NCBI GenBank assembly: GCA_034003985.1
Contig: JAVEXP010000003.1
Location: forward strand, 122,643 to 186,642
Direction: 5' to 3'
Source of the DNA: Patescibacteria group bacterium
GTDB taxonomy: Bacteria; Patescibacteriota; Patescibacteriia; Buchananbacterales; UBA6539
DNA: 64,000 nt
Shown here: one piece after another, positions 1-64,000 of the stretch
How positions within the stretch are numbered: position 1 is the first letter of the stretch
How the letters are laid out: every line of letters starts with the position of its first letter
The notes under the pieces: generated by a model
What the model was told of the DNA's origin: nothing
The model's input: only the letters and a program-made list of their open reading frames with translations
Databases searched by the model: none
Made by a program: the position numbers and the translations under genes

Positions 1-558
1 GCCGACTTTAAAATGATCAAAATTCTTATCAGCACGGTAAGAAATAGCCCGATTGGTAAATAGCGAGGCCATACATCGGCGACAGGCGTCAAGAACATTT
101 TGGGAACCGCGGATATTTAAAAAAGTTTCCTGCTGACCGGCAAACGAAGCGTCGGGCAAATCTTCAGCCGTAGCCGAAGACCGAACCGCAACATCAATAT
201 TGATGCCATACTGATTTTCCAATTTATAATAGGCAGCAATAATCTGTTTTTCCAAGTCCTTGGGAAATTCCAGACTCAAAATCAGCTGGCGAACTTTATG
301 GCCGCGCTCCATCAAATTTTTAAGATCATGGGTATTCAAATCACTGAGAATTTTCTTAATTTGCCGCCGCGCTCCAGTCTTATTGAGTAAATGAAAATAG
401 CCTTGAGCGGTAACGGCAAAACCGTTGGGAATATTAACCCCCTGGGGTACTAACTTCTGATACATTTCCCCCAAGGAAGCGTTTTTACCGCCGACTCTAG
501 GAACATCTTTGATTGTCAACTGATTAAACCAGATGACAAAATTCTTTTTGATAATCAT
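1..558 (-). CDS. PEP-utilizing enzyme, N-terminal fragment (phosphoenolpyruvate synthase / pyruvate phosphate dikinase-like). The gene runs off the window edge
   Basis: Reverse-complement translation from the ATG at 558 gives MIIKKNFVIWFNQLTIKDVPRVGGKNASLGEM..., the classic PpsA/PPDK N-terminus. Continues open to position 1. Confidence 0.75.
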   Translation of the reverse strand, partial: MIIKKNFVIWFNQLTIKDVPRVGGKNASLGEMYQKLVPQGVNIPNGFAVTAQGYFHLLNKTGARRQIKKILSDLNTHDLKNLMERGHKVRQLILSLEFPKDLEKQIIAAYYKLENQYGINIDVAVRSSATAEDLPDASFAGQQETFLNIRGSQNVLDACRRCMASLFTNRAISYRADKNFDHFKVG

Positions 559-568
559 ATTTTTGATA

Positions 569-2056
569 TCAGGCAACCTCAACTTTAATTAAGTTGGTCT
601 GACCCAAATAACCAAAGGGATGACCGGCCGCCAAGACCAAAACATCGCCTTTATCAATTAATTTTTTATTAAGACACAAAGATTTGATTTTGCCCACCAA
701 TTGGGTAAAAGACGAATTGAAAGGCAAATAGTAGGCATCAACCCCCCAACTGAGACAAAGTTGATTTCTGGTTTTCTCGCTGGCGGCCAGCGCCACGACG
801 CTGATCTGGGGACGATATTTAACAATCGAGCGGGCGGTAAATCCTGAGGTAGTGGCACAAACGATCAACTTGGCATTCAAGTCTTTGGCAATGCTCTGGA
901 CCGCAAAACTGACGGTTTCGGTAATACCACCAAGTTTCTTGAGATCCTGCTGGATTTTGTAGTGCTCGGCGATTTCGGTTTTTTCCACCTCGTGGGCGAT
1001 TTTGGACATCACCCGGACGGCCTTTAACGGATATTTGCCGGTAGCGGTTTCACCCGAAAGCATAATGGCATCCGTCCCGTCCAAAATCGCGTTGGCCACA
1101 TCGGAAACTTCCGCCCTGGTTGGCACGGGGTAGCGAATCATTGAGTCAAGCATCTGGGTGGCAACAATCACTGGCTTGGATTCTTCAACACAGCGCCGGA
1201 CAATCTTTTTTTGGATCAAAGGTAAATCTTCCAACGGAATTTCCAAACCCAAATCGCCGCGGGCAACCATAATGCCGTCGGCGGCTTGCAAAATCTCTTC
1301 AAAATTGGTAACGGCTTCGGGTCGTTCAATCTTGGCGATAATTTTGGTATGGGTCCCGGGCCAATTACCGCTGCGCTTGGGTTTCTTGAAATCTTTAAAC
1401 TTGCTACCCAGCCTAGTTTCGACTTGATGAATATAACGACGCAATTTAATAAGGTCTTGAGCGTCTTTAACAAAAGACAAAGCGACAAAATCAATATTTT
1501 GCTTCAAACCAAACCGCAAATCCTCTTGATCTTTGGCGGTAACGGGCGGCGTAGTAATGTGCGATTTGGGAAAATTCATTCCCTTATGCGACTTAATAAC
1601 ATCACCAATTTTGACTTTGCACTTAATCGCCTGCTTTTTAATTTCCAAAACCTTAAGTTCAATCTTGGCATCATCAATTAAAATCGGATCATTCGGTTTG
1701 ACATCACGATACAAATTGGGGTACTGAATCGGGATAAAAGTGGAAACATCTTTCAAAGAAATTTTGAAATGTTCCGGGACCAAAAAAATTTCTTGACCCT
1801 CTTCCAGCTTAATGCCTTCGGCTGCGACATTGCCGATCCTGATGCGCGGACCTTGAAGATCCTGCAAAATGGCCACGGGCTGATTAAGCTTTTTAGCCAC
1901 TGCCCGAATATTGGCAATCAACATCGCGTGATGTTTATAAGTACCGTGAGAAAAATTAAGCCGAGCGACATTAAGGCCGGACTTGATCATTTGCTCAATT
2001 TTGCTTTTACTTTCCGAGGCCGGGCCAATGGTACAGACGATTTTTGTTCGCTTCAT
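569..2056 (-). CDS. pyk: pyruvate kinase
   Basis: 495-aa ORF, MKRTKIVCTIGPAS...NFSHG..., typical PK N-terminal barrel motifs. Confidence 0.9.
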   Translation of the reverse strand: MKRTKIVCTIGPASESKSKIEQMIKSGLNVARLNFSHGTYKHHAMLIANIRAVAKKLNQPVAILQDLQGPRIRIGNVAAEGIKLEEGQEIFLVPEHFKISLKDVSTFIPIQYPNLYRDVKPNDPILIDDAKIELKVLEIKKQAIKCKVKIGDVIKSHKGMNFPKSHITTPPVTAKDQEDLRFGLKQNIDFVALSFVKDAQDLIKLRRYIHQVETRLGSKFKDFKKPKRSGNWPGTHTKIIAKIERPEAVTNFEEILQAADGIMVARGDLGLEIPLEDLPLIQKKIVRRCVEESKPVIVATQMLDSMIRYPVPTRAEVSDVANAILDGTDAIMLSGETATGKYPLKAVRVMSKIAHEVEKTEIAEHYKIQQDLKKLGGITETVSFAVQSIAKDLNAKLIVCATTSGFTARSIVKYRPQISVVALAASEKTRNQLCLSWGVDAYYLPFNSSFTQLVGKIKSLCLNKKLIDKGDVLVLAAGHPFGYLGQTNLIKVEVA

Positions 2057-2116
2057 AATAAATTAAACAATATAGACTATTTTTAGATAGCTAAAAAGTA
2101 ATGCTGTAAGGCCAAC

Positions 2117-2443
2117 TTACAGTTTGAAAGTTTTGATCAGCCAATCGCCGAAAGCCGGGGCAAAACTGCCGATCAGCGGCAATTCCCACTTTTCACCTTG
2201 TAGCGATTTAACCATACCAACAATCGCTAAAATACCCAATAATAAATTGATCAACCAGCCAACCATTGGAATGAAAATACAGGGCAGAGAAATTACAAAC
2301 ATTAAAGCGCCCTGGCTGGCATGAAATTTTACAAAGTCATCTTTTTTGCGCGAAGCCAAAGCGACCAGACTAAGAACCCAAAAATAACTTATTAGGCCCC
2401 AGACTTTCGCTTCGGAATCAGGTTGTTTAACATCGGTTGTCAT
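2117..2443 (-). CDS. small integral membrane protein, function unknown
   Basis: 108-aa ORF with two hydrophobic helices. Confidence 0.45.
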   Translation of the reverse strand: MTTDVKQPDSEAKVWGLISYFWVLSLVALASRKKDDFVKFHASQGALMFVISLPCIFIPMVGWLINLLLGILAIVGMVKSLQGEKWELPLIGSFAPAFGDWLIKTFKL

Positions 2444-2496
2444 ATTGTTTAATTTAGTTAATTAATGATATTATTATATCATAAAACACTAGGCAT

Positions 2497-2530
2497 AAAA
2501 AGCACCGGATTGAACCGGTGCTTTTTATTT
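2497..2530 (-). terminator. intrinsic terminator downstream of groEL; usable on both strands
   Basis: GCACCGG-attgaa-CCGGTGC hairpin flanked by A-run on one side and T-run on the other. Confidence 0.7.
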
Positions 2531-2547
2531 TGAATTATAGTAATAAC

Positions 2548-4209
<1,662 letters not shown>

Positions 4210-4230
4210 TTAATTATTAATCTTAAATCA

Positions 4231-4506
4231 TTATTCTACTACTGCTAACACATCCTCATCGCTAAGAATCTTATATTCTTTCTCGTCGACCTTAACTTCC
4301 TCGCCGGAATACTTGCCAAAAATCACTCGGTCGCCAACCTTCAGACCAAGCTTTTGAATTTTTTCGCCATCGCCCAAAGCGATAATCTTACCTTCGGCCT
4401 TTTTTTCCTTATCAACGGTTTCGGGCAAAATAATGCCCGATTTGGTAGTTTCTTCTTCGGCTAAAGCCTCAACCACTACCCGATTGCCCAATGGTCTTAG
4501 TTTCAT
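4231..4506 (-). CDS. groS: co-chaperonin GroES
   Basis: 91 aa, MKLRPLGNRVVV..., immediately upstream of groEL. Confidence 0.95.
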   Translation of the reverse strand: MKLRPLGNRVVVEALAEEETTKSGIILPETVDKEKKAEGKIIALGDGEKIQKLGLKVGDRVIFGKYSGEEVKVDEKEYKILSDEDVLAVVE

Positions 4507-4600
4507 AGTTTTTTAAAAGTTAATAATTATCAGGGTCAAATTAGCACTCTATTTATTAGAGTGCTAATATAGTATAGATTAAATTATTTTAAAATCAGTG

Positions 4601-5953
4601 TCAAGACTCATTTAACCCGGTCGAATACAACTTAAGATTGAACGCCAAAATAAGCCAAAAAACCACTAGCCCAAAATATAATGACCAAAAGTAATGATCA
4701 AATAAACTGATGATCAGAATGATTAAAAAATTCAAGCCAATAATAACCTTTTCCAAGTTCAAAGCCGATCTTTGCTGGCGGACAACCAGCCAGCACCACC
4801 CGGCAATAATCGCCGCAAAAATCATCCCGCCGATTAATCCTAATTCTGAAACAACTAGCAAATAAATATTATGAACCGGCTGATAATAATAACCGGGCCA
4901 AGTGGCATTGAGTTGCTGAAATACTCCCAAAGTGTAATTGCCTATTCCGGTGCCAGTCAACCAATCATTGGCAATCAATTCCCTGGCTTGCTGGGTAAAA
5001 GCTAAACGAAGTTCAATTGAGTTAGCCTCAAGCTGTTGAGCACCAGTCAGACGGGTCAATAACAAATCTTTAAAAACCAGACTGAGCAAGGTTAAAATAA
5101 TTAGCATCAAAAAGATCAGCTGATAAAAAATTTTTTTGGCATTATTATCCCAACAACGGCGCAACCAAAACCCAAGCAGCACCAAAGCGACAATCAAACC
5201 GATCCAGGCGGATCTAGAAAAAGTAAAAAACAATGCCGGAACAATCAAAACTAAATTAGTCAAAATAAAAATCCGCCAGCTTTTAGTCTGAACGGTGAAT
5301 GCCAAATAAAACAAAAACATTAAGGCAATAACCAGCCAGCCAGCCAAAATATTGGGGTGAGGCAGACTGCCATAAGCCCGCAACCATCTTTCCGAGGTAG
5401 TCTGTAAAATAATTGAACCCGGTTGATTAGGAAATTGGGTAGCCATCCCCAGCCACTTGTTCGCCCAAACCAACTGCTGGCCAAATTGCCAAACGGCCAT
5501 CACCGATTGGATTGAAGCCGCACTCAACCAAACCGCGGCCAGCCGCTTGGTTGAAAAATTTAAATTCAAAACCACCGCGATAACCGCAACGGCTTCAAGC
5601 AACACAATCCAACGATAATACGCCAACTGAGAAGAAAGCGACCAAACCACTCCCAAACCGGCCCACACCGCCAATAACACCACCAGCCAGTAGATGACAA
5701 CCTGGGGCGACTTCAACTGCGATCCCAGCTGCGACAATGACAATGGAGATAATTTTTTATTGCCCACCAACCAAAGCAAATAACAAAAAATGACAAGCCA
5801 AAATAAAATCTCGGTGCCATATAAACTAAAACGGCCGTATTCCCAAACATAACCGTTAAGATAGCTGTCGCGCCAGATTAATCTAGTCTGCCACGGCAGC
5901 AAAAAAACAAATAAATAAAACCCGTATTCAATTATTAGTTTTAGGCGCGCCAT
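4601..5953 (-). CDS. polytopic membrane protein, O-antigen ligase/polymerase (WaaL/Wzy)-like
   Basis: 450 aa, about 10-12 predicted TM helices, Trp/Tyr-rich loops. Family assignment by overall resemblance only. Confidence 0.45.
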   Translation of the reverse strand: MARLKLIIEYGFYLFVFLLPWQTRLIWRDSYLNGYVWEYGRFSLYGTEILFWLVIFCYLLWLVGNKKLSPLSLSQLGSQLKSPQVVIYWLVVLLAVWAGLGVVWSLSSQLAYYRWIVLLEAVAVIAVVLNLNFSTKRLAAVWLSAASIQSVMAVWQFGQQLVWANKWLGMATQFPNQPGSIILQTTSERWLRAYGSLPHPNILAGWLVIALMFLFYLAFTVQTKSWRIFILTNLVLIVPALFFTFSRSAWIGLIVALVLLGFWLRRCWDNNAKKIFYQLIFLMLIILTLLSLVFKDLLLTRLTGAQQLEANSIELRLAFTQQARELIANDWLTGTGIGNYTLGVFQQLNATWPGYYYQPVHNIYLLVVSELGLIGGMIFAAIIAGWCWLVVRQQRSALNLEKVIIGLNFLIILIISLFDHYFWSLYFGLVVFWLILAFNLKLYSTGLNES

Positions 5954-6599
5954 TAATTCGCTGAATAAATTTAGGACGATGGATGTAAAAATAAATTATA
6001 ATAGTCGCCAAAATCGAACCAATAGTATTAAACCAAAGATCCAAGGCATTATTAAAGTACCCGCCGACTCGTTCGGCCGCGCCAAACACTACCACGGCGA
6101 CGGATTCAACCAGCTCAACGATAGACCCTAGACCGATAGCCATTAATACCAACATAATGGCAAAGGCCGCATAACGACGACGGAGGCGAAGATGAACATA
6201 ACCGCTAACCAAACTATACAAAGCAATCGTAGTGATAAAAGTTCCCAATGAATGGATAAAATTATCATAACGAAAAATTCCAGGAATAATATACCAATCA
6301 TACAGCCGGATGGTGCCAAAATACAGGTTGCCACCAAGCAAATGTAAAAAACCCAGCACCGATAAACTGAAAGTAATAAAAAATCCCAAATGAATGCTTT
6401 TATTAAGAATCAAGACAAAATAAATCAGGGCAATCATTAAAATAGTATAATACAAAAATTCAAAATTTCCCCAAACAAAAGCGTTGATGGTAAAAGCGGC
6501 AAGATAAGCGATAGTAAAGACCAAAATAAGTTCGTTTTTTTTATCAAGCAAATAATTCATAATCATAAAATTTCCAAACTTTGAAGCCGCCTTAGCCAC
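5928..6599 (-). CDS. integral membrane protein, unknown function
   Basis: 223 aa, multiple TM helices. Overlaps the downstream gene by about 26 nt. Confidence 0.4.
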   Translation of the reverse strand: MAKAASKFGNFMIMNYLLDKKNELILVFTIAYLAAFTINAFVWGNFEFLYYTILMIALIYFVLILNKSIHLGFFITFSLSVLGFLHLLGGNLYFGTIRLYDWYIIPGIFRYDNFIHSLGTFITTIALYSLVSGYVHLRLRRRYAAFAIMLVLMAIGLGSIVELVESVAVVVFGAAERVGGYFNNALDLWFNTIGSILATIIIYFYIHRPKFIQRINGAPKTNN

Positions 6600-7525
6600 A
6601 GTTCATAATATTGAGCGCGTTTGTCGCCTTCATGAAATTTCAGCATCACATCACTAACAATTACTCTGGTGTCTGGCTGACTGGCGACGCTAGTTTTATT
6701 TAACTGCATTTTTTTTAGCTGAACAAATTTCAGAATCGCCGAGCACCAATCGCCCAAAAAACCACCAAGTAAGCCTTCCCAAGTTCGGCGAACAAATAAA
6801 GTCAAACGACTGTCCGTCACCTGACGACGGCCGGCCAAATTGACTCCCGAAATATTGGGCAGCCATGGCACCAGCCAAGCGTTATCTTTAATAAATCGCC
6901 GGTAAGTGTCAAGACCATAAATGGGTGCCAGGGTAGCCGACCAATAAACCAGATATGGATCAAAAGGTTTGAGGGCAACAGCCGATAAATTCAAATGATC
7001 ATCGGTTAAATAAAAACTCAGACAAACCCGGTCGGTTATTTTGCGGCCGTGACGACGAAACCGCAATAAACTGGCCAAGGTGGTGACTAAAAATCTAGTC
7101 AACCAAATCCGCCCTGATTTTATAACGATAAAAAAATCGATATCACTTTGATCATTGGCATTGTCGTAGGCGGCATTATTGCAAACCGCAACCATCCTAA
7201 TAAAAGGTATTGGTCGCAACCAAGCCGCCAGTTTTAAGGCGATGCTGAATTTGCCTTCGGCAATCCGGTAACGATTCAAACGGGTCCGAACGATATTACT
7301 CCGGCCGGGGAAAAAATAAAAACCGGATTGATGATCAATGATGCCGGCCAAATTAGCCGACTCAAAAGATTCGGCAAGATCGGAGAATTTAACATTCGCC
7401 GGGGCTTGATACAACCACTTATAAAGCTCCAACAGAGTCAGCGGATAATCAAAAATATCAAAAAAAGCCAGGGTCTTCAAAATCGCGGTTTCTAATTCGC
7501 TATATTTTTTAATTTCATTATTCAT
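6563..7525 (-). CDS. nucleotidyltransferase-fold (Pol-beta-like) protein, unknown function
   Basis: SDIDFFIV motif. Start chosen at the internal ATG at 7525 (MNNEIKKY...), 2 nt after the rmuC stop. The longer 373-aa ORF would overlap rmuC by 166 nt. Confidence 0.45.
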   Translation of the reverse strand: MNNEIKKYSELETAILKTLAFFDIFDYPLTLLELYKWLYQAPANVKFSDLAESFESANLAGIIDHQSGFYFFPGRSNIVRTRLNRYRIAEGKFSIALKLAAWLRPIPFIRMVAVCNNAAYDNANDQSDIDFFIVIKSGRIWLTRFLVTTLASLLRFRRHGRKITDRVCLSFYLTDDHLNLSAVALKPFDPYLVYWSATLAPIYGLDTYRRFIKDNAWLVPWLPNISGVNLAGRRQVTDSRLTLFVRRTWEGLLGGFLGDWCSAILKFVQLKKMQLNKTSVASQPDTRVIVSDVMLKFHEGDKRAQYYELWLRRLQSLEIL

Positions 7526-8558
7526 CCTGTCGCGGCTTATCAATTTGGATAAATTCTGCGTCGCTTTCGCCGCCGACCAATTTAACAACATCTTTATCAA
7601 TTTTTTTGAATTCATCGGAAGAGGCATTGTACATATTAACGGTGGTAGACAAATTTTTGCCAAGCCGGCTGTGGTAATCACCATAAGTGCTTAAATGCTT
7701 TTTTAGCCGGTCAACATTTTTTAAAATTTCTTGAGTCTGTTCTTGGATTTGCATGCCCTTCAGTCCTTGCAATACCGTTTGTAAATAAGCCAATAAATTG
7801 GTCGGGGAAACAATAATAACTTTGTATTTACCGGCCGCCCGTTGAATAATAGTTTCGGTATCACCGGTCACCGCGCCGATCTTATTAATCAGCAAATCAT
7901 AATAAATGGCTTCATGAGGAATAAACATAAAAGCAAATTCCATCGTGCCTTCATTTGGTCTGATATATTTACCCGTCTCCTGAATCCTAAGCTTCAAATC
8001 ATTAATGAATTGCTTTTCCAATTTATCTTTTTCGATCTGGTCTTTTTCTTCGGTTAAACGATTATAATTTTCCAGGCTAAATTTGGAATCAATCGGAACA
8101 ATCTTATCTTTGACAAAAATTGCCGCGTCCACGATTTCCCCATCCTTGAATTTATATTGCATTTTATAGCTATCGGGCGGTAAAACATTTTTCAACAAAG
8201 TTTCAAGATAATACTCACCCAGCACCCCTCGCTGTTTGGGGTTTTTTAGAATGTCTTGCAGTTTTTGAAGTTGATCGGCAAAATTGACCATCTGCCGACC
8301 GGTTTCTTTGACTTCGGTTACTTCTTTAATAACATCTTTAATGACTTGATGAGTTTGACCAAACTGTTGTTGGAACATCTGATTAGATTGACCAAGCTTA
8401 TTATCCAAAGTTTTAGTAATTTCATTAATCTGATTCTGGAGCATTACCATCGACTGATCATTTTGATTATTGCCAGATCGACGATTCAGTAAAAAAATAA
8501 TAACGCCAAAACTAATGACCATTAAAACCATCAAAATCAACAATAATAAATCTGTCAT
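7518..8558 (-). CDS. rmuC: DNA recombination protein RmuC
   Basis: N-terminal TM helix, long coiled-coil, RGVLGEYYLETLL motif typical of RmuC. Confidence 0.75.
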   Translation of the reverse strand: MTDLLLLILMVLMVISFGVIIFLLNRRSGNNQNDQSMVMLQNQINEITKTLDNKLGQSNQMFQQQFGQTHQVIKDVIKEVTEVKETGRQMVNFADQLQKLQDILKNPKQRGVLGEYYLETLLKNVLPPDSYKMQYKFKDGEIVDAAIFVKDKIVPIDSKFSLENYNRLTEEKDQIEKDKLEKQFINDLKLRIQETGKYIRPNEGTMEFAFMFIPHEAIYYDLLINKIGAVTGDTETIIQRAAGKYKVIIVSPTNLLAYLQTVLQGLKGMQIQEQTQEILKNVDRLKKHLSTYGDYHSRLGKNLSTTVNMYNASSDEFKKIDKDVVKLVGGESDAEFIQIDKPRQDE

Positions 8559-8617
8559 AATTAGGGTAATGATTAATAATTACGATTTAAATTTAGCATA
8601 ATTAAGGCATTAAATCA

Positions 8618-8660
8618 ATTGACAATCATGGCTTAAATATGCTATTGATATAATGTTGTT
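8618..8660 (+). promoter_or_regulatory. sigma70-like promoter for the M23 peptidase gene
   Basis: TTGACA-18 nt-TATTGATATAATG (extended -10). Confidence 0.45.
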
Positions 8661-8726
8661 AAATAAAGACTGCTAATAAATTAACCAAACATTATTAGCG
8701 CTAAAATAAAAATAATTTTCATAAAA

Positions 8727-10025
8727 TTGACAGCCAAAACCCTCAGGGGTTTGGTTTATTTTTGGCAAAATTCCCCTCGGCTGACCAGGCACCTGACTAA
8801 AATTCTTAAAGTCGGCGGCAAGATACTGCTGCTGATAATAATTTTACCGCTCTACCGAATATCGTTAGGACTTAAAAAAATCTTCAATCATTTTTACGCT
8901 CCGCAAAAGAGCCGGCATCATCTGATTCATTTTTTTTCCCGAAGATACCTGACCCATTTCATCATCATCATGGTTGCCATCTTTACGGTCGGCGCAAATT
9001 TAAACGCCTATGAGGTCAGGCGTTCTGATTTCGGCAACGACAGCATCGTCGGCACAATCGTTGCCCCAGAAGATCTGGGTGGTATCGAAGAAGAAGGTCC
9101 GATTTTAAACAGTAAAAAAATCAGCCGCTATCTGGGCCAAAATGCCATTGGCAACACCCCTCAAGCCAGCGAAGGCGGTCAAGCAGAAGAGACTCTGCCA
9201 TCAACAGTGGCCGGCGGTAGCGCCGTGGTTAGTCCAATTCTTTCACCGATAGAAGAAGATTTGAGACAACGCGACAAAATCACTTACTACACCATCCAAA
9301 ACGGCGATACCATTTCGGAAATTGCCGAAAAATTCGGGATCACCACCAACACCATTTTGTGGGAAAATAATATGACGGCCTACAGTGTTATTCGGCCCGG
9401 CGATAGCCTGACCATTCTGCCGGCTTCCGGGATCAGACATAAAGTCAGCAGCGGTGAAACCGTGGCCGGCATTGCCAAAAAATACGGCGTGGAACCGGAC
9501 AAAATCATTGAATTTAATAAGCTAGCTTCGGCCGATGATATCAAAATTGGTGAGCAGCTAATGATTCCGGGCGGGAAAAAAATAAATACCGCCCCAAGCT
9601 ACAGCTTCCGCAGCATTGTTTCAGCACCAGCCACACCGGTTGCCCCCAAGGTAGTATCAACCGGCAAAATGCAATGGCCATCGGCCTGTCATACTATTAC
9701 CCAATACTTCCGTTTGGGACATTCCGGAGTTGACATCGCCTGCGGATCAGGCAAACCAATCTACGCGGCTGATGCCGGAACCGTAATAGTCGCCCAAGGC
9801 GGCTGGAATGGCGGTTATGGAAATTACATCATTATTGATCACGGCAAAGGCATTCAAACTCTTTATGGTCATTTAAGTAAAATCTATGTCGCGGCTGGAG
9901 AAGCGGTAACCAAAGGCCAAAACATCGCGGCCGAAGGTTCTACCGGAAGATCAACCGGACCCCATGTCCACTTTGAAGTTCGCGTCGCCGGCGTTCGAAA
10001 AAACGCTTTATACTACATTCAATAA
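8727..10025 (+). CDS. LysM-domain M23 family metallopeptidase
   Basis: LysM (YYTIQNGDTISEIA) plus M23 motifs (HSGVDIA...GSTGRSTGPHVHFEV). ORF begins with TTG, so the true start is uncertain. Confidence 0.85.
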   Translation: MTAKTLRGLVYFWQNSPRLTRHLTKILKVGGKILLLIIILPLYRISLGLKKIFNHFYAPQKSRHHLIHFFSRRYLTHFIIIMVAIFTVGANLNAYEVRRSDFGNDSIVGTIVAPEDLGGIEEEGPILNSKKISRYLGQNAIGNTPQASEGGQAEETLPSTVAGGSAVVSPILSPIEEDLRQRDKITYYTIQNGDTISEIAEKFGITTNTILWENNMTAYSVIRPGDSLTILPASGIRHKVSSGETVAGIAKKYGVEPDKIIEFNKLASADDIKIGEQLMIPGGKKINTAPSYSFRSIVSAPATPVAPKVVSTGKMQWPSACHTITQYFRLGHSGVDIACGSGKPIYAADAGTVIVAQGGWNGGYGNYIIIDHGKGIQTLYGHLSKIYVAAGEAVTKGQNIAAEGSTGRSTGPHVHFEVRVAGVRKNALYYIQ

Positions 10026-10035
10026 AACATTAAAA

Positions 10036-10066
10036 AATCGCCCAGTTTTAATCGGGCGATTTTTTA
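10036..10066. terminator. bidirectional intrinsic terminator between convergent genes
   Basis: AATCGCCC-loop-GGGCGATT hairpin flanked by A-run and T-run. Confidence 0.75.
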
Positions 10067-10072
10067 TAGAAA

Positions 10073-11332
10073 TTAACTAAACATTATCCAAGCGGGTTTG
10101 AAAATTAATAAAATTCCTAAAATAAAAATCACAACGCCGCCAATTAGACTAGACCAACGACTATATTTACCACTCAAACCGGCACTACGCAAAGTAATCA
10201 TTGCAACGGCAAATACAATCATATCATCCAGCATAAAGAAAACAATATAAAGCACCAAATAAGCGTAATATTCCCAAGTCGTTAAATTGGAAATCGAAAG
10301 GACTTGGGCATAAACAGCCGGCAGACCAGCCGAGCAAACCAATTCAACCATATTAACGGCCAAGGCAACGCTGATTATTCCGGCTAAAGCTAACAAAAAT
10401 ATTTTTTGTTCACTAACCCGTTTCAAGCGATCCATAATCTTTTTTTTCTGTGCTTGGTTAGTAACTTTGCATAACCCGCTCTTATTTACATACCACTCTC
10501 GAAGATGGTAGATGCCACTGCCAATAGCCACCAAGCCAATGGCAATCCGAACATAAGAAATAAAACCAATAAACAAAAAGAAATTGAGCCAAGCCGCCAG
10601 AAACAAAAAATAGATAAAACTGGAAGTAAGAATGAAAGCAGCTCCCAGAATCCACATTTTCTTACGGTCTTCCATACCCAACAGCAGACTGATCAAAAAA
10701 ATTAAGACCCACATGGCGCAAGGATTGAAACCGTCCAAGGCACCAATAGCAATGGTTAATAACGGCAAAGACCAGGCCTGAACATCAATCACGCCCAATA
10801 ATGGCAAATTTATTAAAGTTGAAGCTTCGGAATTTGGTAAATGATTATTATCATTATTGCCCAAACCGGGCGCTGGTGGCGCGGGTTCATTTTGAAGTTG
10901 GTCACCCAAAATTTTGCCAACCTCGTCTTCACAGCCCTGAACCAAACATTGTTCAATATCTTGCCTAATAGTTTTGCCGGTAGTGTTAGGAGAACCAAAA
11001 CCAATCGTAATCCGATTACCAATGATAGTAATTGGAACACCCGAGCTTTTAATGTTGAAGGCCTTGGCTACTTGCTGCAGCTTTTCAATATTTTCCTGAT
11101 TATACCAAACTTCATAAGAGACGATTTTCAATTGAGAAAATTCTTTTTTCAGCTCCGCAAAAAATTCCTCTTCATCAGCGCAATGAGGACAACCGTTGCC
11201 ATAAAAAAAATACACTGTCGGCAACTTAGCCGATGGCGCTTGGGCCAAAATAAAATCAGGGAAAATAAAAAAACCACCAACCAAAACCAAAACAATTAAC
11301 GATAATAATATTTTTTTCATTGGATTAATCAT
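10073..11332 (-). CDS. thioredoxin-fold domain (CPHC) fused to a DsbD/CcdA-like transmembrane thiol-disulfide transporter domain
   Basis: GCPHC motif N-terminal. C-terminal multi-TM region with two conserved Cys (FNPCA, CSAG). Confidence 0.55.
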   Translation of the reverse strand: MINPMKKILLSLIVLVLVGGFFIFPDFILAQAPSAKLPTVYFFYGNGCPHCADEEEFFAELKKEFSQLKIVSYEVWYNQENIEKLQQVAKAFNIKSSGVPITIIGNRITIGFGSPNTTGKTIRQDIEQCLVQGCEDEVGKILGDQLQNEPAPPAPGLGNNDNNHLPNSEASTLINLPLLGVIDVQAWSLPLLTIAIGALDGFNPCAMWVLIFLISLLLGMEDRKKMWILGAAFILTSSFIYFLFLAAWLNFFLFIGFISYVRIAIGLVAIGSGIYHLREWYVNKSGLCKVTNQAQKKKIMDRLKRVSEQKIFLLALAGIISVALAVNMVELVCSAGLPAVYAQVLSISNLTTWEYYAYLVLYIVFFMLDDMIVFAVAMITLRSAGLSGKYSRWSSLIGGVVIFILGILLIFKPAWIMFS

Positions 11333-11375
11333 TAAGTCAACAAAAAAATTTTACCAAATTAAAGCACAAAAATCA

Positions 11376-11410
11376 ACCAAAAAGCTTGCCCGGTTTCAGG
11401 CAAGCTTTTA
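11376..11410 (-). terminator. intrinsic terminator
   Basis: AAGCTTGCC-loop-GGCAAGCTT hairpin plus T-run on the minus strand. Confidence 0.7.
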
Positions 11411-11427
11411 TTGAGGTCTCAAACGGC

Positions 11428-11883
11428 TTACTGAGCCGGAGCAACTTCACCCTGGATATCAGTCGGGACTACATTAACCTGGTTTTGCTGTTGAAGGTAT
11501 TGTTCGTATTCGCTGTTAATTTCGTCGATATCAATAGCCTGGGGAATGAATAATTTACCGTCACGGGTGACATAAACTTCTTGTTGAGGCGGTTGGCCTT
11601 CAACCGTGACCCCGATAGTTATCTTATACAAACCGTGCTCAGCGGCAACCTGTTGAAGCGAAACATTGCCAATCTGCGGACCGTAAATCTTATTAATAAA
11701 ATCCACCAAGTAGCTGCCAATCTCATCCTGAGAAACTTCCACCATGCCGGAGTTGGCTTTAAATCCGCCACTATAACTAAAAATTAAAACGGCCACCAAG
11801 GCAACGGCCAGAAAAGCACTAACCGCAATCCAAATATTTTGTGGTTTGGAGCTAATCTTTTTGGAGAATTTATCTTCTTCCAT
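11428..11883 (-). CDS. hypothetical membrane-anchored protein
   Basis: 151 aa, one N-terminal TM helix. Confidence 0.4.
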   Translation of the reverse strand: MEEDKFSKKISSKPQNIWIAVSAFLAVALVAVLIFSYSGGFKANSGMVEVSQDEIGSYLVDFINKIYGPQIGNVSLQQVAAEHGLYKITIGVTVEGQPPQQEVYVTRDGKLFIPQAIDIDEINSEYEQYLQQQNQVNVVPTDIQGEVAPAQ

Positions 11884-11987
11884 AGTTAGAATCTAAATAA
11901 TTAATAAACTAAGTATACCAAATTTGGGACTGGCGGACAAGTGGCTACATTATACAAAATCAAAGGCGGTTTAGCAAAGGTGATTAG

Positions 11988-13508
11988 TTATTCGACCTTA
12001 GGACGATACTGCAAGGCTTCGGCCACATGATCCAAGGTTATCTTTTCGGCTTCGGCCAGATCGGCAATTGTGCGAGCCAACTTTAAAACCCGAAAATAAG
12101 ATCGGGTGGACAATCCAAGCCGATTAACGGCCTGGCGCAAAAGTTCAATTGTTTGATTATCAAGCTGACAAGATTCCCTGACTTGGCGGGAATTCATTTC
12201 GCTGTTGGTCAGCAAACCAAATGGCGTTAAGCGCCGGTGCTGGACCAAACGCGATTGTTCAATCCGCCGTTTAATTTGAGCGGAACTTTCCGAACATTGA
12301 TCGTTGATCAATCGGTCAAATTTTACCTTGGGGACTTCAACATGCAAATCAATCCGATCCAAAAGCGGCCCGGAAATTTTGCGCTGATAATTAATGATCT
12401 GCGACGGCAAACAAGTGCACTGACGCTGACTGTCGTTGAGATAGCCGCAGGGACAGGGGTTCATCGCCGCCACCAAAATAAATTTGGCGGGAAACTGCAA
12501 AGTGCCGGAAGCGCGAGAAATTGATACTGTCCCACTCTCCAACGGCTGACGCAGATTTTCCAAAACCGTTCGGGGGAATTCGGGAAATTCGTCCAGAAAC
12601 AAAACGCCGCGATGGGCCAAAGAAATCTCACCAGGCTTTGGCCAGCTACCGCCGCCCACCAAAGCCGGCGCCGAAGCGCTATGATGAGGATCGCGAAATG
12701 GTCGGGCAGTAATCAGCGGCTGGTTTGACGGCAATAACCCGGCGACACTATAAATGCGAGTAACCTCCAAAGCCTCGCGACGGTTCAAGTCTGGTAAAAT
12801 ACTAATCATCGTTTTAGCCAATAAAGTTTTGCCCGATCCCGGCGGCCCGGACATTAAAATATTATGAGCTCCGGCGGCGGCAATTTCCAAAGCCCGTTTA
12901 ACATGAGATTGGCCTTTAACCTGACTCATATCAAATTCAAAATCCGGGCGACAAAAATCAAAATTTCCAGCGGCAGTAAATCTTTTAATCTCACTAACCC
13001 CGCGCAGATGATAGACTAATTCCAAAAGGTTGGCGCAAGGAATGATTGTCAAACCATCAACCAGCGAGGCTTCAGCGGCATTCACCTGGGGAACAAAAAC
13101 CGTCTTAATCCCCCGCTGCAAAGCAAACAGGCAAATCGACAAAATACCATTGACGCCACGCAAATCACCATTAAGCGCCAACTCGCCAACAAACAAACTT
13201 TCCAAAAAAATTGGTTTCAAAGGAAGTTGGTTACTAACCAACAGAATACTGATAGCAATTGGCAAATCATAAGCCGGACCGGCTTTTTTCAAATCAGCCG
13301 GTGCCAAATTGATGGTAACTTTACTGCGCGGCATCTGAAGAGAAGAATTTTTAATCGCCGAGCGAACCCGCTCACGCGATTCATCGACTGATTTATCCGG
13401 TAAACCGACAATGAATATTCCCGGCAAAGCCGGACTAACATCAGATTCAACCTCGACTAACTCACAGTCCAGTCCCAAAATGGCGGCAGAATAAACTTTG
13501 GCAGACAT
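11988..13508 (-). CDS. YifB/ComM family Mg-chelatase-like AAA ATPase
   Basis: 506 aa, Walker A GPPGSGKT, overall YifB architecture. Confidence 0.85.
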   Translation of the reverse strand: MSAKVYSAAILGLDCELVEVESDVSPALPGIFIVGLPDKSVDESRERVRSAIKNSSLQMPRSKVTINLAPADLKKAGPAYDLPIAISILLVSNQLPLKPIFLESLFVGELALNGDLRGVNGILSICLFALQRGIKTVFVPQVNAAEASLVDGLTIIPCANLLELVYHLRGVSEIKRFTAAGNFDFCRPDFEFDMSQVKGQSHVKRALEIAAAGAHNILMSGPPGSGKTLLAKTMISILPDLNRREALEVTRIYSVAGLLPSNQPLITARPFRDPHHSASAPALVGGGSWPKPGEISLAHRGVLFLDEFPEFPRTVLENLRQPLESGTVSISRASGTLQFPAKFILVAAMNPCPCGYLNDSQRQCTCLPSQIINYQRKISGPLLDRIDLHVEVPKVKFDRLINDQCSESSAQIKRRIEQSRLVQHRRLTPFGLLTNSEMNSRQVRESCQLDNQTIELLRQAVNRLGLSTRSYFRVLKLARTIADLAEAEKITLDHVAEALQYRPKVE

Positions 13509-13755
13509 AAAATTAAAATGTTAATTTTGAAATTCGAATTTTTAATCAATTTTGAATATTCCAATATCAGATCAAAATTTAAAATTATAAAGTCATAATT
13601 AAAAGCGCAGTCTGGCTGCGCTATATTGATTGACTATAAATTTATAATTTCTGATTGAAGCTTAGCTCAAAAAATATTTTTTGTCCAGGATTGACAAACC
13701 AATAAAATAAAATTACTCTGAATGATGGTTATCATCACCATTGGAGGGCTTGATT

Positions 13756-13905
13756 ATGACCAGGCACATTCAATCTGTATCTGCCTCGAAATCTTTGGAG
13801 TGCCCAGTTCACCATCTGCCACTGGAACGCAAAGGTGGAGAGGGAAACGACAAGCTGGCTTGCCCGGTTTGCCTATGTAATGCCAAAATTGCCAACCTGT
13901 TGTAA
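13756..13905 (+). CDS. small zinc-ribbon protein (49 aa), not in the supplied ORF track
   Basis: GGAGGG RBS 7 nt upstream of ATG. MTRHIQSVSASKSLECPVHHLPLERKGGEGNDKLACPVCLCNAKIANLL. Two CPV(H/C) pairs. Followed by a hairpin plus T7 terminator. Confidence 0.45.
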   Translation: MTRHIQSVSASKSLECPVHHLPLERKGGEGNDKLACPVCLCNAKIANLL

Positions 13906-13940
13906 ACGGCAAAACGCTTTACACAACCCACTTGTTACGG

Positions 13941-13982
13941 TAGCCAACTAGCACCGTCCTGGTTCTAGTTGGCTTTTTTTAT
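13941..13982 (+). terminator. intrinsic terminator; overlaps the lspA 3' end
   Basis: AGCCAACTAG-loop-CTAGTTGGCT followed by TTTTTTT. Confidence 0.7.
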
Positions 13983-14411
13983 TCTCAAAATAAGAAAAAT
14001 CAAAATACCGACTCCAACAGTAATTAAACAGTCAGCGATATTAAAAACGGTAAACCAACTAACATCAATATAATCAATCACGAACCCATAACGCCAGCGA
14101 TCAATTAAATTGGAAATTGAGCCGATCAGCAAAAGACTAAGGGCGATGCTTTCCCAACTTCGTCTTGAGCGACAAGCGTTTAAAAGCAACCCGGTCAAGA
14201 TGATCACAATGGTAATCGTAATAATTATCAAAAGAGGCTGGTTAAAGCTCAAACCAAAAGCGATTCCGGGATTTTTAACTAGGCGAAAAGCCAAACCAAA
14301 AATGCCGCCGAAATTTTCGGCCGCATTCAACAAAAACCAATTCTTAAGAAATCGATCAACAATAAATATACCAAACAAAGCGATGCTGAAACCAAAATAC
14401 TTTTTAAACAT
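13965..14411 (-). CDS. lspA: lipoprotein signal peptidase II
   Basis: 148 aa, motifs NPGIAFG, SNLIDR, FVIDYI, FNIAD. Confidence 0.85.
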   Translation of the reverse strand: MFKKYFGFSIALFGIFIVDRFLKNWFLLNAAENFGGIFGLAFRLVKNPGIAFGLSFNQPLLIIITITIVIILTGLLLNACRSRRSWESIALSLLLIGSISNLIDRWRYGFVIDYIDVSWFTVFNIADCLITVGVGILIFLILRIKKAN

Positions 14412-14416
14412 GCCGG

Positions 14417-14809
14417 CTAGGCTTCACCCTTCAGCTGCTTCTTACAGTTCACACAAGAGCTAGAGGTCGGCCTGATTTTCAATCGCTCAATTTCAATGGC
14501 TTTGCCACAATGCTTACAGACGCCATACTTGCCTTGAACAATACTGGCCAGTGCCTGATGAACATCGCGCAACTGTTTTTCCAAAGTATGCTCCAAACTT
14601 AATCGATCGCTATACTCGGCGACCTCATTGGCATTCTCATCTTCATCGTTGCCAAAATCGGGAAACTCTGAACGATAATTATCCTTGATAGTTGAATCCT
14701 TGCTGGTAAAATCACCCAAGGCCTTTTCCAGCTTGGTCTTTTCGTCTTCCAAAGACTGTTTGATTTCGTCTAAGACTGATTGATCCATAGATAAATTTAA
14801 TGATGTCAA
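14417..14809 (-). CDS. DksA/TraR family C4-type zinc-finger protein
   Basis: C-terminal CxxC-17-CxxC (CKHCG...CVNC) with N-terminal coiled-coil. Confidence 0.75.
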   Translation of the reverse strand: MTSLNLSMDQSVLDEIKQSLEDEKTKLEKALGDFTSKDSTIKDNYRSEFPDFGNDEDENANEVAEYSDRLSLEHTLEKQLRDVHQALASIVQGKYGVCKHCGKAIEIERLKIRPTSSSCVNCKKQLKGEA

Positions 14810-14851
14810 TTAATAATATGATATTAAGATTAAGGCTTAATGTCAATATTT

Positions 14852-14915
14852 CGCCAAAAAGAAAGAGGCGCGGAGAGCGCCCAAAATAACATTGTTATTA
14901 GATGGCGTCCGCGCC
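14852..14915 (-). terminator. strong intrinsic terminator ending a non-coding minus-strand transcript
   Basis: 10-bp GC stem GAGGCGCGGA/TCCGCGCCTC with a nested hairpin, followed by a U-tract on the minus strand. Confidence 0.6.
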
Positions 14916-15230
14916 TCAAAAACCTTCAACGGACGCCCGGGCACTCAGGAGGCAGAAAACCAAATTTGGTTTTCTCTCTTCTGAATGCTCAGACATTAGC
15001 CGCTGAAAGCGGTTTAAGCGCTTTCACTGACTAAAGCACTCCTCTACCCCTCTTTGGTTAGGACTCTCTTTGTTGGGCCCTTCAACCGCAATTTTTGTTT
15101 TTGTTTTTGCAGGACATAGTCAGCTTTATGTCCCGAAAGAGGAAGAGTAGTAGAGAAGAAAAAAATTTCTCCAATTATTTGGGGAAACTTTTCTGTAACT
15201 TTTCAAAGAATAGTTATTACTATATCTTAC
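14852..15230 (-). ncRNA. candidate ~380-nt non-coding RNA with its own promoter and terminator, identity unknown
   Basis: Minus-strand promoter TTGACA-17-TATACT at 15237-15265. No ORF over 30 aa and no RBS. Multiple hairpins incl. GNRA loops and a 22-bp perfect palindrome. Ends at the 14852-14915 terminator. Confidence 0.4.
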
Positions 15231-15236
15231 ACAATT

Positions 15237-15265
15237 AGTATATCACAACTAAATGGTTATGTCAA
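15237..15265 (-). promoter_or_regulatory. sigma70-like promoter (minus strand) driving the non-coding transcript
   Basis: TTGACA, 17-nt spacer, TATACT read on the minus strand. Confidence 0.5.
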
Positions 15266-15380
15266 TGTTTAAGATATATATTTCAAAAAAATCCTGTATT
15301 TTAGCAATTTTTATCACTTTACATAATGATAAAAAAATTGTTTATTAATAATCAAATTATTAACATCTTATCCACAGTCA

Positions 15381-16838
15381 TCAAAAATCAAGAAAACACC
15401 CCTCTACCCTATCACGATTTAATGAACCAAGGGCAATTGAGCCAGCAGGCAGCCAAGTCCTCAAACCTGGCAGGTTGCCGGCATCTTTAATCAGCATCGC
15501 GAGGCTAGAAAGATGACAACGAGAGGCGATGTCTGAAACAGTCACCGACGAAGTGGCGTTAAGATAATGCCCAAGCAATTCCCGGGAGCTGGCAAACAGC
15601 AACTTTTGGTCTGAGACGGCATAGGCAATATTAAAATCCAGCTCGGGGACAGACAGATAATCAACCTGGCCGTCAAAATGCCAGACAAGCTCCTGTGGAA
15701 CGGCAAATAATTCAGTTACTAAACTGCCATCCGGTAACTCATAAACTGACTGCTGTGGCAATTTCCAGGACAGCCAAACATTAATCAGCTTCCTTAAGTT
15801 TTTAGGATCATCAGAATCATCCAACCTAGCAACAACAAGATAATTAAAACCAACCGTCGAGGTGTTGGCTTGAGAGAATATCAGCAAATCAGCAGACTCG
15901 CCAAAAGAATCATTTAACAGTTGGCCCAAACTAAGGCCGTAAGCACTCTGTGAAATTTGAGTCAGTTGATTAAAACTAGAAATCATAACTGGATCCAGAC
16001 TGGCGACATTAAAAAATAATTCCGGTAAATTCAATCCTGGAATAAAAACTTGAAAATCCTCGGGAACAGCGATGGCCAGGGTTTGAGTGGTTTTAATATT
16101 ATTCAGTCCCTTAGAAAAAATCTCCAAGCACCATTGATCATTTTTAATGGCTGATGAAAAATAAATATCGGAACCAAGCAACTGCCGATAAATATAATTT
16201 GATTTACTGCCCACTTGATTTAAATAATCAATCAAGCGACGATGATTTAAATAAGCATTAATTGGCGCCAACGGCCGATCAAAATTAAGCTTAGCCTGAG
16301 CCAGGGAAAAAATTTTACCGTCAGCGACTTCTTTAATTTGTTCCAAGGCCGAAGATGAATCGGCACAAACCATAATTCGATCATCAAACAATAAACAAAG
16401 ATTGTCTGCAATAACCTTGGAATCAATCCGATTGCCGGAATCAAGAAAAAATAAATAAGCAGTGGCCAGCTGATCATTCAACGGGAAAACCGCCAAAGCC
16501 GCTTGATTAGAAAAAGCCAAAATTTGGCGATACCATTCCAATCGCTCGGAACCTGAATCTGAATATTTTTGTAGCAATTCAAAATAAGGTGACTGTCCCA
16601 AATTTATCTGACGATCCTGCCAAAAAGTATTGGGATTAGCCTGAACATAAAAAATTGAATCAAGCGGCGCCAATTCAGCCAGCCGATCAGCGGTTAAATA
16701 ATAATAACGATTCAGACTCCAAACTACCAAAATAATCAGACAAAATAAAAGAACCCCACCAACCGCCCAGAACTGCCATGGTCCAAATCGCTGGAAGCGC
16801 TTGGTTTCAGTTTTAGGGCTTTGGAAGGGTTCTTCCAT
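15381..16838 (-). CDS. hypothetical protein, N-terminal TM anchor
   Basis: 485-aa ORF, no recognisable motif. Confidence 0.4.
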   Translation of the reverse strand: MEEPFQSPKTETKRFQRFGPWQFWAVGGVLLFCLIILVVWSLNRYYYLTADRLAELAPLDSIFYVQANPNTFWQDRQINLGQSPYFELLQKYSDSGSERLEWYRQILAFSNQAALAVFPLNDQLATAYLFFLDSGNRIDSKVIADNLCLLFDDRIMVCADSSSALEQIKEVADGKIFSLAQAKLNFDRPLAPINAYLNHRRLIDYLNQVGSKSNYIYRQLLGSDIYFSSAIKNDQWCLEIFSKGLNNIKTTQTLAIAVPEDFQVFIPGLNLPELFFNVASLDPVMISSFNQLTQISQSAYGLSLGQLLNDSFGESADLLIFSQANTSTVGFNYLVVARLDDSDDPKNLRKLINVWLSWKLPQQSVYELPDGSLVTELFAVPQELVWHFDGQVDYLSVPELDFNIAYAVSDQKLLFASSRELLGHYLNATSSVTVSDIASRCHLSSLAMLIKDAGNLPGLRTWLPAGSIALGSLNRDRVEGCFLDF

Positions 16839-16856
16839 TTTCGTATTTGAGTTATT

Positions 16857-19073
16857 TTATCTTCGAGGTTTTTTGAAGAACGGCTTGCGACCATGATCTT
16901 CGTGGCGTCGTTCATAGGGACGGTCTTCATAACCCGCCGGTTTTTCTTTCAATACTTTAAGCGACAAATTAATCCGGCCCTTTTCATCAATCTTAATGAC
17001 TTTAACCGTGACTTCGTCACCGATATTAACAACATCGGTAACGGCATTAACATGTTGCCAGGCCAATTCGGAAATGTGAATCATCCCCTCTTGACCGGGC
17101 AGAATTTCAACCATCGCACCAAAATCAAACAATCGGCTGACTTTGCCGGTAAATACTTCACCGACTTCAACCTCTCGAACAATATTCTTAATCCATTCAA
17201 CCGCAGCATCAGAATCACTACCCGGAACGCCGGTCACCATCACTAGACCGTCTTGTTCAATATCAATTTGAACGCCGGTCTTGTCAATAATTTCATTAAT
17301 GATTTTACCACCCGGGCCGATGACTTCCCGGATTTTTTCCGGATTAATATTAAAGGAAATAATCCGCGGAGCATACTTAGACAATTCTGTTCGCGCCTCG
17401 GGAATAACTTTATCCATCACCTGCAAAATTTCCAGGCGGGCTTTCAGGCCCTGTTCAAAAGTCTGTTTCACAACATCTAAAGGGATGCCCTGGGTTTTGG
17501 TATCAAGCTGAATGGCGGTAATGCCGTCTTTAGTTCCGGCAATTTTGAAATCCATACCGCCTTGACCGTCTTCCAAATCCTGCAGATCGGTTAAAACTTT
17601 ATATTTGCCATTAGTTTCGTCGGAAGCCAAACCCATGGCCACACCGGCGACTGATTTTTTGATTGGCACACCGGCATCCATTAAAGCCAAGCTGGAACCA
17701 CAAACTGACGCCTGGGAAGAAGAACCATTTGAACCCAAAACTTCGGAAACCACCCGAATAGTATAAGGAAATTCTTCTTTGGCGGGAATCAACGGGCGCA
17801 AAGCTTTTTCAGCTAACGCGCCATGACCAATTTCCCGGCGGCCAGGAGAACCAAGCCGACCAGCTTCGCCAACTGAATAAGGAGGAAAATTATAATGATG
17901 CATGTAGCGCTTGCGGCCGCTTTCTTCCAAGCCTTCTAAAAACTGCTCATCACCAGGGGCACCCAAAGTCACAACGGACAAAACCTGGGTCTCGCCGCGA
18001 TTAAAAAGCGCAGAGCCGTGAGTCCGTGGCAATAAGCCGACTTCGACATTAAGCGCTCGAGTCTCGGTTAATTTCCGACCGTCAACCCGGCGATCTTCTT
18101 CCAAGATGGCACGAACAACTTCTTGTTCAACAAACTCATCAAAGATGGGCAGCGCCAACTTGCGGCGTTCTTTGCCAATGTTTTCACCTTCCAAATAAGC
18201 CAACAATTCTTCTTTGCCTCTAGCCAACGCCTGCTTACGCTCGGCCTTGGTTAATAAATTCTTATCAAATAAGACTTGGGGAACATTTTTCTTAATCCAG
18301 TCAGAAGTTTTGGCAACCAACTCTTTATGGGACTCGGGGGTTTCTTCGTCGTCAGCGCTGGCGGCTACCAAAGACTGTAATTCAACTTTGGGTTTGCCAA
18401 CTTCTTTAGCGACTTCATTAATCAACTTAATTACACTATCAATATTCTTTAAAGCATATTCAATTCCCTGATAGGCAATATCTTCACTGACTTCCAAACC
18501 TTCAGCTTCCAGCATCAATAACTTGCCGTCTTTGCCGGCGACGATGAAATCCATGACACTTTGTTCGCGCTGTTCAAAGGTCGGGTTTAAAACCCAAGCA
18601 TCTTCAACCCGGCCAACCCGGACACCGGCCAAAGGACCATTCCAAGGAATATTGGAAATTGCCAAAGCGGCCGAAGCAGCGATCAGACCGACGACATCGG
18701 AATCATTTTCGCTGTCAAAAGACAAAACGGTCAAAATGACCTGGACTTCATTCTTTAAAGTTTCAGGAAAAAGCGGCCGAATAGCCCGATCAACCAAACG
18801 AGAAGTCAAAATCGCCTCGTCAGACGGACGGCCTTCACGCTTAATCCAACGGCTGCCTTTGATTTTTCCAGCCGCATATAATTTTTCTTCGTAATCGACA
18901 GAGAGCGGAAAATAATCCGCACCTTCGCGAATGCCACCCATAACGGCGGTGGCCAAAACGACGGTATCGCCCAAGCGGACGGTACATGAACCGCTGGCCT
19001 GCTGGGCCAAAATGCCGGTTTCAATAATTAATTTCTGACCGGCAAAATCGGTTTCAAAAACTTTTTTGCTCAT
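16857..19073 (-). CDS. pnp: polyribonucleotide nucleotidyltransferase (PNPase)
   Basis: 738 aa, two RNase PH domains plus KH/S1. Preceded by rpsO in classic synteny. Confidence 0.95.
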   Translation of the reverse strand: MSKKVFETDFAGQKLIIETGILAQQASGSCTVRLGDTVVLATAVMGGIREGADYFPLSVDYEEKLYAAGKIKGSRWIKREGRPSDEAILTSRLVDRAIRPLFPETLKNEVQVILTVLSFDSENDSDVVGLIAASAALAISNIPWNGPLAGVRVGRVEDAWVLNPTFEQREQSVMDFIVAGKDGKLLMLEAEGLEVSEDIAYQGIEYALKNIDSVIKLINEVAKEVGKPKVELQSLVAASADDEETPESHKELVAKTSDWIKKNVPQVLFDKNLLTKAERKQALARGKEELLAYLEGENIGKERRKLALPIFDEFVEQEVVRAILEEDRRVDGRKLTETRALNVEVGLLPRTHGSALFNRGETQVLSVVTLGAPGDEQFLEGLEESGRKRYMHHYNFPPYSVGEAGRLGSPGRREIGHGALAEKALRPLIPAKEEFPYTIRVVSEVLGSNGSSSQASVCGSSLALMDAGVPIKKSVAGVAMGLASDETNGKYKVLTDLQDLEDGQGGMDFKIAGTKDGITAIQLDTKTQGIPLDVVKQTFEQGLKARLEILQVMDKVIPEARTELSKYAPRIISFNINPEKIREVIGPGGKIINEIIDKTGVQIDIEQDGLVMVTGVPGSDSDAAVEWIKNIVREVEVGEVFTGKVSRLFDFGAMVEILPGQEGMIHISELAWQHVNAVTDVVNIGDEVTVKVIKIDEKGRINLSLKVLKEKPAGYEDRPYERRHEDHGRKPFFKKPRR

Positions 19074-19189
19074 AACTAATCCTTTTGGGACTGTTTGGCA
19101 GGTTTGACGTTACTAGCACTTACTCACCACTTATTGAAAGTGAAAAGTAGCTACTAACAACGCAACCAATAAACAGTCCGATTATTAAT

Positions 19190-19747
19190 TTATCTTTTAG
19201 TTAATTTTTTAATGTTGGGAATTATCTTATTAATCGCACTCCCTTGAGCGGGAATAAGATATTTCTTCAAATCTTTACCCAAATCAATGAAATCATCAAC
19301 GGCTTCAATCAGCTTGGCGGAAGTGGTTTTACCAAAAGCCAAAACTTCTACCTGGCAACCTTTGTTTTCATGCAAATAAGTAACCATTGGGATATAATCA
19401 CCATCACCGGAAACCAAAATAATACTATCCAGTTTATCGGCCATCTTGATTGCGTCGACAGCAATGCCAACATCCCAGTCGGCTTTTTTGGCGCCGGTGG
19501 CAAAAATTTGCAAATCCTTGGCCTTGACCTCAAACCCCTGATTATCAAGCGCGCCAAAAAATCCGCGCTCTTCGTCGGACTCCGAACGAATAACATAAGC
19601 AATCGCCCTAATCAGTTTACGGTTGGCCACGGCGGTTTTTAAAACTTCTTTGAAGTTGACTTTGGCACCATACAGATTTTTGGCTGAATGGTACATGTTA
19701 GCAACATCGACAAAAACGCCGACACGCTGCTCGCGATGTTTAATCAT
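19190..19747 (-). CDS. NYN-domain (LabA-like) protein
   Basis: 185 aa, VFVDVANMY...SGDGDY motifs. Confidence 0.65.
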   Translation of the reverse strand: MIKHREQRVGVFVDVANMYHSAKNLYGAKVNFKEVLKTAVANRKLIRAIAYVIRSESDEERGFFGALDNQGFEVKAKDLQIFATGAKKADWDVGIAVDAIKMADKLDSIILVSGDGDYIPMVTYLHENKGCQVEVLAFGKTTSAKLIEAVDDFIDLGKDLKKYLIPAQGSAINKIIPNIKKLTKR

Positions 19748-19753
19748 AAAAAA

Positions 19754-20125
19754 TTACTCCTCGGATTTAACTTCCGACTCTTCGGTTTCTTCTTCGGTGG
19801 CGATATCGCCTTCCAGGTCATCCGCCAAATCTTGTTCTTTGGTCTCTTCAACAATCTTAGGAGTTTTGATTTTCAAATCTTTGACCAAAGCTTCGTAGGC
19901 ATTCTGGTCGTCGCGTTTTAAATAATTTAAAAGTCGCCGTCGTTCGGCCACTTTTTTTAATAAACCCCGTCGTGAAGAAAAATCCTTTTTATGGTCTTTT
20001 AAATGTTTAGTTAATTCTTTTATTTCTTCGGTTAAAATCGCAATTTGAACCTGCGATGAACCGGTATCGCTATCGTGAGTCTTGTACTTAGCGATAATTT
20101 TTTCCTTTTTTTTCTTGTCTAACAT
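19754..20125 (-). CDS. rpsO: 30S ribosomal protein S15 with acidic C-terminal extension
   Basis: [50 protein letters not shown]. Confidence 0.85.
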
Positions 20126-20328
20126 GTTGCTTGGCCCTTTACGGCTGCGGTTTCCAAGTTGGGTCTTGGTTAAATTTGGCCTAACCGAGAAGTCGCAGTT
20201 GTTAAATTAGTTAAATCATCCATTACCATATCATAATCAAAACTATTTGTCAATCCATTTAAAATAAAAAAAGTGCCCGCAAAAGCGAGCGAGGTTAACG
20301 GGAGCCAAGGGTGCAGCTTCGTCAAACC

Positions 20329-20592
20329 CTAAAGAACTTCGACCGAACCCACGACCTGGCCCCGATAGAACCACTGCTTCTTCAGGCCATTCCAGGTGAT
20401 GGCGGTATGGGTGGTGTTTTCCACCGTGAGCGACACCAATTCACCGTCGCCATTGGTATTCTTGACAATCAAGGTCCCTCCCGGGGATCGCAGGATCGAA
20501 TGCCCCTCTTCGGCCCTAATAACAAGCCGACTGCCGATTAACGCCTCATGCAGGATTCTGGTGATCTCTTGAGATGACATCTTTTCGGACAT
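20329..20592 (-). CDS. island gene G7, 87-aa hypothetical protein (weak HicA-like GH motif)
   Basis: AGGAGG RBS 7 nt upstream of ATG (MSEKMSSQ...). GC-rich relative to host. Confidence 0.5.
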   Translation of the reverse strand: MSEKMSSQEITRILHEALIGSRLVIRAEEGHSILRSPGGTLIVKNTNGDGELVSLTVENTTHTAITWNGLKKQWFYRGQVVGSVEVL

Positions 20593-20887
20593 GGCTGTAC
20601 CTCCTAAGTTACTGACTGCAGTTAGAAACACTCCGAGAAATTAAATTTATAAGATTTATTAAAAATTGTCAAAATCCTCAAAAAAATCACACCACTATTT
20701 GGTACGAACTAAAAAGCAAAAATACTGATGAAAAAATATAAAGCGCGTTTGGCCAAACATCCTAATTCAATGCCAGGGGGAAAAAGTTAATTTCCTTTTC
20801 TGCCTACCTAAATCACTTCTGGCTAAAAATAATTTTAGACAGAAATGGAGGAGAGAATTTTAGGTAAGCGGAAAAATAAACCATCTT

Positions 20888-20970
20888 CTTTCCTCAAGCT
20901 CCACCAAGTACCATGCCTGACAAGGTTAGTTGGAAGGAGGAACACGCCGCAAAGCTGGTGCTCCTCCATT
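20888..20970 (+). repeat. structured repeat element, copy 1 of a 5-member family (conserved box TTGGAAGGAGGA at 20930-20941)
   Basis: Shares about 45 nt (CCTCAAGC.CCAC.AAGTACCAT..) with copy 5. Covarying hairpin GGAGGAACAC/GTGCTCCTCC ends 8 nt from the G6 stop. Confidence 0.6.
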
Positions 20971-20975
20971 GTCAC

Positions 20976-21347
20976 TTAATCGGGATCCCAACCCCAAGTC
21001 TTATGGGGCTGGCGACTTCCACACCGGACCTCACCAAGAAAAATCCGGCTTTTGTACTTCCTTGGGAAAAAGACCACCTCCATGTGGTCATAACCTGCTG
21101 AGAATATCACTTTTTCTGGGATTTTTTCTACCCAGACCCATGCCAGCGCTGGGTTTTGACCAGAGAGAGGTCCAATATGGTTCATGAAGGATCGCCATTC
21201 GCGATTAAACCCCTCGACACAGTAGTCGGTCAAAACCTGGGTGGGTTCCGGCTTCTCGAAAACCAAGACAAACCCACTCTTTTCAGCCAAAATGGCTTTC
21301 GCCGCGGCGATTGCCTCATCATAGTATCCACCCTCTTCCTTTATCAT
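20976..21347 (-). CDS. island gene G6, 123-aa hypothetical protein
   Basis: AAGGAGAAG RBS 6 nt upstream of ATG (MIKEEGGYYDE...). Confidence 0.5.
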   Translation of the reverse strand: MIKEEGGYYDEAIAAAKAILAEKSGFVLVFEKPEPTQVLTDYCVEGFNREWRSFMNHIGPLSGQNPALAWVWVEKIPEKVIFSAGYDHMEVVFFPRKYKSRIFLGEVRCGSRQPHKTWGWDPD

Positions 21348-21419
21348 GATCTTCTCCTTTCCAAGATTTCGGCGCTACTAGCAGGTGTTCGTTTCCCGCT
21401 TCGCCAGCTCTATATTAAT

Positions 21420-21499
21420 CTTCCAACTAACCTCATCAAACCCTGAGCCCGATGAGATTAGTTGGAAGGAGGAGCACACAGTACCACTGGCACTCCTTC
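21420..21499 (+). repeat. structured repeat element, copy 2
   Basis: Near-perfect 18-bp palindrome CTTCCAACTAACCTCATC-13 nt-GATGAGATTAGTTGGAAG. Then GGAGGAG box and hairpin GAAGGAG/CTCCTTC ending 18 nt from the G5 stop. Confidence 0.6.
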
Positions 21500-21517
21500 G
21501 AGACGGTCACCTAGATC

Positions 21518-22084
21518 TTAAATCTCTGGCAACCGTCGCCAGCCGGGGGGAAACTCGTCTCGGGTATTTTTGTAGAATACCCAACCCGTCCATGTTCCAT
21601 CTTCACGAAGAAGACGAAAATACGGGAAACTGCTTGCACAGTTAAACCCCCCCTGCATTTGTTTTTTTTGCCAGCCTTTATAGCCAGCTGGCGGCTTGGA
21701 TGGGGCAATTCCCTTAAACCGAACACCCCGGTTCAGACAAGCAGCACTGGTGAAAATCACCAAGCCGCTGTCAATATCCAAGCTGCCGGAACCTGGATCA
21801 ACCAAGACAGCTCCTTGAAAATCAGGATGCTTCTTGATAAACTCCGTTGCTCTTGATCGAGCTACCGAGGATCGGCCGGCAAAAAAAACAACCGGCATCC
21901 TCAACAAATTCAACTGCCCATTTTTTATCGGCAGCTGCTGACGGGAGATGACATCCATCTTTCTCCGGTCATCACCCAAAAGATAGGCCAAGCCGGAAAA
22001 GTTGGAAACACTTTCCACCTTACCGTGCCGGCGAAAAACAACACGGATTTCTTCTGCAGCTAAAAAATCTCTGGTGTCCATCAT
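21518..22084 (-). CDS. island gene G5, 188-aa hypothetical protein (possible Rossmann/PRTase-like VLVDPGSGS motif)
   Basis: AAGGAGA RBS. Start at MMDTRDF... Confidence 0.5.
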   Translation of the reverse strand: MMDTRDFLAAEEIRVVFRRHGKVESVSNFSGLAYLLGDDRRKMDVISRQQLPIKNGQLNLLRMPVVFFAGRSSVARSRATEFIKKHPDFQGAVLVDPGSGSLDIDSGLVIFTSAACLNRGVRFKGIAPSKPPAGYKGWQKKQMQGGFNCASSFPYFRLLREDGTWTGWVFYKNTRDEFPPGWRRLPEI

Positions 22085-22195
22085 CAGGGTCTCCTTTTTT
22101 ATTACTTCTCCCAATGAGTCCACCTGCGCTTTACAGACGAACTCAAGAAGGAGCAGTACCGATCAAACCTCGGTCGGCACTGCTGTCAGGAAACA

Positions 22196-22687
22196 TCACC
22201 ACGGACAAGCCGTGGTTTCCGTTCCCGGAATTATCGGCTCACTGCCCCAAACCAGGGCGTGGCCGTCCCAGAATTCCCTCGCTTTCCTTTCCGCTTCCTG
22301 CGGATTGGCTTGTTGAGAAAAAAATCTGGCATCCCACGGCTCCGGTTCGGGGCGTTTACCAACAAAAGCCGTACGGACTTCATACTTGTCATCGCCGATC
22401 TTCTTCAAAACGACGACAACGCTTGAACACGGCTTGGCTTGGCGGTTTTTAACAAACCGAGTTAGGCCCAAACGCTTTGGTCGCCGGGCATACACGATTT
22501 GGTCGCCGGGCTTGGTGGCGACGCAGACCGTCTGCCCGATTTTCCGGCCAAAATCAATTTCCTCAAGAAAAAACTGCCTGCCCAAGGAATCAACTTTTGC
22601 CAATGCCTCGCCAAGCAGCATCTGCACATCGCCATGCAAATGGCTGTCAGTGCGGTCACAGACCGCTTCGCCCGATTTGAGCATCAT
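22196..22687 (-). CDS. island gene G4, 163-aa hypothetical protein
   Basis: GGAGGG RBS 8 nt upstream of ATGATG (MMLKSGEAV...). Promoter/operator just upstream. Confidence 0.5.
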   Translation of the reverse strand: MMLKSGEAVCDRTDSHLHGDVQMLLGEALAKVDSLGRQFFLEEIDFGRKIGQTVCVATKPGDQIVYARRPKRLGLTRFVKNRQAKPCSSVVVVLKKIGDDKYEVRTAFVGKRPEPEPWDARFFSQQANPQEAERKAREFWDGHALVWGSEPIIPGTETTACPW

Positions 22688-22735
22688 TGCTAAAACCCTC
22701 CATGATTGTAATTTCCTCATTTTCCAGACAAATTT

Positions 22736-22758
22736 TCATTAATGAAAATCATTAATGA
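22736..22758. promoter_or_regulatory. tandem operator: two copies of the perfect 10-bp palindrome TCATTAATGA separated by AAA
   Basis: Lies 50-70 nt upstream of the G4 start, within a minus-strand TTGTCT...TACAAT promoter-like region. Flanked by ACAAATT/AATTTGT inverted repeats. Confidence 0.5.
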
Positions 22759-22794
22759 GAGGAGAGACAATTTGTCCAGAAAATGAAAAAACTG

Positions 22795-22868
22795 ATTCCT
22801 GTTTTGCCAGTCAAAATTTCACGGGCAAAATTGGAAGGAGGAGTCGCAAGCACCACTTGGACTCCTCC
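22795..22868 (+). repeat. structured repeat element, copy 3
   Basis: ATTCCTGTTTTGCC-15 nt-GGCAAAATTGGAA palindrome. Then GGAGGAGTC-14 nt-GACTCCTCC hairpin. Confidence 0.55.
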
Positions 22869-23023
22869 GCATTAACCTGATGGTTTATTTTCTGCCCTCA
22901 CATCTTTGGGCCGATATCACTTTGCAACATTTCAGTTGCCGGATTTGCCTATCGCACCGGTCCCAATCATTCAAGATTGGCGCTTCTGTTAAGGCCTGAG
23001 CTTGCCTTTGGTCACCACCAGTG

Positions 23024-24223
23024 CTACTGCACCGCGATGACCAAGCCAAGAGCGATGTCCTGGACATGCGTCCAGGCAATCGTCGCCCCGGCTCCTGGCT
23101 GAAATGTCGCGCAGGCGGCCGCGCGACCGTGGTAGGCCATGGCCAAACTGGCCATCAGCCAGTTCGGGCCGCGGCCCGACAGAACCACGACCGTTCCCAG
23201 CCCGACTTCGGGCGGGACGATCATGTCGAGGGCCGCGGGCGCCAGGGGGACGCTCGGGTCGAGCGCGAACTCAACCCGCACGCACCGGCGCTCGCCCAGC
23301 GCCGGCAGATCGCTGACGGTCCAGCCGCAGCCGGAACCGTCACCCGACGGGCTGGGGCAGCCCACGGCGATGTAGCCGTCGGGCGAGTTCACCCGCGCCG
23401 AGCGCGGGTGAACCTCGTGCACCAGCGCGGCAACGAGCCACGCCGGTGCGGCGCCGTCGATATCCACCACCTCGGGGAAGGTGGCGGACTGATTATGGAG
23501 CAACCCCGCGACACTCGCGAGGTCTACCCCCTCCCAGCAAAGTTGCTGCACAACCTTGCCGTTAGGGAGCGTCCGCTCCACCGCGTTTTTCCCCAGCGCT
23601 GCGGCCAGCGCCGGGATCGAAATTACATTTCCGTTGAGGAGCATACGCCCCTCCTTTCTTTCGTTGCGGCCGAGCTCGGGCCCAGCCAGACTCAAAATCA
23701 ATTCCGCCACGGCGACGATCGCCGGGCGGTCGTTGACACTCACCTCGCCCCGTTCGAGGTGGTGAACCACTCCTTCCAGCCGGGGCACGGTCTGCTGGAT
23801 GGAGTCGGCGGCGCCTTGATAATCACTGTCCAAGACAGCGACCACCTCAACGCCCAGTTGGGCTAGGAACGCCTCCCACTCGGGGACGGCATTCCGATCA
23901 CCCGCGAGAATGATCCCGTGAGTGATCCCTCCCTCCGAAACGATGCGAGCGTTTTCGGAGGAAGTCCGGCCGCCGATATCCACGAGGACAATCGGCGCCA
24001 GACTGCAGGAGGCGAGAGACTGGCAGTACCAGTCAACTATCTCCTGCGAGAAAGACCCTTTACGACGGTGCTTTTCAGCACCATTGCCGCGCCAGGTCCA
24101 GCTCCCTTCCCCGTCCGGGCAGGCCCGGAACAGGTAACGGGAACTTCTTGGCAGGTTCTCGCATAACCCGCCAAGAAATACGGACTTCCCACTGTGGGGA
24201 GGTCCGGCGACAACGATTTTCAT
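23024..24223 (-). CDS. island gene G3, very GC-rich P-loop NTPase (Walker A GPPHSGKS, DIGG Walker B/G3-like) with uncharacterised C-terminal half
   Basis: AAAGGAGG RBS 6 nt upstream of ATG (MKIVVAGPPHSGKSVF...). About 400 codons. Plus-strand ORFs over it are Arg-rich antisense shadows. Confidence 0.6.
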   Translation of the reverse strand: MKIVVAGPPHSGKSVFLGGLCENLPRSSRYLFRACPDGEGSWTWRGNGAEKHRRKGSFSQEIVDWYCQSLASCSLAPIVLVDIGGRTSSENARIVSEGGITHGIILAGDRNAVPEWEAFLAQLGVEVVAVLDSDYQGAADSIQQTVPRLEGVVHHLERGEVSVNDRPAIVAVAELILSLAGPELGRNERKEGRMLLNGNVISIPALAAALGKNAVERTLPNGKVVQQLCWEGVDLASVAGLLHNQSATFPEVVDIDGAAPAWLVAALVHEVHPRSARVNSPDGYIAVGCPSPSGDGSGCGWTVSDLPALGERRCVRVEFALDPSVPLAPAALDMIVPPEVGLGTVVVLSGRGPNWLMASLAMAYHGRAAACATFQPGAGATIAWTHVQDIALGLVIAVQ

Positions 24224-24296
24224 CGCTGCCTCCTTTCTCCCCGATTGGGGAGTTTTTATTTTTATGGAAACCAGCCGCCTCACATCAGCGTCCGGG

Positions 24297-24380
24297 AATT
24301 TCCCTCAGGACTTACCAACAGACAAACATATTGCTGATAAATCCAGTTGGGAGGAGGAACTACTGAACCACAGCCGTTCC
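24297..24380 (+). repeat. structured repeat element, copy 4 (diverged)
   Basis: TTCCCTCAGG...ACCAAC...GTTGGGAGGAGGAAC. Weaker hairpin GGAAC/GTTCC. Confidence 0.4.
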
Positions 24381-24623
24381 CCCAAATAACCAATGGCACC
24401 ACGCGGCGGTGCCACTATCACGATCGATTAACCCCCATCGATCAAAGGAGTATTCAGATTTACTCTCGAAAGAGAGAAGGCCTAACACACAAGGCCTTTT
24501 GCCAATGCTTTTACGCGGATGGCTGCTCTAATTACTAGAGCTTTACCGCAACTCGGATAATTTAATACCCGAGGCTATGATGGTACAAACCGCAAATACT
24601 TACACACGGTTTGTACCCCCCCA

Positions 24624-24833
24624 TCAAGGTCCCTCGATCAGTCGGCGAACCGACCGCTCAAGGGATCTTTTGATCCCCCACGAGATTTGGGCCCCCAGCA
24701 GGGAGCCCGCCTGGCAGGATACCTCAATATCGATTGGACCATCGAGGTATTCAATGGCGGCCAAAGCCGCCGGCAAGTCCTTCTTGTCGACGGCGGCTGT
24801 AAGCCGCCGAAATCCTTCTAACAATTCATCCAT
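24624..24833 (-). CDS. island gene G2, 69-aa hypothetical protein
   Basis: AAGGAGGA RBS 6 nt upstream of ATG. Followed 10 nt after its stop by a perfect 11-bp hairpin. Confidence 0.45.
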   Translation of the reverse strand: MDELLEGFRRLTAAVDKKDLPAALAAIEYLDGPIDIEVSCQAGSLLGAQISWGIKRSLERSVRRLIEGP

Positions 24834-24926
24834 GGCGTCCTCCTTTCATAGAGTTTCGGCTCGCCACGAGCCGCCCCCTAGGGGAAATTTCTTCTTTTCC
24901 CGCGCCGCACATTGGCTCGAGATTTT

Positions 24927-25001
24927 TTCCCTCAAGCCCCACAAGTACCATACTTGTGAAGCTAATTGGAAGGAGAAGCCGACAAAGCAGTCGGCTTCTC
25001 C
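24927..25001 (+). repeat. structured repeat element, copy 5
   Basis: TTCCCTCAAGCCCCACAAGTACCAT. Then CACAAGTA/TACTTGTG hairpin, TTGGAAGGAG box, and 12-bp hairpin GGAGAAGCCGAC/GTCGGCTTCTCC ending 8 nt from the G1 stop. Confidence 0.6.
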
Positions 25002-25009
25002 GTTATTAA

Positions 25010-25273
25010 TTAGTCGTACTTAACAACTGTTTCCATCTCTTCCGTATTTCTCGACTGACAATTCGGGCACATCGGCTTAAGTATTTTATGCGTCAGTTCC
25101 CCGCCGCAGTCGTCGCATTTGCCAACGGCATTTTCATCAAAGCCATCTCGGGGCAAAGCTTTTATTTTATCGCAATCAAGGCAATGATAATTATAGAATA
25201 AGGCACCATCGCCCAAATTGGACCTAAATTCATTTTGGCAATCATTGCACTTGCACATCACAATAATACCCAT
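25010..25273 (-). CDS. island gene G1, double zinc-ribbon small protein (four CxxC pairs)
   Basis: CKCNDC...CLDC...CDDC...CPNC in 87 aa. Confidence 0.55.
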   Translation of the reverse strand: MGIIVMCKCNDCQNEFRSNLGDGALFYNYHCLDCDKIKALPRDGFDENAVGKCDDCGGELTHKILKPMCPNCQSRNTEEMETVVKYD

Positions 25274-26345
25274 ACCTTAAATCATTATTAATTTCTTGTT
25301 TTTTGCTTTCTTAAAATTGTCAAAGTACTTCCTATTTTAGCTCCTCACCAGATGCTCCTAATACCTGGAGTAATTTCATTTCTCTTAAAATTATTTTTTC
25401 TAACTAGGATTGTTCTTTCCGCAAACCGGTGGTTAATCGGCCTACGGAAAACGTCAATCCCAACTAGGTTTGACGCTTGGCCCGGTCCAAAAAATTCAGA
25501 ATCAATACCTCACCCTTTAAGCGAAGCCTGATTAATCAAAAATTCTTAAACCGCTAGCGCTTGCTCATCGCCAAATTTTTGCCAAGTTGAGCATAGTTTG
25601 AAAGTCTATGCTGAAGACTAATTCTCTCCTCAAACATCAGACTTCAATTTAGACTATAATGAACATTTTTTCTCTCTTATTGAGAGAATGCTGCAGAAAA
25701 AGAAATTCTTGGCTTAGCTTTAGGCCTTTTTTTTATTTAGACAATGTTAATTTATGCCAGCCGCGCTTATTTTTTTTACCGCCGACCGCCTGGGCGCTAA
25801 AAACGCTTTTGGCAGTGTGGCATCTCTCCTCTTTCTGCAATATCTTCCCAACAAAAAATCCGCTTTTCGCGGAGAGTTACTTTGCTCATATGACATATGC
25901 TATAAGCTAACAAGTACTCTCTCCACTTAGTACTTCCTATATAATGTAATGTTCGGCTAGTGATTTTAACCACTGTCTCCGACCACCGTCACGGCCGGAT
26001 CACACTGATTACAATCTTTTGGGCTTAAAGAAGATTTACCAAGGTATATCTTTCTCCTCAATTAGCAGACCTTGATTAACCTTTACCTTTTTACTGCCCT
26101 TTTGATTAACCCCTCTTGCTGGTTGTCATTCTCCTCAAATGGCTTCCAGACTTGTTGGGGATGTGTTTTATAGAACCTTTTGTCAGCTTTTAAAACTTCT
26201 TGGTTTTTTAGCTTAACGAGTCATTATAGCATATCTTAAAAATACTGTCAAGTATTTGTGACAATAATTATTCATTAAATTGTATTTTAGCTAAAATAAG
26301 CTAGCTTAGTTTGGTAAATTTAGCTAAATATTTGTCATAAATTCT

Positions 26346-26378
26346 TGACAAAAAATTATAAAAGGTATATAATAATAA
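26346..26378 (+). promoter_or_regulatory. sigma70-like promoter for the TrmB-like regulator
   Basis: TTGACA-17-TATAAT. Confidence 0.5.
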
Positions 26379-26408
26379 TAGATAAATAAACAATTACCAA
26401 CTAATCAT

Positions 26409-27236
26409 ATGTACGAGCAACACCTCAAACAAGCCGGTTTGTCTAAAGAACAGGCGGAAATATATGAGCTGTTAATTAAAAAAGGCCCACAAAAAGCCGG
26501 CAAAATAAGCCAAAAAACCACGCTGAAGCGAGGCTTAGTCTACAAAATTCTTGAACAACTAGTGGATTTTGGCTTGGTTGAGAAAATAGAAAAGGAGGGT
26601 CAAATAGCAACTTTTATTCCGGCCCATCCCCTAAAGCTGAGAGAGCTGGCTCAAAAGCAGGAACAGCAGGCCAAAGACGCCCAGCTGGCCTTGGCTGGAG
26701 TTTTGCCTTCTATTATCTCTGACTTTAATTTGGTTTCAGGCAAGCCGGGCGTCCGATTTTTCGAGGGTGCAAGCGGCTTAAAACAAATTTATGACGATAT
26801 ATTGGCGACTCTGAAAAACAGCGAAACTTTTTATTTAATCCGGGCCGCTTATGAGCCAGTGTATAAAGAAAAAATGATCCCAATTATTGACGATTTTATT
26901 AAAAAAAGAGTGAAAAAAAACATTAATGTCGTCGCCTTAACTCCCGCCGACGAGCTGGCTGAAGAAAAAACAACGAATACCCAGGCGGACCAGGCAATTC
27001 TGTTTGACCGGACCTTGGTTGATAAAAAAAAATACTCCCAGCCGGTGGAAATTGACATATATGGTGATAAAATTGCCATGCTTTCTTTCGGCCAGGAATT
27101 AATCGGCACAATAATAGAAAGTCCCCAGATCTCTGGGGCTTTAAAAGAAATTTTTATTTTAGCTCAAAAAGGCGCCAAACTTAAGCCGCCGCTGGAAGAT
27201 CAAGGGCTTTATGATGGGATCCGTAATGTTCCTTAA
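26409..27236 (+). CDS. TrmB-family transcriptional regulator
   Basis: N-terminal wHTH (LSKEQAEIYELLIKKGPQKAGKISQKT...) with C-terminal TrmB-type effector domain. Confidence 0.7.
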   Translation: MYEQHLKQAGLSKEQAEIYELLIKKGPQKAGKISQKTTLKRGLVYKILEQLVDFGLVEKIEKEGQIATFIPAHPLKLRELAQKQEQQAKDAQLALAGVLPSIISDFNLVSGKPGVRFFEGASGLKQIYDDILATLKNSETFYLIRAAYEPVYKEKMIPIIDDFIKKRVKKNINVVALTPADELAEEKTTNTQADQAILFDRTLVDKKKYSQPVEIDIYGDKIAMLSFGQELIGTIIESPQISGALKEIFILAQKGAKLKPPLEDQGLYDGIRNVP

Positions 27237-29571
27237 TTTTTCGTCGGATAATTCTAACAATTTCAGCAAAAACCTCGGCATCTCCCAATCCTTTACTAAA
27301 TGATTCTCGATTATGATAATATTGGGGATTTTTATTTTTTTGCTCCGCTTCTGTGCTTAAAGCATTACCAATTGAAATAACCCGGCCAACGGTATCCTCA
27401 ACCGAACCGATCTCTAAAGATATTTCCCCTTCTTTTATGGTCGGATCATTGGCAACAATTTTTCCATCTTGTCTTTGTTTGCCTTCACGATCAATTCTTA
27501 AACTTAAAGCCCTTTTCCGGCTATCCGAATCAATATCTAAATCAATTGGTCTATCCGAAAATAAAAAGTTGACTCTGGCTTCACTGTCAAATTCTCTTTG
27601 CTGGTTTCTGTCTGGATAAGCCACACCATATTCGCGAAGCTGAATGGTTAAATAAGAGACTTGGCCATTGTGTTCAACTGAAAAATTGTAGCTTTCAGGC
27701 ACACCCTCTTCCACATTTATTAACTCAAATTGATAACTTTCATTTTCATCCTCTGTTTCTACCAAAGCAATAATTTGATCCAAGGCCAATCGATATTGTT
27801 TCAAAGACTGAATTATTTCTTGACTACTGCCGCTAGCAAGCTGCTTAGTTCTTTCATAAAATCTTGCTTTTGCCTTGCCTTTGCCGGCAATCGCCGCGGC
27901 GGCATATAAAATATCCTTGGCCCGGCGCATTATAGCTTCGGCACATTGAGCCGGAAAATCCTCCCTAAGAGAATCAAATAATTCGCTTGAAGTAAACTCT
28001 TCAGTACTATTTATTGTTTCTGCCAGATGTTTAGCGCTTTTAATTAAACTATTATATTCAGCAAAAATTTCCGCTGCTTCTTCTTCCGGTAGCTTTGTAC
28101 CCATTTCAATAATTATATTTCCAACATTATCACTATATTCACAGGCTAAAAAAGTTCTTAAGCCGTCTAAACCAAATTTTTTGGAAAAAGCAATAACTTG
28201 ATTATAATTTTCTTGATTAATGAAAGCATAAGTGGTTAAAGCGTTTTGCTCTCTCAAAGAAAGATTATGAATACCCAAACCAGCCTGTTCAGTTAGATCA
28301 CGAGATAACTCCTGGAGTTTATTGTATTCCCGAACAGCGTTGAAATCCGCCACCCTTTGGGCATAATCTTCGGGAGTTTCATCCTGCCGCCTTGGACTTA
28401 ATTCAGTAGCGCTGAAAGGAACGGGTTTTGGCGCGTCAGCATCTCTTTTTCCAAAAAATATATCACCTGATTTGGGCTTACGCCCCCGCTTTTTCTCAAA
28501 TTCGGTGATTCTTTTTTGAATCTGTTCAGGATTAGCCGGATGAAAAACATGATTCACTTTTCTCACACCTTTTGTTTCATCAACAATACCATACAAATCT
28601 TCGGCCAACTTAACAAATAATTTTCCCTGAAATTCACTGCCCAAAATATATCTTGGACTAAAAGATTGAATCTGGCCGGCTTCATCTTGCCACCTTGTTT
28701 GAACAGAAACGCCGCCAACCCTGTCTTTAATTTCTCTTTCGCTGCGGATATCTTCCGAAGTTTTGCTCCCTTCACATTGATTAAAATCTTTGGCGGTTAA
28801 CATTCCGCTCTTCTTTAAGTTGGCATATTCCGGCAAATTAATTGCTCTCTTTGGCGCGGCCCAGATGTCAATTTGCCCGCCTGATTTGGTCCGGCCGCGC
28901 GAAGCGACTTTAATGCCACTTACTGCACCACTACCACCAGACCGAATGCCTTTATTAGTTATCCAGTCAGAATTCAAAGGGATAAAATCTTTTGATTCAG
29001 ATGATTTTCTAACCATTAAATGACCGTTTTCGTCCCGATAACCAGCGCCATAATTCGGATGAAATATCCTTAAAGCCAATTCCGCTTCTTCGCCGGAATA
29101 ACCAAATTGCTCCTGATAAAACTGATTGATACTTGACCACCTACCTGGAACTTCCGAAATAGATAAATAAAAATCGGCGTCTTGAATCGCCGTCTTGTCA
29201 AAAGCCTTGTCTTTGGACGGAATATAAAAAAGCGGCTTAGGTTCAATATCGGCTTCACCGCTTTGTTTTCTTTCCCAGTCGGAGCGGGAATAAACCGACT
29301 TGTCTTGAAAATAACTTAATAATTCCTTTTGAAAACTGCTACGACCGGCTTTGCGCGCCGATTCGATATCCGGCAAAGCTCTGATAGCATCAGTTTGTTT
29401 AGAAATTTTATCTAAATCACAAATTACTTCGCCATCTGAGCCAAATTCAAAAAATTTTTCTTTTTCCAAATAATTCGCCAACTTTTCGCACAAAGCCTCA
29501 TCACCATCTTCTCCAGTATCTTCTTGATCGTATTTTTCCAGATTTAAACCATTTTCAAATCCTTGACGCAT
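27181..29571 (-). CDS. large (796 aa) acidic hypothetical protein, no recognised domain
   Basis: Long uninterrupted ORF. 3' end overlaps the convergent TrmB gene by 56 nt. Confidence 0.5.
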   Translation of the reverse strand: MRQGFENGLNLEKYDQEDTGEDGDEALCEKLANYLEKEKFFEFGSDGEVICDLDKISKQTDAIRALPDIESARKAGRSSFQKELLSYFQDKSVYSRSDWERKQSGEADIEPKPLFYIPSKDKAFDKTAIQDADFYLSISEVPGRWSSINQFYQEQFGYSGEEAELALRIFHPNYGAGYRDENGHLMVRKSSESKDFIPLNSDWITNKGIRSGGSGAVSGIKVASRGRTKSGGQIDIWAAPKRAINLPEYANLKKSGMLTAKDFNQCEGSKTSEDIRSEREIKDRVGGVSVQTRWQDEAGQIQSFSPRYILGSEFQGKLFVKLAEDLYGIVDETKGVRKVNHVFHPANPEQIQKRITEFEKKRGRKPKSGDIFFGKRDADAPKPVPFSATELSPRRQDETPEDYAQRVADFNAVREYNKLQELSRDLTEQAGLGIHNLSLREQNALTTYAFINQENYNQVIAFSKKFGLDGLRTFLACEYSDNVGNIIIEMGTKLPEEEAAEIFAEYNSLIKSAKHLAETINSTEEFTSSELFDSLREDFPAQCAEAIMRRAKDILYAAAAIAGKGKAKARFYERTKQLASGSSQEIIQSLKQYRLALDQIIALVETEDENESYQFELINVEEGVPESYNFSVEHNGQVSYLTIQLREYGVAYPDRNQQREFDSEARVNFLFSDRPIDLDIDSDSRKRALSLRIDREGKQRQDGKIVANDPTIKEGEISLEIGSVEDTVGRVISIGNALSTEAEQKNKNPQYYHNRESFSKGLGDAEVFAEIVRIIRRKIKEHYGSHHKALDLPAAA

Positions 29572-29693
29572 AAAAATTTAAGGATAACTAATTTTGATTA
29601 TTAGTTTATATTTTAACATTTTTTTTCTAAAAAGTCAAATTAATAATTAAACCAAGTTGGCAATTTGACCGATGTGTCGTAAAATAGAATCAT

Positions 29694-30608
29694 ATGAATA
29701 AATTAATCAACCAATTTTTAGAATACCTGGAAATCGAAAAAGGCCGAAGCCTGAACACGGTTCAGAATTATCATTTTTATCTCAACCGTTTTGCCGAGTG
29801 GTCAAAAATAAAAAAGCCTGAGCAGATAAATCAAGATTTGGTCAGGAGCTATCGTATTTGGCTCAACCGTCAAACTGACAACCGAGGTGAAGTCCTGGAA
29901 AAATCAACCCAAAATTATCACCTGATTGCCCTAAGATCATTTTTAAAATATTTGTCCAAGATTGATGTCAACTCAATGGCACCGGAAAAAATTGAACTGG
30001 CCAAAATGCCGCAACGCCAAGTTGATTTTTTGGAAGGCCCTGACTTGGAAAGATTATTAGAAGCACCGCTGAAAAGCGCGGAACCAGAAATCATTAAGCT
30101 ACGCGACAAGGCGATTTTGGAATTATTATTTTCAACCGGCTTGCGGGTCTCGGAACTTTCCAAACTCAACCAAGACCAAATCAATTTAGCCAAAGAAGAA
30201 TTTACCGTCCGTGGCAAAGGCAGCAAATTACGGGTGGTTTTTTTGTCTAATCAGGCCAAACATTGGCTAAAGCAATATTTGGAAAAAAGAAAGGATCTAT
30301 CCCCCAGCCTATTTGTCCGTCACGACCGGGCCAAGGGTAAAAAAGAAGCAGAAAATCTAACACCCCGAAGCATTCAGCGGCTGATTAAAAAGTATGCCAA
30401 AGAAGCTGGGATTGCCAAAGACATCACACCCCACACCATGCGCCACAGTTTTGCAACAGATCTGCTGATTAATGGCGCCGACATTCGTTCCGTCCAATCA
30501 ATGCTGGGACATTCCTCAATTACCACCACCCAAATTTACACTCACTTAACAGATCACCAGCTGCGTGAAGTTTATAAAACTTTCCACCAACGCCAAAGAC
30601 GCAAGTAA
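29694..30608 (+). CDS. tyrosine recombinase, XerC/XerD family
   Basis: R..HxxR..Y catalytic signature: HTMRHSFATDLL...LGHSSITTTQIYTHL. Confidence 0.8.
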   Translation: MNKLINQFLEYLEIEKGRSLNTVQNYHFYLNRFAEWSKIKKPEQINQDLVRSYRIWLNRQTDNRGEVLEKSTQNYHLIALRSFLKYLSKIDVNSMAPEKIELAKMPQRQVDFLEGPDLERLLEAPLKSAEPEIIKLRDKAILELLFSTGLRVSELSKLNQDQINLAKEEFTVRGKGSKLRVVFLSNQAKHWLKQYLEKRKDLSPSLFVRHDRAKGKKEAENLTPRSIQRLIKKYAKEAGIAKDITPHTMRHSFATDLLINGADIRSVQSMLGHSSITTTQIYTHLTDHQLREVYKTFHQRQRRK

Positions 30609-30656
30609 TAATTGACTTTTAACAAAATTTCGGCTATAATCATTTTGTTTTATTAC

Positions 30657-30731
30657 GCCCCTGTAGTTCAACGGATAGAACGAGGGCCTTCTAAGCCTTA
30701 GATCAAGGTTCGATTCCTTGCGGGGGCACCA
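30657..30731 (+). tRNA. tRNA-Arg (anticodon TCT)
   Basis: Cloverleaf folds. Anticodon loop CTTCTAA. Encoded CCA. Confidence 0.8.
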
Positions 30732-30755
30732 GAAAAGTTTAACCCCTGATTATAA

Positions 30756-30830
30756 GCCCCCTTAGTTCAACGGATAGAATGTGGGCTTCCGGAGCCTAAG
30801 ATGTAGGTTCGATTCCTACAGGGGGCACCA
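30756..30830 (+). tRNA. tRNA-Arg (anticodon CCG)
   Basis: Anticodon loop TTCCGGA. T-arm GTAGG-TTCGATT-CCTAC. CCA encoded. Confidence 0.75.
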
Positions 30831-30846
30831 GTAGAAAATTAAATAT

Positions 30847-30922
30847 GGTGGCCTTGGTGAAACGGTTATCACGCGAGTTTGTGGCACTCGCATTACGGGT
30901 TCGATTCCCGTAGGCCACCCCA
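30847..30922 (+). tRNA. tRNA-His (anticodon GTG) with G-1
   Basis: Anticodon loop TTGTGGC. Extra 5' G pairs with discriminator C. CCA encoded. Confidence 0.8.
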
Positions 30923-31019
30923 AAAAAATATCTCCCCTTAATTGGGGAGGTATTTTTTGTTATAATAAATGTATAAAAAATAAATATTTCAAATAATAAA
31001 TAATTAACCAGAGCTAGTT

Positions 31020-31409
31020 ATGAAAGGATTCATAATCAACTTAGAAAAAGAAACCCTGGAAAATCAAAATTACCGCCAGGTGCTGTACACTTCACACCAT
31101 AGTCAGCTGGTATTAATGAGCCTGAAACCAGGCGAAGAAATCGGCGAAGAGGTTCATGATTTAGACCAATTTATCAGGCTGGAACAAGGCCGCGCTAAAG
31201 TTATTTTGGACGGAGTGGAAACTGAAATGACCAAAGACTGGGCGGTGGTTATTCCGGCCGGCGCCCGCCACAATGTCATCAACACTTCCAGCGACGAGGA
31301 ATTAAAGCTTTATTCCGTCTATTCCCCGCCGGAACACAAAGACGGAACCACTCACCAAACCAAGGCCGATGAAAAAGAAGAGCATTTTGACGGCCACACT
31401 ACTGAGTAG
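31020..31409 (+). CDS. cupin-domain protein
   Basis: 129 aa, cupin His/Glu motif region (GEEIGEEVHDLDQ...HNVINTS). Confidence 0.6.
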   Translation: MKGFIINLEKETLENQNYRQVLYTSHHSQLVLMSLKPGEEIGEEVHDLDQFIRLEQGRAKVILDGVETEMTKDWAVVIPAGARHNVINTSSDEELKLYSVYSPPEHKDGTTHQTKADEKEEHFDGHTTE

Positions 31410-31423
31410 CAATCAAGAAATTC

Positions 31424-31450
31424 AAAAACCACCCAGCAGGGTGGTTTTTG
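31424..31450. terminator. bidirectional intrinsic terminator
   Basis: CCACCC-agca-GGGTGG hairpin flanked by A5 and T5. Confidence 0.75.
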
Positions 31451-31462
31451 AATTGAGAAAAA

Positions 31463-31948
31463 TTAATTAAAAAATTTAGCAATACCCTTGCCGACTAAAT
31501 TGGTGATAATTATTACCAAAACGGCAATAAACAAATGCTCAGCCGTGGCACTCCAAGGATTTTCTTGCTTGGCCTGGGCGATTTTAAAACTCAAAATACT
31601 CAAAGATAGAATTCCCCAGACAACACTAACAATCACCGCCATCGTAATCGGAAAAATTATTACCGGAACAATAAAAGTAAGAGCAAAAATAAACTTGGCC
31701 AAAAAAGTAAAGATGGTGGACTGCCAAATTTCTACGCTGGTATGTTGTTTTTCCGATTCTTCGGAAATATGAATACCCAAAGCATCAGAAAAAGCATCAG
31801 CAATCGCGATGGTTAAAATACCACCCAAAACGACCAGTTTGGAATTAGTACTGGAATACAACCCAACCATCAATCCTAAAGTGGTAATAATGGCCGAGGT
31901 CAAACCAAAGCTAACACCGGTTCGCAGGGAATCTTTAATCAAAGGCAT
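31463..31948 (-). CDS. VIT1/CCC1-family (DUF125) membrane protein, putative metal transporter
   Basis: 161 aa. LRTGVSFGLTSAIITTLGLMVGL and following TM segments typical of the VIT family. Confidence 0.55.
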   Translation of the reverse strand: MPLIKDSLRTGVSFGLTSAIITTLGLMVGLYSSTNSKLVVLGGILTIAIADAFSDALGIHISEESEKQHTSVEIWQSTIFTFLAKFIFALTFIVPVIIFPITMAVIVSVVWGILSLSILSFKIAQAKQENPWSATAEHLFIAVLVIIITNLVGKGIAKFFN

Positions 31949-31969
31949 ATTGAGTTAATGATACTCAAT
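31949..31969. promoter_or_regulatory. candidate Fur/Zur box (7-7-7 palindrome ATTGAGT-taatgat-ACTCAAT)
   Basis: Contains the Fur-box-like core AATGATA. Lies between divergent VIT and fur/zur genes. Confidence 0.4.
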
Positions 31970-32038
31970 TATATCAGCACCGTCAATTTATCTGCAGCTA
32001 CTTGCAAATCATTCGCAGTTATGCTAAGCTGCTAAATA

Positions 32039-32412
32039 TGGAAAAAATTTATGAGACTCTAAGAAAAAAAGGTTACAAACTGACAGCACCAAGGTTGGCA
32101 GTTTTAAAAGCCTTGACAAAACAACACAAGCCGCTTTCGGCTCAAGCGGTCTGGCAACAAACTGCGGGCATTAACCTAGCTTCCGTCTACCGAAGTCTAA
32201 ATCTATTTAAAAAACTGAATTTGGTCAATGCGGAAAAATTCAATAATGAAGAAATCTACTGCCTATCAACCAACCATGCCCACCACCACATTATTTGCGA
32301 AAAGTGCGGCTACATTCAAACCTTCAAATGTACTCACAAATTTAAAATAAAAAATTTCACCAACATCAGGCACCAACTGATCTTGGTTGGAATTTGTAAT
32401 AAATGTAACTAA
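32039..32412 (+). CDS. Fur-family metalloregulator (likely Zur)
   Basis: HHHIICEKCG...C..C motifs. Start at MEKIYETL. First gene of the zinc-uptake operon. Confidence 0.75.
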
Positions 32413-33376
32413 TAATATGAAATCAACAACCAAAGTCACTCCCTGGGTAATGCTGACTTTACTGCCAGCAATATTATTATTGGGAGGCTGCACTCAAATT
32501 AATCAAACAAAATCGAACGGCAACCGCCTAACGGTAGCGGCCACAATCTTTCCATTGTACGACATCGCTCGGCAGATTGGCGGCGACAAAATTGATGTTA
32601 AGCTGATTTTGCCCCCTGGTGCCAGTCCACACACTTTTGAAGTTTCCCCCGGACAAATTAGAGAACTGCAAACCACCAAGTTAATCTTAGCTGTTGGGCA
32701 AGGAGCTGACGACTGGACCAACAATTTGGGCGAAGCGATCGGCGCAAAAATTGCGACGGTCGAGAAAAATATTGAATTAAAACCATTTGAACACCAGGAG
32801 CATGAACACCACGAGGAAGATCATGATGATGACGATGATGAAGAAGAAAATGATGAACACCAACACGGACAATTTGATCCTCACTACTGGCTAAGTCCGG
32901 CTAACGCCAAAATCATTGCCCAAAATATTACTGATGAACTCAGCGAACTTGATCCGGCAAATCAAAGTGATTATCAAAACAACGCCGAAAAATTTATTAC
33001 TGAGCTGGCAAATAAAGACCAAGAATGGCATAATAAAATAGGGACTTTGGAAAATAAAAACTTGGTGGTATTCCATGATGCCTGGGGATATTTTGCCGAC
33101 TATTTTGGTTTAGACATTGTCGCTACCTTTGAACCATTTCCAGGAAAATCGCCAAGCCCAAAATATCTGGCCGACTTGGAAAACGAGGTTAAAGCCAAAA
33201 ATATCAAAGCGCTGTTTGTTGAGCCCCAATTATCCCAAGAAGCAATCAATACCATGGCCAAAGATTTAAATGTGGAAGTTAAAGTACTTGATCCTCTAGG
33301 AGGCGCTGACGAACGCAACAGCTATCTTAAACTAATAGATTATAACATTAATAATATTGCCAACACCCTGAAATAA
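32387..33376 (+). CDS. znuA: zinc ABC transporter substrate-binding lipoprotein (ZnuA/TroA family) with His/Asp-rich loop
   Basis: Lipobox LLGGC. HQEHEHHEEDHDDDDDEEENDEHQH loop. Cluster 9 SBP fold motifs. Confidence 0.8.
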   Translation: MEFVINVTNNMKSTTKVTPWVMLTLLPAILLLGGCTQINQTKSNGNRLTVAATIFPLYDIARQIGGDKIDVKLILPPGASPHTFEVSPGQIRELQTTKLILAVGQGADDWTNNLGEAIGAKIATVEKNIELKPFEHQEHEHHEEDHDDDDDEEENDEHQHGQFDPHYWLSPANAKIIAQNITDELSELDPANQSDYQNNAEKFITELANKDQEWHNKIGTLENKNLVVFHDAWGYFADYFGLDIVATFEPFPGKSPSPKYLADLENEVKAKNIKALFVEPQLSQEAINTMAKDLNVEVKVLDPLGGADERNSYLKLIDYNINNIANTLK

Positions 33377-34090
33377 ATGAAAGATTTCATCGAAATCAAA
33401 AACTTAAGTTACGCCTTTGACTCTTATCTGGCCATTGATGATTTGTCATTTGATATCGCCAAAGGTGAAGTAGTGGCAATAATCGGGCCAAATGGTTCAG
33501 GTAAAACAACTCTGCTAAAGAATATTATCGGCATCTATTCACCAACCAAGGGCGAAATAATAATTGACGGGCAAAAACCGCAACAGGTGAGAAAACGAAT
33601 CGGCTATGTACCCCAAAAATTTGAATTTGAACGCAGCACGCCAATTACGGTCAAAGAATTCATGTCGCTAGAAAAATGCAACCAAAAAGCCCATGGGGCA
33701 AAGAATATCAACCAAGCCTTAAATCAAGTTGGGCTTGAAGGAGTAGAGCATAAACGCCTCAGCAGCCTTTCGGGCGGGCAATTTCAACGAGTAATGATTG
33801 CCAGAGCACTGCTTCACGAAAAAGAAATTCTGATATTCGACGAGCCGTCAACCGGCATTGACATCGCCGGCGAGCAGACTATCTATGATCTAATAGTTAA
33901 AATCAATCAAACCAAAGGAACAACCTGTCTGATAGTTTCTCACGAGCTAAACATCGTCAATAAATATGCCCAGCGAGTATTGTGTCTGAATAAAAAAATG
34001 ATTTGTTATGGTATTCCTGAACAAGTCATTAACCCAGAAAATCTAAAAAAGCTTTACGGTATCGGGGCGGGACTTTATCACTCACATTAA
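33377..34090 (+). CDS. znuC: zinc ABC transporter ATP-binding protein
   Basis: Walker A GPNGSGKTT, signature LSGGQFQRV, Walker B ILIFDEP. Confidence 0.85.
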   Translation: MKDFIEIKNLSYAFDSYLAIDDLSFDIAKGEVVAIIGPNGSGKTTLLKNIIGIYSPTKGEIIIDGQKPQQVRKRIGYVPQKFEFERSTPITVKEFMSLEKCNQKAHGAKNINQALNQVGLEGVEHKRLSSLSGGQFQRVMIARALLHEKEILIFDEPSTGIDIAGEQTIYDLIVKINQTKGTTCLIVSHELNIVNKYAQRVLCLNKKMICYGIPEQVINPENLKKLYGIGAGLYHSH

Positions 34091-34094
34091 AAAC

Positions 34095-34919
34095 ATGCCA
34101 GAAATTTTTCAATACCCATTCATGATCAGAGCCATAATTGCCGGGACATTCGTTTCGGTCCTATTGGCTTGGCTGGGAGTTTTTGTAGTCAGCCGAAGAA
34201 TGAGCCTGATTGGTGACGGCATTGCTCATGCTTCCCTGGCGGGGATTGCCTTGGCCCTGCTGGCCGGCTGGGCACCAATGCCAACGGCAATCGTGCTGGC
34301 CATAATTATTGCGATTGTTATCTTTTGGCTGGAGAAAAAAACCAATATTTCAAATGATATGGCTATTGCCATAATACTGACTACCGGTATGGCCATCGGT
34401 GTAGTTCTATTGCACTTTTACCAAGGCTACCAACCGGAACTGATCAGCTACTTATTTGGCAACATTCTAACCATCAATATGCCTGACCTATGGACAATTA
34501 TCATTTCAACTGTGATAATTTTGGCCATCGTGGCATTGAAGTACCGGCAATTATTATTTACTACCTTTGATCCAACCGGCGCTTATTTGGCCGGCATTAA
34601 CCCCGGCCGTTACGATTTAATGTTGTACATCGTTACAGCCATTGCCATAATCTTAAGTATTAAGATAGTCGGCATTGTGCTGGTTAGTGCTCTGCTGGTG
34701 ACCCCCAGCGCCTTCAGCCGACTATTCGCCAAATCATTCAAAAATTTTTTGACGATCACCATCAGTTCTTCAACTCTAATTGTCTTAATCGGATTAATTG
34801 CCTCTTTTTATTTAGACTTGCCCTCTGGCGCCACAATCATTTTGACCAGCACGACGGTTTTTATATTTGGCTACTTACTAAAAAATATTTTAAAGATAAG
34901 AAATGAAAATAAAATATAA
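34095..34919 (+). CDS. znuB: zinc ABC transporter permease
   Basis: 274 aa, 8-9 TM helices, ZnuB/TroCD-like. Confidence 0.8.
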   Translation: MPEIFQYPFMIRAIIAGTFVSVLLAWLGVFVVSRRMSLIGDGIAHASLAGIALALLAGWAPMPTAIVLAIIIAIVIFWLEKKTNISNDMAIAIILTTGMAIGVVLLHFYQGYQPELISYLFGNILTINMPDLWTIIISTVIILAIVALKYRQLLFTTFDPTGAYLAGINPGRYDLMLYIVTAIAIILSIKIVGIVLVSALLVTPSAFSRLFAKSFKNFLTITISSSTLIVLIGLIASFYLDLPSGATIILTSTTVFIFGYLLKNILKIRNENKI

Positions 34920-36030
34920 AATATTATCGTTGCTAATAATCTGTTTACTGATGCCAAGCGGGTTAAATGCTCAAGACAGCCACCCGGAAATTATATTCAA
35001 GGCTCAAGTTACTAAAATCATTGGACAAAACGAAATTACTCGCGAAGACGGTTCAAAGGCAATACAACAAAAATTAGAATTGCTGGGATTGGAAGGCAAA
35101 TTAAAAGACAAAACAATAACTTTTGACGGCACTAAACTTGATATTCTGTCATCGGACCAATACAAAGTCGGCGACAAAGTGATGGTTGATTATATACTCG
35201 AGCCTGATGGAATTGAACAAATATACATCATTGGTTTTGTCCGCACCAACTATATTTATCTCTTGGCTCTAATATTTTCATTGGCGGTCATCCTGATTGG
35301 CGGTTTTAAAGGTCTGCGTTCACTAATAGTGCTGCTGCTTAGTTTTTTCATCATCCTAAAATTCATTATTCCAATGATTTTAGCCGGCTATAATCCCCTG
35401 CTCATCAGCATTATAGGATCAGCGGCAATCTTGATCACGGCAATTTATATTACGGAAGGTTTTAAATTAACTTCAACAATCGCCGTTGGAGCAATTACTT
35501 TATCATTATTAGTCACCGGGTTATTAGCTACCTGGTTTACGGTCTTAACCAGATTAACCGGTTTTGCCAACGAAGAAGCCAGCTACCTAATTGGCATCGC
35601 CGGTGGCAATATCAATATTCAAGGGTTGTTGCTGGCAGGAATAATTATTGGTGCCTTGGGAGTATTAGACGATGTGGTAATATCGCAAGTAGCATTGGTC
35701 GAAGAATTAAAAAAGGCTAACCCTCAGCTCACTCAGAAAAAATTATACCAGCAAGCAATGAAGGTTGGAATTTCCCATTTAAGTTCAATGGTCAATACCC
35801 TATTTTTAGCTTATGCCGGAGCAGCCTTGCCACTGCTGATTTTATTCACCATCAAACAAGCGCCTTTCTTGACTTTCAATCAGGTAATCAATAATGAAAT
35901 CATTGCCACTGAAATAGTTAGAACAATTAGCGGCAGCATCGGCCTAATTTTGGCCGTGCCAATATCTACCTTAATAGCGGCGGTCTTGATTACCGCCAAA
36001 TTTGATAAATTAAAAAACCCTGAGGCCTGA
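34903..36030 (+). CDS. YibE/F-family membrane protein
   Basis: Signal peptide plus soluble domain, then about 7 TM helices. YibE/F-like architecture. Confidence 0.55.
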   Translation: MKIKYKILSLLIICLLMPSGLNAQDSHPEIIFKAQVTKIIGQNEITREDGSKAIQQKLELLGLEGKLKDKTITFDGTKLDILSSDQYKVGDKVMVDYILEPDGIEQIYIIGFVRTNYIYLLALIFSLAVILIGGFKGLRSLIVLLLSFFIILKFIIPMILAGYNPLLISIIGSAAILITAIYITEGFKLTSTIAVGAITLSLLVTGLLATWFTVLTRLTGFANEEASYLIGIAGGNINIQGLLLAGIIIGALGVLDDVVISQVALVEELKKANPQLTQKKLYQQAMKVGISHLSSMVNTLFLAYAGAALPLLILFTIKQAPFLTFNQVINNEIIATEIVRTISGSIGLILAVPISTLIAAVLITAKFDKLKNPEA

Positions 36031-36066
36031 TAAAGGCAATAATATAATTGACAAAATAATAAACAT

Positions 36067-36561
36067 ATGAAAAAAGCACCCATCCCCCAAAATGAAACAG
36101 CGCGCCTGGAGGCCTTAAAACAGTTAGGTATCCTCGACACACCAACTGAAAAAAGATTCGACCAGATAACCAAAGAAGCAACCGCGAAGTTACAGGTACC
36201 AGTTTCAACTATTTCAATAATTGATGAGGATCGAGAATGGTTTAAGTCTTGTCAGGGATTGGACAGCAAAGAAGGAGCGCGAGACATTTCATTTTGCGGT
36301 CATGCCATGCTATCGCGGGAAATATTCATTATTGAGGATACTTTAGAAGATGAAAGATTTAAAGATAACCCATATGTGATCGGCAAGAATGGCATCAGAT
36401 TCTATGCCGGCATTGCTCTGCATGACCAAGCCAGCGGACTGCCAATCGGCGTATTATGCGTCAAAGATTTCAAACCAAAAAAAATGTCATTAGACGAAAT
36501 CGAAATTTTAATGAAATTGGCAGCCAAGGCGGAAGATGAACTAAACTCAACGAAAGCGTAA
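36067..36561 (+). CDS. GAF-domain protein
   Basis: 164 aa, GAF-like fold motifs. Confidence 0.55.
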   Translation: MKKAPIPQNETARLEALKQLGILDTPTEKRFDQITKEATAKLQVPVSTISIIDEDREWFKSCQGLDSKEGARDISFCGHAMLSREIFIIEDTLEDERFKDNPYVIGKNGIRFYAGIALHDQASGLPIGVLCVKDFKPKKMSLDEIEILMKLAAKAEDELNSTKA

Positions 36562-36650
36562 CAATTGGGCAAAAAATTCGTCTAAAAGTAAATATCGCAC
36601 CTCAAATTATTACCCTGGAACTTGGGGTAATAATTTGTTTATAATCAAAT

Positions 36651-38051
36651 ATGGCAGATAATACTAAACAACTAATAAAAACCAGAAAATTGTCGGTTCA
36701 AGAAGGGGCGGCGGCTTCGGTTATGGTCGGAATCACCGATACCCAAATTACTCCCTATGCCTTAGAGCTTAAAGCTAGCAATCTGGAAGCTGGGATGCTA
36801 ACAAGCCTGGCTAATTTATTCGGGCCAATGGCGCAACTGCTAGGAAGCCGACTAATTGAAAGATTCAATCGGCGCCAGATTATTGTCTGGGCAGTAGTTG
36901 GCCAGACAATCAGCTGTTTTGCCTTCTCGATCTTAGGATATATATTTTTGAGCCATGATAAACAGTTGTACCTAGTAGCATTATTTATCCTGAATTATAC
37001 ACTTTACAATTTAACTTCAGCATTGGCCAGTCCGGCCTGGTTTTCGATGATGGGCGATATCGTACCCGAAAACATCAGAGGCCGGTATTTTGCCTGGCGC
37101 AATCGCACCAATGGCGCAGCATCAGTTGGAGCAATGATTTTAAGCGCTAGCATCCTCTACTGGCTGGCACAATATGAAATCATCTACGGCTTTATTATTA
37201 TTTTTGGGCTGGCGGGAATCGCCAGAAGTATTTCAACCTATTTACTATCCAAACATTATTGTGAAGACATCAAACTAGAAAAAGATTATTATTTCCCCTT
37301 TTGGAAATTCATTAAAGAAATACCCCGATATAATTTTAACCGCTTCGCTTTGTATGTCAGCTTTTTTCGACTGGGAGTAAATATTGCCGGGCCGTTTTTT
37401 GCCGTCTACATGTGGAAGCAGTTAGCCTATAACCCAATCTGGTTTACGGCCGTCAATATTTCAGCGGGCATATTTTCACTACTGGCGTTGCCAGCCTGGG
37501 GATATTTTGCCGATCGTTACGGCAACCGTGAATTAATCAGAGTAAGCAGCATTATTCTAATTTTTGTTCCCCTGTTTTGGATGTTTAGCGCCAATCCAAT
37601 CTATTTGATCTTAGTCCCCCAACTGATATCCGGCAGCGGCTGGGCGGCATTTAATTTGGCTTCGTCTAATTTTATTTACGATTCAGTCGAACCCAGCCGC
37701 CGAGGATTAATGGTGGCATATTTCAACTTATTAAGCGGTTTTGGCATATTTCTAGGGGCAACCCTGGGCGGCGTTTTAAGCCAATATATCAAAATCGGAT
37801 TAATGAATGTTTTCTTTGTGATATTCGTCGTTTCCAGTTTGGCGACATTGGCAGTAACCATAACGATGCTTCGAACAATTAAAGAAGTCAGAGTCTATGA
37901 ACACGAAGCACAAAAAAATCCTTTAATGTACCTAAAAGAAATCCGACCGCTTTACAGCAATTTGGAGTTCGGTGCCTATCCAGTTAAAAAATTCCACCAA
38001 TTAAAAAGCAACCTTAAAAGCTACCGCCGGCAACGAATCACTTACTATTAA
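36651..38051 (+). CDS. MFS transporter
   Basis: 466 aa, 12 TM helices, MFS-like G..R motifs. Confidence 0.7.
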   Translation: MADNTKQLIKTRKLSVQEGAAASVMVGITDTQITPYALELKASNLEAGMLTSLANLFGPMAQLLGSRLIERFNRRQIIVWAVVGQTISCFAFSILGYIFLSHDKQLYLVALFILNYTLYNLTSALASPAWFSMMGDIVPENIRGRYFAWRNRTNGAASVGAMILSASILYWLAQYEIIYGFIIIFGLAGIARSISTYLLSKHYCEDIKLEKDYYFPFWKFIKEIPRYNFNRFALYVSFFRLGVNIAGPFFAVYMWKQLAYNPIWFTAVNISAGIFSLLALPAWGYFADRYGNRELIRVSSIILIFVPLFWMFSANPIYLILVPQLISGSGWAAFNLASSNFIYDSVEPSRRGLMVAYFNLLSGFGIFLGATLGGVLSQYIKIGLMNVFFVIFVVSSLATLAVTITMLRTIKEVRVYEHEAQKNPLMYLKEIRPLYSNLEFGAYPVKKFHQLKSNLKSYRRQRITYY

Positions 38052-38057
38052 ATCCAT

Positions 38058-38086
38058 TGACATAAAGCAAAAAAAATGGTAATAGA
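38058..38086 (+). promoter_or_regulatory. sigma70-like promoter for xylA
   Basis: TTGACA-17-TAATAG immediately after the MFS stop. Confidence 0.45.
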
Positions 38087-38234
38087 AAAGCAGTCAATCA
38101 ACAGATTGCTGCTTTAAATCAGGAAACTGATGATCCCCTAAGAGGAGGATAAACACGGGGGTTAAGAATGAAACGGAATCACTACGCCACAACTGGGACA
38201 TGATCCCAAAAACTTGATGAAGGAGGAATTCATC

Positions 38235-39620
38235 ATGACTCGACGATTTTGGTTTCAAGGCAAAACGCCAATAGCGTTTTGCCCCGACAGCAGCGAACCG
38301 CTGGTCTTTCGCCACTACCAGGCGGAAGCGGAAATCACGGTCCAGATTAACGGCGGCAAGGTGACCAAAACCATGGCCGAATGGCTGCGTTTTGCGGGTT
38401 GCCACTGGCACACCGCTCTGGATGGCGGCGCCGATCCGTTCGGCGGTCCCACCTTGCTGCGCGAATGGAACATTGGCGATGATCCGCTGGCAGTCGCACG
38501 CCAGCGCATTGACGCGATGTTTGAACTCATGGGTTTGCTTGGGATCAAGCATTGGACCTTCCACACCCTCGATCTGATCGAGGAAGGCGCCAACTTTGCC
38601 GAAACCAAGCAACGCCTGATGGCGCTGTTGCCTTATGTCAAACAGCGCCTGAAAGAAACTGGCATCAAGGTGCTATGGGTTACGGCCAAGCTGTTTGCCG
38701 CAAACCGCTATATGAACGGCGCCATGACCGGCACCGAGCCCGACATTTGGATTGAAGCCGGCGCGCAGATCAAGCTGGCAATTGACATTGCCCACGAGCT
38801 TGATGCCGCGGGAGTGGTGTTCTGGGGCGGGCGCGAAGGCTACGAAACCCTGCTGAATACCATGATCGGGCTGGAACTCGAAAACCTGGCCACCATGCTC
38901 CGGGCGGCCGTTAATTACAAAGCAAAAATCGGCTTTAAGGGCCAGTTCTACATTGAGCCCAAAGCCCAGGAACCCACAACCCATCAATACGACTACGATG
39001 TAGCGACGGTTGTCGGTTTTCTGCGAGACTATGCCCTGGACGGGGAATTCATGGTGAACTTTGAGCCCAATCACGGCAGTCTGGCCAAACACACCACCGC
39101 CCACGAGATGGCAATGATCAATTGCTGCAATGTGTTTGGGTCAATTGACGCCAACCAGGGTACGGAGACTGTCGGCTGGGACACCGACGAATTCCCCTGC
39201 AACCTGGAAACGGCCGTGGTGGTGATGCTGGAAGTCTTGAAAAACAGCGGCTTTACCACCGGCGGGCTGAATTTCGACGCCAAACTCCGGCGCGCGAGCA
39301 CCGCTCTTGACGACTTGTTCATGGGCTTCATTATGGCCATGGACACCTACGCCGCGGCATTGAAAATCGCGGCACGGATTATCAACGACGGAATTCTCGC
39401 CGAGATGGTACAGCGGCGATACTGCAAGTGGTCGAACACCGCCAACGGGGTGAAAATCGCCAACGGCGACATGAGCCTGGAAGACTGTGAAGAACTGACC
39501 GAGAGATTCGAGACCCATCCGGTCGCCGAAAGCGGCCACGCCGAGTTCTTCAAGACGGTTTGGGCCGCCTACCTGCGGGGTGATGCCGTGATCCCCAAGC
39601 CCACCCAGTACCAAGACTAA
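38235..39620 (+). CDS. xylA: xylose isomerase (GC-rich, horizontally acquired)
   Basis: WGGREGYETL, FYIEPKAQEP, NFEPNHGSLAKHTTAHE motifs. AAGGAGGA RBS 7 nt before the ATG at 38235. The ORF track's TTG start at 38214 lacks an RBS. Confidence 0.85.
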   Translation: MTRRFWFQGKTPIAFCPDSSEPLVFRHYQAEAEITVQINGGKVTKTMAEWLRFAGCHWHTALDGGADPFGGPTLLREWNIGDDPLAVARQRIDAMFELMGLLGIKHWTFHTLDLIEEGANFAETKQRLMALLPYVKQRLKETGIKVLWVTAKLFAANRYMNGAMTGTEPDIWIEAGAQIKLAIDIAHELDAAGVVFWGGREGYETLLNTMIGLELENLATMLRAAVNYKAKIGFKGQFYIEPKAQEPTTHQYDYDVATVVGFLRDYALDGEFMVNFEPNHGSLAKHTTAHEMAMINCCNVFGSIDANQGTETVGWDTDEFPCNLETAVVVMLEVLKNSGFTTGGLNFDAKLRRASTALDDLFMGFIMAMDTYAAALKIAARIINDGILAEMVQRRYCKWSNTANGVKIANGDMSLEDCEELTERFETHPVAESGHAEFFKTVWAAYLRGDAVIPKPTQYQD

Positions 39621-39655
39621 CTCTACGAACGCCTAGGCCAAACGGCCACAGGCGA

Positions 39656-39702
39656 CAACCCGGGAGGCGAGCTCACATGAGTTTGCCCCCGGTCTTTTTT
39701 AT
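39656..39702 (+). terminator. terminator-like GC hairpin plus T6 after xylA
   Basis: CCGGG...CCCGG enclosing a CTCACATGAG palindrome, then TTTTTT. Confidence 0.45.
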
Positions 39703-39724
39703 AAAAATGTTATAATAATGCCAT

Positions 39725-40858
39725 ATGAAAGTTGCTATTGTAACCGACTCATTCTACGCCATTAACGGCGTCAGTAAGACTTACCAGCAATTGGCTAAAT
39801 ATTGCCAAACTAAAAAAATCAAGCTGGATATTTTTACCATTGGCCAAAAAGAATCACCAACCATCAAAGGCTGCGTAAAAATTTTAGAATACCAACCGGT
39901 CTGGCCGGTAAAGTATTACCCCGATCTGCCGCCATTCGACATCCGAATAATCTCGGAAAAATTCAAGAAAGAATTTTTAAACCAAGATTATGATTTAATC
40001 CACTTGGCCACTCCCGGATCATTGGGGATTGCGGCGCGCACGATTATCAACAAAATTAAAACACCAGTTGTCGGGTCTTTTCATACGATGGTAGCGGAAT
40101 ACGCCAACGACTGGACTAAAAAAAATCTGGAAAAATTTCCTAATACCATCAAAAACTCAGCGGGGGCCCTTTCCGGTTCGGTGATGTGGCAATTTTTAAA
40201 ATGGTTCTATGGCCGAACCGATGTGTTACTGGTGCCCAACCAAACCATGGCCGAAAGACTGAAAAATTTCCATCCGACAATCAAAATTTTCCCCCGCGGA
40301 GTTGACCAAAAAAAATTCTTCCCTAAACTTAAAAAATCAACCGGAAATAAATGCCAACTAATTGCCCTTTATGTCGGCAGACTGTCGGTAGAAAAAAATC
40401 TAGATCTGCTGGTTGACATATTTAAAAATCGAAAAGACATTGAGCTCAGGTTGGTTGGTGACGGTCCATATCTAGCGGGATTAAAAACTCAGTTGCCAAA
40501 GGCCAAATTTTTCGGCTACCTGGGTGGCCAAAAACTTACCCAGGCATATCAACAAGCCGACTGCTTCATTTTTCCATCGACCACCGACACCTTTGGCAAT
40601 GTTATCTTGGAAGCTCAGGCTTGCGGCTTACCATGTATTGTCACTAATGTTGGCGGTCCCCAAGAATTAATTAACAATAAAAAAAATGGGTTAATCGCCA
40701 AACCCACAGTCAAAGATTTTAATAAAGCCATTGATTATTTAATCAATAATCCTAATCAGCGAAACAAGCTCGGAATAGCAGCAGCAAAAGCGACCAGAGA
40801 AAAAACTTGGAACCAGGCTTTTGACAAACTATTTGATATTTATCAAAACTTGATGTAA
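39725..40858 (+). CDS. GT4-family glycosyltransferase
   Basis: GT4 C-terminal motifs: FIFPSTTDTFGNVILEAQACGLPCIVTNVGG. Confidence 0.8.
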   Translation: MKVAIVTDSFYAINGVSKTYQQLAKYCQTKKIKLDIFTIGQKESPTIKGCVKILEYQPVWPVKYYPDLPPFDIRIISEKFKKEFLNQDYDLIHLATPGSLGIAARTIINKIKTPVVGSFHTMVAEYANDWTKKNLEKFPNTIKNSAGALSGSVMWQFLKWFYGRTDVLLVPNQTMAERLKNFHPTIKIFPRGVDQKKFFPKLKKSTGNKCQLIALYVGRLSVEKNLDLLVDIFKNRKDIELRLVGDGPYLAGLKTQLPKAKFFGYLGGQKLTQAYQQADCFIFPSTTDTFGNVILEAQACGLPCIVTNVGGPQELINNKKNGLIAKPTVKDFNKAIDYLINNPNQRNKLGIAAAKATREKTWNQAFDKLFDIYQNLM

Positions 40859-41052
40859 CACAATTGATTCTAATTCGTCTAAAATAGTGCAGGGGGTGAA
40901 AATTGGTTGAATCTAGCCTAAAAGCCACAAACCATAGTGTTTTAGAGGTTAGATGATAATCAATTTACAACCTTTCTGAAAAACAGTAATAAAAATTTTG
41001 TTGCTAAAGGTCGCTTTAGGCAACGCCAAAGGCAGGGTCACCCCCTGCCTTT

Positions 41053-41421
41053 TTATAATGCTAAAATCTGACGGATTTTTTTGGCAATCTCATCAATACT
41101 CCAATCCGACTTAATCAGGTATTCCGTGCCGCCAACGCTTAAAATGCGGCTGACCGTTTCTTTGTCGCCCATATTGGTCAAAACAATAACCGGAATATCG
41201 GCGGTTGGTTCAGCGGCTTTCAATTTTTTAAGAATTTCAATGCCGTCGATATCCGGCAGCATAATATCCAGCAAAATCAAATCAGGCGGCGCGGTCAAAG
41301 CCTGATTCAAACCCGCCTGGCCGGTTGAAGCCACTTCGACTTTAAAATCACGGTCCAGGCCAAGACATAAGGCCTTGGCTAAAGTGGGCTCATCTTCAAT
41401 AATCAAAATATTTTGAGGCAT
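41053..41421 (-). CDS. stand-alone response-regulator receiver domain (CheY-like)
   Basis: IIEDEP...LILLDIMLPDIDG...LTN motifs. Start at MPQNIL, 4 nt after the tyrS stop. Confidence 0.75.
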   Translation of the reverse strand: MPQNILIIEDEPTLAKALCLGLDRDFKVEVASTGQAGLNQALTAPPDLILLDIMLPDIDGIEILKKLKAAEPTADIPVIVLTNMGDKETVSRILSVGGTEYLIKSDWSIDEIAKKIRQILAL

Positions 41422-41425
41422 AACT

Positions 41426-42601
41426 TTAAATAATTCTGACAAAATGCCGTTTGCCTTTTTGAATAACCACACCTTTGACAACGGCAAAATTTTCATCACT
41501 GACTTTTTGACCGTCAACTTTAATCCCGCTTTGGCTGAGTAACCGCCGAGCTTCAGACCTTGAATCAGCCAACTTGGTTTCTAACAAAACATCAATTAAA
41601 TTTTTACTTTTAACCTTGAACTCAGGGATATCATCAGGATTGGTTTTTTTAGCAAACACCTGCTCAAATTGTTGCTGGGCCTCATCGGCAGCTTTAGTCC
41701 CATGATACATCGCCACCAACCGCCGAGCCAAAATCATCTTCAATTCTTTGGGATTACGGCCAGCTCTTAAATCGGCGGCAAGCTTTGGCAATTGATCAAA
41801 TGGGATGTCGGTAGCAATCTCGAAAGCCGGCATAATCATACCATCGGTCCAACTCATGACTTTGCCGTAAATTTCCTGAGGGTCGTCACCAAGCGAAACC
41901 ATATTGCCTTGAGTTTTACCCATTTTAATGCCAGAAGTGTCTTCCAAAAGTTTGGTGGTCAAAACAAATTTTTCTTTGTTCTTTAATTTTTTCATCAGCG
42001 TTCGGCCAGCCAACATATTATAAGTCTGGTCACTGCCACCAACTTCCAAATCGACATCCATGGCCACGCAATCATAACCCTGCATCACCGGGTACATAAA
42101 TTCGTGCAAATGGATTACTTTTCCCTCTTTGAGCCTTTTAGCAAACATATCGCGTTCCAATAAACGCTGGACAGTAAATTCCGAAGCCAACTCAAGTAAA
42201 TCGGAAAAGTTGAGTTTGGCCAGCCAACTGGAATTAAACATGAATTTGGTTTTTTTTAAATCCAAAATCTTACCAATCAAAGCTTTGTAGCCCTTGGCAT
42301 TAGCCAAAACTTGCTGCCGGGTCAAAGGCTGACGAGTCGCCAGCTTATCAGTTGGATCACCAATCATGGCCGTAAAATCCCCGATTAATACAATAATTTC
42401 ATGTCCCGCTTCCTGAAATTGCCGAAGTTTATTCAAAACAACACCATGGCCAATGTGTAACTGGCCGGTGGGGTCAATACCGTTATAGATTTTTAACTTA
42501 TTGCCAGACTTTAAAACTTTTTCCAACGCGGATTTATTGGGGTAGATGTTTTCAACTCCCCGTTCCAGAATCTCTTTGATTTTTTGATCTTGGTTAGCCA
42601 T
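41426..42601 (-). CDS. tyrS: tyrosyl-tRNA synthetase
   Basis: HIGHG and KMGKT motifs, C-terminal S4 domain. Start at the internal ATG one nt after the valS stop. Confidence 0.9.
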   Translation of the reverse strand: MANQDQKIKEILERGVENIYPNKSALEKVLKSGNKLKIYNGIDPTGQLHIGHGVVLNKLRQFQEAGHEIIVLIGDFTAMIGDPTDKLATRQPLTRQQVLANAKGYKALIGKILDLKKTKFMFNSSWLAKLNFSDLLELASEFTVQRLLERDMFAKRLKEGKVIHLHEFMYPVMQGYDCVAMDVDLEVGGSDQTYNMLAGRTLMKKLKNKEKFVLTTKLLEDTSGIKMGKTQGNMVSLGDDPQEIYGKVMSWTDGMIMPAFEIATDIPFDQLPKLAADLRAGRNPKELKMILARRLVAMYHGTKAADEAQQQFEQVFAKKTNPDDIPEFKVKSKNLIDVLLETKLADSRSEARRLLSQSGIKVDGQKVSDENFAVVKGVVIQKGKRHFVRII

Positions 42602-42602
42602 G

Positions 42603-45233
42603 TTATTGTAGCCCTTCAAGCTGCTGGCGAATTTTAGCCAGCCGTTCCTGGTTTTGCACCAGTTTAATTTTTTCATTAGCAATGATATCTTTAGGCGCCC
42701 GTTCAACAAAATGTTCATTTGACAATTTTTGTTCCAGATGAGTGACAAATTCTGCAATCCGGTCGGCTTCTTGTTCCAGTCGTTTGGTTTCTTTAACTAT
42801 ATCCAGCATACCAGAAACCGGCAAATAAATCTCGGCTTGAGTCAAAATCGCCGACAATGATTCCGACGGCTTAGTTCCCTTGGACAAGACTACCAATTCT
42901 TCCAGCCGCGCTAAATTTTTTATCAAAACCGACTGCTGACTGATTAATTGGTGTTTAGTCGGAGAAATAATCACCGCCCGCAAGCGCTGGGCCGGCGGCA
43001 GCTTACTTTCGGTCCGCAAATTTCTGATGGCCGTCACAATATCTTTGACTAATTGAAAATCACTCAGAACATCTTTTTCGGCGATTTTGACTTTGGCCTG
43101 AGGCCAAGACTGAACCATCAACAATTCCTTGGCATTAAGTTTCTGCCAAATTTCTTCGGTAACAAATGGCGTAAACGGATGCCAAAGTTTCAATAATTGG
43201 GTAAGAATATAAAGCAGGATTTCATCTTTATCATCTTCGGATTTGGTGATTTCAACATACCAGTCGGCCAAATTCGACCAGGTAAATTCATAAATTTTTT
43301 CACCGGCCAAAGAAAAATTATATTGCTCCAAATTTTTAGTGACAAAATCAGTCAGTTGATGAAGTTCGGCCAAAATCCACTGATCGGCCAAGGTCTTGGC
43401 TTTGGGTGCCCGATCAACAACTTTTGGTGATTTAACCTTCATTAAAATATACCGAGAAATGTTCCAAAGTTTGTTGACAAAATTTCGGTAGCCTTCAATT
43501 TTGGCTTCGGAAATATTACTGTCGTTACCCGGCGCCGTACCAATCACCAAGCTGAGTCGGGTGGCGTCAGCGCCATATTTGGCAATCGTGTCCAACGGAT
43601 CAATAATATTTTCCAAAGATTTGCTCATCTTGCGACCCTGTTCATCACGAATCAAGCCATGAAGATAAACTTCACGAAAAGGTATTTGTTCAACCAAATA
43701 AGTCGACATAATAATCATGCGCGCCACCCAAAAAAATAAGATATCATAAGCGGTTTCCATTAGACTGGTGGGATGAAAAGTCTTTAAATCCTTGGATGAC
43801 TGCGGCCAGCCTAAAGTGGAAAAAGTCCAAAGGCCGCTGGAAAACCAGGTGTCCAAGGTGTCGGGATCCTGCTGCCAGCCTTCTCCCGTCGGCGCGGCTT
43901 GGCCGACATAAATTTCTTCCCCCCGATACCAAACCGGGATGCGATGGCCATACCAAATCTGACGGGAAATACACCAATCGCGTAAATTTTCCAGCCAATG
44001 ATAATAAATCTTATTAAAGCGCTCGGGAATAATTTTAATGTCGCCGTCAGTCACCACGCCCAAAGCTCGCTGTTTAATACTTTGACCATTAAACTTTTTA
44101 ACCGGCTTATTAACATCAATAAACCATTGTTTGGAAATTAATGGTTCAATCACATGACCGCAGCGGTAGCAAATCGACAAATTGTTATCGATCTCTTCAA
44201 TTTTATCAATTAATCCGGCGTCAGTCAGGTCTTTGACAAAACGGGAACGGCAATCTTCGACTGTCAACCCGGCATAAACCCCGGCCTGGTCAGTCATCTT
44301 GCCATCAGGACCGATTACCTGAATAATTGGTAAATTATTTTTTTGCGCCATGGCAAAGTCAACCAAGCTATGAGCCGGCGTAACGCCAACCGTACCCGTG
44401 CCAAATTCCGGGTCAACCGATTCATCGGCAATAACCTTAACCTTAATATTGATCTTACCCAAATTGATAGCCAAATCCTGACCCAAATACTGCTGATAGC
44501 GCTGGTCGTTGGGATTAACCGCCACGGCGGTATCGCCAATCTTGGTTTCGGGCCGGGTGGTAGCCACCACAAACGGCCCATACTTGATATAGTAAAACTT
44601 GCCCTGCTGGTTTTGATATTCAACTTCATCGTCGGCCAGGGTCGAAGAACAACGCGGGCACCAATTGACAATCCGATCACCGCGATAAATCAAGCCGTCG
44701 TCAAACATCTGCTTGAAGGCGTGATTGACTGCTTGATTTAAACCTTCGTCAAGAGTAAACCGTTCGCGCGACCAGTCGCAGCTTGAACCCATCTTCTTAA
44801 CCTGATTTTTAATGGTATTGCGGGAAGCAGCAACAAACTCATCAACCCGTTTTAAAAATTCCGCTCGTCCCAAATCGTGGCGGCTTTTACCTTCTTTATC
44901 CTTCAAGAGTTTTTCCACCTTGGTTTGAGTGGCAATGCCGGCATGGTCACTACCCGGCAGCCACAAGGCCTTCTTGCCATTCATGCGCTGAAACCTGATC
45001 ACCAAGTCCTGAACGGCCAGCATCACAGCATGACCAATATGAAGAATGCCGGTAGCATTAGGCGGTGGCATTGAAATAGTAAACGCGCGCTGGCGCTGGC
45101 CGGGCAATTTGTCGGGATTAAAAAAACCAGACTCTTCCCACCGCTGGTAGATAGAGTCTTCAACTTTCTTGGGTTCGTAAGCCTTAGGAATATCTTGCTG
45201 TGTCATGACCACATAATACCCAATTTTGGGCAT
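42603..45233 (-). CDS. valS: valyl-tRNA synthetase
   Basis: 876 aa. HIGH-type PPNATGILHIGH, KMSKS, class I editing domain, C-terminal coiled-coil. Confidence 0.95.
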   Translation of the reverse strand: MPKIGYYVVMTQQDIPKAYEPKKVEDSIYQRWEESGFFNPDKLPGQRQRAFTISMPPPNATGILHIGHAVMLAVQDLVIRFQRMNGKKALWLPGSDHAGIATQTKVEKLLKDKEGKSRHDLGRAEFLKRVDEFVAASRNTIKNQVKKMGSSCDWSRERFTLDEGLNQAVNHAFKQMFDDGLIYRGDRIVNWCPRCSSTLADDEVEYQNQQGKFYYIKYGPFVVATTRPETKIGDTAVAVNPNDQRYQQYLGQDLAINLGKINIKVKVIADESVDPEFGTGTVGVTPAHSLVDFAMAQKNNLPIIQVIGPDGKMTDQAGVYAGLTVEDCRSRFVKDLTDAGLIDKIEEIDNNLSICYRCGHVIEPLISKQWFIDVNKPVKKFNGQSIKQRALGVVTDGDIKIIPERFNKIYYHWLENLRDWCISRQIWYGHRIPVWYRGEEIYVGQAAPTGEGWQQDPDTLDTWFSSGLWTFSTLGWPQSSKDLKTFHPTSLMETAYDILFFWVARMIIMSTYLVEQIPFREVYLHGLIRDEQGRKMSKSLENIIDPLDTIAKYGADATRLSLVIGTAPGNDSNISEAKIEGYRNFVNKLWNISRYILMKVKSPKVVDRAPKAKTLADQWILAELHQLTDFVTKNLEQYNFSLAGEKIYEFTWSNLADWYVEITKSEDDKDEILLYILTQLLKLWHPFTPFVTEEIWQKLNAKELLMVQSWPQAKVKIAEKDVLSDFQLVKDIVTAIRNLRTESKLPPAQRLRAVIISPTKHQLISQQSVLIKNLARLEELVVLSKGTKPSESLSAILTQAEIYLPVSGMLDIVKETKRLEQEADRIAEFVTHLEQKLSNEHFVERAPKDIIANEKIKLVQNQERLAKIRQQLEGLQ

Positions 45234-45359
45234 TTTTGCAAGCCTTAACCAAAATTACTTGACAGCCTAAGTAATTAAGAATAAGATGACAAATCCCCAA
45301 AAAGGGGTTATAATAAATTACTTTGAACGGCAAAATTAAAAAAAGAAAAAACGACTAGA

Positions 45360-46496
45360 ATGGCTTTGAACGAAACTCAACAAATTATCCAAGAAATTAA
45401 AAAAAGTCACCACCTTCTGATTACTTTCCGCAAAGACTTTAGCGTAGACGCTGTAGCTTCGGCTGTAGCGCTCTATTTAGTTTTAAAAAAACAAGGCAAG
45501 ATCGTTGATATCGCCTGCGACAATATTGAAATGCCAAAAAATTTAAGTTTCCTGCCCAAGATTGAACATATTAATAAAAAAATTGACAACATCCAAAAGT
45601 TTATCATCAGCGTTGATGTCGCTAATGATAAAATCGACGAATTCAGCTACAATATTGAAGGCGATCAATTAAAAATTTATATTACCCCCAAAGCCGGATC
45701 ATTCAAAAAAGAAGATGTTAAAACCCAAAACTCCAAATATCGCTATGACCTAATCATCACCCTGGATACGCCGGATTTGGAATCACTTGGTAAAATCTTC
45801 AAAGACTTTACCGACTTTTTTTACAGCACCACAATCATTAATATTGATCATAACCCCGAAAATGAATATTACGGTCAAATTAATCTGACCAACCTCAATG
45901 CCGTAGCCACTGCCGAAGTACTGTTCCAACTGATTAATGATATCGACCAAAATATATTGGATAAAGATATTGCCACTTGCTTATTGACTGGTTTGATCGC
46001 CAAAACCAGAAGCTTTAAAACGCCAAATGTCACACCCAAAACTTTGGCAATTGCCGGCCAACTGATGGCCAAAGGCGCCGAGAATGAAACCATCATTAAA
46101 AGTCTGTACCGCTCACGAAGCCTGACAACTTTAAATCTCTGGGGGCGAGTGTTAGCCAGACTAAAAAGTCGCGACAATAATAAATTGGTTTGGTCGCTAT
46201 TGACCGAACATGATTTTGTAGAAGCCCAAGCCCAGGTCAGAGACTTGCCCGATGTAATTGAAGAATTAATATCATTTATTCCGGGAGTAGAAATCGTTGT
46301 TTTAATCTATCAATTTCAAGGACAAACTAAAGTATTAATCAACACCTTCAAAAGCCATAACGCGATGTATCTAGCCAGCCAATTCAAACCAACTGGTTCC
46401 AAACATTTGGCTGAATTCCAGCTGGAAGGCCTAACTCTCTTGGATGCTGAAAAAGAAATCATTGAAAATTTGAAAACCAAGCTTGGTCAAAAATAA
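45360..46496 (+). CDS. DHH/DHHA1 phosphoesterase, NrnA-like nanoRNase/pAp phosphatase
   Basis: DHH motif region (IDHNP) and DHHA1 C-terminal domain. Confidence 0.7.
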   Translation: MALNETQQIIQEIKKSHHLLITFRKDFSVDAVASAVALYLVLKKQGKIVDIACDNIEMPKNLSFLPKIEHINKKIDNIQKFIISVDVANDKIDEFSYNIEGDQLKIYITPKAGSFKKEDVKTQNSKYRYDLIITLDTPDLESLGKIFKDFTDFFYSTTIINIDHNPENEYYGQINLTNLNAVATAEVLFQLINDIDQNILDKDIATCLLTGLIAKTRSFKTPNVTPKTLAIAGQLMAKGAENETIIKSLYRSRSLTTLNLWGRVLARLKSRDNNKLVWSLLTEHDFVEAQAQVRDLPDVIEELISFIPGVEIVVLIYQFQGQTKVLINTFKSHNAMYLASQFKPTGSKHLAEFQLEGLTLLDAEKEIIENLKTKLGQK

Positions 46497-46554
46497 TCAG
46501 GCTTGTTATAATAAAAAAGCCCAATCAAATCCAAGCCGGGCCTCAATTAGCAAT

Positions 46555-46630
46555 GCCCATGTAGCTCAGCGGTTAGAGCGCCACCCTTATAAGGTGGATG
46601 TCGGTGGTTCAAATCCACCCATGGGCACCA
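46555..46630 (+). tRNA. tRNA-Ile (anticodon TAT)
   Basis: Anticodon stem CCACC/GGTGG with loop CTTATAA. CCA encoded. Confidence 0.7.
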
Positions 46631-46710
46631 ACTCAATTTTTAGCTATTGACAATTGGGATGATGTAAAGTATTTTATATAAGTTAATTACTAGGAGTTAA
46701 AAGTTATTTT

Positions 46711-46787
46711 GGGCGGTTAGCTCAGTTGGTTAGAGCGCATGCTCGACACGCATGAGGTCAGTGGTTCGAATCCACTATCGCCCACCA
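46711..46787 (+). tRNA. tRNA-Val (anticodon GAC)
   Basis: Anticodon stem CATGC/GCATG with loop TCGACAC. CCA encoded. Confidence 0.8.
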
Positions 46788-46799
46788 GATTTTCAAAGG

Positions 46800-46830
46800 C
46801 ATCTCACGATTTTAAACTGAGATGTTTTTT
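46800..46830 (+). terminator. intrinsic terminator after the tRNA pair
   Basis: CATCTCA-11 nt-TGAGATG plus TTTTTT. Confidence 0.75.
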
Positions 46831-46833
46831 GAT

Positions 46834-46886
46834 AAAAAAAGAGCCATGCTCTCACCTGCCCTTCCCCGCATAGGTAGATCATGGCT
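46834..46886 (-). terminator. intrinsic terminator for the GC-rich mini-island genes
   Basis: AGCCATG...CATGGCT hairpin followed by a U7 tract on the minus strand. Confidence 0.55.
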
Positions 46887-46915
46887 GATCAAATCATTTC
46901 ATTGCTGTTTGGCCG

Positions 46916-47179
46916 TCAGTTGGCCAACTGGGCCAACCAAATGCAGAATTGGAGGTACTCTGCTTCCGCCTGTTGGGCCAATTCGTTTTCCGCAGCCTCC
47001 TGGGCCGCAAGATGACTCATACCCAGGGCCTTAGCCTGGGCGGCGATTATGCCATCGACCAAGTCGACGGCCTGCTTCGCCACCGCATCATTGGCAATAG
47101 CGTGGGGTTCAGGATACCACTCCAGCCCGGTCAAAGCCTTGAATCGAACATATGCATCGTTCAAAACATGTCTTCTCAT
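46916..47179 (-). CDS. 87-aa hypothetical protein, GC-rich with strong SD
   Basis: AAGGAGG RBS 6 nt upstream of ATG (MRRHVLNDAYVRF...). Confidence 0.5.
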   Translation of the reverse strand: MRRHVLNDAYVRFKALTGLEWYPEPHAIANDAVAKQAVDLVDGIIAAQAKALGMSHLAAQEAAENELAQQAEAEYLQFCIWLAQLAN

Positions 47180-47197
47180 GATACCTCCTTGGCCGCG

Positions 47198-47329
47198 CTA
47201 GTGCTGACCGTTTTTTTTCCGACGAAACTTCTTCCTCTTTCCTCCTCCTGGCTTAGCACCGCAATGCTTGCCCGGACCGCCGTACTTAAGGTTACAAGCT
47301 CGTCGACCATACTTGCTACCGTGTGCCAT
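47198..47329 (-). CDS. 43-aa Lys/Gly-rich basic peptide, GC-rich with strong SD. Not in the ORF track
   Basis: AAGGAGATT RBS. MAHGSKYGRRACNLKYGGPGKHCGAKPGGGKRKKFRRKKNGQH. Promoter TTGACT-17-TAAGAT upstream. Confidence 0.4.
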   Translation of the reverse strand: MAHGSKYGRRACNLKYGGPGKHCGAKPGGGKRKKFRRKKNGQH

Positions 47330-47437
47330 GTGACTAATCTCCTTGTTGCTGGCTACCACAAATTACCGATTTGATTGCTGTTATCTTAGATATTTTCACC
47401 AATTAAGTCAAATGACAAAATATGATAAAATAATTAT

Positions 47438-48901
47438 ATGACTAAAATCCCAACCGGGCTTGAAACCGCCCAAAATAAACAATTTATTATTGCACTTAAA
47501 AAACGCTTCAGCCAGGCGGAATTGTTTTTGGTTGGCGGCATTGTCCGCGACGCTTTTTTAAACAAGCCGACCAAAGATATCGACTTAGTAATTCGCAATG
47601 TCAACAAAGCCCAACTGGAAAAATTCCTGGCCAGCCAAGGCAAAGTTAATCTGGTAGGAAAAAAATTCGGGGTCTTTAAATTCCTGCCTCGGGGTTGGCA
47701 AGGCCCAGAGATTGATATTGCCTTACCGCGTACTGAACACTCAATTGGTCTAAACGGCGGCTATAAAAATTTCAAAATTAACTCTAACGCCAAATTAAAA
47801 ATTGAAGACGACTTAAGCCGACGAGATTTTACCATCAACGCCATGGCCTGGGACATCACCAACCAAAAGTTAATTGATCCTTTCGGCGGGTTCAAGGATT
47901 TAGCAAAACGCACAATTAAAGCAGTTGGCCGGCCTGAACTAAGATTTAAAGAAGATTATTCGCGAATGCTGCGGGCAATCAGATTTTCCTGCCAGCTAGA
48001 TTTTAAAATTGAACAAGCAACCTGGAAAGCGATAATCAAGGAAATTAAAAAAATAAACAAAGTTGTGGCCGGCGAAAGAATCGTACCCCATGAAGTGATT
48101 GCCAAAGAGTTAGTTAAAGCAATCGGCACCAATCCGCTAAAGGCAATTGACTTATTAGATAAGAGCGGGGCCTTAAAGGTGCTCATCCCAGAATTATTAA
48201 AAATGAAAGGCTGTCCGCAGCCGCGTAAATGGCACACCGAAGGCGATTGCTGGAAACACACCCTGTTAGCGATTGCCAACCTAGCCAGCCAAAAATTTAA
48301 AAAAGAATTCCCGAATCAACCAATTACTGCTGAGTTAATTTGGGGATTATTATTTCACGATTTAGGCAAACCTTATACCATCAAACGAGCTGATCGCCTA
48401 AGATTCAATAACCACGATAATGTTTCGGCCAAAAAATTCGAAGAAATTGCCAGACGATTGAAATTGTCTTCGGCCAGTCTTGATATTGATAAAGTCAGCC
48501 AGCTGATTGCTAAACACATGTTCCCGACCCACAGCAAAAGTTCGGAGATGAAAGACACAACGGTTGAAAAATACTTCTTTAATCCTGATTTTCCAGGAGC
48601 AGAATTGATGATGTTGATTTTTGCCGATATTTCAGCTACCATACCCAAAACCGGCAAACCTGATTTTACCGAATATTTAATAATAAAGAAACGGATCGCC
48701 AAGTTAGCAAAGCAAGGTCGAGGCCAACAATTGCCAAAACCACTAGTTAATGGTAAGGATGTTATTAAAAAATTCCAATTAAAACCAGGGCCACAAATTG
48801 GCCAACTGCTTAACATTGCCCGGGAAGCCCAATTAACAGGCAAGGCCACAACTAAAAGCGCCATTTTAAAATTGCTGGCCAAAAAAATAAAAATATCATG
48901 A
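47438..48901 (+). CDS. cca: CCA-adding tRNA nucleotidyltransferase with HD domain
   Basis: GGIVRD, DIDL, RRDFTINAMA head-domain motifs. HDLGK HD motif. Confidence 0.85.
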   Translation: MTKIPTGLETAQNKQFIIALKKRFSQAELFLVGGIVRDAFLNKPTKDIDLVIRNVNKAQLEKFLASQGKVNLVGKKFGVFKFLPRGWQGPEIDIALPRTEHSIGLNGGYKNFKINSNAKLKIEDDLSRRDFTINAMAWDITNQKLIDPFGGFKDLAKRTIKAVGRPELRFKEDYSRMLRAIRFSCQLDFKIEQATWKAIIKEIKKINKVVAGERIVPHEVIAKELVKAIGTNPLKAIDLLDKSGALKVLIPELLKMKGCPQPRKWHTEGDCWKHTLLAIANLASQKFKKEFPNQPITAELIWGLLFHDLGKPYTIKRADRLRFNNHDNVSAKKFEEIARRLKLSSASLDIDKVSQLIAKHMFPTHSKSSEMKDTTVEKYFFNPDFPGAELMMLIFADISATIPKTGKPDFTEYLIIKKRIAKLAKQGRGQQLPKPLVNGKDVIKKFQLKPGPQIGQLLNIAREAQLTGKATTKSAILKLLAKKIKIS

Positions 48902-49881
48902 AAAAAACCATCACGATCAAAGAAAATGAAAGTCATAACCGTCTAGATAAAATTTTGGTTACCCAGCTGCCGGAGCTGACCAGATCACAAATTCAAAAAA
49001 TGATAAAACATGGTATAATCTTAGTTAATAATAAACCAGCTAAAGTCCATGAATTCCTTAAAGCTGGTGATACCATAATCATAGATTCTTCGGAAGGCAT
49101 GAACCCAATTAAGAAACCAACAACAACAGAAACACCAATGGCCATAATTGGTCAACCAAAAATAATTTTTGAAAATGATGACTTTATTGTGATCGAAAAG
49201 CCCAGCGGCATGCTCACCCACCCGACCGACAAAGGCGAAACTGATACCCTAGTTGACTGGTTGGCGAATCTTTATCCGGAAATCGAAAAAATCGGCGAAT
49301 ACAAATACCGCGGCGGCATAATCCATCGATTGGACAGAGAAGTCTCGGGCGTTATGGTGGCGGCCAAAAGCGAAGCAGGGTTTTATCATCTCAAAAAACA
49401 ATTTAAAGAAAGGAAAGTCAAAAAAATATATCTGGCTTTGGTATACGGCCGAATTGAAGATAGCAACGGTGAAATTAATCTACCGATTGGCCGCAACAAA
49501 GACGGACAATTTGTCGCTCATCCCCGCCAAGGCAAACTCAAATTTTTGGCTTCCGATAAAATCGCCAAAACCAAATATAAAGTGCTAGAATATATAAAAG
49601 ATTATAGTTTGGTAGAGGTAAAAATTCTAACCGGTCGCACCCACCAAATCAGAGCCCATTTTTATGCCATTGGCCATCCGATTTTAGGTGATCAGATTTA
49701 TAAACCAAAAAAGAAATTTTTTACTTTTTTAAGAAGGAAAATAAAAGTAATCAACCCAAAAAGAATATTTTTGCATTCCCAACAAATTGGTTTCTACAAT
49801 TTAAATAATCAATGGGTAGAATTCAATTCTTCCCTGCCAGAAATTTTAACTGAGTTCATCAATGACCAAAAAAACAAATAA
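48898..49881 (+). CDS. rluD: RluA-family 23S rRNA pseudouridine synthase (RluD-like) with S4 domain
   Basis: HRLDREVSGVMV catalytic motif. N-terminal S4. Confidence 0.8.
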   Translation: MKKTITIKENESHNRLDKILVTQLPELTRSQIQKMIKHGIILVNNKPAKVHEFLKAGDTIIIDSSEGMNPIKKPTTTETPMAIIGQPKIIFENDDFIVIEKPSGMLTHPTDKGETDTLVDWLANLYPEIEKIGEYKYRGGIIHRLDREVSGVMVAAKSEAGFYHLKKQFKERKVKKIYLALVYGRIEDSNGEINLPIGRNKDGQFVAHPRQGKLKFLASDKIAKTKYKVLEYIKDYSLVEVKILTGRTHQIRAHFYAIGHPILGDQIYKPKKKFFTFLRRKIKVINPKRIFLHSQQIGFYNLNNQWVEFNSSLPEILTEFINDQKNK

Positions 49882-50437
49882 AATCTTCATCATCTCCGGA
49901 CCGTCCGGAGTCGGCAAAACCAGTGTCGCCAAAGGAGTTTTAAAAAAACTGCCTTTTTTGAAAACGACTTTAACCTACACAACCAGAACTAAACGGCTGG
50001 GCAAAAAAGAAGACAAAACCATTATCCATATCTCCGAGGAAGAATTCCGTTCAAAAGTCGCAACTAATGACTTTTTGGAATGGGCAGTGGTCCACAATAA
50101 TTTGTATGGCACCGACGCCAAATTTGTCAAACAGGAATTGAAAAAAAATAGCTTACTGATGAACATTGATGTCCAAGGGGCATTGCAAATAAAAAAGAAA
50201 ATGCCAGAAGAAACGATTCTGGTGTTTCTTAAACCAGAAAATGTTAAAATCCTGGCCAAACGCATTATCCAGCGGGAAAAAATGCCAGCAGCAATCCTCG
50301 AAATTAGGCTAAAAAATGCTAAAAAAGAAATGGCGTTGGCCAAAAAATACGACTATATTATTACTAACAAAACTGGTCAATTGAAGGCTACTGTCAAAGA
50401 AGTTATGGCCATTATTGATCAGAACACCAAATCTTGA
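49862..50437 (+). CDS. gmk: guanylate kinase
   Basis: ISGPSGVGKTSV P-loop. 191 aa. Confidence 0.85.
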   Translation: MTKKTNKIFIISGPSGVGKTSVAKGVLKKLPFLKTTLTYTTRTKRLGKKEDKTIIHISEEEFRSKVATNDFLEWAVVHNNLYGTDAKFVKQELKKNSLLMNIDVQGALQIKKKMPEETILVFLKPENVKILAKRIIQREKMPAAILEIRLKNAKKEMALAKKYDYIITNKTGQLKATVKEVMAIIDQNTKS

Positions 50438-50501
50438 CTTTTTTAGATTTTTAGATTATAGTTTAGGGGTATTAATTTTTAAACAAAGCACATAAAATCA
50501 T

Positions 50502-50882
50502 ATGGCTGAAGAAAAAATCGCTGCCAAGGAAGCTAAAACGGAGCAGAAAAAAACCGATAACCAAACTTTGCCAGATATCAAACCGGGTATGACTGTCAAG
50601 GTTCACCAACAGATTACCGAGCAAGGGCCAAAAGGCGAAAAGAAAAGAGTTCAGGTATTTCAGGGGATAGTTCTGGCTCACAAGCATGGAAAAGAAAAAG
50701 GATCCACCATTACCGTTCGAAAAATTTCCGATGGAGTTGGCGTCGAAAAAATCTTTCCCCTCAACTCACCAACCGTTGTTAAAATTGAACCGGTCAAACA
50801 AGCCAAAGTCAGCAAATCAAAACTCTACTATTTGCGCGGCTACAAAAAGCGCTTGAAAGAAACCAAAATCGAAACTAAATAA
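50502..50882 (+). CDS. rplS: 50S ribosomal protein L19 with Lys/Glu-rich N-terminal extension
   Basis: GMTVKVHQQITEQG...RVQVFQGIV...RKIS motifs. Confidence 0.85.
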   Translation: MAEEKIAAKEAKTEQKKTDNQTLPDIKPGMTVKVHQQITEQGPKGEKKRVQVFQGIVLAHKHGKEKGSTITVRKISDGVGVEKIFPLNSPTVVKIEPVKQAKVSKSKLYYLRGYKKRLKETKIETK

Positions 50883-50937
50883 CAAGGCTTAACCGGCGGC
50901 CGGGTGGCAGCAATAGACTTGCCCGCCAACGCCTCGG

Positions 50938-51022
50938 GCCGAAGTGGTGGAATTGGTAGACACGCAGGCTTGAGGGGCTTGTCCTCATCATGAGGGTGGG
51001 GGTTCAAATCCCCCCTTCGGCA
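50938..51022 (+). tRNA. tRNA-Leu (anticodon GAG), long variable arm
   Basis: GCCGAAGTGGTGGAATTGGTAGAC... Anticodon loop TTGAGGG. Variable arm CCTCAT/ATGAGG. No encoded CCA. Confidence 0.75.
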
Positions 51023-51102
51023 TTAAACACGGCAGGCGGGTACGCAGACTTAAAGAGCCTACGACGGCAATTTTTTAAAAATTGAAACCCTCTCGTCCGC
51101 GT

Positions 51103-51179
51103 GGGTTCGTAGCTCAGCTGGTTAGAGCGCTTCGCTTACACCGAAGAGGTCAGAGGTTCGAATCCTCTCGGACCCACCA
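51103..51179 (+). tRNA. tRNA-Val (anticodon TAC)
   Basis: Anticodon stem CTTCG/CGAAG with loop CTTACAC. CCA encoded. Confidence 0.8.
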
Positions 51180-51189
51180 ATAATAAAAT

Positions 51190-51447
51190 ATGATTGGTCA
51201 AATAATACTTGGCATTATTATCGCCGCTATCGGAGCATTGGTAACAATAAAATCTGAATGGTTTTATCAAAATTTTGGCAGCATTCCGTCAGCCGATAAA
51301 TATCTTGGCACCGAAGGCGGTAGCCGACTGGCCTATAAATTAATTGGCATAATAATTGCTATCATCGGCTTTTTGATAATGACCAATTTAGTAGAAGCGG
51401 TCTTGCAATCATTGGCTGCCATATTAATCCCCGGCTCGGGTAGATAG
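51190..51447 (+). CDS. small (85 aa) two-TM membrane protein
   Basis: Hydrophobic ORF between tRNA genes. Confidence 0.35.
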   Translation: MIGQIILGIIIAAIGALVTIKSEWFYQNFGSIPSADKYLGTEGGSRLAYKLIGIIIAIIGFLIMTNLVEAVLQSLAAILIPGSGR

Positions 51448-51514
51448 GACCCATAGTTCAGTTGATCGGGATAACTGTTTTATCCCGCCCAACATAGATT
51501 AACGGGATTCCGAC
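51447..51514 (+). pseudogene. tRNA-like remnant (duplicate of the tRNA-Ala 5' half)
   Basis: GGACCCATAGTTCAGTTGATCGGGATA resembles GGGCCCGTAGTTCAGCTGGTTAGAAT. No complete cloverleaf. Confidence 0.3.
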
Positions 51515-51522
51515 AAACTTTT

Positions 51523-51596
51523 GGGCCCGTAGTTCAGCTGGTTAGAATGCCTGCTTTGCAAGCAGGAGGTCAGCGGTTCGAATCCGCTCGGGTCCA
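51523..51596 (+). tRNA. tRNA-Ala (anticodon TGC)
   Basis: Anticodon stem CCTGC/GCAGG with loop TTTGCAA. T-arm GCGGTTCGAATCCGC. Confidence 0.8.
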
Positions 51597-51689
51597 AAAG
51601 TTTGTCGGGACAAGTCAGAAAAAAATCAACGATTCAAATCAGTTTAAATCCGGCAAAACTTTTTACTAAAAAATAAAAAATGATAATTT

Positions 51690-51720
51690 GCGCTAGCAGT
51701 AATGCTAGTTTTTGTTTTTT
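51690..51720 (+). terminator. intrinsic terminator after tRNA-Ala
   Basis: GCTAGCA-gtaa-TGCTAG plus T-run. Confidence 0.6.
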
Positions 51721-51954
51721 GATAAAAAACAACCAAATAAAAAACTAAAACTTATTTTCAAAATTCAAAAATAAAATATTTGACTGCTTAAATTAGTAAA
51801 AGTTATCCACAGTTTGACAAAAAAAACATTGTTAATTATAAAAAAAAACTTTATAATTAAAACAAGGTACAATTTCGTTTTTTGCAAAAACAAAAATAAA
51901 TTAATTTTGAATTCATAATCTTGAATTCACAAATGTGAAAGGAGGTGAAATCAA

Positions 51955-52083
51955 ATGCCAGCTAAAAAGAAAGTTGCTAAAAAGAAAACAGCTGCTAAGC
52001 GCAAACCGGCCAAAAAGGTAGCCAAGAAAAAAGTTGCCAAAAAAACTGCCAAGAAAAAACCGGCGAAAAGAAAAAAACGCTAA
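51955..52083 (+). CDS. 42-aa Lys/Ala-rich histone H1/HC1-like basic protein. Not in the ORF track
   Basis: GAAAGGAGGTGA RBS. MPAKKKVAKKKTAAKRKPAKKVAKKKVAKKTAKKKPAKRKKR. Terminator follows. Confidence 0.5.
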   Translation: MPAKKKVAKKKTAAKRKPAKKVAKKKVAKKTAKKKPAKRKKR

Positions 52084-52104
52084 GCACTAGATTTCATAAA
52101 CAAA

Positions 52105-52130
52105 AATCCCTGTCAAGCAGGGGTTTTTGT
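52105..52130. terminator. bidirectional intrinsic terminator
   Basis: TCCCTG-tcaag-CAGGGG flanked by A5 and T5. Confidence 0.7.
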
Positions 52131-52150
52131 TTCATCTAAAAATTCAATAA

Positions 52151-53434
52151 TCAAATGAGTTTATCTTGAGTTGGACGCTTCAGCTGGCCTGGTTTCAAAG
52201 TTTTGATTATTCCGTATTCCCCATCATAACCGGCGATTGGCTCAACCTGTTGTTCGCGAACATTTTTAATAGCTAAAACCAATTCTGGGGGCATTATTTC
52301 CTGAAGACGGTGATATTCAATATCTAATAAAATAGAAAATTCACTACCCAGCTTGGCAATTAGATCATCATAGAGCAAGGCAACTTTTTTGGATCCCTTG
52401 CCCACCCCCAAAACTTCGGCGATAATTTCGGGCAGCGGGACAATACTTTTGTAAGGAACGGCATTTGCCAATTGACCGATTGGTCGATCAGCCAACTGGT
52501 CAACTCGGTTAAGCACGCCGACGGTTAAAGGCTTCTTGCAAACCGGACAAATACCCTTAACTTTTTTAGTCTGGCTTGGAGAATAATTAATGCTACAGCC
52601 GCGATGACCATCATGATGATATTTTCCTTCCTCGGGAAAAAATTCGATGGTATATAAAAATTTGCTGCGGTCTTTGGTTTCGATTATTTTTTTGATTTCG
52701 CCATAGCTAAGTTCTGATTCAACAATTTCAAAAGCATTAGCCTCACGACCAAGATTGGCCGGTGAATGAGCATCAGAATTAGAAATCAAAGTAATATTGT
52801 CCAAGGCAGACCAACGCCAGTTCATCGGCGGATCTGAACTTAAGCCGGTTTCAATGGCATGGATATGCTTGGTCATTGAGCCAAAGCATTCGGCCAAGGA
52901 ATCAAAGCCGGAATTGGAGCCAAAAACTGAAAACCAGGGCGTCCAAGCATGAGCCGGAATAACCATTGATTCAGCATTAGCGTCCAAAACTATTTTAGTC
53001 ACCTCTTCGGCGCTTAAACCCATAATCGGGCGGCCATCAGATTTTAAATTGACTCCCCGCTTTTCCAAAGCAAGATTTATTTTAGCCACCGTAACAAAAT
53101 CCGGCACAAACAAACAAAGATGAATTCTTCTAACTTTGCCGCCTTGAGAATAGATACAGCTGATTTCAGTCGTAATCATAAAAAGCACCTGAGAATCAGC
53201 CGACTCCGACTTGATCTCGTTCAGACGGTTTGATTTCAATTTATATAAACCGGCTCGATCTTCAGTTAATTTGACTTGCAACTCCTTGAACCAAGCTGGA
53301 TGAGTAAAATCGGCGGTACCAACGATTTGAATGCCTTTTTTCTTAGCCCAAATTTCATTATGCTCAAGATCTAAATCCTTGGAACAAGCCCGAGAATATT
53401 TGGAATGGAGATGTAAATCGGCAATGTAACGCAT
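52151..53434 (-). CDS. PHP-domain metallophosphoesterase with zinc finger, endonuclease Q-like
   Basis: N-terminal IADLHLHSKYS PHP motif. CPVCKKPLTVG zinc-finger element. About 427 aa, as in EndoQ. Confidence 0.5.
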   Translation of the reverse strand: MRYIADLHLHSKYSRACSKDLDLEHNEIWAKKKGIQIVGTADFTHPAWFKELQVKLTEDRAGLYKLKSNRLNEIKSESADSQVLFMITTEISCIYSQGGKVRRIHLCLFVPDFVTVAKINLALEKRGVNLKSDGRPIMGLSAEEVTKIVLDANAESMVIPAHAWTPWFSVFGSNSGFDSLAECFGSMTKHIHAIETGLSSDPPMNWRWSALDNITLISNSDAHSPANLGREANAFEIVESELSYGEIKKIIETKDRSKFLYTIEFFPEEGKYHHDGHRGCSINYSPSQTKKVKGICPVCKKPLTVGVLNRVDQLADRPIGQLANAVPYKSIVPLPEIIAEVLGVGKGSKKVALLYDDLIAKLGSEFSILLDIEYHRLQEIMPPELVLAIKNVREQQVEPIAGYDGEYGIIKTLKPGQLKRPTQDKLI

Positions 53435-53487
53435 AGGTTAACGCACTAAACAATACTAAATTACAGCAGTGACCAAAATTAATTAGT

Positions 53488-54234
53488 TCAAAGCAGTTCT
53501 TCAATTAAAGTCAATTGAGCCTCATTATTAACACCCAAAGCTTCTTTGGGATCAATGGCCACCGTACTAATTGGTTCACCTTGACTGCGGGCAATTTTAA
53601 TCAAATCAGTTAAATAGTATTCGCCCTGAACATTGTGATTGCCCAAGTCATCCAAATTCGACCAAAGCCAAGAAGCTTTAAAACAGAAATAGCTGGGGTT
53701 TAGTTCTTTGATTTCAAGCATCTCGGCGGTAGCGTCTTTCTTTTCAACAATACTTTGAACATTGCCGTTGTAGTCGCGAACAATTCGGCCGAAGTCATAA
53801 TAACCTTCACGCCAATCGGCAAAATCATTAACCGTCACCGTGCCCATGGTAATGACGGTTTGGGACGCCAAGTGGACAGCAACAATTTTTCTAATCGTCG
53901 CCGAGCTAACCAAAGGTTGGTCACTATACAAAACCAAAATATTTTCCGCTTGGTTTTCCAAGACTGGTCGGGCAACCATCAAAGCATGGCCGGTCCCCAA
54001 CTGGGGCGACTGCAAAACATAAATATAATCCGGCCCCAAAGTTTGTTGGACTTGTTCGGCCAGTTTACCCACAATAATCACCGGTTTGGTAGCCAAATCG
54101 GATTTAGCGACAGCTTCCAACAAATAAGCAATCAAGGGCTTACCCTTAAGCGGCGTCAACGCCTTGGGCAAACTATGATTATTCATCCGCTTACCCAAAC
54201 CAGCGGCTAAAATAACAACTTTGAATTTAGACAT
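53488..54234 (-). CDS. sugar-1-phosphate nucleotidyltransferase, GlmU N-terminal (UDP-GlcNAc pyrophosphorylase) domain-like
   Basis: LAAGLGKRM and QLGTGHAL motifs. Lacks the LbH acetyltransferase domain. Confidence 0.7.
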   Translation of the reverse strand: MSKFKVVILAAGLGKRMNNHSLPKALTPLKGKPLIAYLLEAVAKSDLATKPVIIVGKLAEQVQQTLGPDYIYVLQSPQLGTGHALMVARPVLENQAENILVLYSDQPLVSSATIRKIVAVHLASQTVITMGTVTVNDFADWREGYYDFGRIVRDYNGNVQSIVEKKDATAEMLEIKELNPSYFCFKASWLWSNLDDLGNHNVQGEYYLTDLIKIARSQGEPISTVAIDPKEALGVNNEAQLTLIEELL

Positions 54235-55009
54235 TTAGGATAAATTTTAATTTATCAGTTAACTGTTTGTTGGTGGCCATAATCTGAATAAAACCGTCTT
54301 GTAAAGCAGCTAAATCAACCGTCTCGCCGCCAGCCTCTCTGACAATCAACAACGAAGCAGCATGACTTAAAGCCTGGCTGGTTCCGGAAAAATCAAGGTA
54401 AGCGTCAAAAGCGCCGCTGGCGACCAAACATTGACCGAATGATCCGATGCGAAAAGTTTCAATTTGGCGGCACTGTTTAACCAATTGGGTCACCAGTTCC
54501 ATTTTCTGGTCAAAATCAGGCTGGTTGTCAAATTTCTTTTCGGGCAGTTCAACAAAAACGAACGCCTTGGCCAAATCAACTTGATCAGAAACTTTAATTC
54601 TGATCCCGTTTAAATAAGCACCCTCGCCATACTGGGCAAAAAATAATTGGTTAGTTTGGGCGGCATTAACCGTTCCCAAAATTGTCTGACCATTATGTTG
54701 CAAGGCAATGTTGGTGGTATATACCGGAATATCACGACTAAAATGGGAACTGCCTTCCAACGGGTCAATCAACCAAACATAATCTTTAGTCGGCTTAGCA
54801 TTATCGCCCTGGATAATAACTTGATGATCCGGGTATTGGCGGCTGATTCGCCGATGCAAAATCTCGGCTAATTCCAAATCAATATTGGTAACCAAATTCC
54901 CCGAATCATGTTCAATGACATTCTTAAAAGTGTAAAAATGATTACGCAGATACTCCCCGGTTTCGGCCGAAACTTGGACAATAAATTGTTTTAATGCGAT
55001 TTCTGACAT
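54227..55009 (-). CDS. inositol monophosphatase / 3'(2'),5'-bisphosphate nucleotidase family
   Basis: WLIDPLEGSSHF (DPxDGT-type) and metal-binding motifs. Confidence 0.75.
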   Translation of the reverse strand: MSEIALKQFIVQVSAETGEYLRNHFYTFKNVIEHDSGNLVTNIDLELAEILHRRISRQYPDHQVIIQGDNAKPTKDYVWLIDPLEGSSHFSRDIPVYTTNIALQHNGQTILGTVNAAQTNQLFFAQYGEGAYLNGIRIKVSDQVDLAKAFVFVELPEKKFDNQPDFDQKMELVTQLVKQCRQIETFRIGSFGQCLVASGAFDAYLDFSGTSQALSHAASLLIVREAGGETVDLAALQDGFIQIMATNKQLTDKLKFILNV

Positions 55010-55010
55010 A

Positions 55011-56252
55011 TTAAATAATATTCATTTCTTTACCAACCTTGGCTAAAATTTCCAAAGCCTGATCCAAATGTTGTTTAGTATGAGCGGCTGAAACCTGAAA
55101 ACGCAACCGAGAAGTGCCTTCGGGCACGACCGGAAACCACAATCCCACGACATACAAACCCTCAGCAAGCAATCTTTTACTCATTTCCTGCGCCACCTTG
55201 GCTTCACCGAGCATAACCGGCACGATCGGATGACTGCCCGGCAAAGTCTTAAACCCCAGTTTTTTAACCTTGTTACGGAAATATTTGCTGTTATTCTGAA
55301 CTTTATTGCTGAATTTTTTATTATTTTGTTCTACCAATGTCAACGCTTTAATTGAGGCCTTAACCACCGAAGGCGGCAATGAATTGGAAAACAAATATGT
55401 CCGAGACTTTTGCCTCAATAAATCAATAATTTCTTTTTTGCCGGCAAGGTAACCGCCGACCGCGCCGCCCAAAGCTTTGCCCAAAGTGCCGGATAAAATG
55501 TCAATTTTGCCATGCACACCACAGGCCTGCGGGCTGCCGCCGCCGGTTTCGCCCAAGACACCAATGCCATGAGCATCATCGACAAATAGCAAGGCTTGAT
55601 ATTTTTCGGCCAGCTCAACCAATTCTTTCAAAGGTGCTGTCTCCCCTTCCATACTAAACACACCATCGGTGGCAATGATTTTGAAACGGAAATCTTTTCC
55701 GCTGTCTTCTTGCAGCATTTTTTCCAGGGAGACCAGATCGGCGTGCGGGTAAATTCGTTTTTCCAGATTCGCTTTCTTGACCAACTTGAAGGCGTCGATA
55801 ATACTGGCGTGATTTAATTCGTCGCTATAGATCACATCCTGATATTGTTCTGAACCCAGCGGCTCATTGATTAATGTGGCAAAAAACCCCAGATTGGCCA
55901 TAAAACAAGTGGAATATAAAATCGCGTCTTCGCAGCCCAAAAATTCAGCCAACTTTTTCTCCAAGATTAAATGCCAATCTTGAGTGCCACAAATAAAGCG
56001 CACCGACGACAAGCCAAAGCCGTATTCTTTCAAACCATCTTTGGCGGCTTTGACGATTTCTTTGTGGTTGCCCAGACCAAGATAATTATTGGAAGCAAAC
56101 ATTAACACTTTCTTGCCGTTGATTTCCACTTCCGGCCCCTGGGCGCTGGTTAAGATACGCTCGGTCTTGTATTTGCCGCCAGCCTGCAAATTTTTTAGTT
56201 CTTGATTAATATCGTCAAGTAATTTTTGAGGATACATATGATTAATTTTCAA
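55011..56252 (-). CDS. kbl: 2-amino-3-ketobutyrate CoA ligase / 8-amino-7-oxononanoate synthase family (class II PLP aminotransferase)
   Basis: PLP lysine region SGTLGKALG. Adjacent to a threonine-dehydrogenase-like gene. Confidence 0.7.
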   Translation of the reverse strand: MKINHMYPQKLLDDINQELKNLQAGGKYKTERILTSAQGPEVEINGKKVLMFASNNYLGLGNHKEIVKAAKDGLKEYGFGLSSVRFICGTQDWHLILEKKLAEFLGCEDAILYSTCFMANLGFFATLINEPLGSEQYQDVIYSDELNHASIIDAFKLVKKANLEKRIYPHADLVSLEKMLQEDSGKDFRFKIIATDGVFSMEGETAPLKELVELAEKYQALLFVDDAHGIGVLGETGGGSPQACGVHGKIDILSGTLGKALGGAVGGYLAGKKEIIDLLRQKSRTYLFSNSLPPSVVKASIKALTLVEQNNKKFSNKVQNNSKYFRNKVKKLGFKTLPGSHPIVPVMLGEAKVAQEMSKRLLAEGLYVVGLWFPVVPEGTSRLRFQVSAAHTKQHLDQALEILAKVGKEMNII

Positions 56253-56314
56253 TTTATAATTTTGAATGAATTATTAATATTTAATAATTATAATTCTGAA
56301 TAAAAATTCAAAAT

Positions 56315-57535
56315 TTATTTTCCAGGATTTAATAAAACTTTAATTGCTTGGCCGTTAATCAAAGCCTGAAAACCTTCATCATACCGCGACAACGGCAACT
56401 GGTGGGTAATAATGCCGCTGTTTAAAATCGTTTCAGTCAAACCATTGGCCAGCAAATAACGCATTAAATCCCAAGTATCAAAAACCCGGCGACCGTAAAT
56501 GCCTTTGATGGTCAAACCTTTGAAAACGACCTGATTGGAAAAATCAAGTTCCAGCTTGCCGGCAGGCAAGCCTAAAAGCAGCATCGTCCCGCCCATTCGG
56601 ATATTTTCCAAAGCGGCCTGGTAAGCGCTGTAATGGCCGGCCATTTCAAAAACGATGTCGGCGCCGGTATTGTCCGTTTCCCGAGCAATCGTTTCTTTAA
56701 GCTGGTTGATACCCTCAGGACTGCCAACATCAAAAGTAAAATCAGCGCCCAACTTTTTGGCAATGGCCAGTTTATCGACAGTCTGTTTATTTTGTGGCAC
56801 GACATCGGTCACAAAAATTTTGGCCGCTCCCAGCTGCCGGGCGATGGCGCAACTCATCAATCCCTGCAACCCGGCGCCGGTGATTAAAATGTTACGACCG
56901 ACCACATCAGTTGACTGACAAGTATGAACGCCGTTGCCAATCGCGTCCATAAAACTGATGATTTCAGGAGGGATTTCATCTTTTTCAAACAGTACCAAGC
57001 GATTGGCCGGTACAACCATGAAATCGGTATAAGCCCCGTCTTCGTGGATACCTTTGCCAATGGTATTTTTGCAAACATGCTGATGGCCGGTCCGGCACTG
57101 TAAACACTCCAAACAAGTAAAATGCATTTCGGCGCTGACATAAAAATTATCACGCAAAAAATCAATCAGGTCAGGCTGATTAGCCAACTGCTCCGCCGTC
57201 TGACCGCTGACAAAATTTATTAATTTTTGATTAGTTAACTTTTTCCTTAACAATAAATTAACAACTTCAATCTTGGCAGTCGGATGAATTTCAAAAATCT
57301 GACCGCAAAACTCATGGCCTAAAATGGTTTCGGTGCCAGTATTCTTGGCCATGGTGTAGGCTAAAGAATCCTTGCCCTGATAAATCCCGACATCCGTACC
57401 ACAAACACCGGTAGAAATTATTTTTAGTTTAACCGGCCGGCTAGGAGTAACTGCCGGCTCTGGCTTATCAACTAAGTTTAATCCGACATACCACTCGGGG
57501 GGATTGGTCGGATGAATTTTGATTAGCGCTTTCAT
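56315..57535 (-). CDS. tdh: zinc-dependent alcohol dehydrogenase family, L-threonine 3-dehydrogenase-like
   Basis: GHEFCG zinc motif, Rossmann GAGLQG. Paired with kbl. Confidence 0.6.
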   Translation of the reverse strand: MKALIKIHPTNPPEWYVGLNLVDKPEPAVTPSRPVKLKIISTGVCGTDVGIYQGKDSLAYTMAKNTGTETILGHEFCGQIFEIHPTAKIEVVNLLLRKKLTNQKLINFVSGQTAEQLANQPDLIDFLRDNFYVSAEMHFTCLECLQCRTGHQHVCKNTIGKGIHEDGAYTDFMVVPANRLVLFEKDEIPPEIISFMDAIGNGVHTCQSTDVVGRNILITGAGLQGLMSCAIARQLGAAKIFVTDVVPQNKQTVDKLAIAKKLGADFTFDVGSPEGINQLKETIARETDNTGADIVFEMAGHYSAYQAALENIRMGGTMLLLGLPAGKLELDFSNQVVFKGLTIKGIYGRRVFDTWDLMRYLLANGLTETILNSGIITHQLPLSRYDEGFQALINGQAIKVLLNPGK

Positions 57536-57538
57536 AGA

Positions 57539-58762
57539 TTATCTTAATTCGGGCTGACCCGATTTAATTCTTAGTTTTTTTCGATCAGCAGCAGTCTGGA
57601 CAAAAATTGTATCCAGCAAAGCAAGGTCGGCAGCGGTCTGCTCTACCCCCCGACGCTTGAAAACCGCCTGTTGAATTTTTTTAGCAACGGCCAAATCGGC
57701 GGTAACTGCTTTCTTTAAACCGGTACCAAAATTACTGAAAGCGGGTACATCAGCGACAATTGAGCCATAGAGAAGGCTGGCTACGCCAATCACTTTACCG
57801 GTAAAAATCATTGTTCCAATGCCCGCTTTAACATGATCGGCGATAACGCAACCTAGAAACTGACGGCCAGTAGATAGCCCCTGCATTCTAATTTCACCAT
57901 AAGTATTTTTGATGTCGGAATTAGTCGTCCCGGCTCCCAAATTAACCCAACTGCCAACATAAGCATGCCCCAAAAATCCATAATGCTGTTTATTGGTATA
58001 ATCTTGAATAATGGCGGCTTCCACTTCCCCACCAACCTTACAGACCCGGCCCAGACAAGAACCATCTTTTATTTCGGAAAAACTGTTAATGATAGTTTGG
58101 GAACCAACAAACAACGGACCACGCAAAACTGAAGCTGATTTAACTGTTACATCATCAGCTAAAATAATTGGACCGTCAGTGGCATCAAAGACCACCTGAT
58201 CTTCAATTTTAACATTATTACCAATAAACAGTCCTTTAACCTCATGAGCTTGGTAGTCCTGGGCTAAAATCTCCAAATTTGATTTAATAATTTCCTGATT
58301 ATAGATAATCGGATCCCAGACATTGGTAAAAATTCGACCGACAAAATCCTGAGGCGTAGTTGGTAAATCCTTAACAAAAGTCAGTAAATACTGCCTGGAA
58401 AATTCAATATAAATTTCCAAATTAGTGGCAAAAGCCGCGACTACCTGGCCGTCTTTTTGCCAAACAAAATCCTGCTGCTGATCCACTTTGATTTTGAGCT
58501 GCTGGATTGTTTCTAAATCGGGAACCAGAACGGCGTTCACAAACAGCACTTCCTTGGAACCGGCATTAAAAAGCGAAAATTTATTTTTAGCCACCTCCTG
58601 CAATTGATCCCGGACAAAAAAATCAATCGCAACATCCTTGAACTCACGACGCAAAGCATCATATAAACTCAATCCACCACACAAAATATCAAAAGCGGCT
58701 CTGGTTGAAGTAATCGGATAAAGTTTATCAACCTGATTGTCCTCAAATAAAATTATCTTCAT
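57539..58762 (-). CDS. hexapeptide-repeat (LbH) acyltransferase-domain protein with N-terminal nucleotidyltransferase-like domain; possible GlmU-like second half
   Basis: C-terminal run of hexapeptide repeats. Located next to glmS. Confidence 0.45.
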   Translation of the reverse strand: MKIILFEDNQVDKLYPITSTRAAFDILCGGLSLYDALRREFKDVAIDFFVRDQLQEVAKNKFSLFNAGSKEVLFVNAVLVPDLETIQQLKIKVDQQQDFVWQKDGQVVAAFATNLEIYIEFSRQYLLTFVKDLPTTPQDFVGRIFTNVWDPIIYNQEIIKSNLEILAQDYQAHEVKGLFIGNNVKIEDQVVFDATDGPIILADDVTVKSASVLRGPLFVGSQTIINSFSEIKDGSCLGRVCKVGGEVEAAIIQDYTNKQHYGFLGHAYVGSWVNLGAGTTNSDIKNTYGEIRMQGLSTGRQFLGCVIADHVKAGIGTMIFTGKVIGVASLLYGSIVADVPAFSNFGTGLKKAVTADLAVAKKIQQAVFKRRGVEQTAADLALLDTIFVQTAADRKKLRIKSGQPELR

Positions 58763-58764
58763 AA

Positions 58765-60600
58765 TTATTCAACGGTTACGCTTTTGGCCAAGTTGCGCGG
58801 CTTGTCGACATCCCGGCCCTTCAAGACTGCCATATGGTAAGCAAAAAGCTGCAACGGCATTACGGCCAACATTGGCGTTAACATTTCCAAAGTTTTAGGA
58901 ATATAAAAGACATCATTGGCTACCTGGGAAATTTCCGCATCACCTTCGGTCGCCACGGCAATTACCCGACCCTGACGAGCTTTGACTTCTTCCAAGTTGG
59001 AAAGATTTTTTTCATAAACACTGTCTTTCGGCGTAATAAAAACAGTCGGAAATTCCGGGTCAATCATCGCGATCGGGCCATGTTTTAATTCACCAGACGA
59101 CCCCCCTTCGGCATGAAGATACGAAATCTCCTTGAGTTTCAAAGCCCCTTCCAGAGCAATCGGGAAATTATATTTTCTTCCCAGAAAAAAGAAATTTTTG
59201 TAATCCACATATTTTTTAGCTACCGTTTTGATTTCTTCGTTCTTGGCCAAGACCGACGCCACCAAATCTGGCAACTTCAATAATTCTTCGGCAATGCGTT
59301 TACCCATAACCACCGACATTTGACGCTGACGACCAAGCAACAAAGTCAATAAAGCCAAAACAGTAAGCTGGGAAGAAAATACTTTGGTTGAGGCCACACC
59401 AATTTCCGGCCCGGCATGATTATAAACACCGGCATCAGTTTCTTGAGCAATAGTGCTGCCGATCACATTGACAATTCCCAAAGTTAAAACTCCTTTTTCC
59501 TTAGCCTCCTTGACTGCGGCCAAGGTGTCGGCGGTTTCACCGGACTGACTTAGAACCAAAACCGCATCTTTTTTCGGATCCAAAATCGGTTTACGATATC
59601 GAAATTCTGACGCCACTGAAACTTCCGTTGGAATGCCGGCATATTCTTCCAGCATATACTCCCCGATCAAACCGGCATAATAAGCTGTACCGCAAGCCAC
59701 AATATTTAAGCGCTCAATCTGGCGCAACTTATCTTCGACTGGTTCCAAGCCGCCAAGTTTGGCGCGACCGTCTTCGACAATCACCCGGCCGCGCAAACTG
59801 TTGCGAATCGTTTCTGGTTGTTCCATTATTTCCTTAAGCATAAAATGGTCATAACCGCCTTTTTCAGCCTGCTCTAAATCCCATTCGATTTTTTCGACTT
59901 CTTTGTCAACCACATCACCATTAAGGCTGGAAATTTCATAATCACCATCTTTAATAACAGCAATTTCCTTGTCACCCAAAGTAATGACCTGCTGCGTATA
60001 GCTCAAAATGGCAGAAGGATCAGAAGCGATAATAAACTGGTCGGGGGCAATACCGATACGCAACGGGCTGCCAAACCGAGCGGCAACTAATGTTCCCGGT
60101 TCAGTTTCACTGATGACGGCAATGGCATAAGCGCCTTTTACAATTTTCAAAGCCTTCTTGACGGCCTGTTCCAAACTGTCACTACTCTTTAAAAATTTAC
60201 CAATCAAATGAGCCAAAACTTCAGTATCAGTGTCGGACTTAAATTGGTGGCCTTCTTTTTCCAAACCCTGTTTAAGGGTTTTGTAATTTTCAACAATCCC
60301 GTTATGGACCACAAAAACTTTATCATCTTGATCACTGTGAGGATGAGCATTGCGCTGGCTAGGTTCGCCATGAGTCGCCCAACGAGTATGAGCAATTCCC
60401 AAGGTACCGTTTAAGGGATGAGTACTAAGCTGATTGACCAACTGATTAACCCGGCCTTCGACTTTAATGGAATTAATTTTTTGGCCGTCAAACACCGCCA
60501 GACCGGCCGAATCATAACCGCGATATTCAAGACGCTTCAAACCATCAAGTAAAATAGCGGAAGCCTGTTTTTTGCCAATATAACCGACGATACCACACAT
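58765..60600 (-). CDS. glmS: glutamine--fructose-6-phosphate aminotransferase
   Basis: MCGIVGYIG N-terminal nucleophile, two SIS domains. 611 aa. Confidence 0.93.
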   Translation of the reverse strand: MCGIVGYIGKKQASAILLDGLKRLEYRGYDSAGLAVFDGQKINSIKVEGRVNQLVNQLSTHPLNGTLGIAHTRWATHGEPSQRNAHPHSDQDDKVFVVHNGIVENYKTLKQGLEKEGHQFKSDTDTEVLAHLIGKFLKSSDSLEQAVKKALKIVKGAYAIAVISETEPGTLVAARFGSPLRIGIAPDQFIIASDPSAILSYTQQVITLGDKEIAVIKDGDYEISSLNGDVVDKEVEKIEWDLEQAEKGGYDHFMLKEIMEQPETIRNSLRGRVIVEDGRAKLGGLEPVEDKLRQIERLNIVACGTAYYAGLIGEYMLEEYAGIPTEVSVASEFRYRKPILDPKKDAVLVLSQSGETADTLAAVKEAKEKGVLTLGIVNVIGSTIAQETDAGVYNHAGPEIGVASTKVFSSQLTVLALLTLLLGRQRQMSVVMGKRIAEELLKLPDLVASVLAKNEEIKTVAKKYVDYKNFFFLGRKYNFPIALEGALKLKEISYLHAEGGSSGELKHGPIAMIDPEFPTVFITPKDSVYEKNLSNLEEVKARQGRVIAVATEGDAEISQVANDVFYIPKTLEMLTPMLAVMPLQLFAYHMAVLKGRDVDKPRNLAKSVTVE

Positions 60601-60633
60601 AAAAAATAAAAAATTAAGATTAAATTTATTAAA

Positions 60634-61371
60634 TTAAAGTTTTTTCCATATGAACTCAAAAATAATTTTTTGAGTCTGGAAAATATTTTGGTCTTCAATA
60701 ATAATGCCAATTGGCTTTTCGTACTGGTCAACCGAAATCATTGCCACCTTGCCGGCATATATTAAGATATAAGTTGGCGTACTTTCTTCCTTAGTCAGCC
60801 ATTTGCGTTCATCTAATCCTCTGGTTTCGCCGCCCGGACCCATGGAAATAACTTTGACTTTGATCCCGGCAGAAATCCGATCATCGGAAAATTCCGGATA
60901 AACATTATACAAATATTTTCTGATACTCGATGCCGAATAAACATAATAAACTTTTTCGTCAGCCTGACGGCAAGAATCAATAACATCCTTTAGAACAAAC
61001 TCCACACCACTGTAACCTTCATAAAATTTAGAAACTGGCTTACTGCCAGCGTTATTGTAAATCGAACGAAGCTGCGGAATAAACTCCTCAATTTCCTGTT
61101 TGGTTTTTTCCAGTTGCTGTTGGCGTTGACGCACCACTTCCTTAAGCCGGGAAGGATCTTCGGCAATAAAATACTGCCGTTTATCCTTGTGATGATAACT
61201 AACCAAACCCAAAGCAATCAAATGTTTTAGAATATCATAAGCGGTTTGACGGTTAATGTCTGAGGCTTCGGCAATTTTTCTGACCGGTGAAGGTCCAAGT
61301 TTAAGGCAAGATAAGTATATTTTACTCTCTTTTTGGTCCAAGCCAAGTTTTTCAAGGGTTTGATCAATCAT
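60634..61371 (-). CDS. TrmB-family transcriptional regulator (second copy)
   Basis: N-terminal wHTH LDQKESKIYLSCLKLGPSPVRKIAEASDINRQTAYDILKHL. Confidence 0.7.
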   Translation of the reverse strand: MIDQTLEKLGLDQKESKIYLSCLKLGPSPVRKIAEASDINRQTAYDILKHLIALGLVSYHHKDKRQYFIAEDPSRLKEVVRQRQQQLEKTKQEIEEFIPQLRSIYNNAGSKPVSKFYEGYSGVEFVLKDVIDSCRQADEKVYYVYSASSIRKYLYNVYPEFSDDRISAGIKVKVISMGPGGETRGLDERKWLTKEESTPTYILIYAGKVAMISVDQYEKPIGIIIEDQNIFQTQKIIFEFIWKKL

Positions 61372-61595
61372 AAAACAATATTTCTATTATAAGTAGATTA
61401 AAATATTTGTCAATTTTTTTCTGACAAAAAATGTGGATAATTAATTATTTTAGCTTATTTTAGCTAAATTTATGTAAAAAAATTGTCAATTTAAAAACCA
61501 AAAAACATTTAACAATCCAATAGTAACCACCATAAACTGACCAATATTAAAACTGATCCATGGATGGATCAGTTTTAATATTGGTAAAAAATATT

Positions 61596-62828
61596 TTAAG
61601 CGCCAAACAATTTGGCTAAGCCCATCAAATCAACCAAGATTGGCATTAAATTAATACCTTGAATCGTTCCCAAACGCCCTTTGGCACATTCCCGTTCCGA
61701 ATAATTATTCAGGTCATCGGTTCGAACACCTTCGCCGCGAATAGTTAAAGGGACCGGGTCGGCGGTATGAATTTTTAATTTGCTAGAAGTAGTATGATCG
61801 GCGGTTAAAACCACCAAAAAATCCTGCGATTCGGCCAAGGGTTTTATGGCCCGATCAATTTTTTCGATAAATTCAACCTTACCCTGATAATTTCCATCTT
61901 CAGCCAAAGTATCAGCTCCCTTGATATGAACAAAAACCAAATCGTAATCCTGGCTAACAGCAATGGCTTTATTAAGTTTATTTTCCAAATTAGAATCAGG
62001 CAAGCCGGTTACCCCTTCATCAGGCGAAAATGAAATGATATCCATCCCCACAAACTTAGCAATCCCCCGATAAAAGGGAGCGCCGGCAACAAAAGCCGTT
62101 TTAAGATGATATTTTTCCGTGAAGGTCGGTAAGCCGGTAGGAAAAATTCCTGCTCCTCGAAACAGCACTACATTGGCCAAAACCAGGCCCTGGGCTTTAC
62201 GCTCATAATTGAACTGGGCCTGAGACAACTTATCAATAGCAATTTGGCTGAATTTATTCATCACTTCCGCGGTAAATTTTGCCTCGGGGGAATCATCCAA
62301 GGCAACAACCGTATTGACGCCCTCAACATCAACAACATGAGGATCCTGATCACTGATTTTATAACTCAACCCTTGACCGCGAGCGATTAAACCAATCCGA
62401 TGACTCAAGCCAGGTTTAAGAATAAATTTAACGCCATCAATTTCCAACCCATTCAGTAATTCAACAACCGGTAAAGTTGATTCGATGCGGCCAGCCCGCC
62501 GATCAACCAGCCTGCCATTGTCTAAAGTCCCGACATTGGCCCGAAAGCAAACATCGCCAGGCTGAATATCCATATCAATGCCCAAACATTCAAACGGTCC
62601 ACGGCCAGAATAATAAACATACGGATCATAACCAAACAGGGCTAAATGCGCCGTGTCACTACCGGGACGAACGCCTGGTCCGATTAAATTCATCATTCCC
62701 GAAATGCCGTCAACAGCCAGCTTGTCCAAGTTGGGCGTATGGGCAGCTTCCAAAGGAGTTTTGTTGCCCAAAGCGGCAATCGGCCGATCGGGCAAACCAT
62801 CACAAATGATAAAAATGGTTTTTTGCAT
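61596..62828 (-). CDS. apgM: 2,3-bisphosphoglycerate-independent phosphoglycerate mutase, archaeal type (ApgM)
   Basis: 410 aa, FIICDGLPDRP...DTAHLALFGYDP motifs of the ApgM family. Confidence 0.8.
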   Translation of the reverse strand: MQKTIFIICDGLPDRPIAALGNKTPLEAAHTPNLDKLAVDGISGMMNLIGPGVRPGSDTAHLALFGYDPYVYYSGRGPFECLGIDMDIQPGDVCFRANVGTLDNGRLVDRRAGRIESTLPVVELLNGLEIDGVKFILKPGLSHRIGLIARGQGLSYKISDQDPHVVDVEGVNTVVALDDSPEAKFTAEVMNKFSQIAIDKLSQAQFNYERKAQGLVLANVVLFRGAGIFPTGLPTFTEKYHLKTAFVAGAPFYRGIAKFVGMDIISFSPDEGVTGLPDSNLENKLNKAIAVSQDYDLVFVHIKGADTLAEDGNYQGKVEFIEKIDRAIKPLAESQDFLVVLTADHTTSSKLKIHTADPVPLTIRGEGVRTDDLNNYSERECAKGRLGTIQGINLMPILVDLMGLAKLFGA

Positions 62829-62830
62829 AA

Positions 62831-63835
62831 TTATTGAGAAACATGCTTAATAACCCTAGCCAATTGGTTAATATAGCCCCACTCATTATCATACCAAGCA
62901 ACAATATTAATCATCGTGCCATCAATAACGGCCGTTGATAAAGCATCAATAATTGAAGCATGAGGATTCCCCCGATAATCAACGGAAACCAAGGGCTCTG
63001 AGGAGTAATCCATAATTCCCTTCATTTCTCCTGTGCAAGCAGCGCGCAAGGTTTGATTAACCATTTCAACATCGGTTGATTTGGCAACTTCCAAATTCAA
63101 AGAAATAACTGAAGGCAAAATAACTGGCACGCGCATAGCAATGCCATGAAGTTTGCCATTTAATTCCGGCACCAGCTTGCCAATCGTTTTGGCGGCACCA
63201 GTATCGGTCGGGATGATTGATTCAGTCGCCGCCCTGGCCCGACGAAAGTCTTCTTTCTTATGGGGAGCATCGACCAAGTGCTGATCATTAGTATAAGCAT
63301 GAACAGTTACCATGTACCCGTGTTTGATATTAAAAATCGGATGAAGCACTTTAACGATCGGCGCCAAACAATTTGAAGTGCAGGAAGCCGCCGAGATGAT
63401 CTGATGGGAAACAGGATTATAAGTTCCCAAATTAACACCGGGTACTAAAGTTACATCTTCATCTTTACCCGGAGCGGTGATAACCACTTTTTTAGCGCCG
63501 GCTTGAAGGTGTTTTTCCGAATCCTGACGGCTGCGAAAAACACCGGTTGACTCAACGACCACATCGACATCAAGTTCCTGCCAAGGACATTCAACCGGAT
63601 TGAAACAACCATAGAGAGGGATAATTTTACCGTCAACTACCAAATTTTTTTCATTCGAGCTTACGGTTTTATCCCAAACACCATAACAAGAATCATACTT
63701 AAGGAGATGGGCATAAAAAGCCGGGCTGGAAGGGCTATTTACCGCCACGATTTCCACTTGGGGATCGTCAAAAAGCTTACGAAAAATTAATCGGCCCATC
63801 CGGCCAAAGCCGTTAATGGCAATTTTGGTGGTCAT
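62831..63835 (-). CDS. gap: glyceraldehyde-3-phosphate dehydrogenase, type I
   Basis: INGFGRMGR NAD motif. SCTSNCLAP catalytic Cys region. Confidence 0.9.
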   Translation of the reverse strand: MTTKIAINGFGRMGRLIFRKLFDDPQVEIVAVNSPSSPAFYAHLLKYDSCYGVWDKTVSSNEKNLVVDGKIIPLYGCFNPVECPWQELDVDVVVESTGVFRSRQDSEKHLQAGAKKVVITAPGKDEDVTLVPGVNLGTYNPVSHQIISAASCTSNCLAPIVKVLHPIFNIKHGYMVTVHAYTNDQHLVDAPHKKEDFRRARAATESIIPTDTGAAKTIGKLVPELNGKLHGIAMRVPVILPSVISLNLEVAKSTDVEMVNQTLRAACTGEMKGIMDYSSEPLVSVDYRGNPHASIIDALSTAVIDGTMINIVAWYDNEWGYINQLARVIKHVSQ

Positions 63836-63860
63836 AAAAATATGATAAATACTAAATGGA

Positions 63861-63890
63861 AAAAAAATGGTTGCTTTCCCAAGGCAACCA
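63861..63890 (-). terminator. intrinsic terminator for a gene entering from beyond the right edge
   Basis: GGTTGC-9 nt-GCAACC hairpin plus U7 on the minus strand. Confidence 0.6.
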
Positions 63891-63916
63891 TCATGTCACG
63901 AAATCGAGAATTACTC

Positions 63917-64000
63917 CGCGATTCACCGACTTACCAGCCCGACGCCGGCGGAAACGTCCACCAACCCAGCGTCAACCATCATGTCGATTGACGGAAACAG
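63917..64000 (-). CDS. 3' end of an unidentified minus-strand gene (partial)
   Basis: Open frame ...SIDMMVDAGLVDVSAGVGLVSR* ending at TGA just before the terminator. Confidence 0.3.

What the first reader, a model, noticed from the sequence alone, without database searches (positions are those of the whole stretch)
23024..24223. Very GC-rich P-loop NTPase of unassigned family embedded in a low-GC genome
Minus-strand translation gives MKIVVAGPPHSGKSVFLGGLCENLP...PDGEGSWTWRG...LVDIGGRTSSEN..., then about 280 aa with no motif I recognise. This includes a Gly/Pro-rich segment CPSPSGDGSGCGW and a C-terminal VVVLSGRGPNWLMASLAMAYHG.

The Walker A with His (GPPHSGKS) and the DIGG motif about 60 aa later resemble a small GTPase/kinase-like core, not a classical AAA+ domain.

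Its GC content and its AAAGGAGG RBS are completely unlike the host. The long plus-strand ORFs over it are Arg-rich antisense artefacts of high GC. As the only enzyme-sized gene in the island, it is the likeliest effector or motor of whatever the island does.
Basis: partly seen in the sequence, partly recalled or inferred. Interest (0 to 1): 0.7.

Follow-up and report, generated by a model that had tools for sequence, protein, structure and literature searches.

The report
Orphan AAA-Csx3 gene in CPR island
The GC-rich gene is a member of the already catalogued but functionally uncharacterised "AAA-Csx3" family of CRISPR-accessory proteins, here sitting without any CRISPR system in a small, foreign-looking gene island of a Patescibacteria (CPR) genome, next to a conserved partner protein of unknown function and between copies of an apparently undescribed RNA hairpin element.

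Summary
The ORF (23024-24223, minus strand, 399 aa), its quoted motifs, its GC (0.65 vs 0.42) and its AAAGGAGG RBS are all real. The family is not unassigned. PADLOC "AAA-Csx3" (C3a67) covers the whole protein, Pfam Cas_csx3 hits the C-terminus, and NCBI already names the identical protein "Csx3".

New detail:
- The P-loop domain is SIMIBI-class (MinD/ParA/BioD-like), not AAA+.
- The "motif-less" 220 aa are two tandem Csx3 domains.
- The canonical Crn3 residues D69 and R71 are missing from both, while four histidines are conserved.

No cas gene or CRISPR array lies in the 64 kb window. Among 55 full-length homologue loci, mostly CPR and gut Clostridia, no Cas10/Csm/Cmr model appeared among the strong matches of the large neighbours.

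In CPR the gene recurs beside a divergent TrmB regulator and directly upstream of c25 (the window's orf174). c25 is a CPR-specific protein with a weak RelE/CdiA-like fold signal. bpMoxR-vWA and DEAH-helicase modules are often nearby. An ~80-nt two-hairpin element with strong covariation and no Rfam match follows the operons.

Most likely it is a CRISPR-independent, nucleotide-ligand-sensing NTPase switch in a defence-type island. Identity is near-certain; the mechanism is inferred.

The parts
23024..24223 (-). AAA-Csx3 gene (399 aa plus stop), identical to NCBI 'MAG: CRISPR-associated protein Csx3 [Patescibacteria group bacterium]'
24230..24237 (-). Shine-Dalgarno AAAGGAGG, 6 nt before the ATG
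   Evidence: read; SD contrast with the host
23690..24223 (-). N-terminal P-loop NTPase domain (aa 1-~178). Walker A G7PPHSGKS14, Walker B/switch II LVD82IGG85, invariant RACPDGEG loop. SIMIBI-class fold.
23324..23638 (-). Csx3-like domain 1 (aa ~196-300): DG257AAP260AWL...H269EVH272P...N279SP281DG283
   Evidence: hhalign against the C-terminal domain: probability 90%, E 1.7e-6; BLASTP E 2e-4; Pfam Cas_csx3 reports 2 stretches
23027..23323 (-). Csx3 domain 2 (aa 301-399): S349GRGPNWL...M362AYH365G...FQ375PG377...TH386
22196..22687 (-). orf174/c25 (163 aa from the SD-preceded ATG). Conserved partner of AAA-Csx3 in CPR, function unknown; weak RelE/CdiA-CT-like fold signal.
26409..27236 (+). TrmB-family HTH regulator, divergent from the island. 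The same cluster (c6) flanks AAA-Csx3 in 15 loci.
   Evidence: Pfam PF01978 E 9e-12; cluster c6
26223..26251 (-). Perfect sigma-70-type promoter (TTGACA-17-TATAAT with TG) pointing into the island
   Evidence: consensus match only
26345..26373 (+). Perfect sigma-70-type promoter facing the TrmB gene
   Evidence: consensus match only
24923..25001 (-). Two-hairpin 3' element, copy after the Zn-ribbon ORF
   Evidence: CM R1 60.5 bits; fold z -7.9
24296..24383 (-). Two-hairpin element, copy upstream of AAA-Csx3 (after the doubtful orf69)
   Evidence: CM 50.2 bits
22788..22868 (-). Two-hairpin element, copy after AAA-Csx3
   Evidence: CM 39.6 bits
22105..22186 (-). Two-hairpin element, copy after orf174/c25
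   Evidence: CM 29.5 bits; fold z -5.2
21417..21499 (-). Two-hairpin element, copy after orf189
   Evidence: CM 62.4 bits
20885..20967 (-). Two-hairpin element, copy after orf123
   Evidence: CM 59 bits
25010..25273 (-). Zn-ribbon ORF (87 aa), first ORF of the island
   Evidence: Pfam Zn_ribbon_8 (below cut-off) and NCBIfam CxxC_CxxC_SSSS
21518..22084 (-). orf189, no family found
20976..21347 (-). orf123, no family found
20329..20592 (-). orf87, no family found; last island ORF before rpsO

Best explanation
The gene encodes a member of the AAA-Csx3 family (Shah et al. cluster 67, C3a67).

Architecture:
- An N-terminal SIMIBI-class P-loop NTPase.
- Two tandem Csx3 (Crn3-type, CARF-related) domains that most likely pack as an intramolecular pseudo-dimer.

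Context: in this Patescibacteria genome it is not part of a CRISPR-Cas locus. It is one module of a horizontally acquired, TrmB-flanked, defence-type island and is followed by its conserved CPR partner c25/orf174, whose function is unknown.

Proposed mechanism (inferred):
1. The tandem Csx3 module binds an oligoadenylate-type ligand (cA4-like or an asymmetric relative). Through its conserved histidine cluster it possibly also cleaves that ligand.
2. As in Crn3, the ligand is sandwiched between the two faces of different molecules, so binding drives head-to-tail association.
3. That association brings the SIMIBI domains together into the nucleotide-dependent dimer typical of MinD/ParA/NifH-type switches.
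4. The switch controls an output protein. c25 is one candidate because of its tight linkage, but its activity is not established.
5. NTP hydrolysis and/or ligand cleavage resets the switch.

My probabilities: family identity and domain architecture about 0.95; 'CRISPR-independent sensor/switch in a conflict island' about 0.45; c25 as the controlled output about 0.2.
For: SHOWN - identity:
- PADLOC AAA-Csx3 PDLC01059 E 6.5e-36 over aa 3-393; Csx3-AAA PDLC01045 E 6.7e-47 over aa 2-177.
- Pfam PF09620 E 1.9e-16.
- More than 400 mostly full-length homologues that sources name Csx3.

SHOWN - tandem Csx3: hhalign 90%, E 1.7e-6. Distant members read NDPRLGAV in domain 1, matching AfCsx3 YDPRLGAV.

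SHOWN - conserved residues:
- H269, H272 and H386 are invariant and H365 is >=90% conserved (the 'H60 face').
- S349-G350-R351 (cA4-contacting S44-G45-R46 of AfCsx3) are kept in domain 2.
- D69->Q375 and R71->G377 in domain 2; D69->S280 and R71->D282 in domain 1 (against PMC7371418).

SHOWN - functional link of NTPase and Csx3: they occur as adjacent separate genes (c13 canonical Csx3 followed by c1 NTPase) in 8 loci.

SHOWN - context:
- No cas protein or CRISPR array in the 64 kb window.
- Arrays within 10 kb only at the type IV element (L006/L007/L013) and three loci that match only the N-terminal domain.
- No Cas10/Csm/Cmr family among the 25 strongest families shown for 65 large neighbour representatives from 55 loci, while SspH, IetA, PbeA, LmuB and type IV REase occur.
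- Recurrent CPR neighbourhood TrmB / c15 / c7 / AAA-Csx3 / c25 / bpMoxR / vWA / DEAH.
- AAA-Csx3 to c25 spacing is 0-36 nt in L056, L059 and L089.
- c25 carries an invariant basic cluster R69, R72, R77, N81, R82.

SHOWN - foreignness: GC +0.22 over background here and +0.12 to +0.16 in the same clade elsewhere.

LITERATURE:
- Shah et al. proposed the ATPase is allosterically regulated by the Csx3 domain with cOA as activator (PMC6546367).
- The Crn3 sandwich/tetramer mechanism is described in PMC7371418.
- Csx3 occurs as a module in non-CRISPR NTP-dependent conflict systems (PMC7159879).
- From my own knowledge, not checked here: CARF-RelE effectors (Cami1) set a precedent for a sensor paired with a RelE-type RNase.
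Against: - No ligand, NTPase activity or oligomerisation was or could be tested.
- The model's pTM is only 0.57, so the packing of the NTPase against the Csx3 pair is uncertain. I could not inspect coordinates to verify the pseudo-dimer.
- Loss of D69/R71 and of one S-G-R motif makes canonical symmetric cA4 binding doubtful, so the ligand is unknown.
- No known producer of cyclic oligoadenylates is present in the window. Only 64 kb of the genome were examined, so a type III system elsewhere cannot be excluded.
- c25 also occurs without AAA-Csx3, and AAA-Csx3 occurs without c25 in Saccharibacteria and Clostridia, so the pair is not obligate.
- In the window an element copy and 303 nt separate the two genes.
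- The PADLOC table shows only the first 25 of 76 matched families, so weak cas matches would not have been seen.
Confidence: 0.45

Rival explanations
1. It is an ordinary Crn3-type ring nuclease that acts in trans as the off-switch of a type III CRISPR-Cas system encoded elsewhere in the genome. The NTPase domain is an accessory feature.
For: - Family annotation and homology to Crn3.
- The conserved histidines H269, H272, H365 and H386 suggest a retained metal site.
- Ring nucleases are sometimes found in loci without effectors and may act in trans (PMC12409355).
- The founding members of cluster 67 are type III-(A),B associated (PMC6546367).
Against: - D69 (D69A is dead) and R71 (R71A is strongly reduced) are replaced in both Csx3 domains, and H57 is replaced in domain 2 (PMC7371418).
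- The NCBIfam Crn3 equivalog score of 49.2 is below the 55.4 cut-off.
- No cas genes or arrays in 64 kb.
- No Cas10/Csm/Cmr among the strong PADLOC matches of large neighbours in 55 homologue loci, most of them in CPR lineages, where CRISPR-Cas is rare (general knowledge).
- The strongly conserved fused NTPase argues for more than simple hydrolysis.
Confidence: 0.2
2. It is an anti-defence factor carried by a mobile element. It destroys or sequesters cyclic oligoadenylate signals of a host's type III/CBASS-like immunity, as the viral ring nuclease AcrIII-1 does.
For: - Strong GC anomaly and recent spread among CPR genomes.
- One homologue sits on a plasmid/phage-like element with ParB, SSB, PemK and a type IV CRISPR module (L006, L007).
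- Another lies among MGE-like genes: primase-helicase, HigB, M78 (L008).
Against: - Only 1 full-length relative in 2.9 million viral contigs.
- In CPR it lies in chromosomal islands next to a regulator and defence-type modules.
- No integrase, att repeats or phage genes flank the window island.
- Canonical catalytic residues are missing.
Confidence: 0.1
3. It is part of an oligonucleotide turnover or salvage pathway: breakdown of oligoadenylates or nanoRNAs for nucleotide scavenging by auxotrophic CPR cells.
For: In about 13 Saccharibacteria loci the gene is followed by an HD_4 phosphohydrolase and a MYG1/UPF0160 (DHH-type) exonuclease. There its GC matches the host, as expected for a resident gene.
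Against: - The window island has neither HD_4 nor MYG1.
- The window's clade is compositionally foreign and patchy.
- Its partners are MoxR-vWA and DEAH conflict-type modules.
- HD and DHH enzymes are equally expected in signal-degrading defence modules.
Confidence: 0.1
4. The GC-rich gene is a contaminant or chimeric assembly artefact and is not part of this genome.
For: GC 0.65 in a 0.42 genome.
Against: - The same junctions appear in the NCBI contig (195 kb) and an independent Logan assembly.
- The gene is flanked on both sides by copies of the same element that also follows the neighbouring lower-GC ORFs.
- Relatives in other CPR contigs show the same GC excess in the same kind of island.
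Confidence: 0.02

Closest known systems
AAA-Csx3 (cluster 67 / C3a67, exemplar Caur_2269) and Csx3-AAA (cluster 35, exemplars CYB_0599, Synechocystis Slr7080), from Shah et al. 2018
   Same: Same two building blocks. The PADLOC C3a67 model aligns over the whole protein, and the Csx3-AAA model aligns over the NTPase domain. The function of the ATPase part is uncharacterised in the literature too (PMC12409355, PMC9676260).
   Different: The catalogued members were defined by adjacency to type III-(A),B/D CRISPR-Cas. The window's gene and the 55 full-length relatives examined show no Cas10/Csm/Cmr among the strong PADLOC matches of their large neighbours and are mostly in CPR and gut Clostridia. 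The label 'AAA' is misleading: the fold is SIMIBI, not AAA+.
Crn3/Csx3 ring nuclease of Archaeoglobus fulgidus (AF_1864; PDB 3WZI, 6YUD)
   Different: AfCsx3 is a single-domain homodimer that tetramerises around cA4. Here there are two fused, diverged domains plus an NTPase. H57->M, D69->Q and R71->G in domain 2; D69->S and R71->D in domain 1. The NCBIfam equivalog score is below its cut-off.
SIMIBI-class P-loop NTPases (MinD, ParA/Soj, Mrp/ApbC, NifH, BioD, CTP synthase N-domain, GPN-loop and SRP GTPases)
   Different: No sequence-level family match (only a 0.24 E-value Walker A hit to DO-GTPase1). It lacks the signature lysine of the deviant Walker A of MinD/ParA (GPPHSGKS) and lacks an NKxD guanine motif. 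It has its own invariant RACPDGEG loop.
CARF-RelE effectors (Cami1; 'Csm6 CARF+RelE' in Shah et al.)
   Different: Sensor and putative RNase are separate proteins here. The sensor is Csx3-type and carries an NTPase. c25's RNase nature is unproven: its best structural relatives are uncharacterised apicomplexan proteins.
MoxR-vWA-centred NTP-dependent conflict systems (Kaur, Burroughs, Iyer, Aravind 2020)
   Same: bpMoxR (PF20030) plus vWA genes lie in the same CPR islands as AAA-Csx3 and c25. That paper already lists Csx3 as an effector-module domain outside CRISPR (PMC7159879).
   Different: The window's island has no MoxR or vWA gene. The association is at island level (modules separated by the hairpin element), not a demonstrated single system.

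Membership tests
AAA-Csx3 (C3a67, Shah et al. cluster 67) | N-terminal P-loop 'AAA' domain followed by a Csx3 domain; full-length match to the family profile | tested here: met
   PADLOC PDLC01059 E 6.5e-36, aa 3-393 on profile positions 7-374 of 382
AAA-Csx3 (C3a67, Shah et al. cluster 67) | Encoded adjacent to a type III CRISPR-Cas interference module | tested here: not met
   No cas family or array in the 64 kb window. No Cas10/Csm/Cmr among the strong PADLOC matches of large neighbours in 55 homologue loci. The rest of the genome was not examined.
Csx3/Crn3 ring nuclease (PF09620, TIGR02579) | Csx3 fold and domain | tested here: met
Csx3/Crn3 ring nuclease (PF09620, TIGR02579) | NCBIfam equivalog score at or above the curated cut-off | tested here: not met
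   49.2 bits against a cut-off of 55.4
Csx3/Crn3 ring nuclease (PF09620, TIGR02579) | Conserved catalytic and binding residues H57, H60, D69, R71, H80 (PMC7371418) | tested here: not met
   Domain 2: M362, H365, Q375, G377, H386. Domain 1: H269, H272, S280, D282, no H80 equivalent. The D69/R71 dyad is absent from both domains; the histidines are split between the two.
Csx3/Crn3 ring nuclease (PF09620, TIGR02579) | Mn2+-dependent cleavage of cA4 by head-to-tail dimer-of-dimers | not testable with these tools
   Needs biochemistry
AAA+ ATPases | AAA+ core with C-terminal helical lid; closest structures are AAA+ proteins | tested here: not met
SIMIBI-class P-loop NTPases | MinD/BioD-like fold with Walker A and a DxxG Walker B | tested here: met
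SIMIBI-class P-loop NTPases | Nucleotide-dependent homodimerisation | not testable with these tools
   Only a monomer model was made. A multimer prediction or SEC-MALS is needed.
MinD/ParA subgroup | Deviant Walker A with signature lysine (xKGGxGK[ST]) | tested here: not met
   The sequence reads G7-P-P-H-S-G-K-S
Integron gene-cassette array (considered for the island) | Integron integrase IntI next to the array | tested here: not met
   The only tyrosine recombinase (29694-30608) scores as XerD/XerC/XerA (255 bits). The integron-integrase model TIGR02249 gives 136.8 bits against a cut-off of 265.
Integron gene-cassette array (considered for the island) | attC sites: single imperfect hairpin with R'' RYYYAAC and R' GTTRRRY cores | tested here: inconclusive
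   Only the copy at 21417-21499 has complementary TTCCAAC/GTTGGAA cores. The others have TTCCAAy facing TGAGGRAA, and all have an extra 5' hairpin. The IntegronFinder attC model was not available.
Rho-independent terminators (considered for the element) | GC-rich hairpin followed directly by a U-tract | tested here: inconclusive
   Some copies fit (L059 ...GCCATTCTC-TTTTTTTCC; L002b ...CACCCC-TTTTTCT). The window copies have CTCCTTCC, and the consensus scan does not call them on the gene strand.
RelE/ParE (BECR) RNase toxins (considered for c25/orf174) | RelE-like fold and sequence-family match | tested here: inconclusive

The most novel reading that the evidence does not exclude
In Patescibacteria the 'CRISPR-associated' AAA-Csx3 protein has been recruited into a CRISPR-independent signalling module. 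A tandem-Csx3 pseudo-dimer that has lost the canonical ring-nuclease dyad senses a nucleotide signal, possibly not cA4, and drives a SIMIBI NTPase switch that controls a CPR-specific output such as c25. This module, MoxR-vWA, DEAH-helicase and other units are shuffled as operon-sized cassettes within TrmB-governed islands. The boundaries of those cassettes are marked by a previously undescribed, covarying two-hairpin RNA/DNA element.
Probability: 0.3. Interest if true: 0.7.

Novelty: new member of a known kind. Interest (0 to 1): 0.45.

Why it matters
The ATPase-fused Csx3 proteins are a known blank spot in cyclic-oligoadenylate biology. Reviews still call the ATPase 'of unknown function'.

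This locus and its relatives sharpen the question in four ways:
- The domain is a SIMIBI dimerisation switch, not an AAA+ motor.
- The Csx3 part is an asymmetric tandem pair that lacks the canonical catalytic dyad.
- A large clade lives in CPR bacteria and gut Clostridia with no type III CRISPR-Cas detected nearby, so a Cas10-independent signal or role is implied.
- A tightly linked partner (c25) offers a candidate output to test.

If this holds, it would extend Csx3/CARF-type signalling beyond CRISPR in lineages thought to be poor in such immunity. It would also caution against automatic 'CRISPR-associated' annotation. Separately, the conserved two-hairpin element is a candidate new RNA family or module-boundary signal in CPR accessory islands.

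Tried and rejected
1. Integron-like cassette array. This was attractive because each ORF has its own GC and is followed by a homologous hairpin element, and one copy has TTCCAAC/GTTGGAA cores. I rejected it as a membership claim. There is no IntI, and most copies lack complementary R''/R' cores. In relatives the element follows whole operons such as c15-c7-AAA-Csx3-c25 and MoxR-vWA-DEAH, not single genes. A recombination role is still not excluded: the L004/L008 homology breaks at the element's 3' end.
2. tRNA-targeted genomic island with att repeats. No direct repeat of 12 nt or more links the tRNA cluster (30657-30922) to the island ends.
3. Known RNA family for the element. Rfam gathering and E-value scans gave only tRNAs and chance microRNA-type hits.
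4. REP/RAYT or IS200/IS605 ends. Faint Y1_Tnp ORFs occur near some homologues, but there is none in the window and the elements are all in one orientation. Not pursued further.
5. Phage origin. Only 1 of 2.9 million viral contigs carries a full-length relative.
6. c7, c15 or c30 partners in the window. tblastn found none.
7. A sequence-level PDB relative of c25. None found.
8. The afdb50 fold library was unavailable.
9. GTG start at 24283 (419 aa). Rejected in favour of the ATG at 24223 because of the RBS and the homologue N-termini.
Full report
**Observation.** The minus-strand ORF is real. The ORF listing gives 23024..24283. The ATG at 24223 (399 aa, MKIVVAGPPHSGKS...) is preceded by AAAGGAGG and matches the N-termini of homologues. 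GC is 0.65 (GC3 0.77), against 0.427 for the window and 0.39-0.46 for flanking housekeeping genes (PNPase, NYN, S15, Xer). The identical protein is on record from an NCBI Patescibacteria MAG (contig 195,734 bp). The same island is also assembled independently in a Logan contig, so it is not an assembly chimera.

**What the protein is.** It is not of an unassigned family.
- Pfam Cas_csx3 matches aa 325-396 (E 1.9e-16, two stretches).
- PADLOC 'AAA-Csx3' (C3a67) aligns over aa 3-393 (E 6.5e-36), and 'Csx3-AAA' aligns over aa 2-177 (E 6.7e-47).
- More than 400 mostly full-length homologues exist, and NCBI and JGI name them Csx3.
- Shah et al. 2018 catalogued the architecture as type III accessory cluster 67 (AAA-Csx3) and, in the reverse order, cluster 35 (Csx3-AAA). 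They proposed that the ATPase is allosterically controlled by cOA binding to Csx3 (PMC6546367).
- Later papers still call the ATPase 'of unknown function'.

**Anatomy.** An AlphaFold model built on 46 sequences is confident (pLDDT 89.9, pTM 0.57).
- The middle ~100 aa are a second, diverged Csx3 domain: hhalign against the C-terminal domain gives 90% probability, E 1.7e-6, and BLASTP gives 2e-4. In distant members this domain reads NDPRLGAV, the same as AfCsx3 YDPRLGAV.

Mapping onto AfCsx3 uses the published requirements: H57, H60, H80 and R71 are absolutely conserved, D69A is dead, and R71A and H80A are strongly impaired (PMC7371418).

| AfCsx3 residue | Domain 2 (C-terminal) | Domain 1 (middle) |
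|---|---|---|
| H57 | M362 | H269 |
| H60 | H365 | H272 |
| D69 | Q375 | S280 |
| R71 | G377 | D282 |
| H80 | H386 | none |

The histidine face is therefore reconstituted from both domains. H269, H272 and H386 are invariant and H365 is at least 90% conserved. The D69/R71 dyad is gone, and only domain 2 keeps the S-G-R ligand-contact motif. The NCBIfam Crn3 equivalog score (49.2) is below its cut-off of 55.4. I therefore file the protein under AAA-Csx3 but not as a canonical Crn3 ring nuclease.

**Context in the window.**
- There is no CRISPR-like array. A PADLOC scan of all 57 sizeable ORFs finds no Cas10, Csm/Cmr or CARF effector.
- The gene lies in a ~5 kb island between rpsO and a divergent TrmB-family regulator (26409-27236).
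- Each island ORF has its own GC (0.42-0.65).
- 6 of 7 island ORFs have strong Shine-Dalgarno motifs, against 2 of 47 background ORFs. The background starts are approximate.
- A pair of perfect divergent sigma-70-type promoters sits at 26.22-26.37 kb. One faces TrmB and one points into the island (consensus only).

**Context elsewhere.** A scan of 185,579 species-representative genomes returned 80 loci.
- Full-length members are mostly Patescibacteria (Saccharibacteria, Moranii-, Doudna-, Paceibacterota, Peri-, Uhr-, Adlerbacteria, Parcubacteria) and uncultured gut Clostridia.
- Arrays within 10 kb occur only at a type IV-carrying plasmid/phage-like element and at three loci that match only the N-terminal domain.
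- Among the 65 largest neighbour-ORF representatives of 55 full-length loci, no Cas10/Csm/Cmr model appears among the 25 strongest families shown (of 76 matched). SspH, IetA, PbeA, LmuB, type IV REase and mads components do appear.
- No paper in the library combines Csx3 with Patescibacteria.

Clustering of 1,325 neighbouring ORFs reveals recurrent neighbourhoods.
- Parcubacteria-type CPR: TrmB (divergent; 15 loci including the window) ... c15, c7, AAA-Csx3, c25, then bpMoxR (PF20030), vWA and a DEAH/HA2 helicase.
- Saccharibacteria: c7, AAA-Csx3, HD_4, MYG1/UPF0160, c8.
- Clostridia: AAA-Csx3, LysR, c4 and a second partial copy.
- Cyanobacteria and others: a canonical stand-alone Csx3 (c13) directly precedes a stand-alone NTPase (c1) in 8 loci. 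This split-gene arrangement ties the two domains together functionally.

The window's orf174 (22196-22687) is c25. It follows AAA-Csx3 at 0-36 nt in L056, L059 and L089, and it is fused into a larger protein that follows AAA-Csx3 in L037 and L057.

**The partner c25.**
- It has about 105 homologues, all labelled hypothetical, with no Pfam domain, from CPR.
- It has invariant D62, R69, R77, E116 and W118 and a basic cluster.
- Its model is excellent (pLDDT 95.3).
- Foldseek is confident only for the Toxoplasma counterpart 4fbd, with CdiA-CT at probability 0.63.
- A RelE/BECR-type RNase is therefore only a weak possibility, and c25's function remains unknown.
- c25 also occurs without AAA-Csx3 next to TrmB-MoxR-vWA, so the modules are combinable rather than obligate.

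**The repeat element.**
- After six island ORFs lies an ~80-nt element on the gene strand: a GC-rich hairpin of variable sequence, a pyrimidine tract (CTCCTTCCAAyT), and a second long hairpin whose 5' arm is that tract.
- Homologous copies follow AAA-Csx3 or c25 in other CPR contigs.
- A covariance model built from 15 copies finds 35 copies at E < 0.01 in 17 sources. Apart from three palindromic antisense echoes, all are on the gene strand, and all are in non-Saccharibacteria CPR-type loci.
- In the window it finds only the six island copies and none in the other ~59 kb.
- On the 35-copy alignment, 88.3% of cells pair versus 71.0% in shuffles (0 of 500 shuffles reach it). 16 of 17 pairs show double compensatory changes. 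The covariation score is 0.67, versus at most 0.25 for slid registers. The caveat is that the alignment is fitted to the model.
- Many U-G pairs make the structure specific to the sense strand.
- The copies sit at the 3' ends of operons, for example L059: u85 | E | c15-c7-AAA-Csx3-c25 | E | MoxR-vWA-DEAH.
- The homology between L004 and L008 breaks at the element's 3' end.
- Rfam has no match, and one literature search found no description.
- It may be a lineage- and island-specific terminator or processing signal, or a module-boundary recombination site. An integron reading fails for lack of IntI and of consistent attC cores.

**Mobility.** In the window's clade the gene exceeds local GC by 0.12-0.22 in eight different contigs. 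In Saccharibacteria and Clostridia it matches the host. This indicates recent spread of this clade among CPR genomes. Only one full-length relative is found in 2.9 million viral contigs.

**Mechanism.**
- Shown: family membership, the three-domain architecture, the residue pattern, the lack of detected CRISPR linkage, and the conserved neighbours.
- Inferred: the tandem Csx3 unit binds, and via its histidine cluster perhaps cleaves, an oligoadenylate-type ligand. Crn3-like sandwiching between molecules brings the SIMIBI domains into a nucleotide-dependent dimer. That switch controls an output protein, with c25 as one untested candidate.
- I put family identity at about 0.95, the CRISPR-independent sensor/switch reading at about 0.45, and c25 as the controlled output at about 0.2.
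- Rivals: a trans-acting ring nuclease for a distant type III system (0.2), an MGE anti-defence nuclease (0.1), oligonucleotide salvage (0.1) and an assembly artefact (0.02).

**Verdict.** The protein is a new member of a known but uncharacterised family. What is new lies in the details (SIMIBI fold, tandem asymmetric Csx3, CPR-wide neighbourhood without detected type III CRISPR-Cas, the c25 partner) and in the accompanying RNA element. I rate the interest as moderate.

Noticed in passing
window 20885-20967, 21417-21499, 22105-22186, 22788-22868, 24296-24383, 24923-25001 (all minus strand); also L002 4726-4795 and 6239-6300, L004 3852-3935, L008 11260-11335, L010 2642-2712, L012 12387-13269 (3 copies), L056 11768-11839 and 18244-18320, L059 6997-7078 and 10125-10197, L061 8225-8305, L089 11743-11814 and 15348-15423: An ~80-nt two-hairpin element with strong covariation (16 of 17 pairs compensatory) sits at the 3' ends of operons in CPR accessory islands. 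It is absent from the window's housekeeping 59 kb and has no Rfam match. It could be a new RNA family, an unusual terminator or a module-boundary site.
   Followed up: yes
L004 3935/4014 versus L008 11336/12731: Homology between two contigs stops at the 3' end of the element and resumes at the DEAH helicase gene. L008 has two extra genes (AAA_28, 180 aa) in between. This is a module-sized indel at the element boundary.
   Followed up: partly
window, all ORF starts: The host genes almost entirely lack Shine-Dalgarno motifs (2 of 47), whereas 6 of 7 island ORFs have AGGAGG-type motifs. Hairpin 1 of several window element copies is itself GGAGGAG/CTCCTCC, ending in a CCUCCUU string that resembles a 16S anti-SD tail.
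   Followed up: partly
window 25274-26408: A 1.1-kb gene-less, AT-rich (GC 0.35) stretch lies between the island and TrmB. It holds two perfect divergent TTGACA-17-TATAAT promoters (26251->26223 minus strand; 26345-26373 plus strand), which implies a ~950-nt leader before the first island ORF. Long TrmB-to-first-gene gaps also occur in L059 and L089.
   Followed up: partly
L062, L063, L066, L067, L068, L071, L076, L078: Split version of the fusion: a canonical stand-alone Csx3 (c13, ~105 aa, with H..H, YDPRLG, TH) lies immediately upstream of a stand-alone NTPase (c1, ~200 aa). L067 and L076 also have CRISPR arrays nearby.
   Followed up: partly
L023-L035 (Saccharibacteria, including Nanosyncoccus): Conserved operon c7 / AAA-Csx3 / HD_4 phosphohydrolase / MYG1 (UPF0160, DHH-type exonuclease) / c8 (~550 aa, unknown), with host-like GC. 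This is a nucleotide-processing gene set around a Csx3 protein in episymbionts.
   Followed up: partly
L041, L046, L048-L050, L054, L081-L083, L088 (gut Clostridia): AAA-Csx3 is followed by a LysR regulator, a 160-aa unknown protein (c4) and a second, shorter copy of the family (230-380 aa).
   Followed up: no
L002 ~2575-2650 and 3164-6300: The two-gene island (AAA-Csx3 plus an unknown 375-aa gene, each followed by the element) lies directly downstream of a sequence that looks like a tRNA gene to my eye (no tRNA scan was run on it) and upstream of housekeeping genes (a Pyr_redox_2 oxidoreductase and enolase).
   Followed up: no
L006/L007/L013: A homologue sits beside a type IV CRISPR module (Cas6, Csf1, Csf3, 15-repeat array) on an element with ParB, SSB, two PemK toxins and an SMC-like ATPase.
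   Followed up: no
window 24577-25023 (+) versus 24624-24833 (-): Conflicting gene calls. The Logan annotation calls a 147-aa plus-strand ORF where I read a 69-aa minus-strand ORF with a perfect AGGAGG RBS. Neither has homologues or a family, and the plus-strand ORF overlaps an element copy.
   Followed up: no
window 27181-29571 (-): A 796-aa ORF with no Pfam or NCBIfam family lies between TrmB and the Xer-type recombinase. Its GC3 of 0.31 is lower than its neighbours.
   Followed up: no
window, elsewhere: PADLOC hits outside the island to mads components (mad3 E 2e-31, mad8), RmuC-like, AriA/PtuA-like ATPases and an SduA DUF4263 protein. These may be generic homologues or further defence genes; I did not determine which ORFs they belong to.
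   Followed up: no
window 9001-10000, 12001-13000, 38001-40000: Other 1-kb bins with GC of 0.49-0.53, above the 0.43 mean. Not examined.
   Followed up: no

What the first reader, a model, noticed from the sequence alone, without database searches (positions are those of the whole stretch)
24376..24623. Hairpin-dense 250-nt spacer between island genes G3 and G2
The spacer has no ORF but packs at least seven independent stem-loops:

- GGCACC-acgcggc-GGTGCC
- two ATCGAT palindromes
- CTCTC-GAAA-GAGAG (GNRA loop)
- AGGCCT...AGGCCT followed by TTTT
- GCTCTA-gtaat-TAGAGC
- CTCGG...CCGAG
- a perfect 11-bp stem GGTACAAACCG-14 nt-CGGTTTGTACC starting 10 nt after the G2 stop

This density of stable, GC-rich local structure in a small-genome organism suggests a structured RNA (sRNA, RNA antitoxin, or processing/terminator module), not ordinary intergenic DNA.
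Basis: seen in the sequence. Interest (0 to 1): 0.6.

Follow-up and report, generated by a model that had tools for sequence, protein, structure and literature searches.

The report
Hairpin-rich RNA spacer before Csx3 gene
The hairpin-packed gap between two genes is real, and its core is a conserved pseudoknotted RNA motif absent from Rfam that sits beside Csx3-type genes in other uncultured bacteria, usually next to self-cleaving ribozymes, so it most likely helps cut or stabilise the operon's RNA.

Summary
All listed hairpins exist. The stretch ranks first of about 63,750 windows for perfect hairpins of 7 bp or more, and folds with z = -6.4.

It is the middle of a 400-nt gap (24224-24623, sense = minus strand). 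The gap lies between a 69-aa ORF (G2) and a P-loop/Csx3 (Crn3) fusion gene, in an operon beside a divergent TrmB regulator.

The core (24418-24500, "R1") has two hairpins and a loop-linker pseudoknot. R1 recurs on the coding strand beside Csx3-fusion genes in four other lineages. 96% of cells pair and 10 pairs show compensatory changes. Rfam 15 has no match.

In three of those lineages a type III hammerhead lies 58-78 nt downstream. In L053 a pistol ribozyme follows a looser look-alike that scored only E 1.1. The window keeps R1 and the GGAG...CUCC hairpin that precedes every hammerhead in the relatives. That hairpin occurs in five intercistronic gaps of this operon. The window has no ribozyme.

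Best reading: an intercistronic RNA processing and stability module, homologous to ribozyme-bearing modules. What R1 itself does is unknown. It could be a new ribozyme or a binding site. I found no support for an RNA antitoxin, a terminator or a repeat element.

The parts
24224..24623 (-). Whole intercistronic spacer between G2 and the Csx3-fusion gene. It is a chain of at least 9 local hairpins.
   Evidence: Sequence and ORF map; folds; hairpin census.
24582..24617 (-). H1: perfect 11-bp hairpin with a 14-nt loop, 6 nt after the G2 stop. It has no U tract and no homologue elsewhere.
24552..24573 (-). H2: 5-bp perfect stem (7-8 bp in the MFE fold). Lineage-specific.
24525..24541 (-). H3: GCUCUA-GUAAU-UAGAGC hairpin. 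Lineage-specific.
24418..24500 (-). R1, the conserved pseudoknotted RNA motif. Layout: P1 hairpin, optional inserted hairpin, UAAAU linker, pseudoknot strand, CUCCUU, then P3 hairpin with a GGRGGUYA loop.
   Evidence: BLAST match to L058. CM R1 then found L005, L030 and L071 and L101/L102. Covariation. No Rfam family matches.
24479..24496 (-). R1 P1: GGCC-UUGUGUGUUA-GGCC. The perfect hairpin with its flanks spans 24477-24498.
   Evidence: Helix 1: 100% of cells paired, and 3 of 4 pairs change on both sides.
24463..24476 (-). Inserted hairpin CUCUC-UUUC-GAGAG. L058 has CUC-GAAA-GAG here. L005, L030 and L071 lack it.
   Evidence: Alignments A4 and A5.
24450..24454 (-). 3' strand (AAUAC) of the pseudoknot. 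It pairs with P1-loop bases 24484-24488 (GUGUU).
   Evidence: Helix 2: 5 pairs, 100% of cells paired, 2 pairs with changes on both sides. This helix was not part of the covariance model that made the alignment.
24421..24444 (-). R1 P3: UGAUCGAU-GGGGGUUA-AUCGAUCG, with a conserved GGRGGUYA loop. The loop may pair with the CUCCUU at 24445-24450; those bases do not vary, so this pairing is untested.
   Evidence: Helix 3: 5 of 9 pairs change on both sides, and column pair 66-81 shows four different Watson-Crick pairs.
24394..24414 (-). H7: UGGCACC-GCCGCGU-GGUGCCA. L058 has a hairpin at the same place (GCGGAU-GGU-AUCCGC). Its U tract is weak.
24343..24383 (-). H8: GGGGGAAC...GUUCCUCC followed by UCCCAACUGG. 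It is one of five copies of the operon's GGAG...CUCC + UUCCAA intercistronic hairpin. It aligns with the hairpin that precedes the hammerhead in L058 and L096.
24230..24252 (-). CUCCCC-AAUC-GGGGAG hairpin that runs into the AAGGAGG ribosome-binding site of the Csx3-fusion gene.
24624..24833 (-). G2: a 69-aa ORF with a strong SD (GAAAGGAGG). It is an ORFan. It shows weak similarity to a 78-aa ORF that precedes the pistol module in L053.
   Evidence: One gene caller preferred the antisense 148-aa ORF instead.
23024..24223 (-). G3: a 399-aa fusion of an N-terminal P-loop domain and a C-terminal Csx3/Crn3 domain. It is 66% GC in a 41% GC Patescibacteria genome.
   Evidence: Pfam PF09620 at 1.9e-16; PDB AF_1864 Csx3 at about 1e-12; more than 400 homologues.
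26223..26251 (-). Consensus sigma-70 promoter (TTGACA-17-TATAAT with TG) that probably drives the operon. The region is conserved in L019, L023 and L085.
26409..27236 (+). Divergent TrmB-family regulator with its own consensus promoter at 26345-26373. The same neighbour recurs in L019, L023, L056, L058, L062, L071 and L106.
24972..25001 (-). Copy of the GGAG...CUCC + UUCCAA hairpin, right after the zn87 stop.
22831..22869 (-). Copy of the same hairpin element, after the Csx3-fusion gene.
21462..21500 (-). Copy of the same hairpin element, after p201.
20930..20968 (-). Copy of the same hairpin element, after p123.

Best explanation
The stretch is the centre of a 400-nt intercistronic RNA spacer, transcribed on the minus strand. 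It belongs to one operon (zn87, G2, spacer, P-loop/Csx3 fusion, p174, p201, p123, p100). That operon probably starts at the consensus promoter at 26223-26251, next to a divergent TrmB regulator.

The spacer is a string of independent hairpins built around a conserved pseudoknotted motif of about 83 nt (R1, 24418-24500). It is homologous to modules in related loci with this layout: R1, then one or two hairpins, then a GGAG...CUCC hairpin, then a type III hammerhead ribozyme. In L053 a pistol ribozyme follows an R1-like element.

In those relatives the module cuts the polycistronic RNA at a fixed point. The upstream piece is left with a 3' hairpin. The downstream piece is left with a folded 5'-OH end. 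The window's copy has lost, or never had, the ribozyme. It keeps R1 and the GGAG hairpin.

So I read it as a processing and stability module. It would uncouple the fate of the G2 and Csx3-fusion cistrons, with its hairpins acting as barriers to exonucleases.

What is shown and what is inferred:
- Shown: the hairpins exist, R1 is conserved with covariation, it shares the gene's strand, and ribozymes occur in the relatives.
- Inferred: co-transcription, processing, stabilisation, and any role for R1.
For: **Hairpin density and stability:**

**R1 conservation.**
- A model built only from the window and L058 finds L005 (E 9e-6), L030 (E 5e-4) and L071 (E 0.03) in 408 kb.
- It also finds L101/L102 (E 5e-7).
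- Every hit lies on the strand of the Csx3-fusion gene and within 300 nt of it.

**R1 covariation.**
- 96.4% of cells form standard pairs, against 18-44% when partners are slid.
- 10 of 18 pairs change on both sides.
- The pseudoknot helix, which was not in the model, pairs in 100% of cells. Its pairings read GUGU/AUAC, GUGU/ACAC, GUGC/GCAC, GAGC/GCUC and GCGU/ACGC.

**Ribozymes in relatives.**
- Type III hammerheads lie at 14 sites on 11 sequence-distinct loci (L016 twice, L026, L028, L030, L032, L058, L077, L085, L093, L096, L101 twice, L102), plus identical copies on L079, L094 and L095. They were found by core pattern and by my own model.
- In the 11 aligned hammerheads, 97.7% of cells pair and 13 of 16 pairs change on both sides.
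- Rfam RF00008 gives E 7e-8 to 0.04 for four of them.
- Pistol RF02679 scores 68 bits in L053.

**Order of parts.** R1 is followed 58-78 nt later by a hammerhead in L058, L030 and L101/L102.

**The GGAG...CUCC hairpin.**
- It sits immediately 5' of every hammerhead.
- The window's H8 aligns with it.
- The window carries five copies, in five intercistronic gaps of the operon.

**Operon context.**
- There are consensus divergent promoters, and no promoter-like site on the sense strand inside the gap.
- The TrmB neighbour recurs.
- L053 has a weakly G2-like small ORF (E 5e-4), then an R1-like P1/pseudoknot/P3 (E 1.1), then pistol.
Against: - There are no expression data, so co-transcription and processing are untested.
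- The window has no ribozyme, so 'processing' here rests on homology of the flanking parts.
- R1 is known from only 4-5 lineages, and L005, L030 and L101 are close to one another.
- All loci were fetched through the Csx3-fusion gene. The association of R1 and the hammerheads with that gene is therefore not tested against a background.
- Most Csx3-fusion loci (about 60 of about 75) have neither R1 nor a hammerhead.
- H1-H3 have no homologues.
- MFE z-scores are just as extreme in the neighbouring coding sequence.
- G2 may not be a real gene. If it is not, the noncoding region is longer than described.
Confidence: 0.55

Rival explanations
1. R1 is itself a functional RNA of a new class. It could be a self-cleaving ribozyme that stands in for the missing hammerhead. 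It could instead be an aptamer or protein-binding site, for example for the P-loop/Csx3 protein or for a nucleotide signal such as cA4, that controls the module.
For: - R1 persists in the window and in L071 where no hammerhead is present, so it has a function of its own.
- It has invariant unpaired bases (UAAAU, GA, CUCCUU, GGRGGUYA) framed by covarying helices, and a compact pseudoknot.
- It lies next to known self-cleaving ribozymes. From my own knowledge of Weinberg et al. 2015, that kind of neighbourhood is how pistol, hatchet and twister-sister were found.
- Its layout (P1, A-rich linker, loop-linker pseudoknot, P3) resembles the 5' two-thirds of pistol.
Against: - There is no biochemical evidence.
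- There is no match to any Rfam ribozyme or riboswitch, even at E up to 10.
- I could not find a consistent closing helix or cleavage dinucleotide by eye.
- R1 lies upstream of the Csx3-fusion gene in two lineages and downstream in three. That argues against a simple 5'-UTR riboswitch for that gene.
Confidence: 0.17
2. The hairpins are intrinsic terminators or attenuators. They would end G2 transcription or gate read-through into the Csx3-fusion gene.
For: The scan flags 24417-24391 and 24498-24477 as terminator-like on the minus strand. H1 lies just after the G2 stop.
Against: - The tails are poor: GUUAUUUGGG and CUCUCUUUCG.
- H1 has no U tract at all.
- The matching hairpins in L058 have no U tract, and none was called there.
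- There is no promoter in the gap to restart transcription.
- Eight or more hairpins are far more than termination needs.
Confidence: 0.1
3. The hairpins act at the DNA level. They would be recombination or cassette-junction sites of a mobile, modular region, and the RNA-level structure would be incidental.
For: - The GC-rich G2-spacer-Csx3 block sits in a 41% GC genome.
- Contigs from other metagenomes break at 25007, and contigs of relatives break 190-700 nt upstream of the gene.
- Close relatives L009 and L010 differ by swapped hairpin blocks.
- A 19-24-nt direct repeat flanks a cassette in L093.
- An integrase lies 5 kb away.
Against: - R1 keeps base pairing while the stem sequences change and the loops stay fixed. 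Some pairs are G-U on one strand only.
- The elements always share the genes' strand.
- The hairpins are all different, and none is repeated elsewhere in the window.
- Modular turnover is also compatible with RNA function.
Confidence: 0.08
4. It is a free-standing small RNA or a type III RNA antitoxin encoded between the genes.
For: A dense, stable structure in a gap with no convincing ORF.
Against: - No promoter-like site lies inside the gap on either strand at the scan's threshold.
- There are no tandem repeats.
- No ToxN/AbiE-type toxin gene is adjacent.
- In relatives the same motif lies in different positions relative to the genes, but always in sense.
Confidence: 0.05
5. Apart from R1, the hairpins are a by-product of composition in a GC-rich foreign island and have no function.
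For: The neighbouring coding sequence folds with z = -8.7 and also ranks high for perfect hairpins. H1-H3 have no homologues.
Against: - The stretch is only 47% GC, yet it ranks first for hairpins of 7 bp or more.
- Hairpin-dense gaps recur upstream of this gene family: 42% of 59 loci have z below -3, against 27% of coding controls.
- R1, H7 and H8 have counterparts in L058.
Confidence: 0.05

Closest known systems
Type III hammerhead ribozyme modules between bacterial genes (Rfam RF00008)
   Same: Same place and strand: intercistronic, in sense, next to Csx3-fusion genes. The relatives' modules share R1 and the GGAG...CUCC hairpin with the window's spacer, and they end in a hammerhead.
   Different: The window has no hammerhead. 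The CUGANGA...GAAA core is absent, and my model gives nothing better than 9.6 bits in the interval.
Pistol ribozyme (Rfam RF02679)
   Same: R1 shares the order of parts: a P1 hairpin whose loop pairs with a downstream strand, an A-rich linker (UAAAU against pistol's AUAAAUA), then a P3 hairpin. A true pistol occupies the same slot after a G2-like ORF in L053.
   Different: Pistol's conserved nucleotides are absent. There is no cmscan hit at E up to 10. I found no P2 closing helix. The G-U cleavage step is not conserved across R1 members.
Intercistronic mRNA-stabilising hairpins and processing sites in bacterial operons (REP-type 3' hairpins, RNase-processed polycistronic mRNAs). This comparison rests on established knowledge.
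   Same: Stable hairpins between cistrons of one operon. One hairpin type is repeated in five intercistronic gaps of the operon.
   Different: These are not genome-wide repeats. The hairpin type is operon-specific and is tied to ribozymes in relatives. The spacer also holds a pseudoknotted motif with conserved loops.
RAGATH-type motifs (RNAs found near genes associated with twister and hammerhead ribozymes; Weinberg et al. 2017, from my own knowledge; these families are in Rfam)
   Same: R1 is a small conserved structured RNA found beside self-cleaving ribozymes and a recurrent gene class.
   Different: No RAGATH family or any other Rfam family matches R1. The only RAGATH hit was a chance-level match elsewhere in L101 (26 bits against a gathering score of 85.6).

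Membership tests
Hammerhead ribozyme, type III | Three-way junction with the conserved core CUGANGA ... GAAA and an NUH cleavage site. | tested here: not met
   A core-pattern search and covariance model R2 (built from 11 local hammerheads) find none in the window. The only whole-window hit is chance-level (12.9 bits, E 2.7, at 11139-11209). The best hit in 24150-26300 with filters off is 9.6 bits. The pattern search is. In relatives the feature is met.
Pistol ribozyme | Match to the RF02679 consensus, that is the conserved nucleotides of the linker, the pseudoknot and the G-U site. | tested here: not met
   cmscan of 23900-25100 at E up to 10 lists no pistol hit. L053 scores 68 bits.
Pistol ribozyme | P1-loop pseudoknot with a downstream strand, plus a P2 helix that closes around P3. 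| tested here: inconclusive
   The pseudoknot is present and covaries. I found no consistent P2 by inspecting the five sequences.
Intrinsic (Rho-independent) terminator | A GC-rich hairpin followed directly by a U tract on the transcribed strand, conserved in relatives. | tested here: not met
   Two weak calls with poor tails. H1 has no U tract. None is called at the matching L058 positions.
Type III toxin-antitoxin RNA antitoxin (ToxI-like) | Tandem direct repeats of the antitoxin unit next to an endoribonuclease toxin gene. | tested here: not met
   Only short two-copy direct repeats of 9-14 nt are present. The neighbours are a Csx3 fusion and an ORFan.
Riboswitch / 5'-UTR cis-regulator of the Csx3-fusion gene | A conserved aptamer consistently upstream of the regulated gene, with an expression platform. 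| tested here: not met
   R1 is upstream of the gene in the window and L058, but immediately downstream of its stop in L005/L101, L030 and L071. Ligand binding cannot be tested with these tools.
CRISPR array or degenerate array | Regularly spaced direct repeats. | tested here: not met
   None in the gap or anywhere in the window.
REP / MITE-type dispersed repeat | Many copies of the same palindromic unit across the genome. | tested here: not met
   R1 occurs once in the 64 kb. Only the GGAG...CUCC hairpin is repeated, and only within this operon. The rest of the genome was not available.
Any curated RNA family (Rfam 15) | A score at or above a family's gathering threshold. | tested here: not met
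   Only tRNAs reach threshold in the window. In the region itself nothing scores above 19 bits.
Csx3/Crn3 ring nuclease (for the neighbouring gene G3) | A Csx3 domain (PF09620 / AF_1864 fold). | tested here: met
   PF09620 at E 1.9e-16 over residues 325-396. PDB 3wzh/6vjg at about 1e-12. NCBIfam TIGR02579 scores 49.2, below its cut-off of 55.4. Catalytic activity and association with a type III CRISPR system were not tested. No CRISPR array is present in the window.

The most novel reading that the evidence does not exclude
R1 (24418-24500) would be the founding member of a new class of functional RNA tied to P-loop/Csx3 genes and to hammerhead and pistol ribozymes. It could be a new self-cleaving ribozyme. 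It could instead be a dedicated RNA partner or sensor of the P-loop/Csx3 protein.

If so, the loci would form an RNA cutting and end-processing system. Ribozymes make 2',3'-cyclic phosphate and 5'-OH ends. Csx3 enzymes make or handle the same chemistry, and the P-loop domain might act as a kinase. Such a system would operate outside CRISPR immunity in Patescibacteria.
Probability: 0.15. Interest if true: 0.85.

Novelty: new variant of a known kind. Interest (0 to 1): 0.6.

Why it matters
**Ribozyme biology.** What hammerhead, pistol and related small ribozymes do in bacteria is still largely unknown. These loci offer a defined, recurrent setting. About 75 loci of one gene family (P-loop/Csx3 fusion, often beside a TrmB regulator) carry type III hammerheads at 14 sites, one pistol, a shared pre-ribozyme hairpin, and a pseudoknotted motif absent from Rfam. 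That makes the question testable. One can ask whether the modules cut the operon RNA, what the ends look like, and whether the Csx3 fusion acts on them.

**A ribozyme candidate.** R1 is a concrete candidate for ribozyme screening, of the kind that earlier led to new ribozyme classes.

**Gene annotation.** The result suggests that 'CRISPR-associated Csx3' genes in CRISPR-poor Patescibacteria may have an RNA-processing role. This is an inference.

**If the conservative reading is right.** The finding is then a well-documented example of a structured intercistronic module, plus one new RNA motif.

Tried and rejected
**Searches that found nothing useful**
- Rfam: the whole window at gathering thresholds and the region at E up to 10. 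Only chance-level hits, such as Plasmid_RNAIII at 18.5 bits.
- Identical copies of the locus (L001-L003, L018). All are 100% identical, so they carry no covariation signal.
- G2 homologues: none by tblastn in the loci and none in 5.8 billion proteins.
- Sequence-level search of R1 pieces in all loci, with mismatches allowed: only the window and L058.
- Viral contigs. A 19-mer gave 4 hits. The one I read lies in a phage coding region, and the count is what chance predicts. A stricter R1 pattern gave none.
- Phage records: no DNA or protein match.
- Refined R1 model R3: no further full members in 418 kb or in L106-L108.
- Literature: nothing links Csx3 with ribozymes or Patescibacteria. The Weinberg 2015 paper is not held.

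**Ideas considered and dropped**
- Hammerhead relic in the window. By eye, 24290-24345 has pieces that resemble stem I and stem II, but the model gives no signal. Not claimed.
- GGTTAATC as a repeated protein site. It occurs 4 times in the 2.2-kb interval, which is too weak.
- Small ORFs starting after the GGAGG loop of R1. The peptides are not conserved (inspection).
- A uORF reading of the GGAG hairpins. Three copies would end in PPSN-stop, but the copy in the spacer breaks the frame after three codons. Left open as a side note.
- A sliding MFE-versus-GC regression. It was uninformative because GC-rich coding sequence dominates.

**Failed run**
Full report
**1. What is at the coordinates**

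The window comes from a Patescibacteria (CPR) genome of about 41% GC. Genes around the finding run on the minus strand.
- G2 (24624-24833) is a 69-aa ORF behind a GAAAGGAGG site.
- G3 (23024-24223) encodes 399 aa behind an AAGGAGG site.
- The gap between them is 24224-24623, 400 nt. The reported 248 nt is its upstream two-thirds.
- G3 has an N-terminal P-loop (GPPHSGKS) and a C-terminal Csx3/Crn3 domain. Pfam PF09620 gives 1.9e-16. PDB AF_1864 Csx3 gives about 1e-12.
- G3 is 66-75% GC.

**2. Checking the observation**

The two 'ATCGAT palindromes' are the two arms of one hairpin.

Statistics:
- The minus strand folds at -99.7 kcal/mol, z = -6.4. The plus strand gives z = -6.8.
- The stretch has the highest coverage by perfect hairpins of 7 bp or more of any 248-nt window in the 64 kb. 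It is in the top 1% for stems of 5 bp or more.

Caveat: a 250-nt piece of the GC-rich G3 coding sequence gives z = -8.7. The z-score alone therefore proves little here. The local-hairpin count and the conservation carry the argument.

Rfam finds nothing in the region.

**3. Related loci**

Exact copies of the locus in other assemblies are 100% identical. I therefore collected loci through the G3 family.
- The family has more than 400 homologues.
- One genome locus was found (L004).
- 80 metagenome loci were found (L005-L084).
- Contigs were fetched for nine individual homologues.

Many of these loci share the window's layout.
- A divergent TrmB-family regulator is present in L019, L023, L056, L058, L062, L071 and L106.
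- Consensus divergent promoters are present. The window has 26251-26223 on the minus strand and 26345-26373 on the plus strand, both 12 of 12. The promoter region is conserved in L019, L023 and L085.
- Long ORF-poor intervals of 0.9-2.2 kb lie before the Csx3-fusion gene.
- The 250 nt upstream of the gene folds with z below -3 in 42% of 59 loci, against 27% of coding controls.

**4. The conserved core, R1**

The spacer matches L058 over about 76 nt, upstream of a gene that is only 42% identical. The stem sequences differ there, but the pairing and the loops are kept.

A covariance model built from these two sequences found more copies:
- L005 (E 9e-6), L030 (E 5e-4) and L071 (E 0.03) in 408 kb.
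- L101 and L102 (E 5e-7).
- Every hit is on the gene's strand.
- In these three lineages R1 lies just downstream of the Csx3-fusion stop codon. In the window and L058 it lies upstream of the gene.

The motif reads as follows:
- P1, GGYY-UYGUGNGYUU-RRCC.
- An optional small hairpin, present only in the window and L058.
- UAAAU.
- A strand that pairs with the P1 loop.
- CUCCUU.
- P3, with loop GGRGGUYA.

Pair counts:
- 96.4% of cells form standard pairs, against 18-44% with slid partners.
- 10 of 18 pairs change on both sides.
- The pseudoknot helix was not in the model, yet it pairs in every sequence. The pairings are GUGU/AUAC, GUGU/ACAC, GUGC/GCAC, GAGC/GCUC and GCGU/ACGC.
- G-U pairs occur on the sense strand only.

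Limits and partial relatives:
- There are five sequences from four or five lineages.
- A refined model finds no further full members.
- L010 has a partial version with P1 and the pseudoknot.
- L053 has an analogous P1/pseudoknot/P3 (E 1.1; sequence).

**5. Ribozymes next door**

Reading L030 downstream of R1 showed a textbook type III hammerhead.
- A core-pattern search and a local model (R2) found hammerheads at 14 sites on 11 sequence-distinct loci: L016 (two), L026, L028, L030, L032, L058, L077, L085, L093, L096, L101 (two) and L102. Identical copies lie on L079, L094 and L095.
- All but one are on the gene's strand, either upstream or downstream of the Csx3-fusion gene.
- In the 11 aligned hammerheads, 97.7% of cells pair and 13 of 16 pairs change on both sides.
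- Rfam RF00008 scores four of them at E 7e-8 to 0.04, just under its gathering score, and a fifth at E 1.6.
- L053 carries a pistol ribozyme at 68 bits, against a gathering score of 34.5. It follows the R1-like element, which in turn follows a small ORF weakly similar to G2 (31% identity, E 5e-4).
- R1 is followed 58-78 nt later by a hammerhead in L058, L030 and L101/L102.
- Every hammerhead is preceded directly by a GGAG...(A)ACUCC hairpin.

**6. What the window has and lacks**

The window has no hammerhead and no other Rfam ribozyme. It does keep three parts of the module:
- R1.
- A hairpin (H7) at the same place as one in L058.
- H8 (24353-24383 plus tail), which aligns with the pre-hammerhead hairpin.

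The same element, GGAGGAG...CUCCUCC followed by UUCCAAYUAA, occurs five times in the window, each in an intercistronic gap of the operon:
- after zn87, 24972-25001
- H8 in the spacer
- after G3, 22831-22869
- after p201, 21462-21500
- after p123, 20930-20968

The inner stem bases differ between the copies while pairing is kept.

**7. Interpretation**

The spacer is best read as a sense-strand intercistronic RNA module that is homologous to ribozyme-bearing modules.
- In the relatives, self-cleavage would leave the upstream RNA ending in the GGAG hairpin. The downstream RNA would begin with a folded 5'-OH ribozyme.
- From general knowledge of bacterial RNA decay, both kinds of end slow exonucleases and 5'-end-dependent RNases.
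- In the window the ribozyme is missing. Cutting, if it happens, would need a protein RNase, and the hairpins would act as barriers.
- These steps are inferred. What is shown is the structure, its conservation, its strand, and its company.
- R1's own role is open. It survives without a hammerhead in the window and in L071, so it is not just a ribozyme accessory.

**8. Rivals**

- Terminators: poor U tracts, and they are not conserved.
- RNA antitoxin or sRNA: no repeats, no internal promoter, no toxin gene.
- DNA-level cassette junctions. The region does look modular: contigs break near it, and L009 and L010 differ by swapped hairpin blocks. The covariation pattern, the G-U pairs and the fixed orientation nonetheless point to RNA.
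- Compositional by-product: possible for H1-H3, which have no homologues, but not for R1, H7 or H8.

**9. Novelty**

Structured intercistronic modules and bacterial hammerheads are known. Three things are new here:
- The R1 motif, which has no Rfam family.
- The operon-wide GGAG hairpin tied to ribozymes.
- The recurrent link of these RNAs with a P-loop/Csx3 gene family in CRISPR-poor bacteria.

The link is not yet tested against a background, because every locus was fetched through that gene.

Noticed in passing
window 24972-25001, 24353-24383, 22831-22869, 21462-21500, 20930-20968 (minus strand): Five copies of a GGAGGAG...CUCCUCC hairpin followed by UUCCAAYUAA, each in an intercistronic gap of the operon. 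Three copies could also be read as tiny uORFs ending in Pro-Pro-Ser-Asn-stop. The copy in the spacer breaks that frame.
   Followed up: partly
L016:2605-2661 and 4241-4297; L026:1283-1347; L028:4150-4206; L030:1444-1500; L032:2499-2555(-); L058:2151-2207; L077:562-618; L085:4661-4719; L093:2820-2876; L096:1985-2041; L101:1454-1510 and 1817-1873: Type III hammerhead ribozymes flank P-loop/Csx3 genes in many related loci. In L016 one lies on each side of the gene. In L101 two flank a 51-aa ORF, which could release an excised, possibly circularisable RNA.
   Followed up: partly
L058:2151-2207 and L101:1454-1510: Two hammerheads carry CCGAUGAG instead of CUGAUGAG in the catalytic core, with all stems intact. 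They could be inactive copies or a natural core variant.
   Followed up: no
L053:2144-2210: A pistol ribozyme (RF02679, 68 bits). It lies between a G2-like small ORF and a 136-aa ORF, upstream of a Csx3-fusion gene, inside another hairpin-dense spacer of about 430 nt.
   Followed up: partly
window 26223-26373, with 26280-26289 and 26318-26327; also 61437-61468: Perfect divergent sigma-70 promoters lie between the TrmB gene and the operon. The palindrome TTTAGCTAAA occurs twice between them. A similar sequence lies next to a second TrmB paralogue (60658-61371). It is a candidate TrmB operator.
   Followed up: no
window 25274-26215 (minus strand): About 940 nt with no convincing ORF lies between the predicted transcription start and zn87. 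Comparable gene-free stretches of 0.9-2.1 kb lie between TrmB and the Csx3-fusion gene in L019, L056, L058 and L106, and upstream of the gene in L012 and L078. Rfam finds nothing there.
   Followed up: partly
window 23024-24223: The Csx3-fusion coding sequence is 66-75% GC in a 41% GC genome. It folds far better than shuffles (z = -8.7) and has the densest cover of 5-bp-or-longer hairpins in the window. It looks like foreign DNA. It may carry RNA structure within the coding sequence, or the result may be a codon-periodicity artefact.
   Followed up: no
window 25007; L002, L003, L091, L092, L094-L096: Contigs from independent assemblies end at window 25007, and 190-710 nt upstream of the gene in relatives. 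This suggests strain-variable or hard-to-assemble sequence just upstream of these genes.
   Followed up: no
L093:828-851 and 1435-1453; after the hammerheads in L077, L093, L096 and L101: A direct repeat (GTTCTTTTCAATTTAATAT) flanks a cassette of about 600 nt with a 51-aa zinc-ribbon-like ORF. A GTTCTTT motif recurs a few bases after hammerheads and about 110-150 nt upstream of the gene in L004, L085 and L092.
   Followed up: no
window 24577-25023 (+): A 148-aa ORF antisense to G2 was called by one pipeline instead of G2. It has no ribosome-binding site and a low-complexity product, so it is probably spurious. Which of the two is real is not settled.
   Followed up: partly
window 29694-30608 and 30657-30922; 46555-46630: A tyrosine integrase gene lies directly beside a tRNA-Arg/Arg/His cluster, about 5 kb from the operon. 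The window also has a tRNA-Ile with anticodon TAT.
   Followed up: no
L011:818-1054: A HEARO RNA (RF02033, 136 bits) lies about 2 kb upstream of a Csx3-fusion gene.
   Followed up: no

What the first reader, a model, noticed from the sequence alone, without database searches (positions are those of the whole stretch)
46834..47345. 0.5-kb GC-rich mini-island abutting tRNA-Val, encoding two tiny strong-SD proteins
Directly after the tRNA-Ile/tRNA-Val pair and its terminator there is a short GC-rich block with its own promoter (TTGACT-17-TAAGAT, minus strand) and its own terminator (AGCCATG...CATGGCT plus U7).

It encodes a 43-aa Lys/Gly-rich basic peptide (MAHGSKYGRRACNLKYGGPGKHCGAKPGGGKRKKFRRKKNGQH) that is absent from the ORF track, and an 87-aa protein. 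Both have AAGGAGG sites.

tRNA 3' ends are classic integration hot-spots. A two-gene module of a tiny basic peptide plus a small partner could be a toxin/immunity or stress-peptide pair. I see no obvious direct repeat of the tRNA 3' end at the far boundary.
Basis: partly seen in the sequence, partly recalled or inferred. Interest (0 to 1): 0.55.

Follow-up and report, generated by a model that had tools for sequence, protein, structure and literature searches.

The report
Conserved basic-peptide/acidic-protein operon beside cca
The GC-rich block next to tRNA-Val is not an inserted island but an old, vertically inherited two-gene operon of a Patescibacteria lineage, coding for an unannotated 43-residue highly basic micro-protein and an 87-residue acidic helical protein of an uncharacterised family, and its function is still unknown.

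Summary
At 46834-47411 on the minus strand there is a promoter, two genes with Shine-Dalgarno (SD) ribosome-binding sites (43 aa and 87 aa) and a hairpin-U7 terminator. GC is 0.546 against a window mean of 0.427, the 96th percentile.

Both ORFs are real genes. Against a related contig (L001), 14 of 15 nucleotide differences in the 43-aa ORF fall at codon position 3 (dN/dS 0.024). The 87-aa gene has dN/dS 0.25. Their dS (0.56-0.64) matches that of the neighbouring cca gene (0.55).

The island reading fails. There is no att repeat and no integrase. The 87-aa family sits divergently next to cca in at least seven lineages, with cca identity down to 54%. tRNA-Val(gac)/tRNA-Ile(tat) lie convergently downstream in four of them.

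The 87-aa protein belongs to a tiny family of about 14 small, mostly acidic proteins found among 1.8 billion representatives. It has no Pfam, NCBIfam, PHROG or PADLOC match. A confident AF2 model (pLDDT 94) has no Foldseek match in the PDB.

The 43-aa peptide has one distant homologue (L017, z=7.7), again directly upstream of a family member. Other lineages carry unrelated but equally basic tiny ORFs in that position.

My best guess, which is inferred, is an RNA-associated polycationic micro-protein with an acidic partner. Interest is modest.

The parts
47383..47411 (-). Sigma-70-type promoter TTGACT-17-TAAGAT of the two-gene operon
   Evidence: Consensus scan. Both hexamers are identical in L001. 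The same TTGAC[TCA]-16 to 18-TAnnnT motif lies upstream of the family gene in 12 of 13 loci.
47339..47344 (-). Shine-Dalgarno AAGGAG, 9 nt before the ATG of the 43-aa gene
   Evidence: Read directly from the sequence. Conserved in L001.
47198..47329 (-). Unannotated gene for a 43-aa polycationic micro-protein, MAHGSKYGRRACNLKYGGPGKHCGAKPGGGKRKKFRRKKNGQH (charge +14, pI 11.2)
   Evidence: dN/dS 0.024 against L001, with 14 of 15 differences at codon position 3. Homologous 40-aa ORF in L017, z=7.7. No secondary structure predicted, pLDDT 60.
47184..47190 (-). Shine-Dalgarno AAGGAGG, 4 nt before the ATG of the 87-aa gene
   Evidence: Read directly from the sequence. Conserved in L001.
46916..47179 (-). 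Gene for an 87-aa acidic (pI 4.9) all-helical protein of an uncharacterised family (motif LTGLEWYPEP ... VDxIIAAQA ... H)
   Evidence: dN/dS 0.25. Family of about 14 small proteins. AF2 pLDDT 94.3, pTM 0.85. No Pfam, NCBIfam, PHROG or PADLOC match, and no PDB or BFVD match.
46834..46886 (-). Intrinsic terminator of the operon: 45-nt hairpin AGCCATG...CATGGCT followed by C+U7
   Evidence: RNA fold and terminator scan. 100% identical in L001.
46800..46831 (+). Terminator of the tRNA-Ile/tRNA-Val transcript (CATCTCA-11-TGAGATG + T6), back to back with the operon terminator
   Evidence: Sequence and fold, and inverted repeat I7.
46711..46787 (+). tRNA-Val(gac), the convergent neighbour (context, not an integration target)
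   Evidence: ARAGORN. Same convergent arrangement in L001, L015 and L016.
47438..48901 (+). cca (class II CCA-adding enzyme with HD domain), the divergent neighbour that is the conserved anchor of the module
   Evidence: NCBIfam CCA tRNA nucleotidyltransferase, 2.7e-56. Divergent pairing with the family gene in seven lineages.

Best explanation
This is a vertically inherited, lineage-specific operon of a Patescibacteria clade.

Shown:
- It has one sigma-70-type promoter placed back to back with cca, two translated genes and one intrinsic terminator facing the tRNA-Val terminator.
- It encodes a 43-residue, Gly/Lys/Arg-rich, apparently disordered polycation (+14).
- It also encodes an 87-residue acidic helical protein of a small uncharacterised family.

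Inferred:
- The polycation is an RNA-binding (tRNA- or ribosome-associated) micro-protein.
- The acidic helical protein is its stoichiometric partner, acting as a charge-neutralising chaperone or regulator.
- Both work in the tRNA/translation context of their neighbourhood (ValRS, NrnA-like DHH, tRNAs, cca, RluD-type pseudouridine synthase, L19).

The helical protein is the constant component of the locus. The basic peptide slot between promoter and helical-protein gene is evolutionarily fluid: it has been kept, replaced, duplicated or lost.
For: Real genes under purifying selection: dN/dS is 0.024 (43 aa) and 0.25 (87 aa), with dS 0.56-0.64 against 0.55 for cca. In the 43-aa ORF, 14 of 15 differences fall at codon position 3.

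Conserved position:
- The family gene is divergent to cca in the window, L001, L002, L003 (with L004-6 and L012), L007, L008 and L013.
- Identity ranks of cca (91, 68, 64, 62, 54%) and of the family protein (76, then about 49-31% in local matches) run roughly in parallel.
- tRNA-Val(gac)/tRNA-Ile(tat) lie convergently downstream in L001, L015 and L016.
- A promoter motif lies upstream in 12 of 13 loci. It is 78-148 nt from the family start where there is no peptide ORF, and 209-386 nt where there is one.

Ancient pairing: the L017 40-aa ORF aligns without gaps to the 43-aa peptide (score 95, z=7.7, p<=2e-4) and lies directly upstream of family member P0014.

Recurrent basic ORFs (+9 to +15) in the same slot:
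- L014 and L011 (mutually homologous, z=6.4).
- L008, with two peptides per module in two paralogous modules (z=10 and 16; dN/dS 0.47 for the peptide-B pair).
- L016.

Charge complementarity: 13 of 15 family members have pI below 5.7.

The neighbourhood is tRNA/translation-related.

A 22-column profile match links the family to the second helix and TGxxWxP tail of WHEP-TRS, an appended domain of eukaryotic aminoacyl-tRNA synthetases (hhalign probability 87%; HMM hits 1e-5 to 7e-4).
Against: - No direct evidence for RNA binding or for an interaction between the two products.
- Five lineages have the family gene with no basic ORF directly upstream (L002, L003, L007, L009, L015). The helical protein therefore does not strictly need the peptide.
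- Most upstream peptides are not demonstrably homologous to the 43-aa one (p=0.24-1.0).
- One family member is basic, with pI 10.2.
- The WHEP similarity covers only half a domain and may be a convergent motif. Pfam's WHEP-TRS model does not hit any member.
- GC3 of the gene is atypical for this genome. Vertical descent does not explain that.
Confidence: 0.4

Rival explanations
1. Toxin-antidote (type II TA-like) or toxin/immunity pair. The polycationic peptide would be toxic, binding nucleic acid or acting on membranes, and the acidic helical protein would neutralise it.
For: - Two small co-transcribed genes 18 nt apart.
- Strong charge complementarity.
- The peptide partner varies between lineages while the other partner is conserved.
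- Tandem duplicated modules in L008.
Against: - Single copy in the window.
- Fixed syntenic position with dS equal to the neighbour.
- No hit in PADLOC, Pfam, PHROGs, phage or plasmid collections.
- The putative toxin is the most constrained gene of the locus, with dN/dS 0.024.
- No signal or leader sequence, transporter or membrane immunity protein.
- Several lineages keep the 'antidote' alone.
Confidence: 0.12
2. The tiny basic ORFs are regulatory leader peptides (uORFs). Their translation (polybasic or Lys/Arg-codon-rich stretches) would tune expression of the helical-protein gene, perhaps in response to tRNA status. The peptide product itself would have no function.
For: - The peptides always lie between the promoter and the family gene.
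- Their sequences are mostly unrelated between lineages yet share composition.
- One lineage (L013) has lost the ORF through deletions that are not multiples of three while keeping the flanking leader DNA.
Against: - Whole-length amino-acid conservation in window versus L001 (42/43), and ungapped homology to L017.
- Synonymous AAA/AAG and GGN changes are tolerated, so codon identity is not what is conserved.
- Both genes have their own strong SD sites.
- Only 18 nt separate them, which leaves no room for an attenuator or antiterminator.
Confidence: 0.15
3. The helical protein is a dedicated cofactor or regulator of the divergently transcribed CCA-adding enzyme (tRNA 3'-end maturation or repair). 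The basic peptide would be an optional accessory.
For: - The cca adjacency is the most conserved feature of the family.
- Local WHEP-like motif.
- In L002 the domain is fused to zinc-ribbon-like CxxC pairs typical of nucleic-acid-binding modules.
Against: - Adjacency alone. Divergent genes share a control region, not necessarily a function.
- For five short contigs (L009, L011, L014, L016, L017) the neighbour cannot be seen.
- No known CCA-adding enzyme needs a protein partner (my own knowledge).
Confidence: 0.15
4. A horizontally acquired mini-island integrated at the 3' end of tRNA-Val.
For: - GC 0.546 against 0.427, and GC3 0.625 against about 0.42 for the neighbour.
- Position next to a tRNA gene.
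- A 14-nt direct repeat with one mismatch flanks the two genes at 46896 and 47369.
Against: - No repeat of the tRNA 3' end and no integrase.
- The 14-nt repeat is not kept in L001, and about 0.1 such repeats are expected by chance (my own estimate).
- Same locus and order in relatives down to 54% cca identity.
- dS equals the flanking gene.
- No phage, plasmid or viral-contig relatives.
- In L002 and L003 the family gene has no GC3 excess.
Confidence: 0.03

Closest known systems
WHEP-TRS domain (Pfam PF00458) of eukaryotic aminoacyl-tRNA synthetases
   Same: The first helix plus the conserved loop of the 87-aa family (xxDVxxxFKxLTGLEWYPxP) matches the second helix and tail of WHEP repeats (LLxLKxxYKxxTGxDWKP). 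hhalign probability is 87% over 22 columns. The family profile picks up multi-WHEP proteins at 1e-5 to 7e-4. Both occur in a tRNA-related setting.
   Different: Only half of the 53-residue helix-turn-helix is matched. No member reaches Pfam's model even at E<=10. The repeats inflate the full-sequence scores. The rest of the protein (three more helices, invariant Q48, H56) has no WHEP counterpart.
Type II toxin-antitoxin modules
   Same: Two small adjacent co-transcribed genes with one basic and one acidic product.
   Different: No homology to any TA or defence family. Single, syntenic, vertically inherited locus. The basic product is extremely conserved rather than fast-evolving.
Very small polybasic ribosomal proteins (bTHX, bS22, bL37) and dedicated acidic chaperones of ribosomal proteins (eukaryotic Acl4, Yar1 and others; compared from my own knowledge)
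   Same: Size (25-45 aa), extreme positive charge, lack of intrinsic structure, strong purifying selection, and location among translation genes. An acidic helical partner resembles the chaperone-client logic.
   Different: No sequence match to any ribosomal protein model. No structural or biochemical evidence. Dedicated chaperones of this kind are not established in bacteria.
tRNA-targeting integrative islands
   Same: Compositionally distinct DNA next to a tRNA 3' end.
   Different: No integrase and no att repeat, and it is present at the same site in distant relatives.

Membership tests
tRNA-integrated genomic island | Direct repeat of the tRNA 3' end (attL/attR) at the far boundary | tested here: not met
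   The 25-nt 3' end of tRNA-Val occurs once in the window even with 3 mismatches allowed. No repeat family links 46763-46787 to 47300-47460.
tRNA-integrated genomic island | Integrase or recombinase gene inside the element | tested here: not met
   Only two small ORFs lie between tRNA-Val and cca. Neither has any Pfam, NCBIfam or PHROG match.
tRNA-integrated genomic island | Variable presence, or younger than the flanking genes | tested here: not met
   dS is 0.56-0.64 against 0.55 for cca. The same gene order is found in relatives with cca identity down to 54%.
tRNA-integrated genomic island | Atypical base composition | tested here: met
   GC 0.546 against 0.427, the 96th percentile. GC3 0.625 against a mean of 0.457, sd 0.084.
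Type II toxin-antitoxin / defence module | Homology of either product to a known toxin, antitoxin or defence family | tested here: not met
   No Pfam, PADLOC, PHROG or NCBIfam match passing a threshold; the only hit is one PHROG at E=0.075.
Type II toxin-antitoxin / defence module | Patchy, mobile, often multi-copy distribution (plasmids, phages, islands) | tested here: not met
   One copy in the window. No tblastn hit in 50,697 phage or 72,556 plasmid records and none in viral contigs. The locus is syntenic.
Type II toxin-antitoxin / defence module | Toxicity of one product, neutralised by direct binding of the other | not testable with these tools
   Needs expression experiments.
WHEP-TRS domain (PF00458) | Match to the full ~53-residue helix-turn-helix model at Pfam's gathering score | tested here: not met
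   None of 15 members hit PF00458 at E<=10. The profile-profile match covers only 22 columns.
Small polybasic ribosomal proteins (bTHX, bS22, bL37 and similar) | Sequence match to a ribosomal protein model or to a chain in a solved ribosome | tested here: not met
   No Pfam or NCBIfam hit. The peptide profile finds no PDB chain at E<=10.
Small polybasic ribosomal proteins (bTHX, bS22, bL37 and similar) | Physical presence in purified ribosomes | not testable with these tools
   Needs ribosome proteomics or cryo-EM from this uncultured lineage.
Transcription-attenuation leader peptide | Alternative terminator/antiterminator structure between the leader ORF and the regulated gene | tested here: not met
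   Only 18 nt, which contain the SD, separate the 43-aa stop (47198) from the 87-aa start (47179).

The most novel reading that the evidence does not exclude
The pair is a previously unrecognised, Patescibacteria-specific translation or tRNA factor. On this reading the 43-aa polycation is built into or onto an RNA machine (ribosome, tRNA or the CCA-adding complex). The 87-aa acidic protein, whose confidently predicted helical fold has no Foldseek match in the PDB, is its dedicated chaperone or adaptor. That would be a bacterial counterpart of the dedicated ribosomal-protein chaperones known from eukaryotes.
Probability: 0.15. Interest if true: 0.6.

Novelty: categorically new. Interest (0 to 1): 0.35.

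Why it matters
If the pair proves to be an RNA-associated micro-protein with a dedicated acidic partner, it would add a lineage-specific component to the pared-down translation apparatus of CPR/Patescibacteria. It would also be an example of a functional protein under 50 aa that standard annotation misses: the peptide is absent from the NCBI record.

As it stands, the label 'categorically new' applies only in a weak sense. No known family, fold or system fits, and the function is unproven. The practical value so far is threefold:
- a corrected annotation, with a new 43-aa gene and the 87-aa start;
- a defined small protein family with a conserved link to cca;
- removal of a false 'island' call.

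Tried and rejected
- **Homologues of the 43-aa peptide.** The word-indexed 5.8-billion-protein search found no candidates. Pattern scans of genome, metagenome and viral contigs found nothing confirmed. The one distant homologue (L017) was found only by reading the DNA upstream of family members.
- **Known families.** Pfam, NCBIfam, PHROGs and PADLOC gave nothing for either protein or for the other upstream peptides.
- **PDB sequence search.** The family profile gave only repeat-inflated TPR-like noise.
- **Rfam** on 46400-47500 found only the two tRNAs.
- **In-frame arrangement.** The two ORFs are separated by a stop plus 6 codons in the window and a stop plus 8 in L001. I rejected this as meaningful because the stop codon differs (TAG/TAA) and the L017 pair is out of frame.
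- **Alternative frame.** The frame called by the gene finder in L001 (50 aa, ATGA overlap with the next gene) was rejected: 30/43 identity against 43/44.
- **Antisense ORF.** The 141-aa plus-strand ORF at 46949-47374 was rejected as a shadow ORF. Third positions of the sense frame fall on its first positions. By my own count from the ORF listings, it differs at about 13 of 47 residues over the peptide region.
- **Homology among upstream peptides.** Homology of the 43-aa peptide to those of L003, L008, L011, L014 and L016 is not significant by shuffling.
- **14-nt flanking direct repeat.** Not conserved in L001.
- **Literature.** Searches found nothing on this family.

Full report
**1. What is there.**
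The window comes from a 195.7-kb contig of a Patescibacteria (CPR) MAG. After tRNA-Ile(tat) (46555-46630) and tRNA-Val(gac) (46711-46787) comes the tRNA terminator at 46800-46831. Everything from there to cca belongs to the minus strand:
- promoter TTGACT-17-TAAGAT at 47411-47383;
- AAGGAG, a 9-nt spacer, then the ATG of a 43-aa ORF (47329-47198);
- 18 nt that contain AAGGAGG;
- an 87-aa ORF (47179-46916);
- a 45-nt hairpin followed by U7 (46886-46834).

The next gene, divergent on the plus strand, is a class II CCA-adding enzyme with an HD domain (47438-48901).

The block 46916-47329 has 54.6% GC against 42.7% for the window. That is about 2 sd above the mean and in the 96th percentile of windows of equal size. 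GC3 of the 87-aa gene is 0.625, against 0.42 for cca. The composition difference is moderate, and the window holds stronger GC-rich blocks.

**2. Both ORFs are genes.**
A related 2.4-kb contig (L001) carries the same arrangement: cca, peptide, protein, tRNA-Val. The 43-aa ORF differs at 15 of 132 nucleotides. Fourteen of these are at codon position 3, and they cause one amino-acid change (F35S). Nei-Gojobori estimates are:

| Gene | dS | dN | dN/dS |
|---|---|---|---|
| 43-aa peptide | 0.635 | 0.015 | 0.024 |
| 87-aa protein | 0.558 | 0.141 | 0.25 |
| cca | 0.546 | – | 0.089 |

(all)

The tiny peptide is thus the most constrained gene of the locus. The module has diverged for as long as its neighbour.

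I rejected two competing readings:
- The overlapping frame that a gene caller chose in L001 is far less conserved.
- So is the 141-aa antisense ORF.

The peptide is missing from the NCBI annotation, because the accessions of the two flanking proteins are consecutive.

**3. Not an island.**
No copy of the tRNA-Val 3' end exists elsewhere in the window, even with 3 mismatches allowed. No repeat links it to the far boundary, and there is no integrase. A 14-nt imperfect direct repeat flanks the two genes, but it is not kept in L001.

More decisively, the 87-aa protein belongs to a small family whose members lie divergently next to cca in many places: L001, L002, L003 (with L004-L006 and L012), L007 and L013. 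In L008, the first 133 nt encode the cca N-terminus on the other strand.

cca identity to the window falls from 91% to 54% across these loci. The family protein's identity falls roughly in parallel, from 76% to about 31-49% in local matches. This fits co-inheritance.

tRNA-Val(gac) and tRNA-Ile(tat) lie convergently downstream of the family gene in L015 and L016 as well, and about 2 kb away in L002. The order cca / module / tRNA-Val / tRNA-Ile is therefore ancestral for this clade.

The family has no relatives in phage, plasmid or viral-contig collections.

**4. The 87-aa family.**
An exhaustive HMMER scan of 1.84 billion representative proteins found 18 hits at E<=1e-3:
- thirteen proteins of 78-99 aa;
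- the 163-aa L002 protein, in which the domain is fused to a two-Cys N-terminal extension and four C-terminal CxxC pairs;
- four eukaryote-type multi-WHEP proteins, as weak hits.

The alignment of 15 members shows two invariant residues (I45, L67). Ten more are nearly invariant: T17, Y22, P23, V41, I44, Q48, A49, H56, A59 and A71. They fall within the motifs LTGLEWYPxP and VDxIIAAQA.

No member matches Pfam, and the members tested match no NCBIfam or PHROG family above threshold; the window's two proteins have no PADLOC hit. Thirteen of the 15 are acidic, with pI below 5.7.

The only link to known proteins is local. A profile-profile comparison aligns 22 columns (the first helix plus the TGLEWYP loop) to the second helix and tail of WHEP-TRS repeats, at 87% probability. 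This is a lead, not membership.

**5. The peptide and its slot.**
No homologue of the 43-aa peptide was found by database search. Reading the DNA upstream of family members was more productive.

L017 has a 40-aa ORF, MSHGSHAGEQKKRLQYRGPGKNCGKGKGNKKKTKRRGKKK, with its own SD. It lies behind a TTGACT-17-TAAGGT promoter, directly upstream of family member P0014. It aligns without gaps to the window's peptide, with 19 invariant positions. The score is 95 and z is 7.7, with p<=2e-4 in 5000 composition-preserving shuffles. Since P0014 is only about 30% identical to the 87-aa protein, the pairing is old.

Other lineages carry different tiny ORFs in the same slot, all strongly basic (+9 to +15):
- L014 and L011, which are homologous to each other (z=6.4). 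The L014 ORF is degraded in the close relative L013 by deletions of 58 and 13 nt.
- A second peptide in L011.
- Two peptides per module in the two tandem modules of L008 (paralogue z=10 and 16; dN/dS 0.47 for the peptide-B pair).
- An acidic-then-basic 61-aa ORF in L016.

None of these is significantly similar to the 43-aa peptide.

Five lineages have no ORF there (L002, L003, L007, L009, L015). In those, the promoter lies 78-148 nt from the family start, against 209-386 nt where peptides are present.

Folded alone, the 43-aa peptide shows no secondary structure (pLDDT 60).

**6. Interpretation.**
- *Shown:* a conserved, expressed-looking operon; two proteins under purifying selection; an ancient and recurrent pairing of a polycationic micro-protein with an acidic helical protein; a fixed place between cca and tRNA genes, in a neighbourhood of ValRS, an NrnA-like DHH protein, an RluD-type pseudouridine synthase and L19.
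- *Inferred:* the polycation binds RNA; the acidic protein binds or regulates it (chaperone-client logic); the pair acts in tRNA or ribosome biology.

I give this 0.4. The rivals are:
- a toxin-antidote pair (0.12), disfavoured by fixed synteny, the single copy, the extreme conservation of the 'toxin' and the absence of any mobile or defence signature;
- leader-peptide regulation (0.15), disfavoured by whole-length amino-acid conservation and the lack of room for an attenuator;
- a cca cofactor role for the helical protein, with the peptide as an accessory (0.15);
- an integrated island (0.03).

The elevated GC3 in the window, L001, L007, L013 and L014, but not in L002 or L003, remains unexplained.

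**7. Verdict.**
The 'island at a tRNA hot-spot' reading is refuted, and the 'two-gene module' reading is supported.

The proteins fit no known family, fold or system, so formally this is new. With no functional evidence, though, it is one of many conserved hypothetical operons of CPR bacteria. Interest is modest (0.35). The more exciting reading, a lineage-specific translation or tRNA factor with a dedicated chaperone, has about 15% probability.

Noticed in passing
window 20329-25023: A GC-rich block (GC 0.50-0.65, GC3 up to 0.76) of hypothetical genes. It includes a 419-aa AAA-Csx3 fusion at 23024-24283 on the minus strand (Pfam Cas_csx3 2e-16; PADLOC Csx3-AAA 1e-48). This is a much better candidate for foreign or defence DNA than the finding itself.
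   Followed up: partly
window 38214-39620 (+): A 468-aa gene with GC 0.57 and GC3 0.72. Its only match is a weak, sub-threshold one to the xylose-isomerase-like TIM barrel (AP_endonuc_2). Compositionally it is an outlier.
   Followed up: no
window 51190-51447 (+); L003 1656-1913 (-): An 85-aa hydrophobic (probably membrane) protein gene sits inside a tRNA cluster, between tRNA-Val(tac) and tRNA-Ala. It is conserved in sequence and in that exact position in L003. No Pfam family.
   Followed up: partly
window 51955-52083 (+); L003 254-391 (-): A second tiny polybasic gene: a 42-aa AKKK-repeat protein (MPAKKKVAKKKTAAKRKPAKK...). It is conserved as a 45-aa ORF in L003 and looks histone-H1-like. 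No Pfam match.
   Followed up: partly
window 46788-46899: The 112 nt holding the two back-to-back terminators between tRNA-Val and the 87-aa gene are 100% identical to L001, although synonymous sites have diverged by about 0.55 and the other intergenic region by about 10%. The stretch is not conserved in L015 or L016, and Rfam has no match.
   Followed up: partly
window 46555-46630; L002 4567-4641; L015 675-749; L016 733-808: tRNA-Ile with anticodon TAT (UAU) is conserved next to tRNA-Val(gac) across this clade. To my knowledge, bacteria usually read AUA with a lysidine-modified CAU tRNA, so a UAU tRNA-Ile is uncommon.
   Followed up: no
L008 150-1480: Two tandem paralogous modules, each with promoter, 32-34-aa basic ORF, 52-aa basic ORF and a small protein. 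The first ends in an unrelated 80-aa protein and the second in the family member.
   Followed up: partly
L002 (CAZHUO010000006.1): The contig is labelled 'uncultured Gammaproteobacteria bacterium'. Its cca is 68% identical to the window's Patescibacteria cca, and it shares the module and the tRNA-Ile(tat)/Val(gac) pair. It is probably mis-binned or mislabelled. Its family member is fused to four CxxC pairs.
   Followed up: partly
window 46949-47374 (+): A 141-aa antisense ORF spans both genes, with a 159-aa counterpart in L001. It is a shadow ORF of the GC3-rich sense genes and could be mistaken for the gene by an ORF track.
   Followed up: yes
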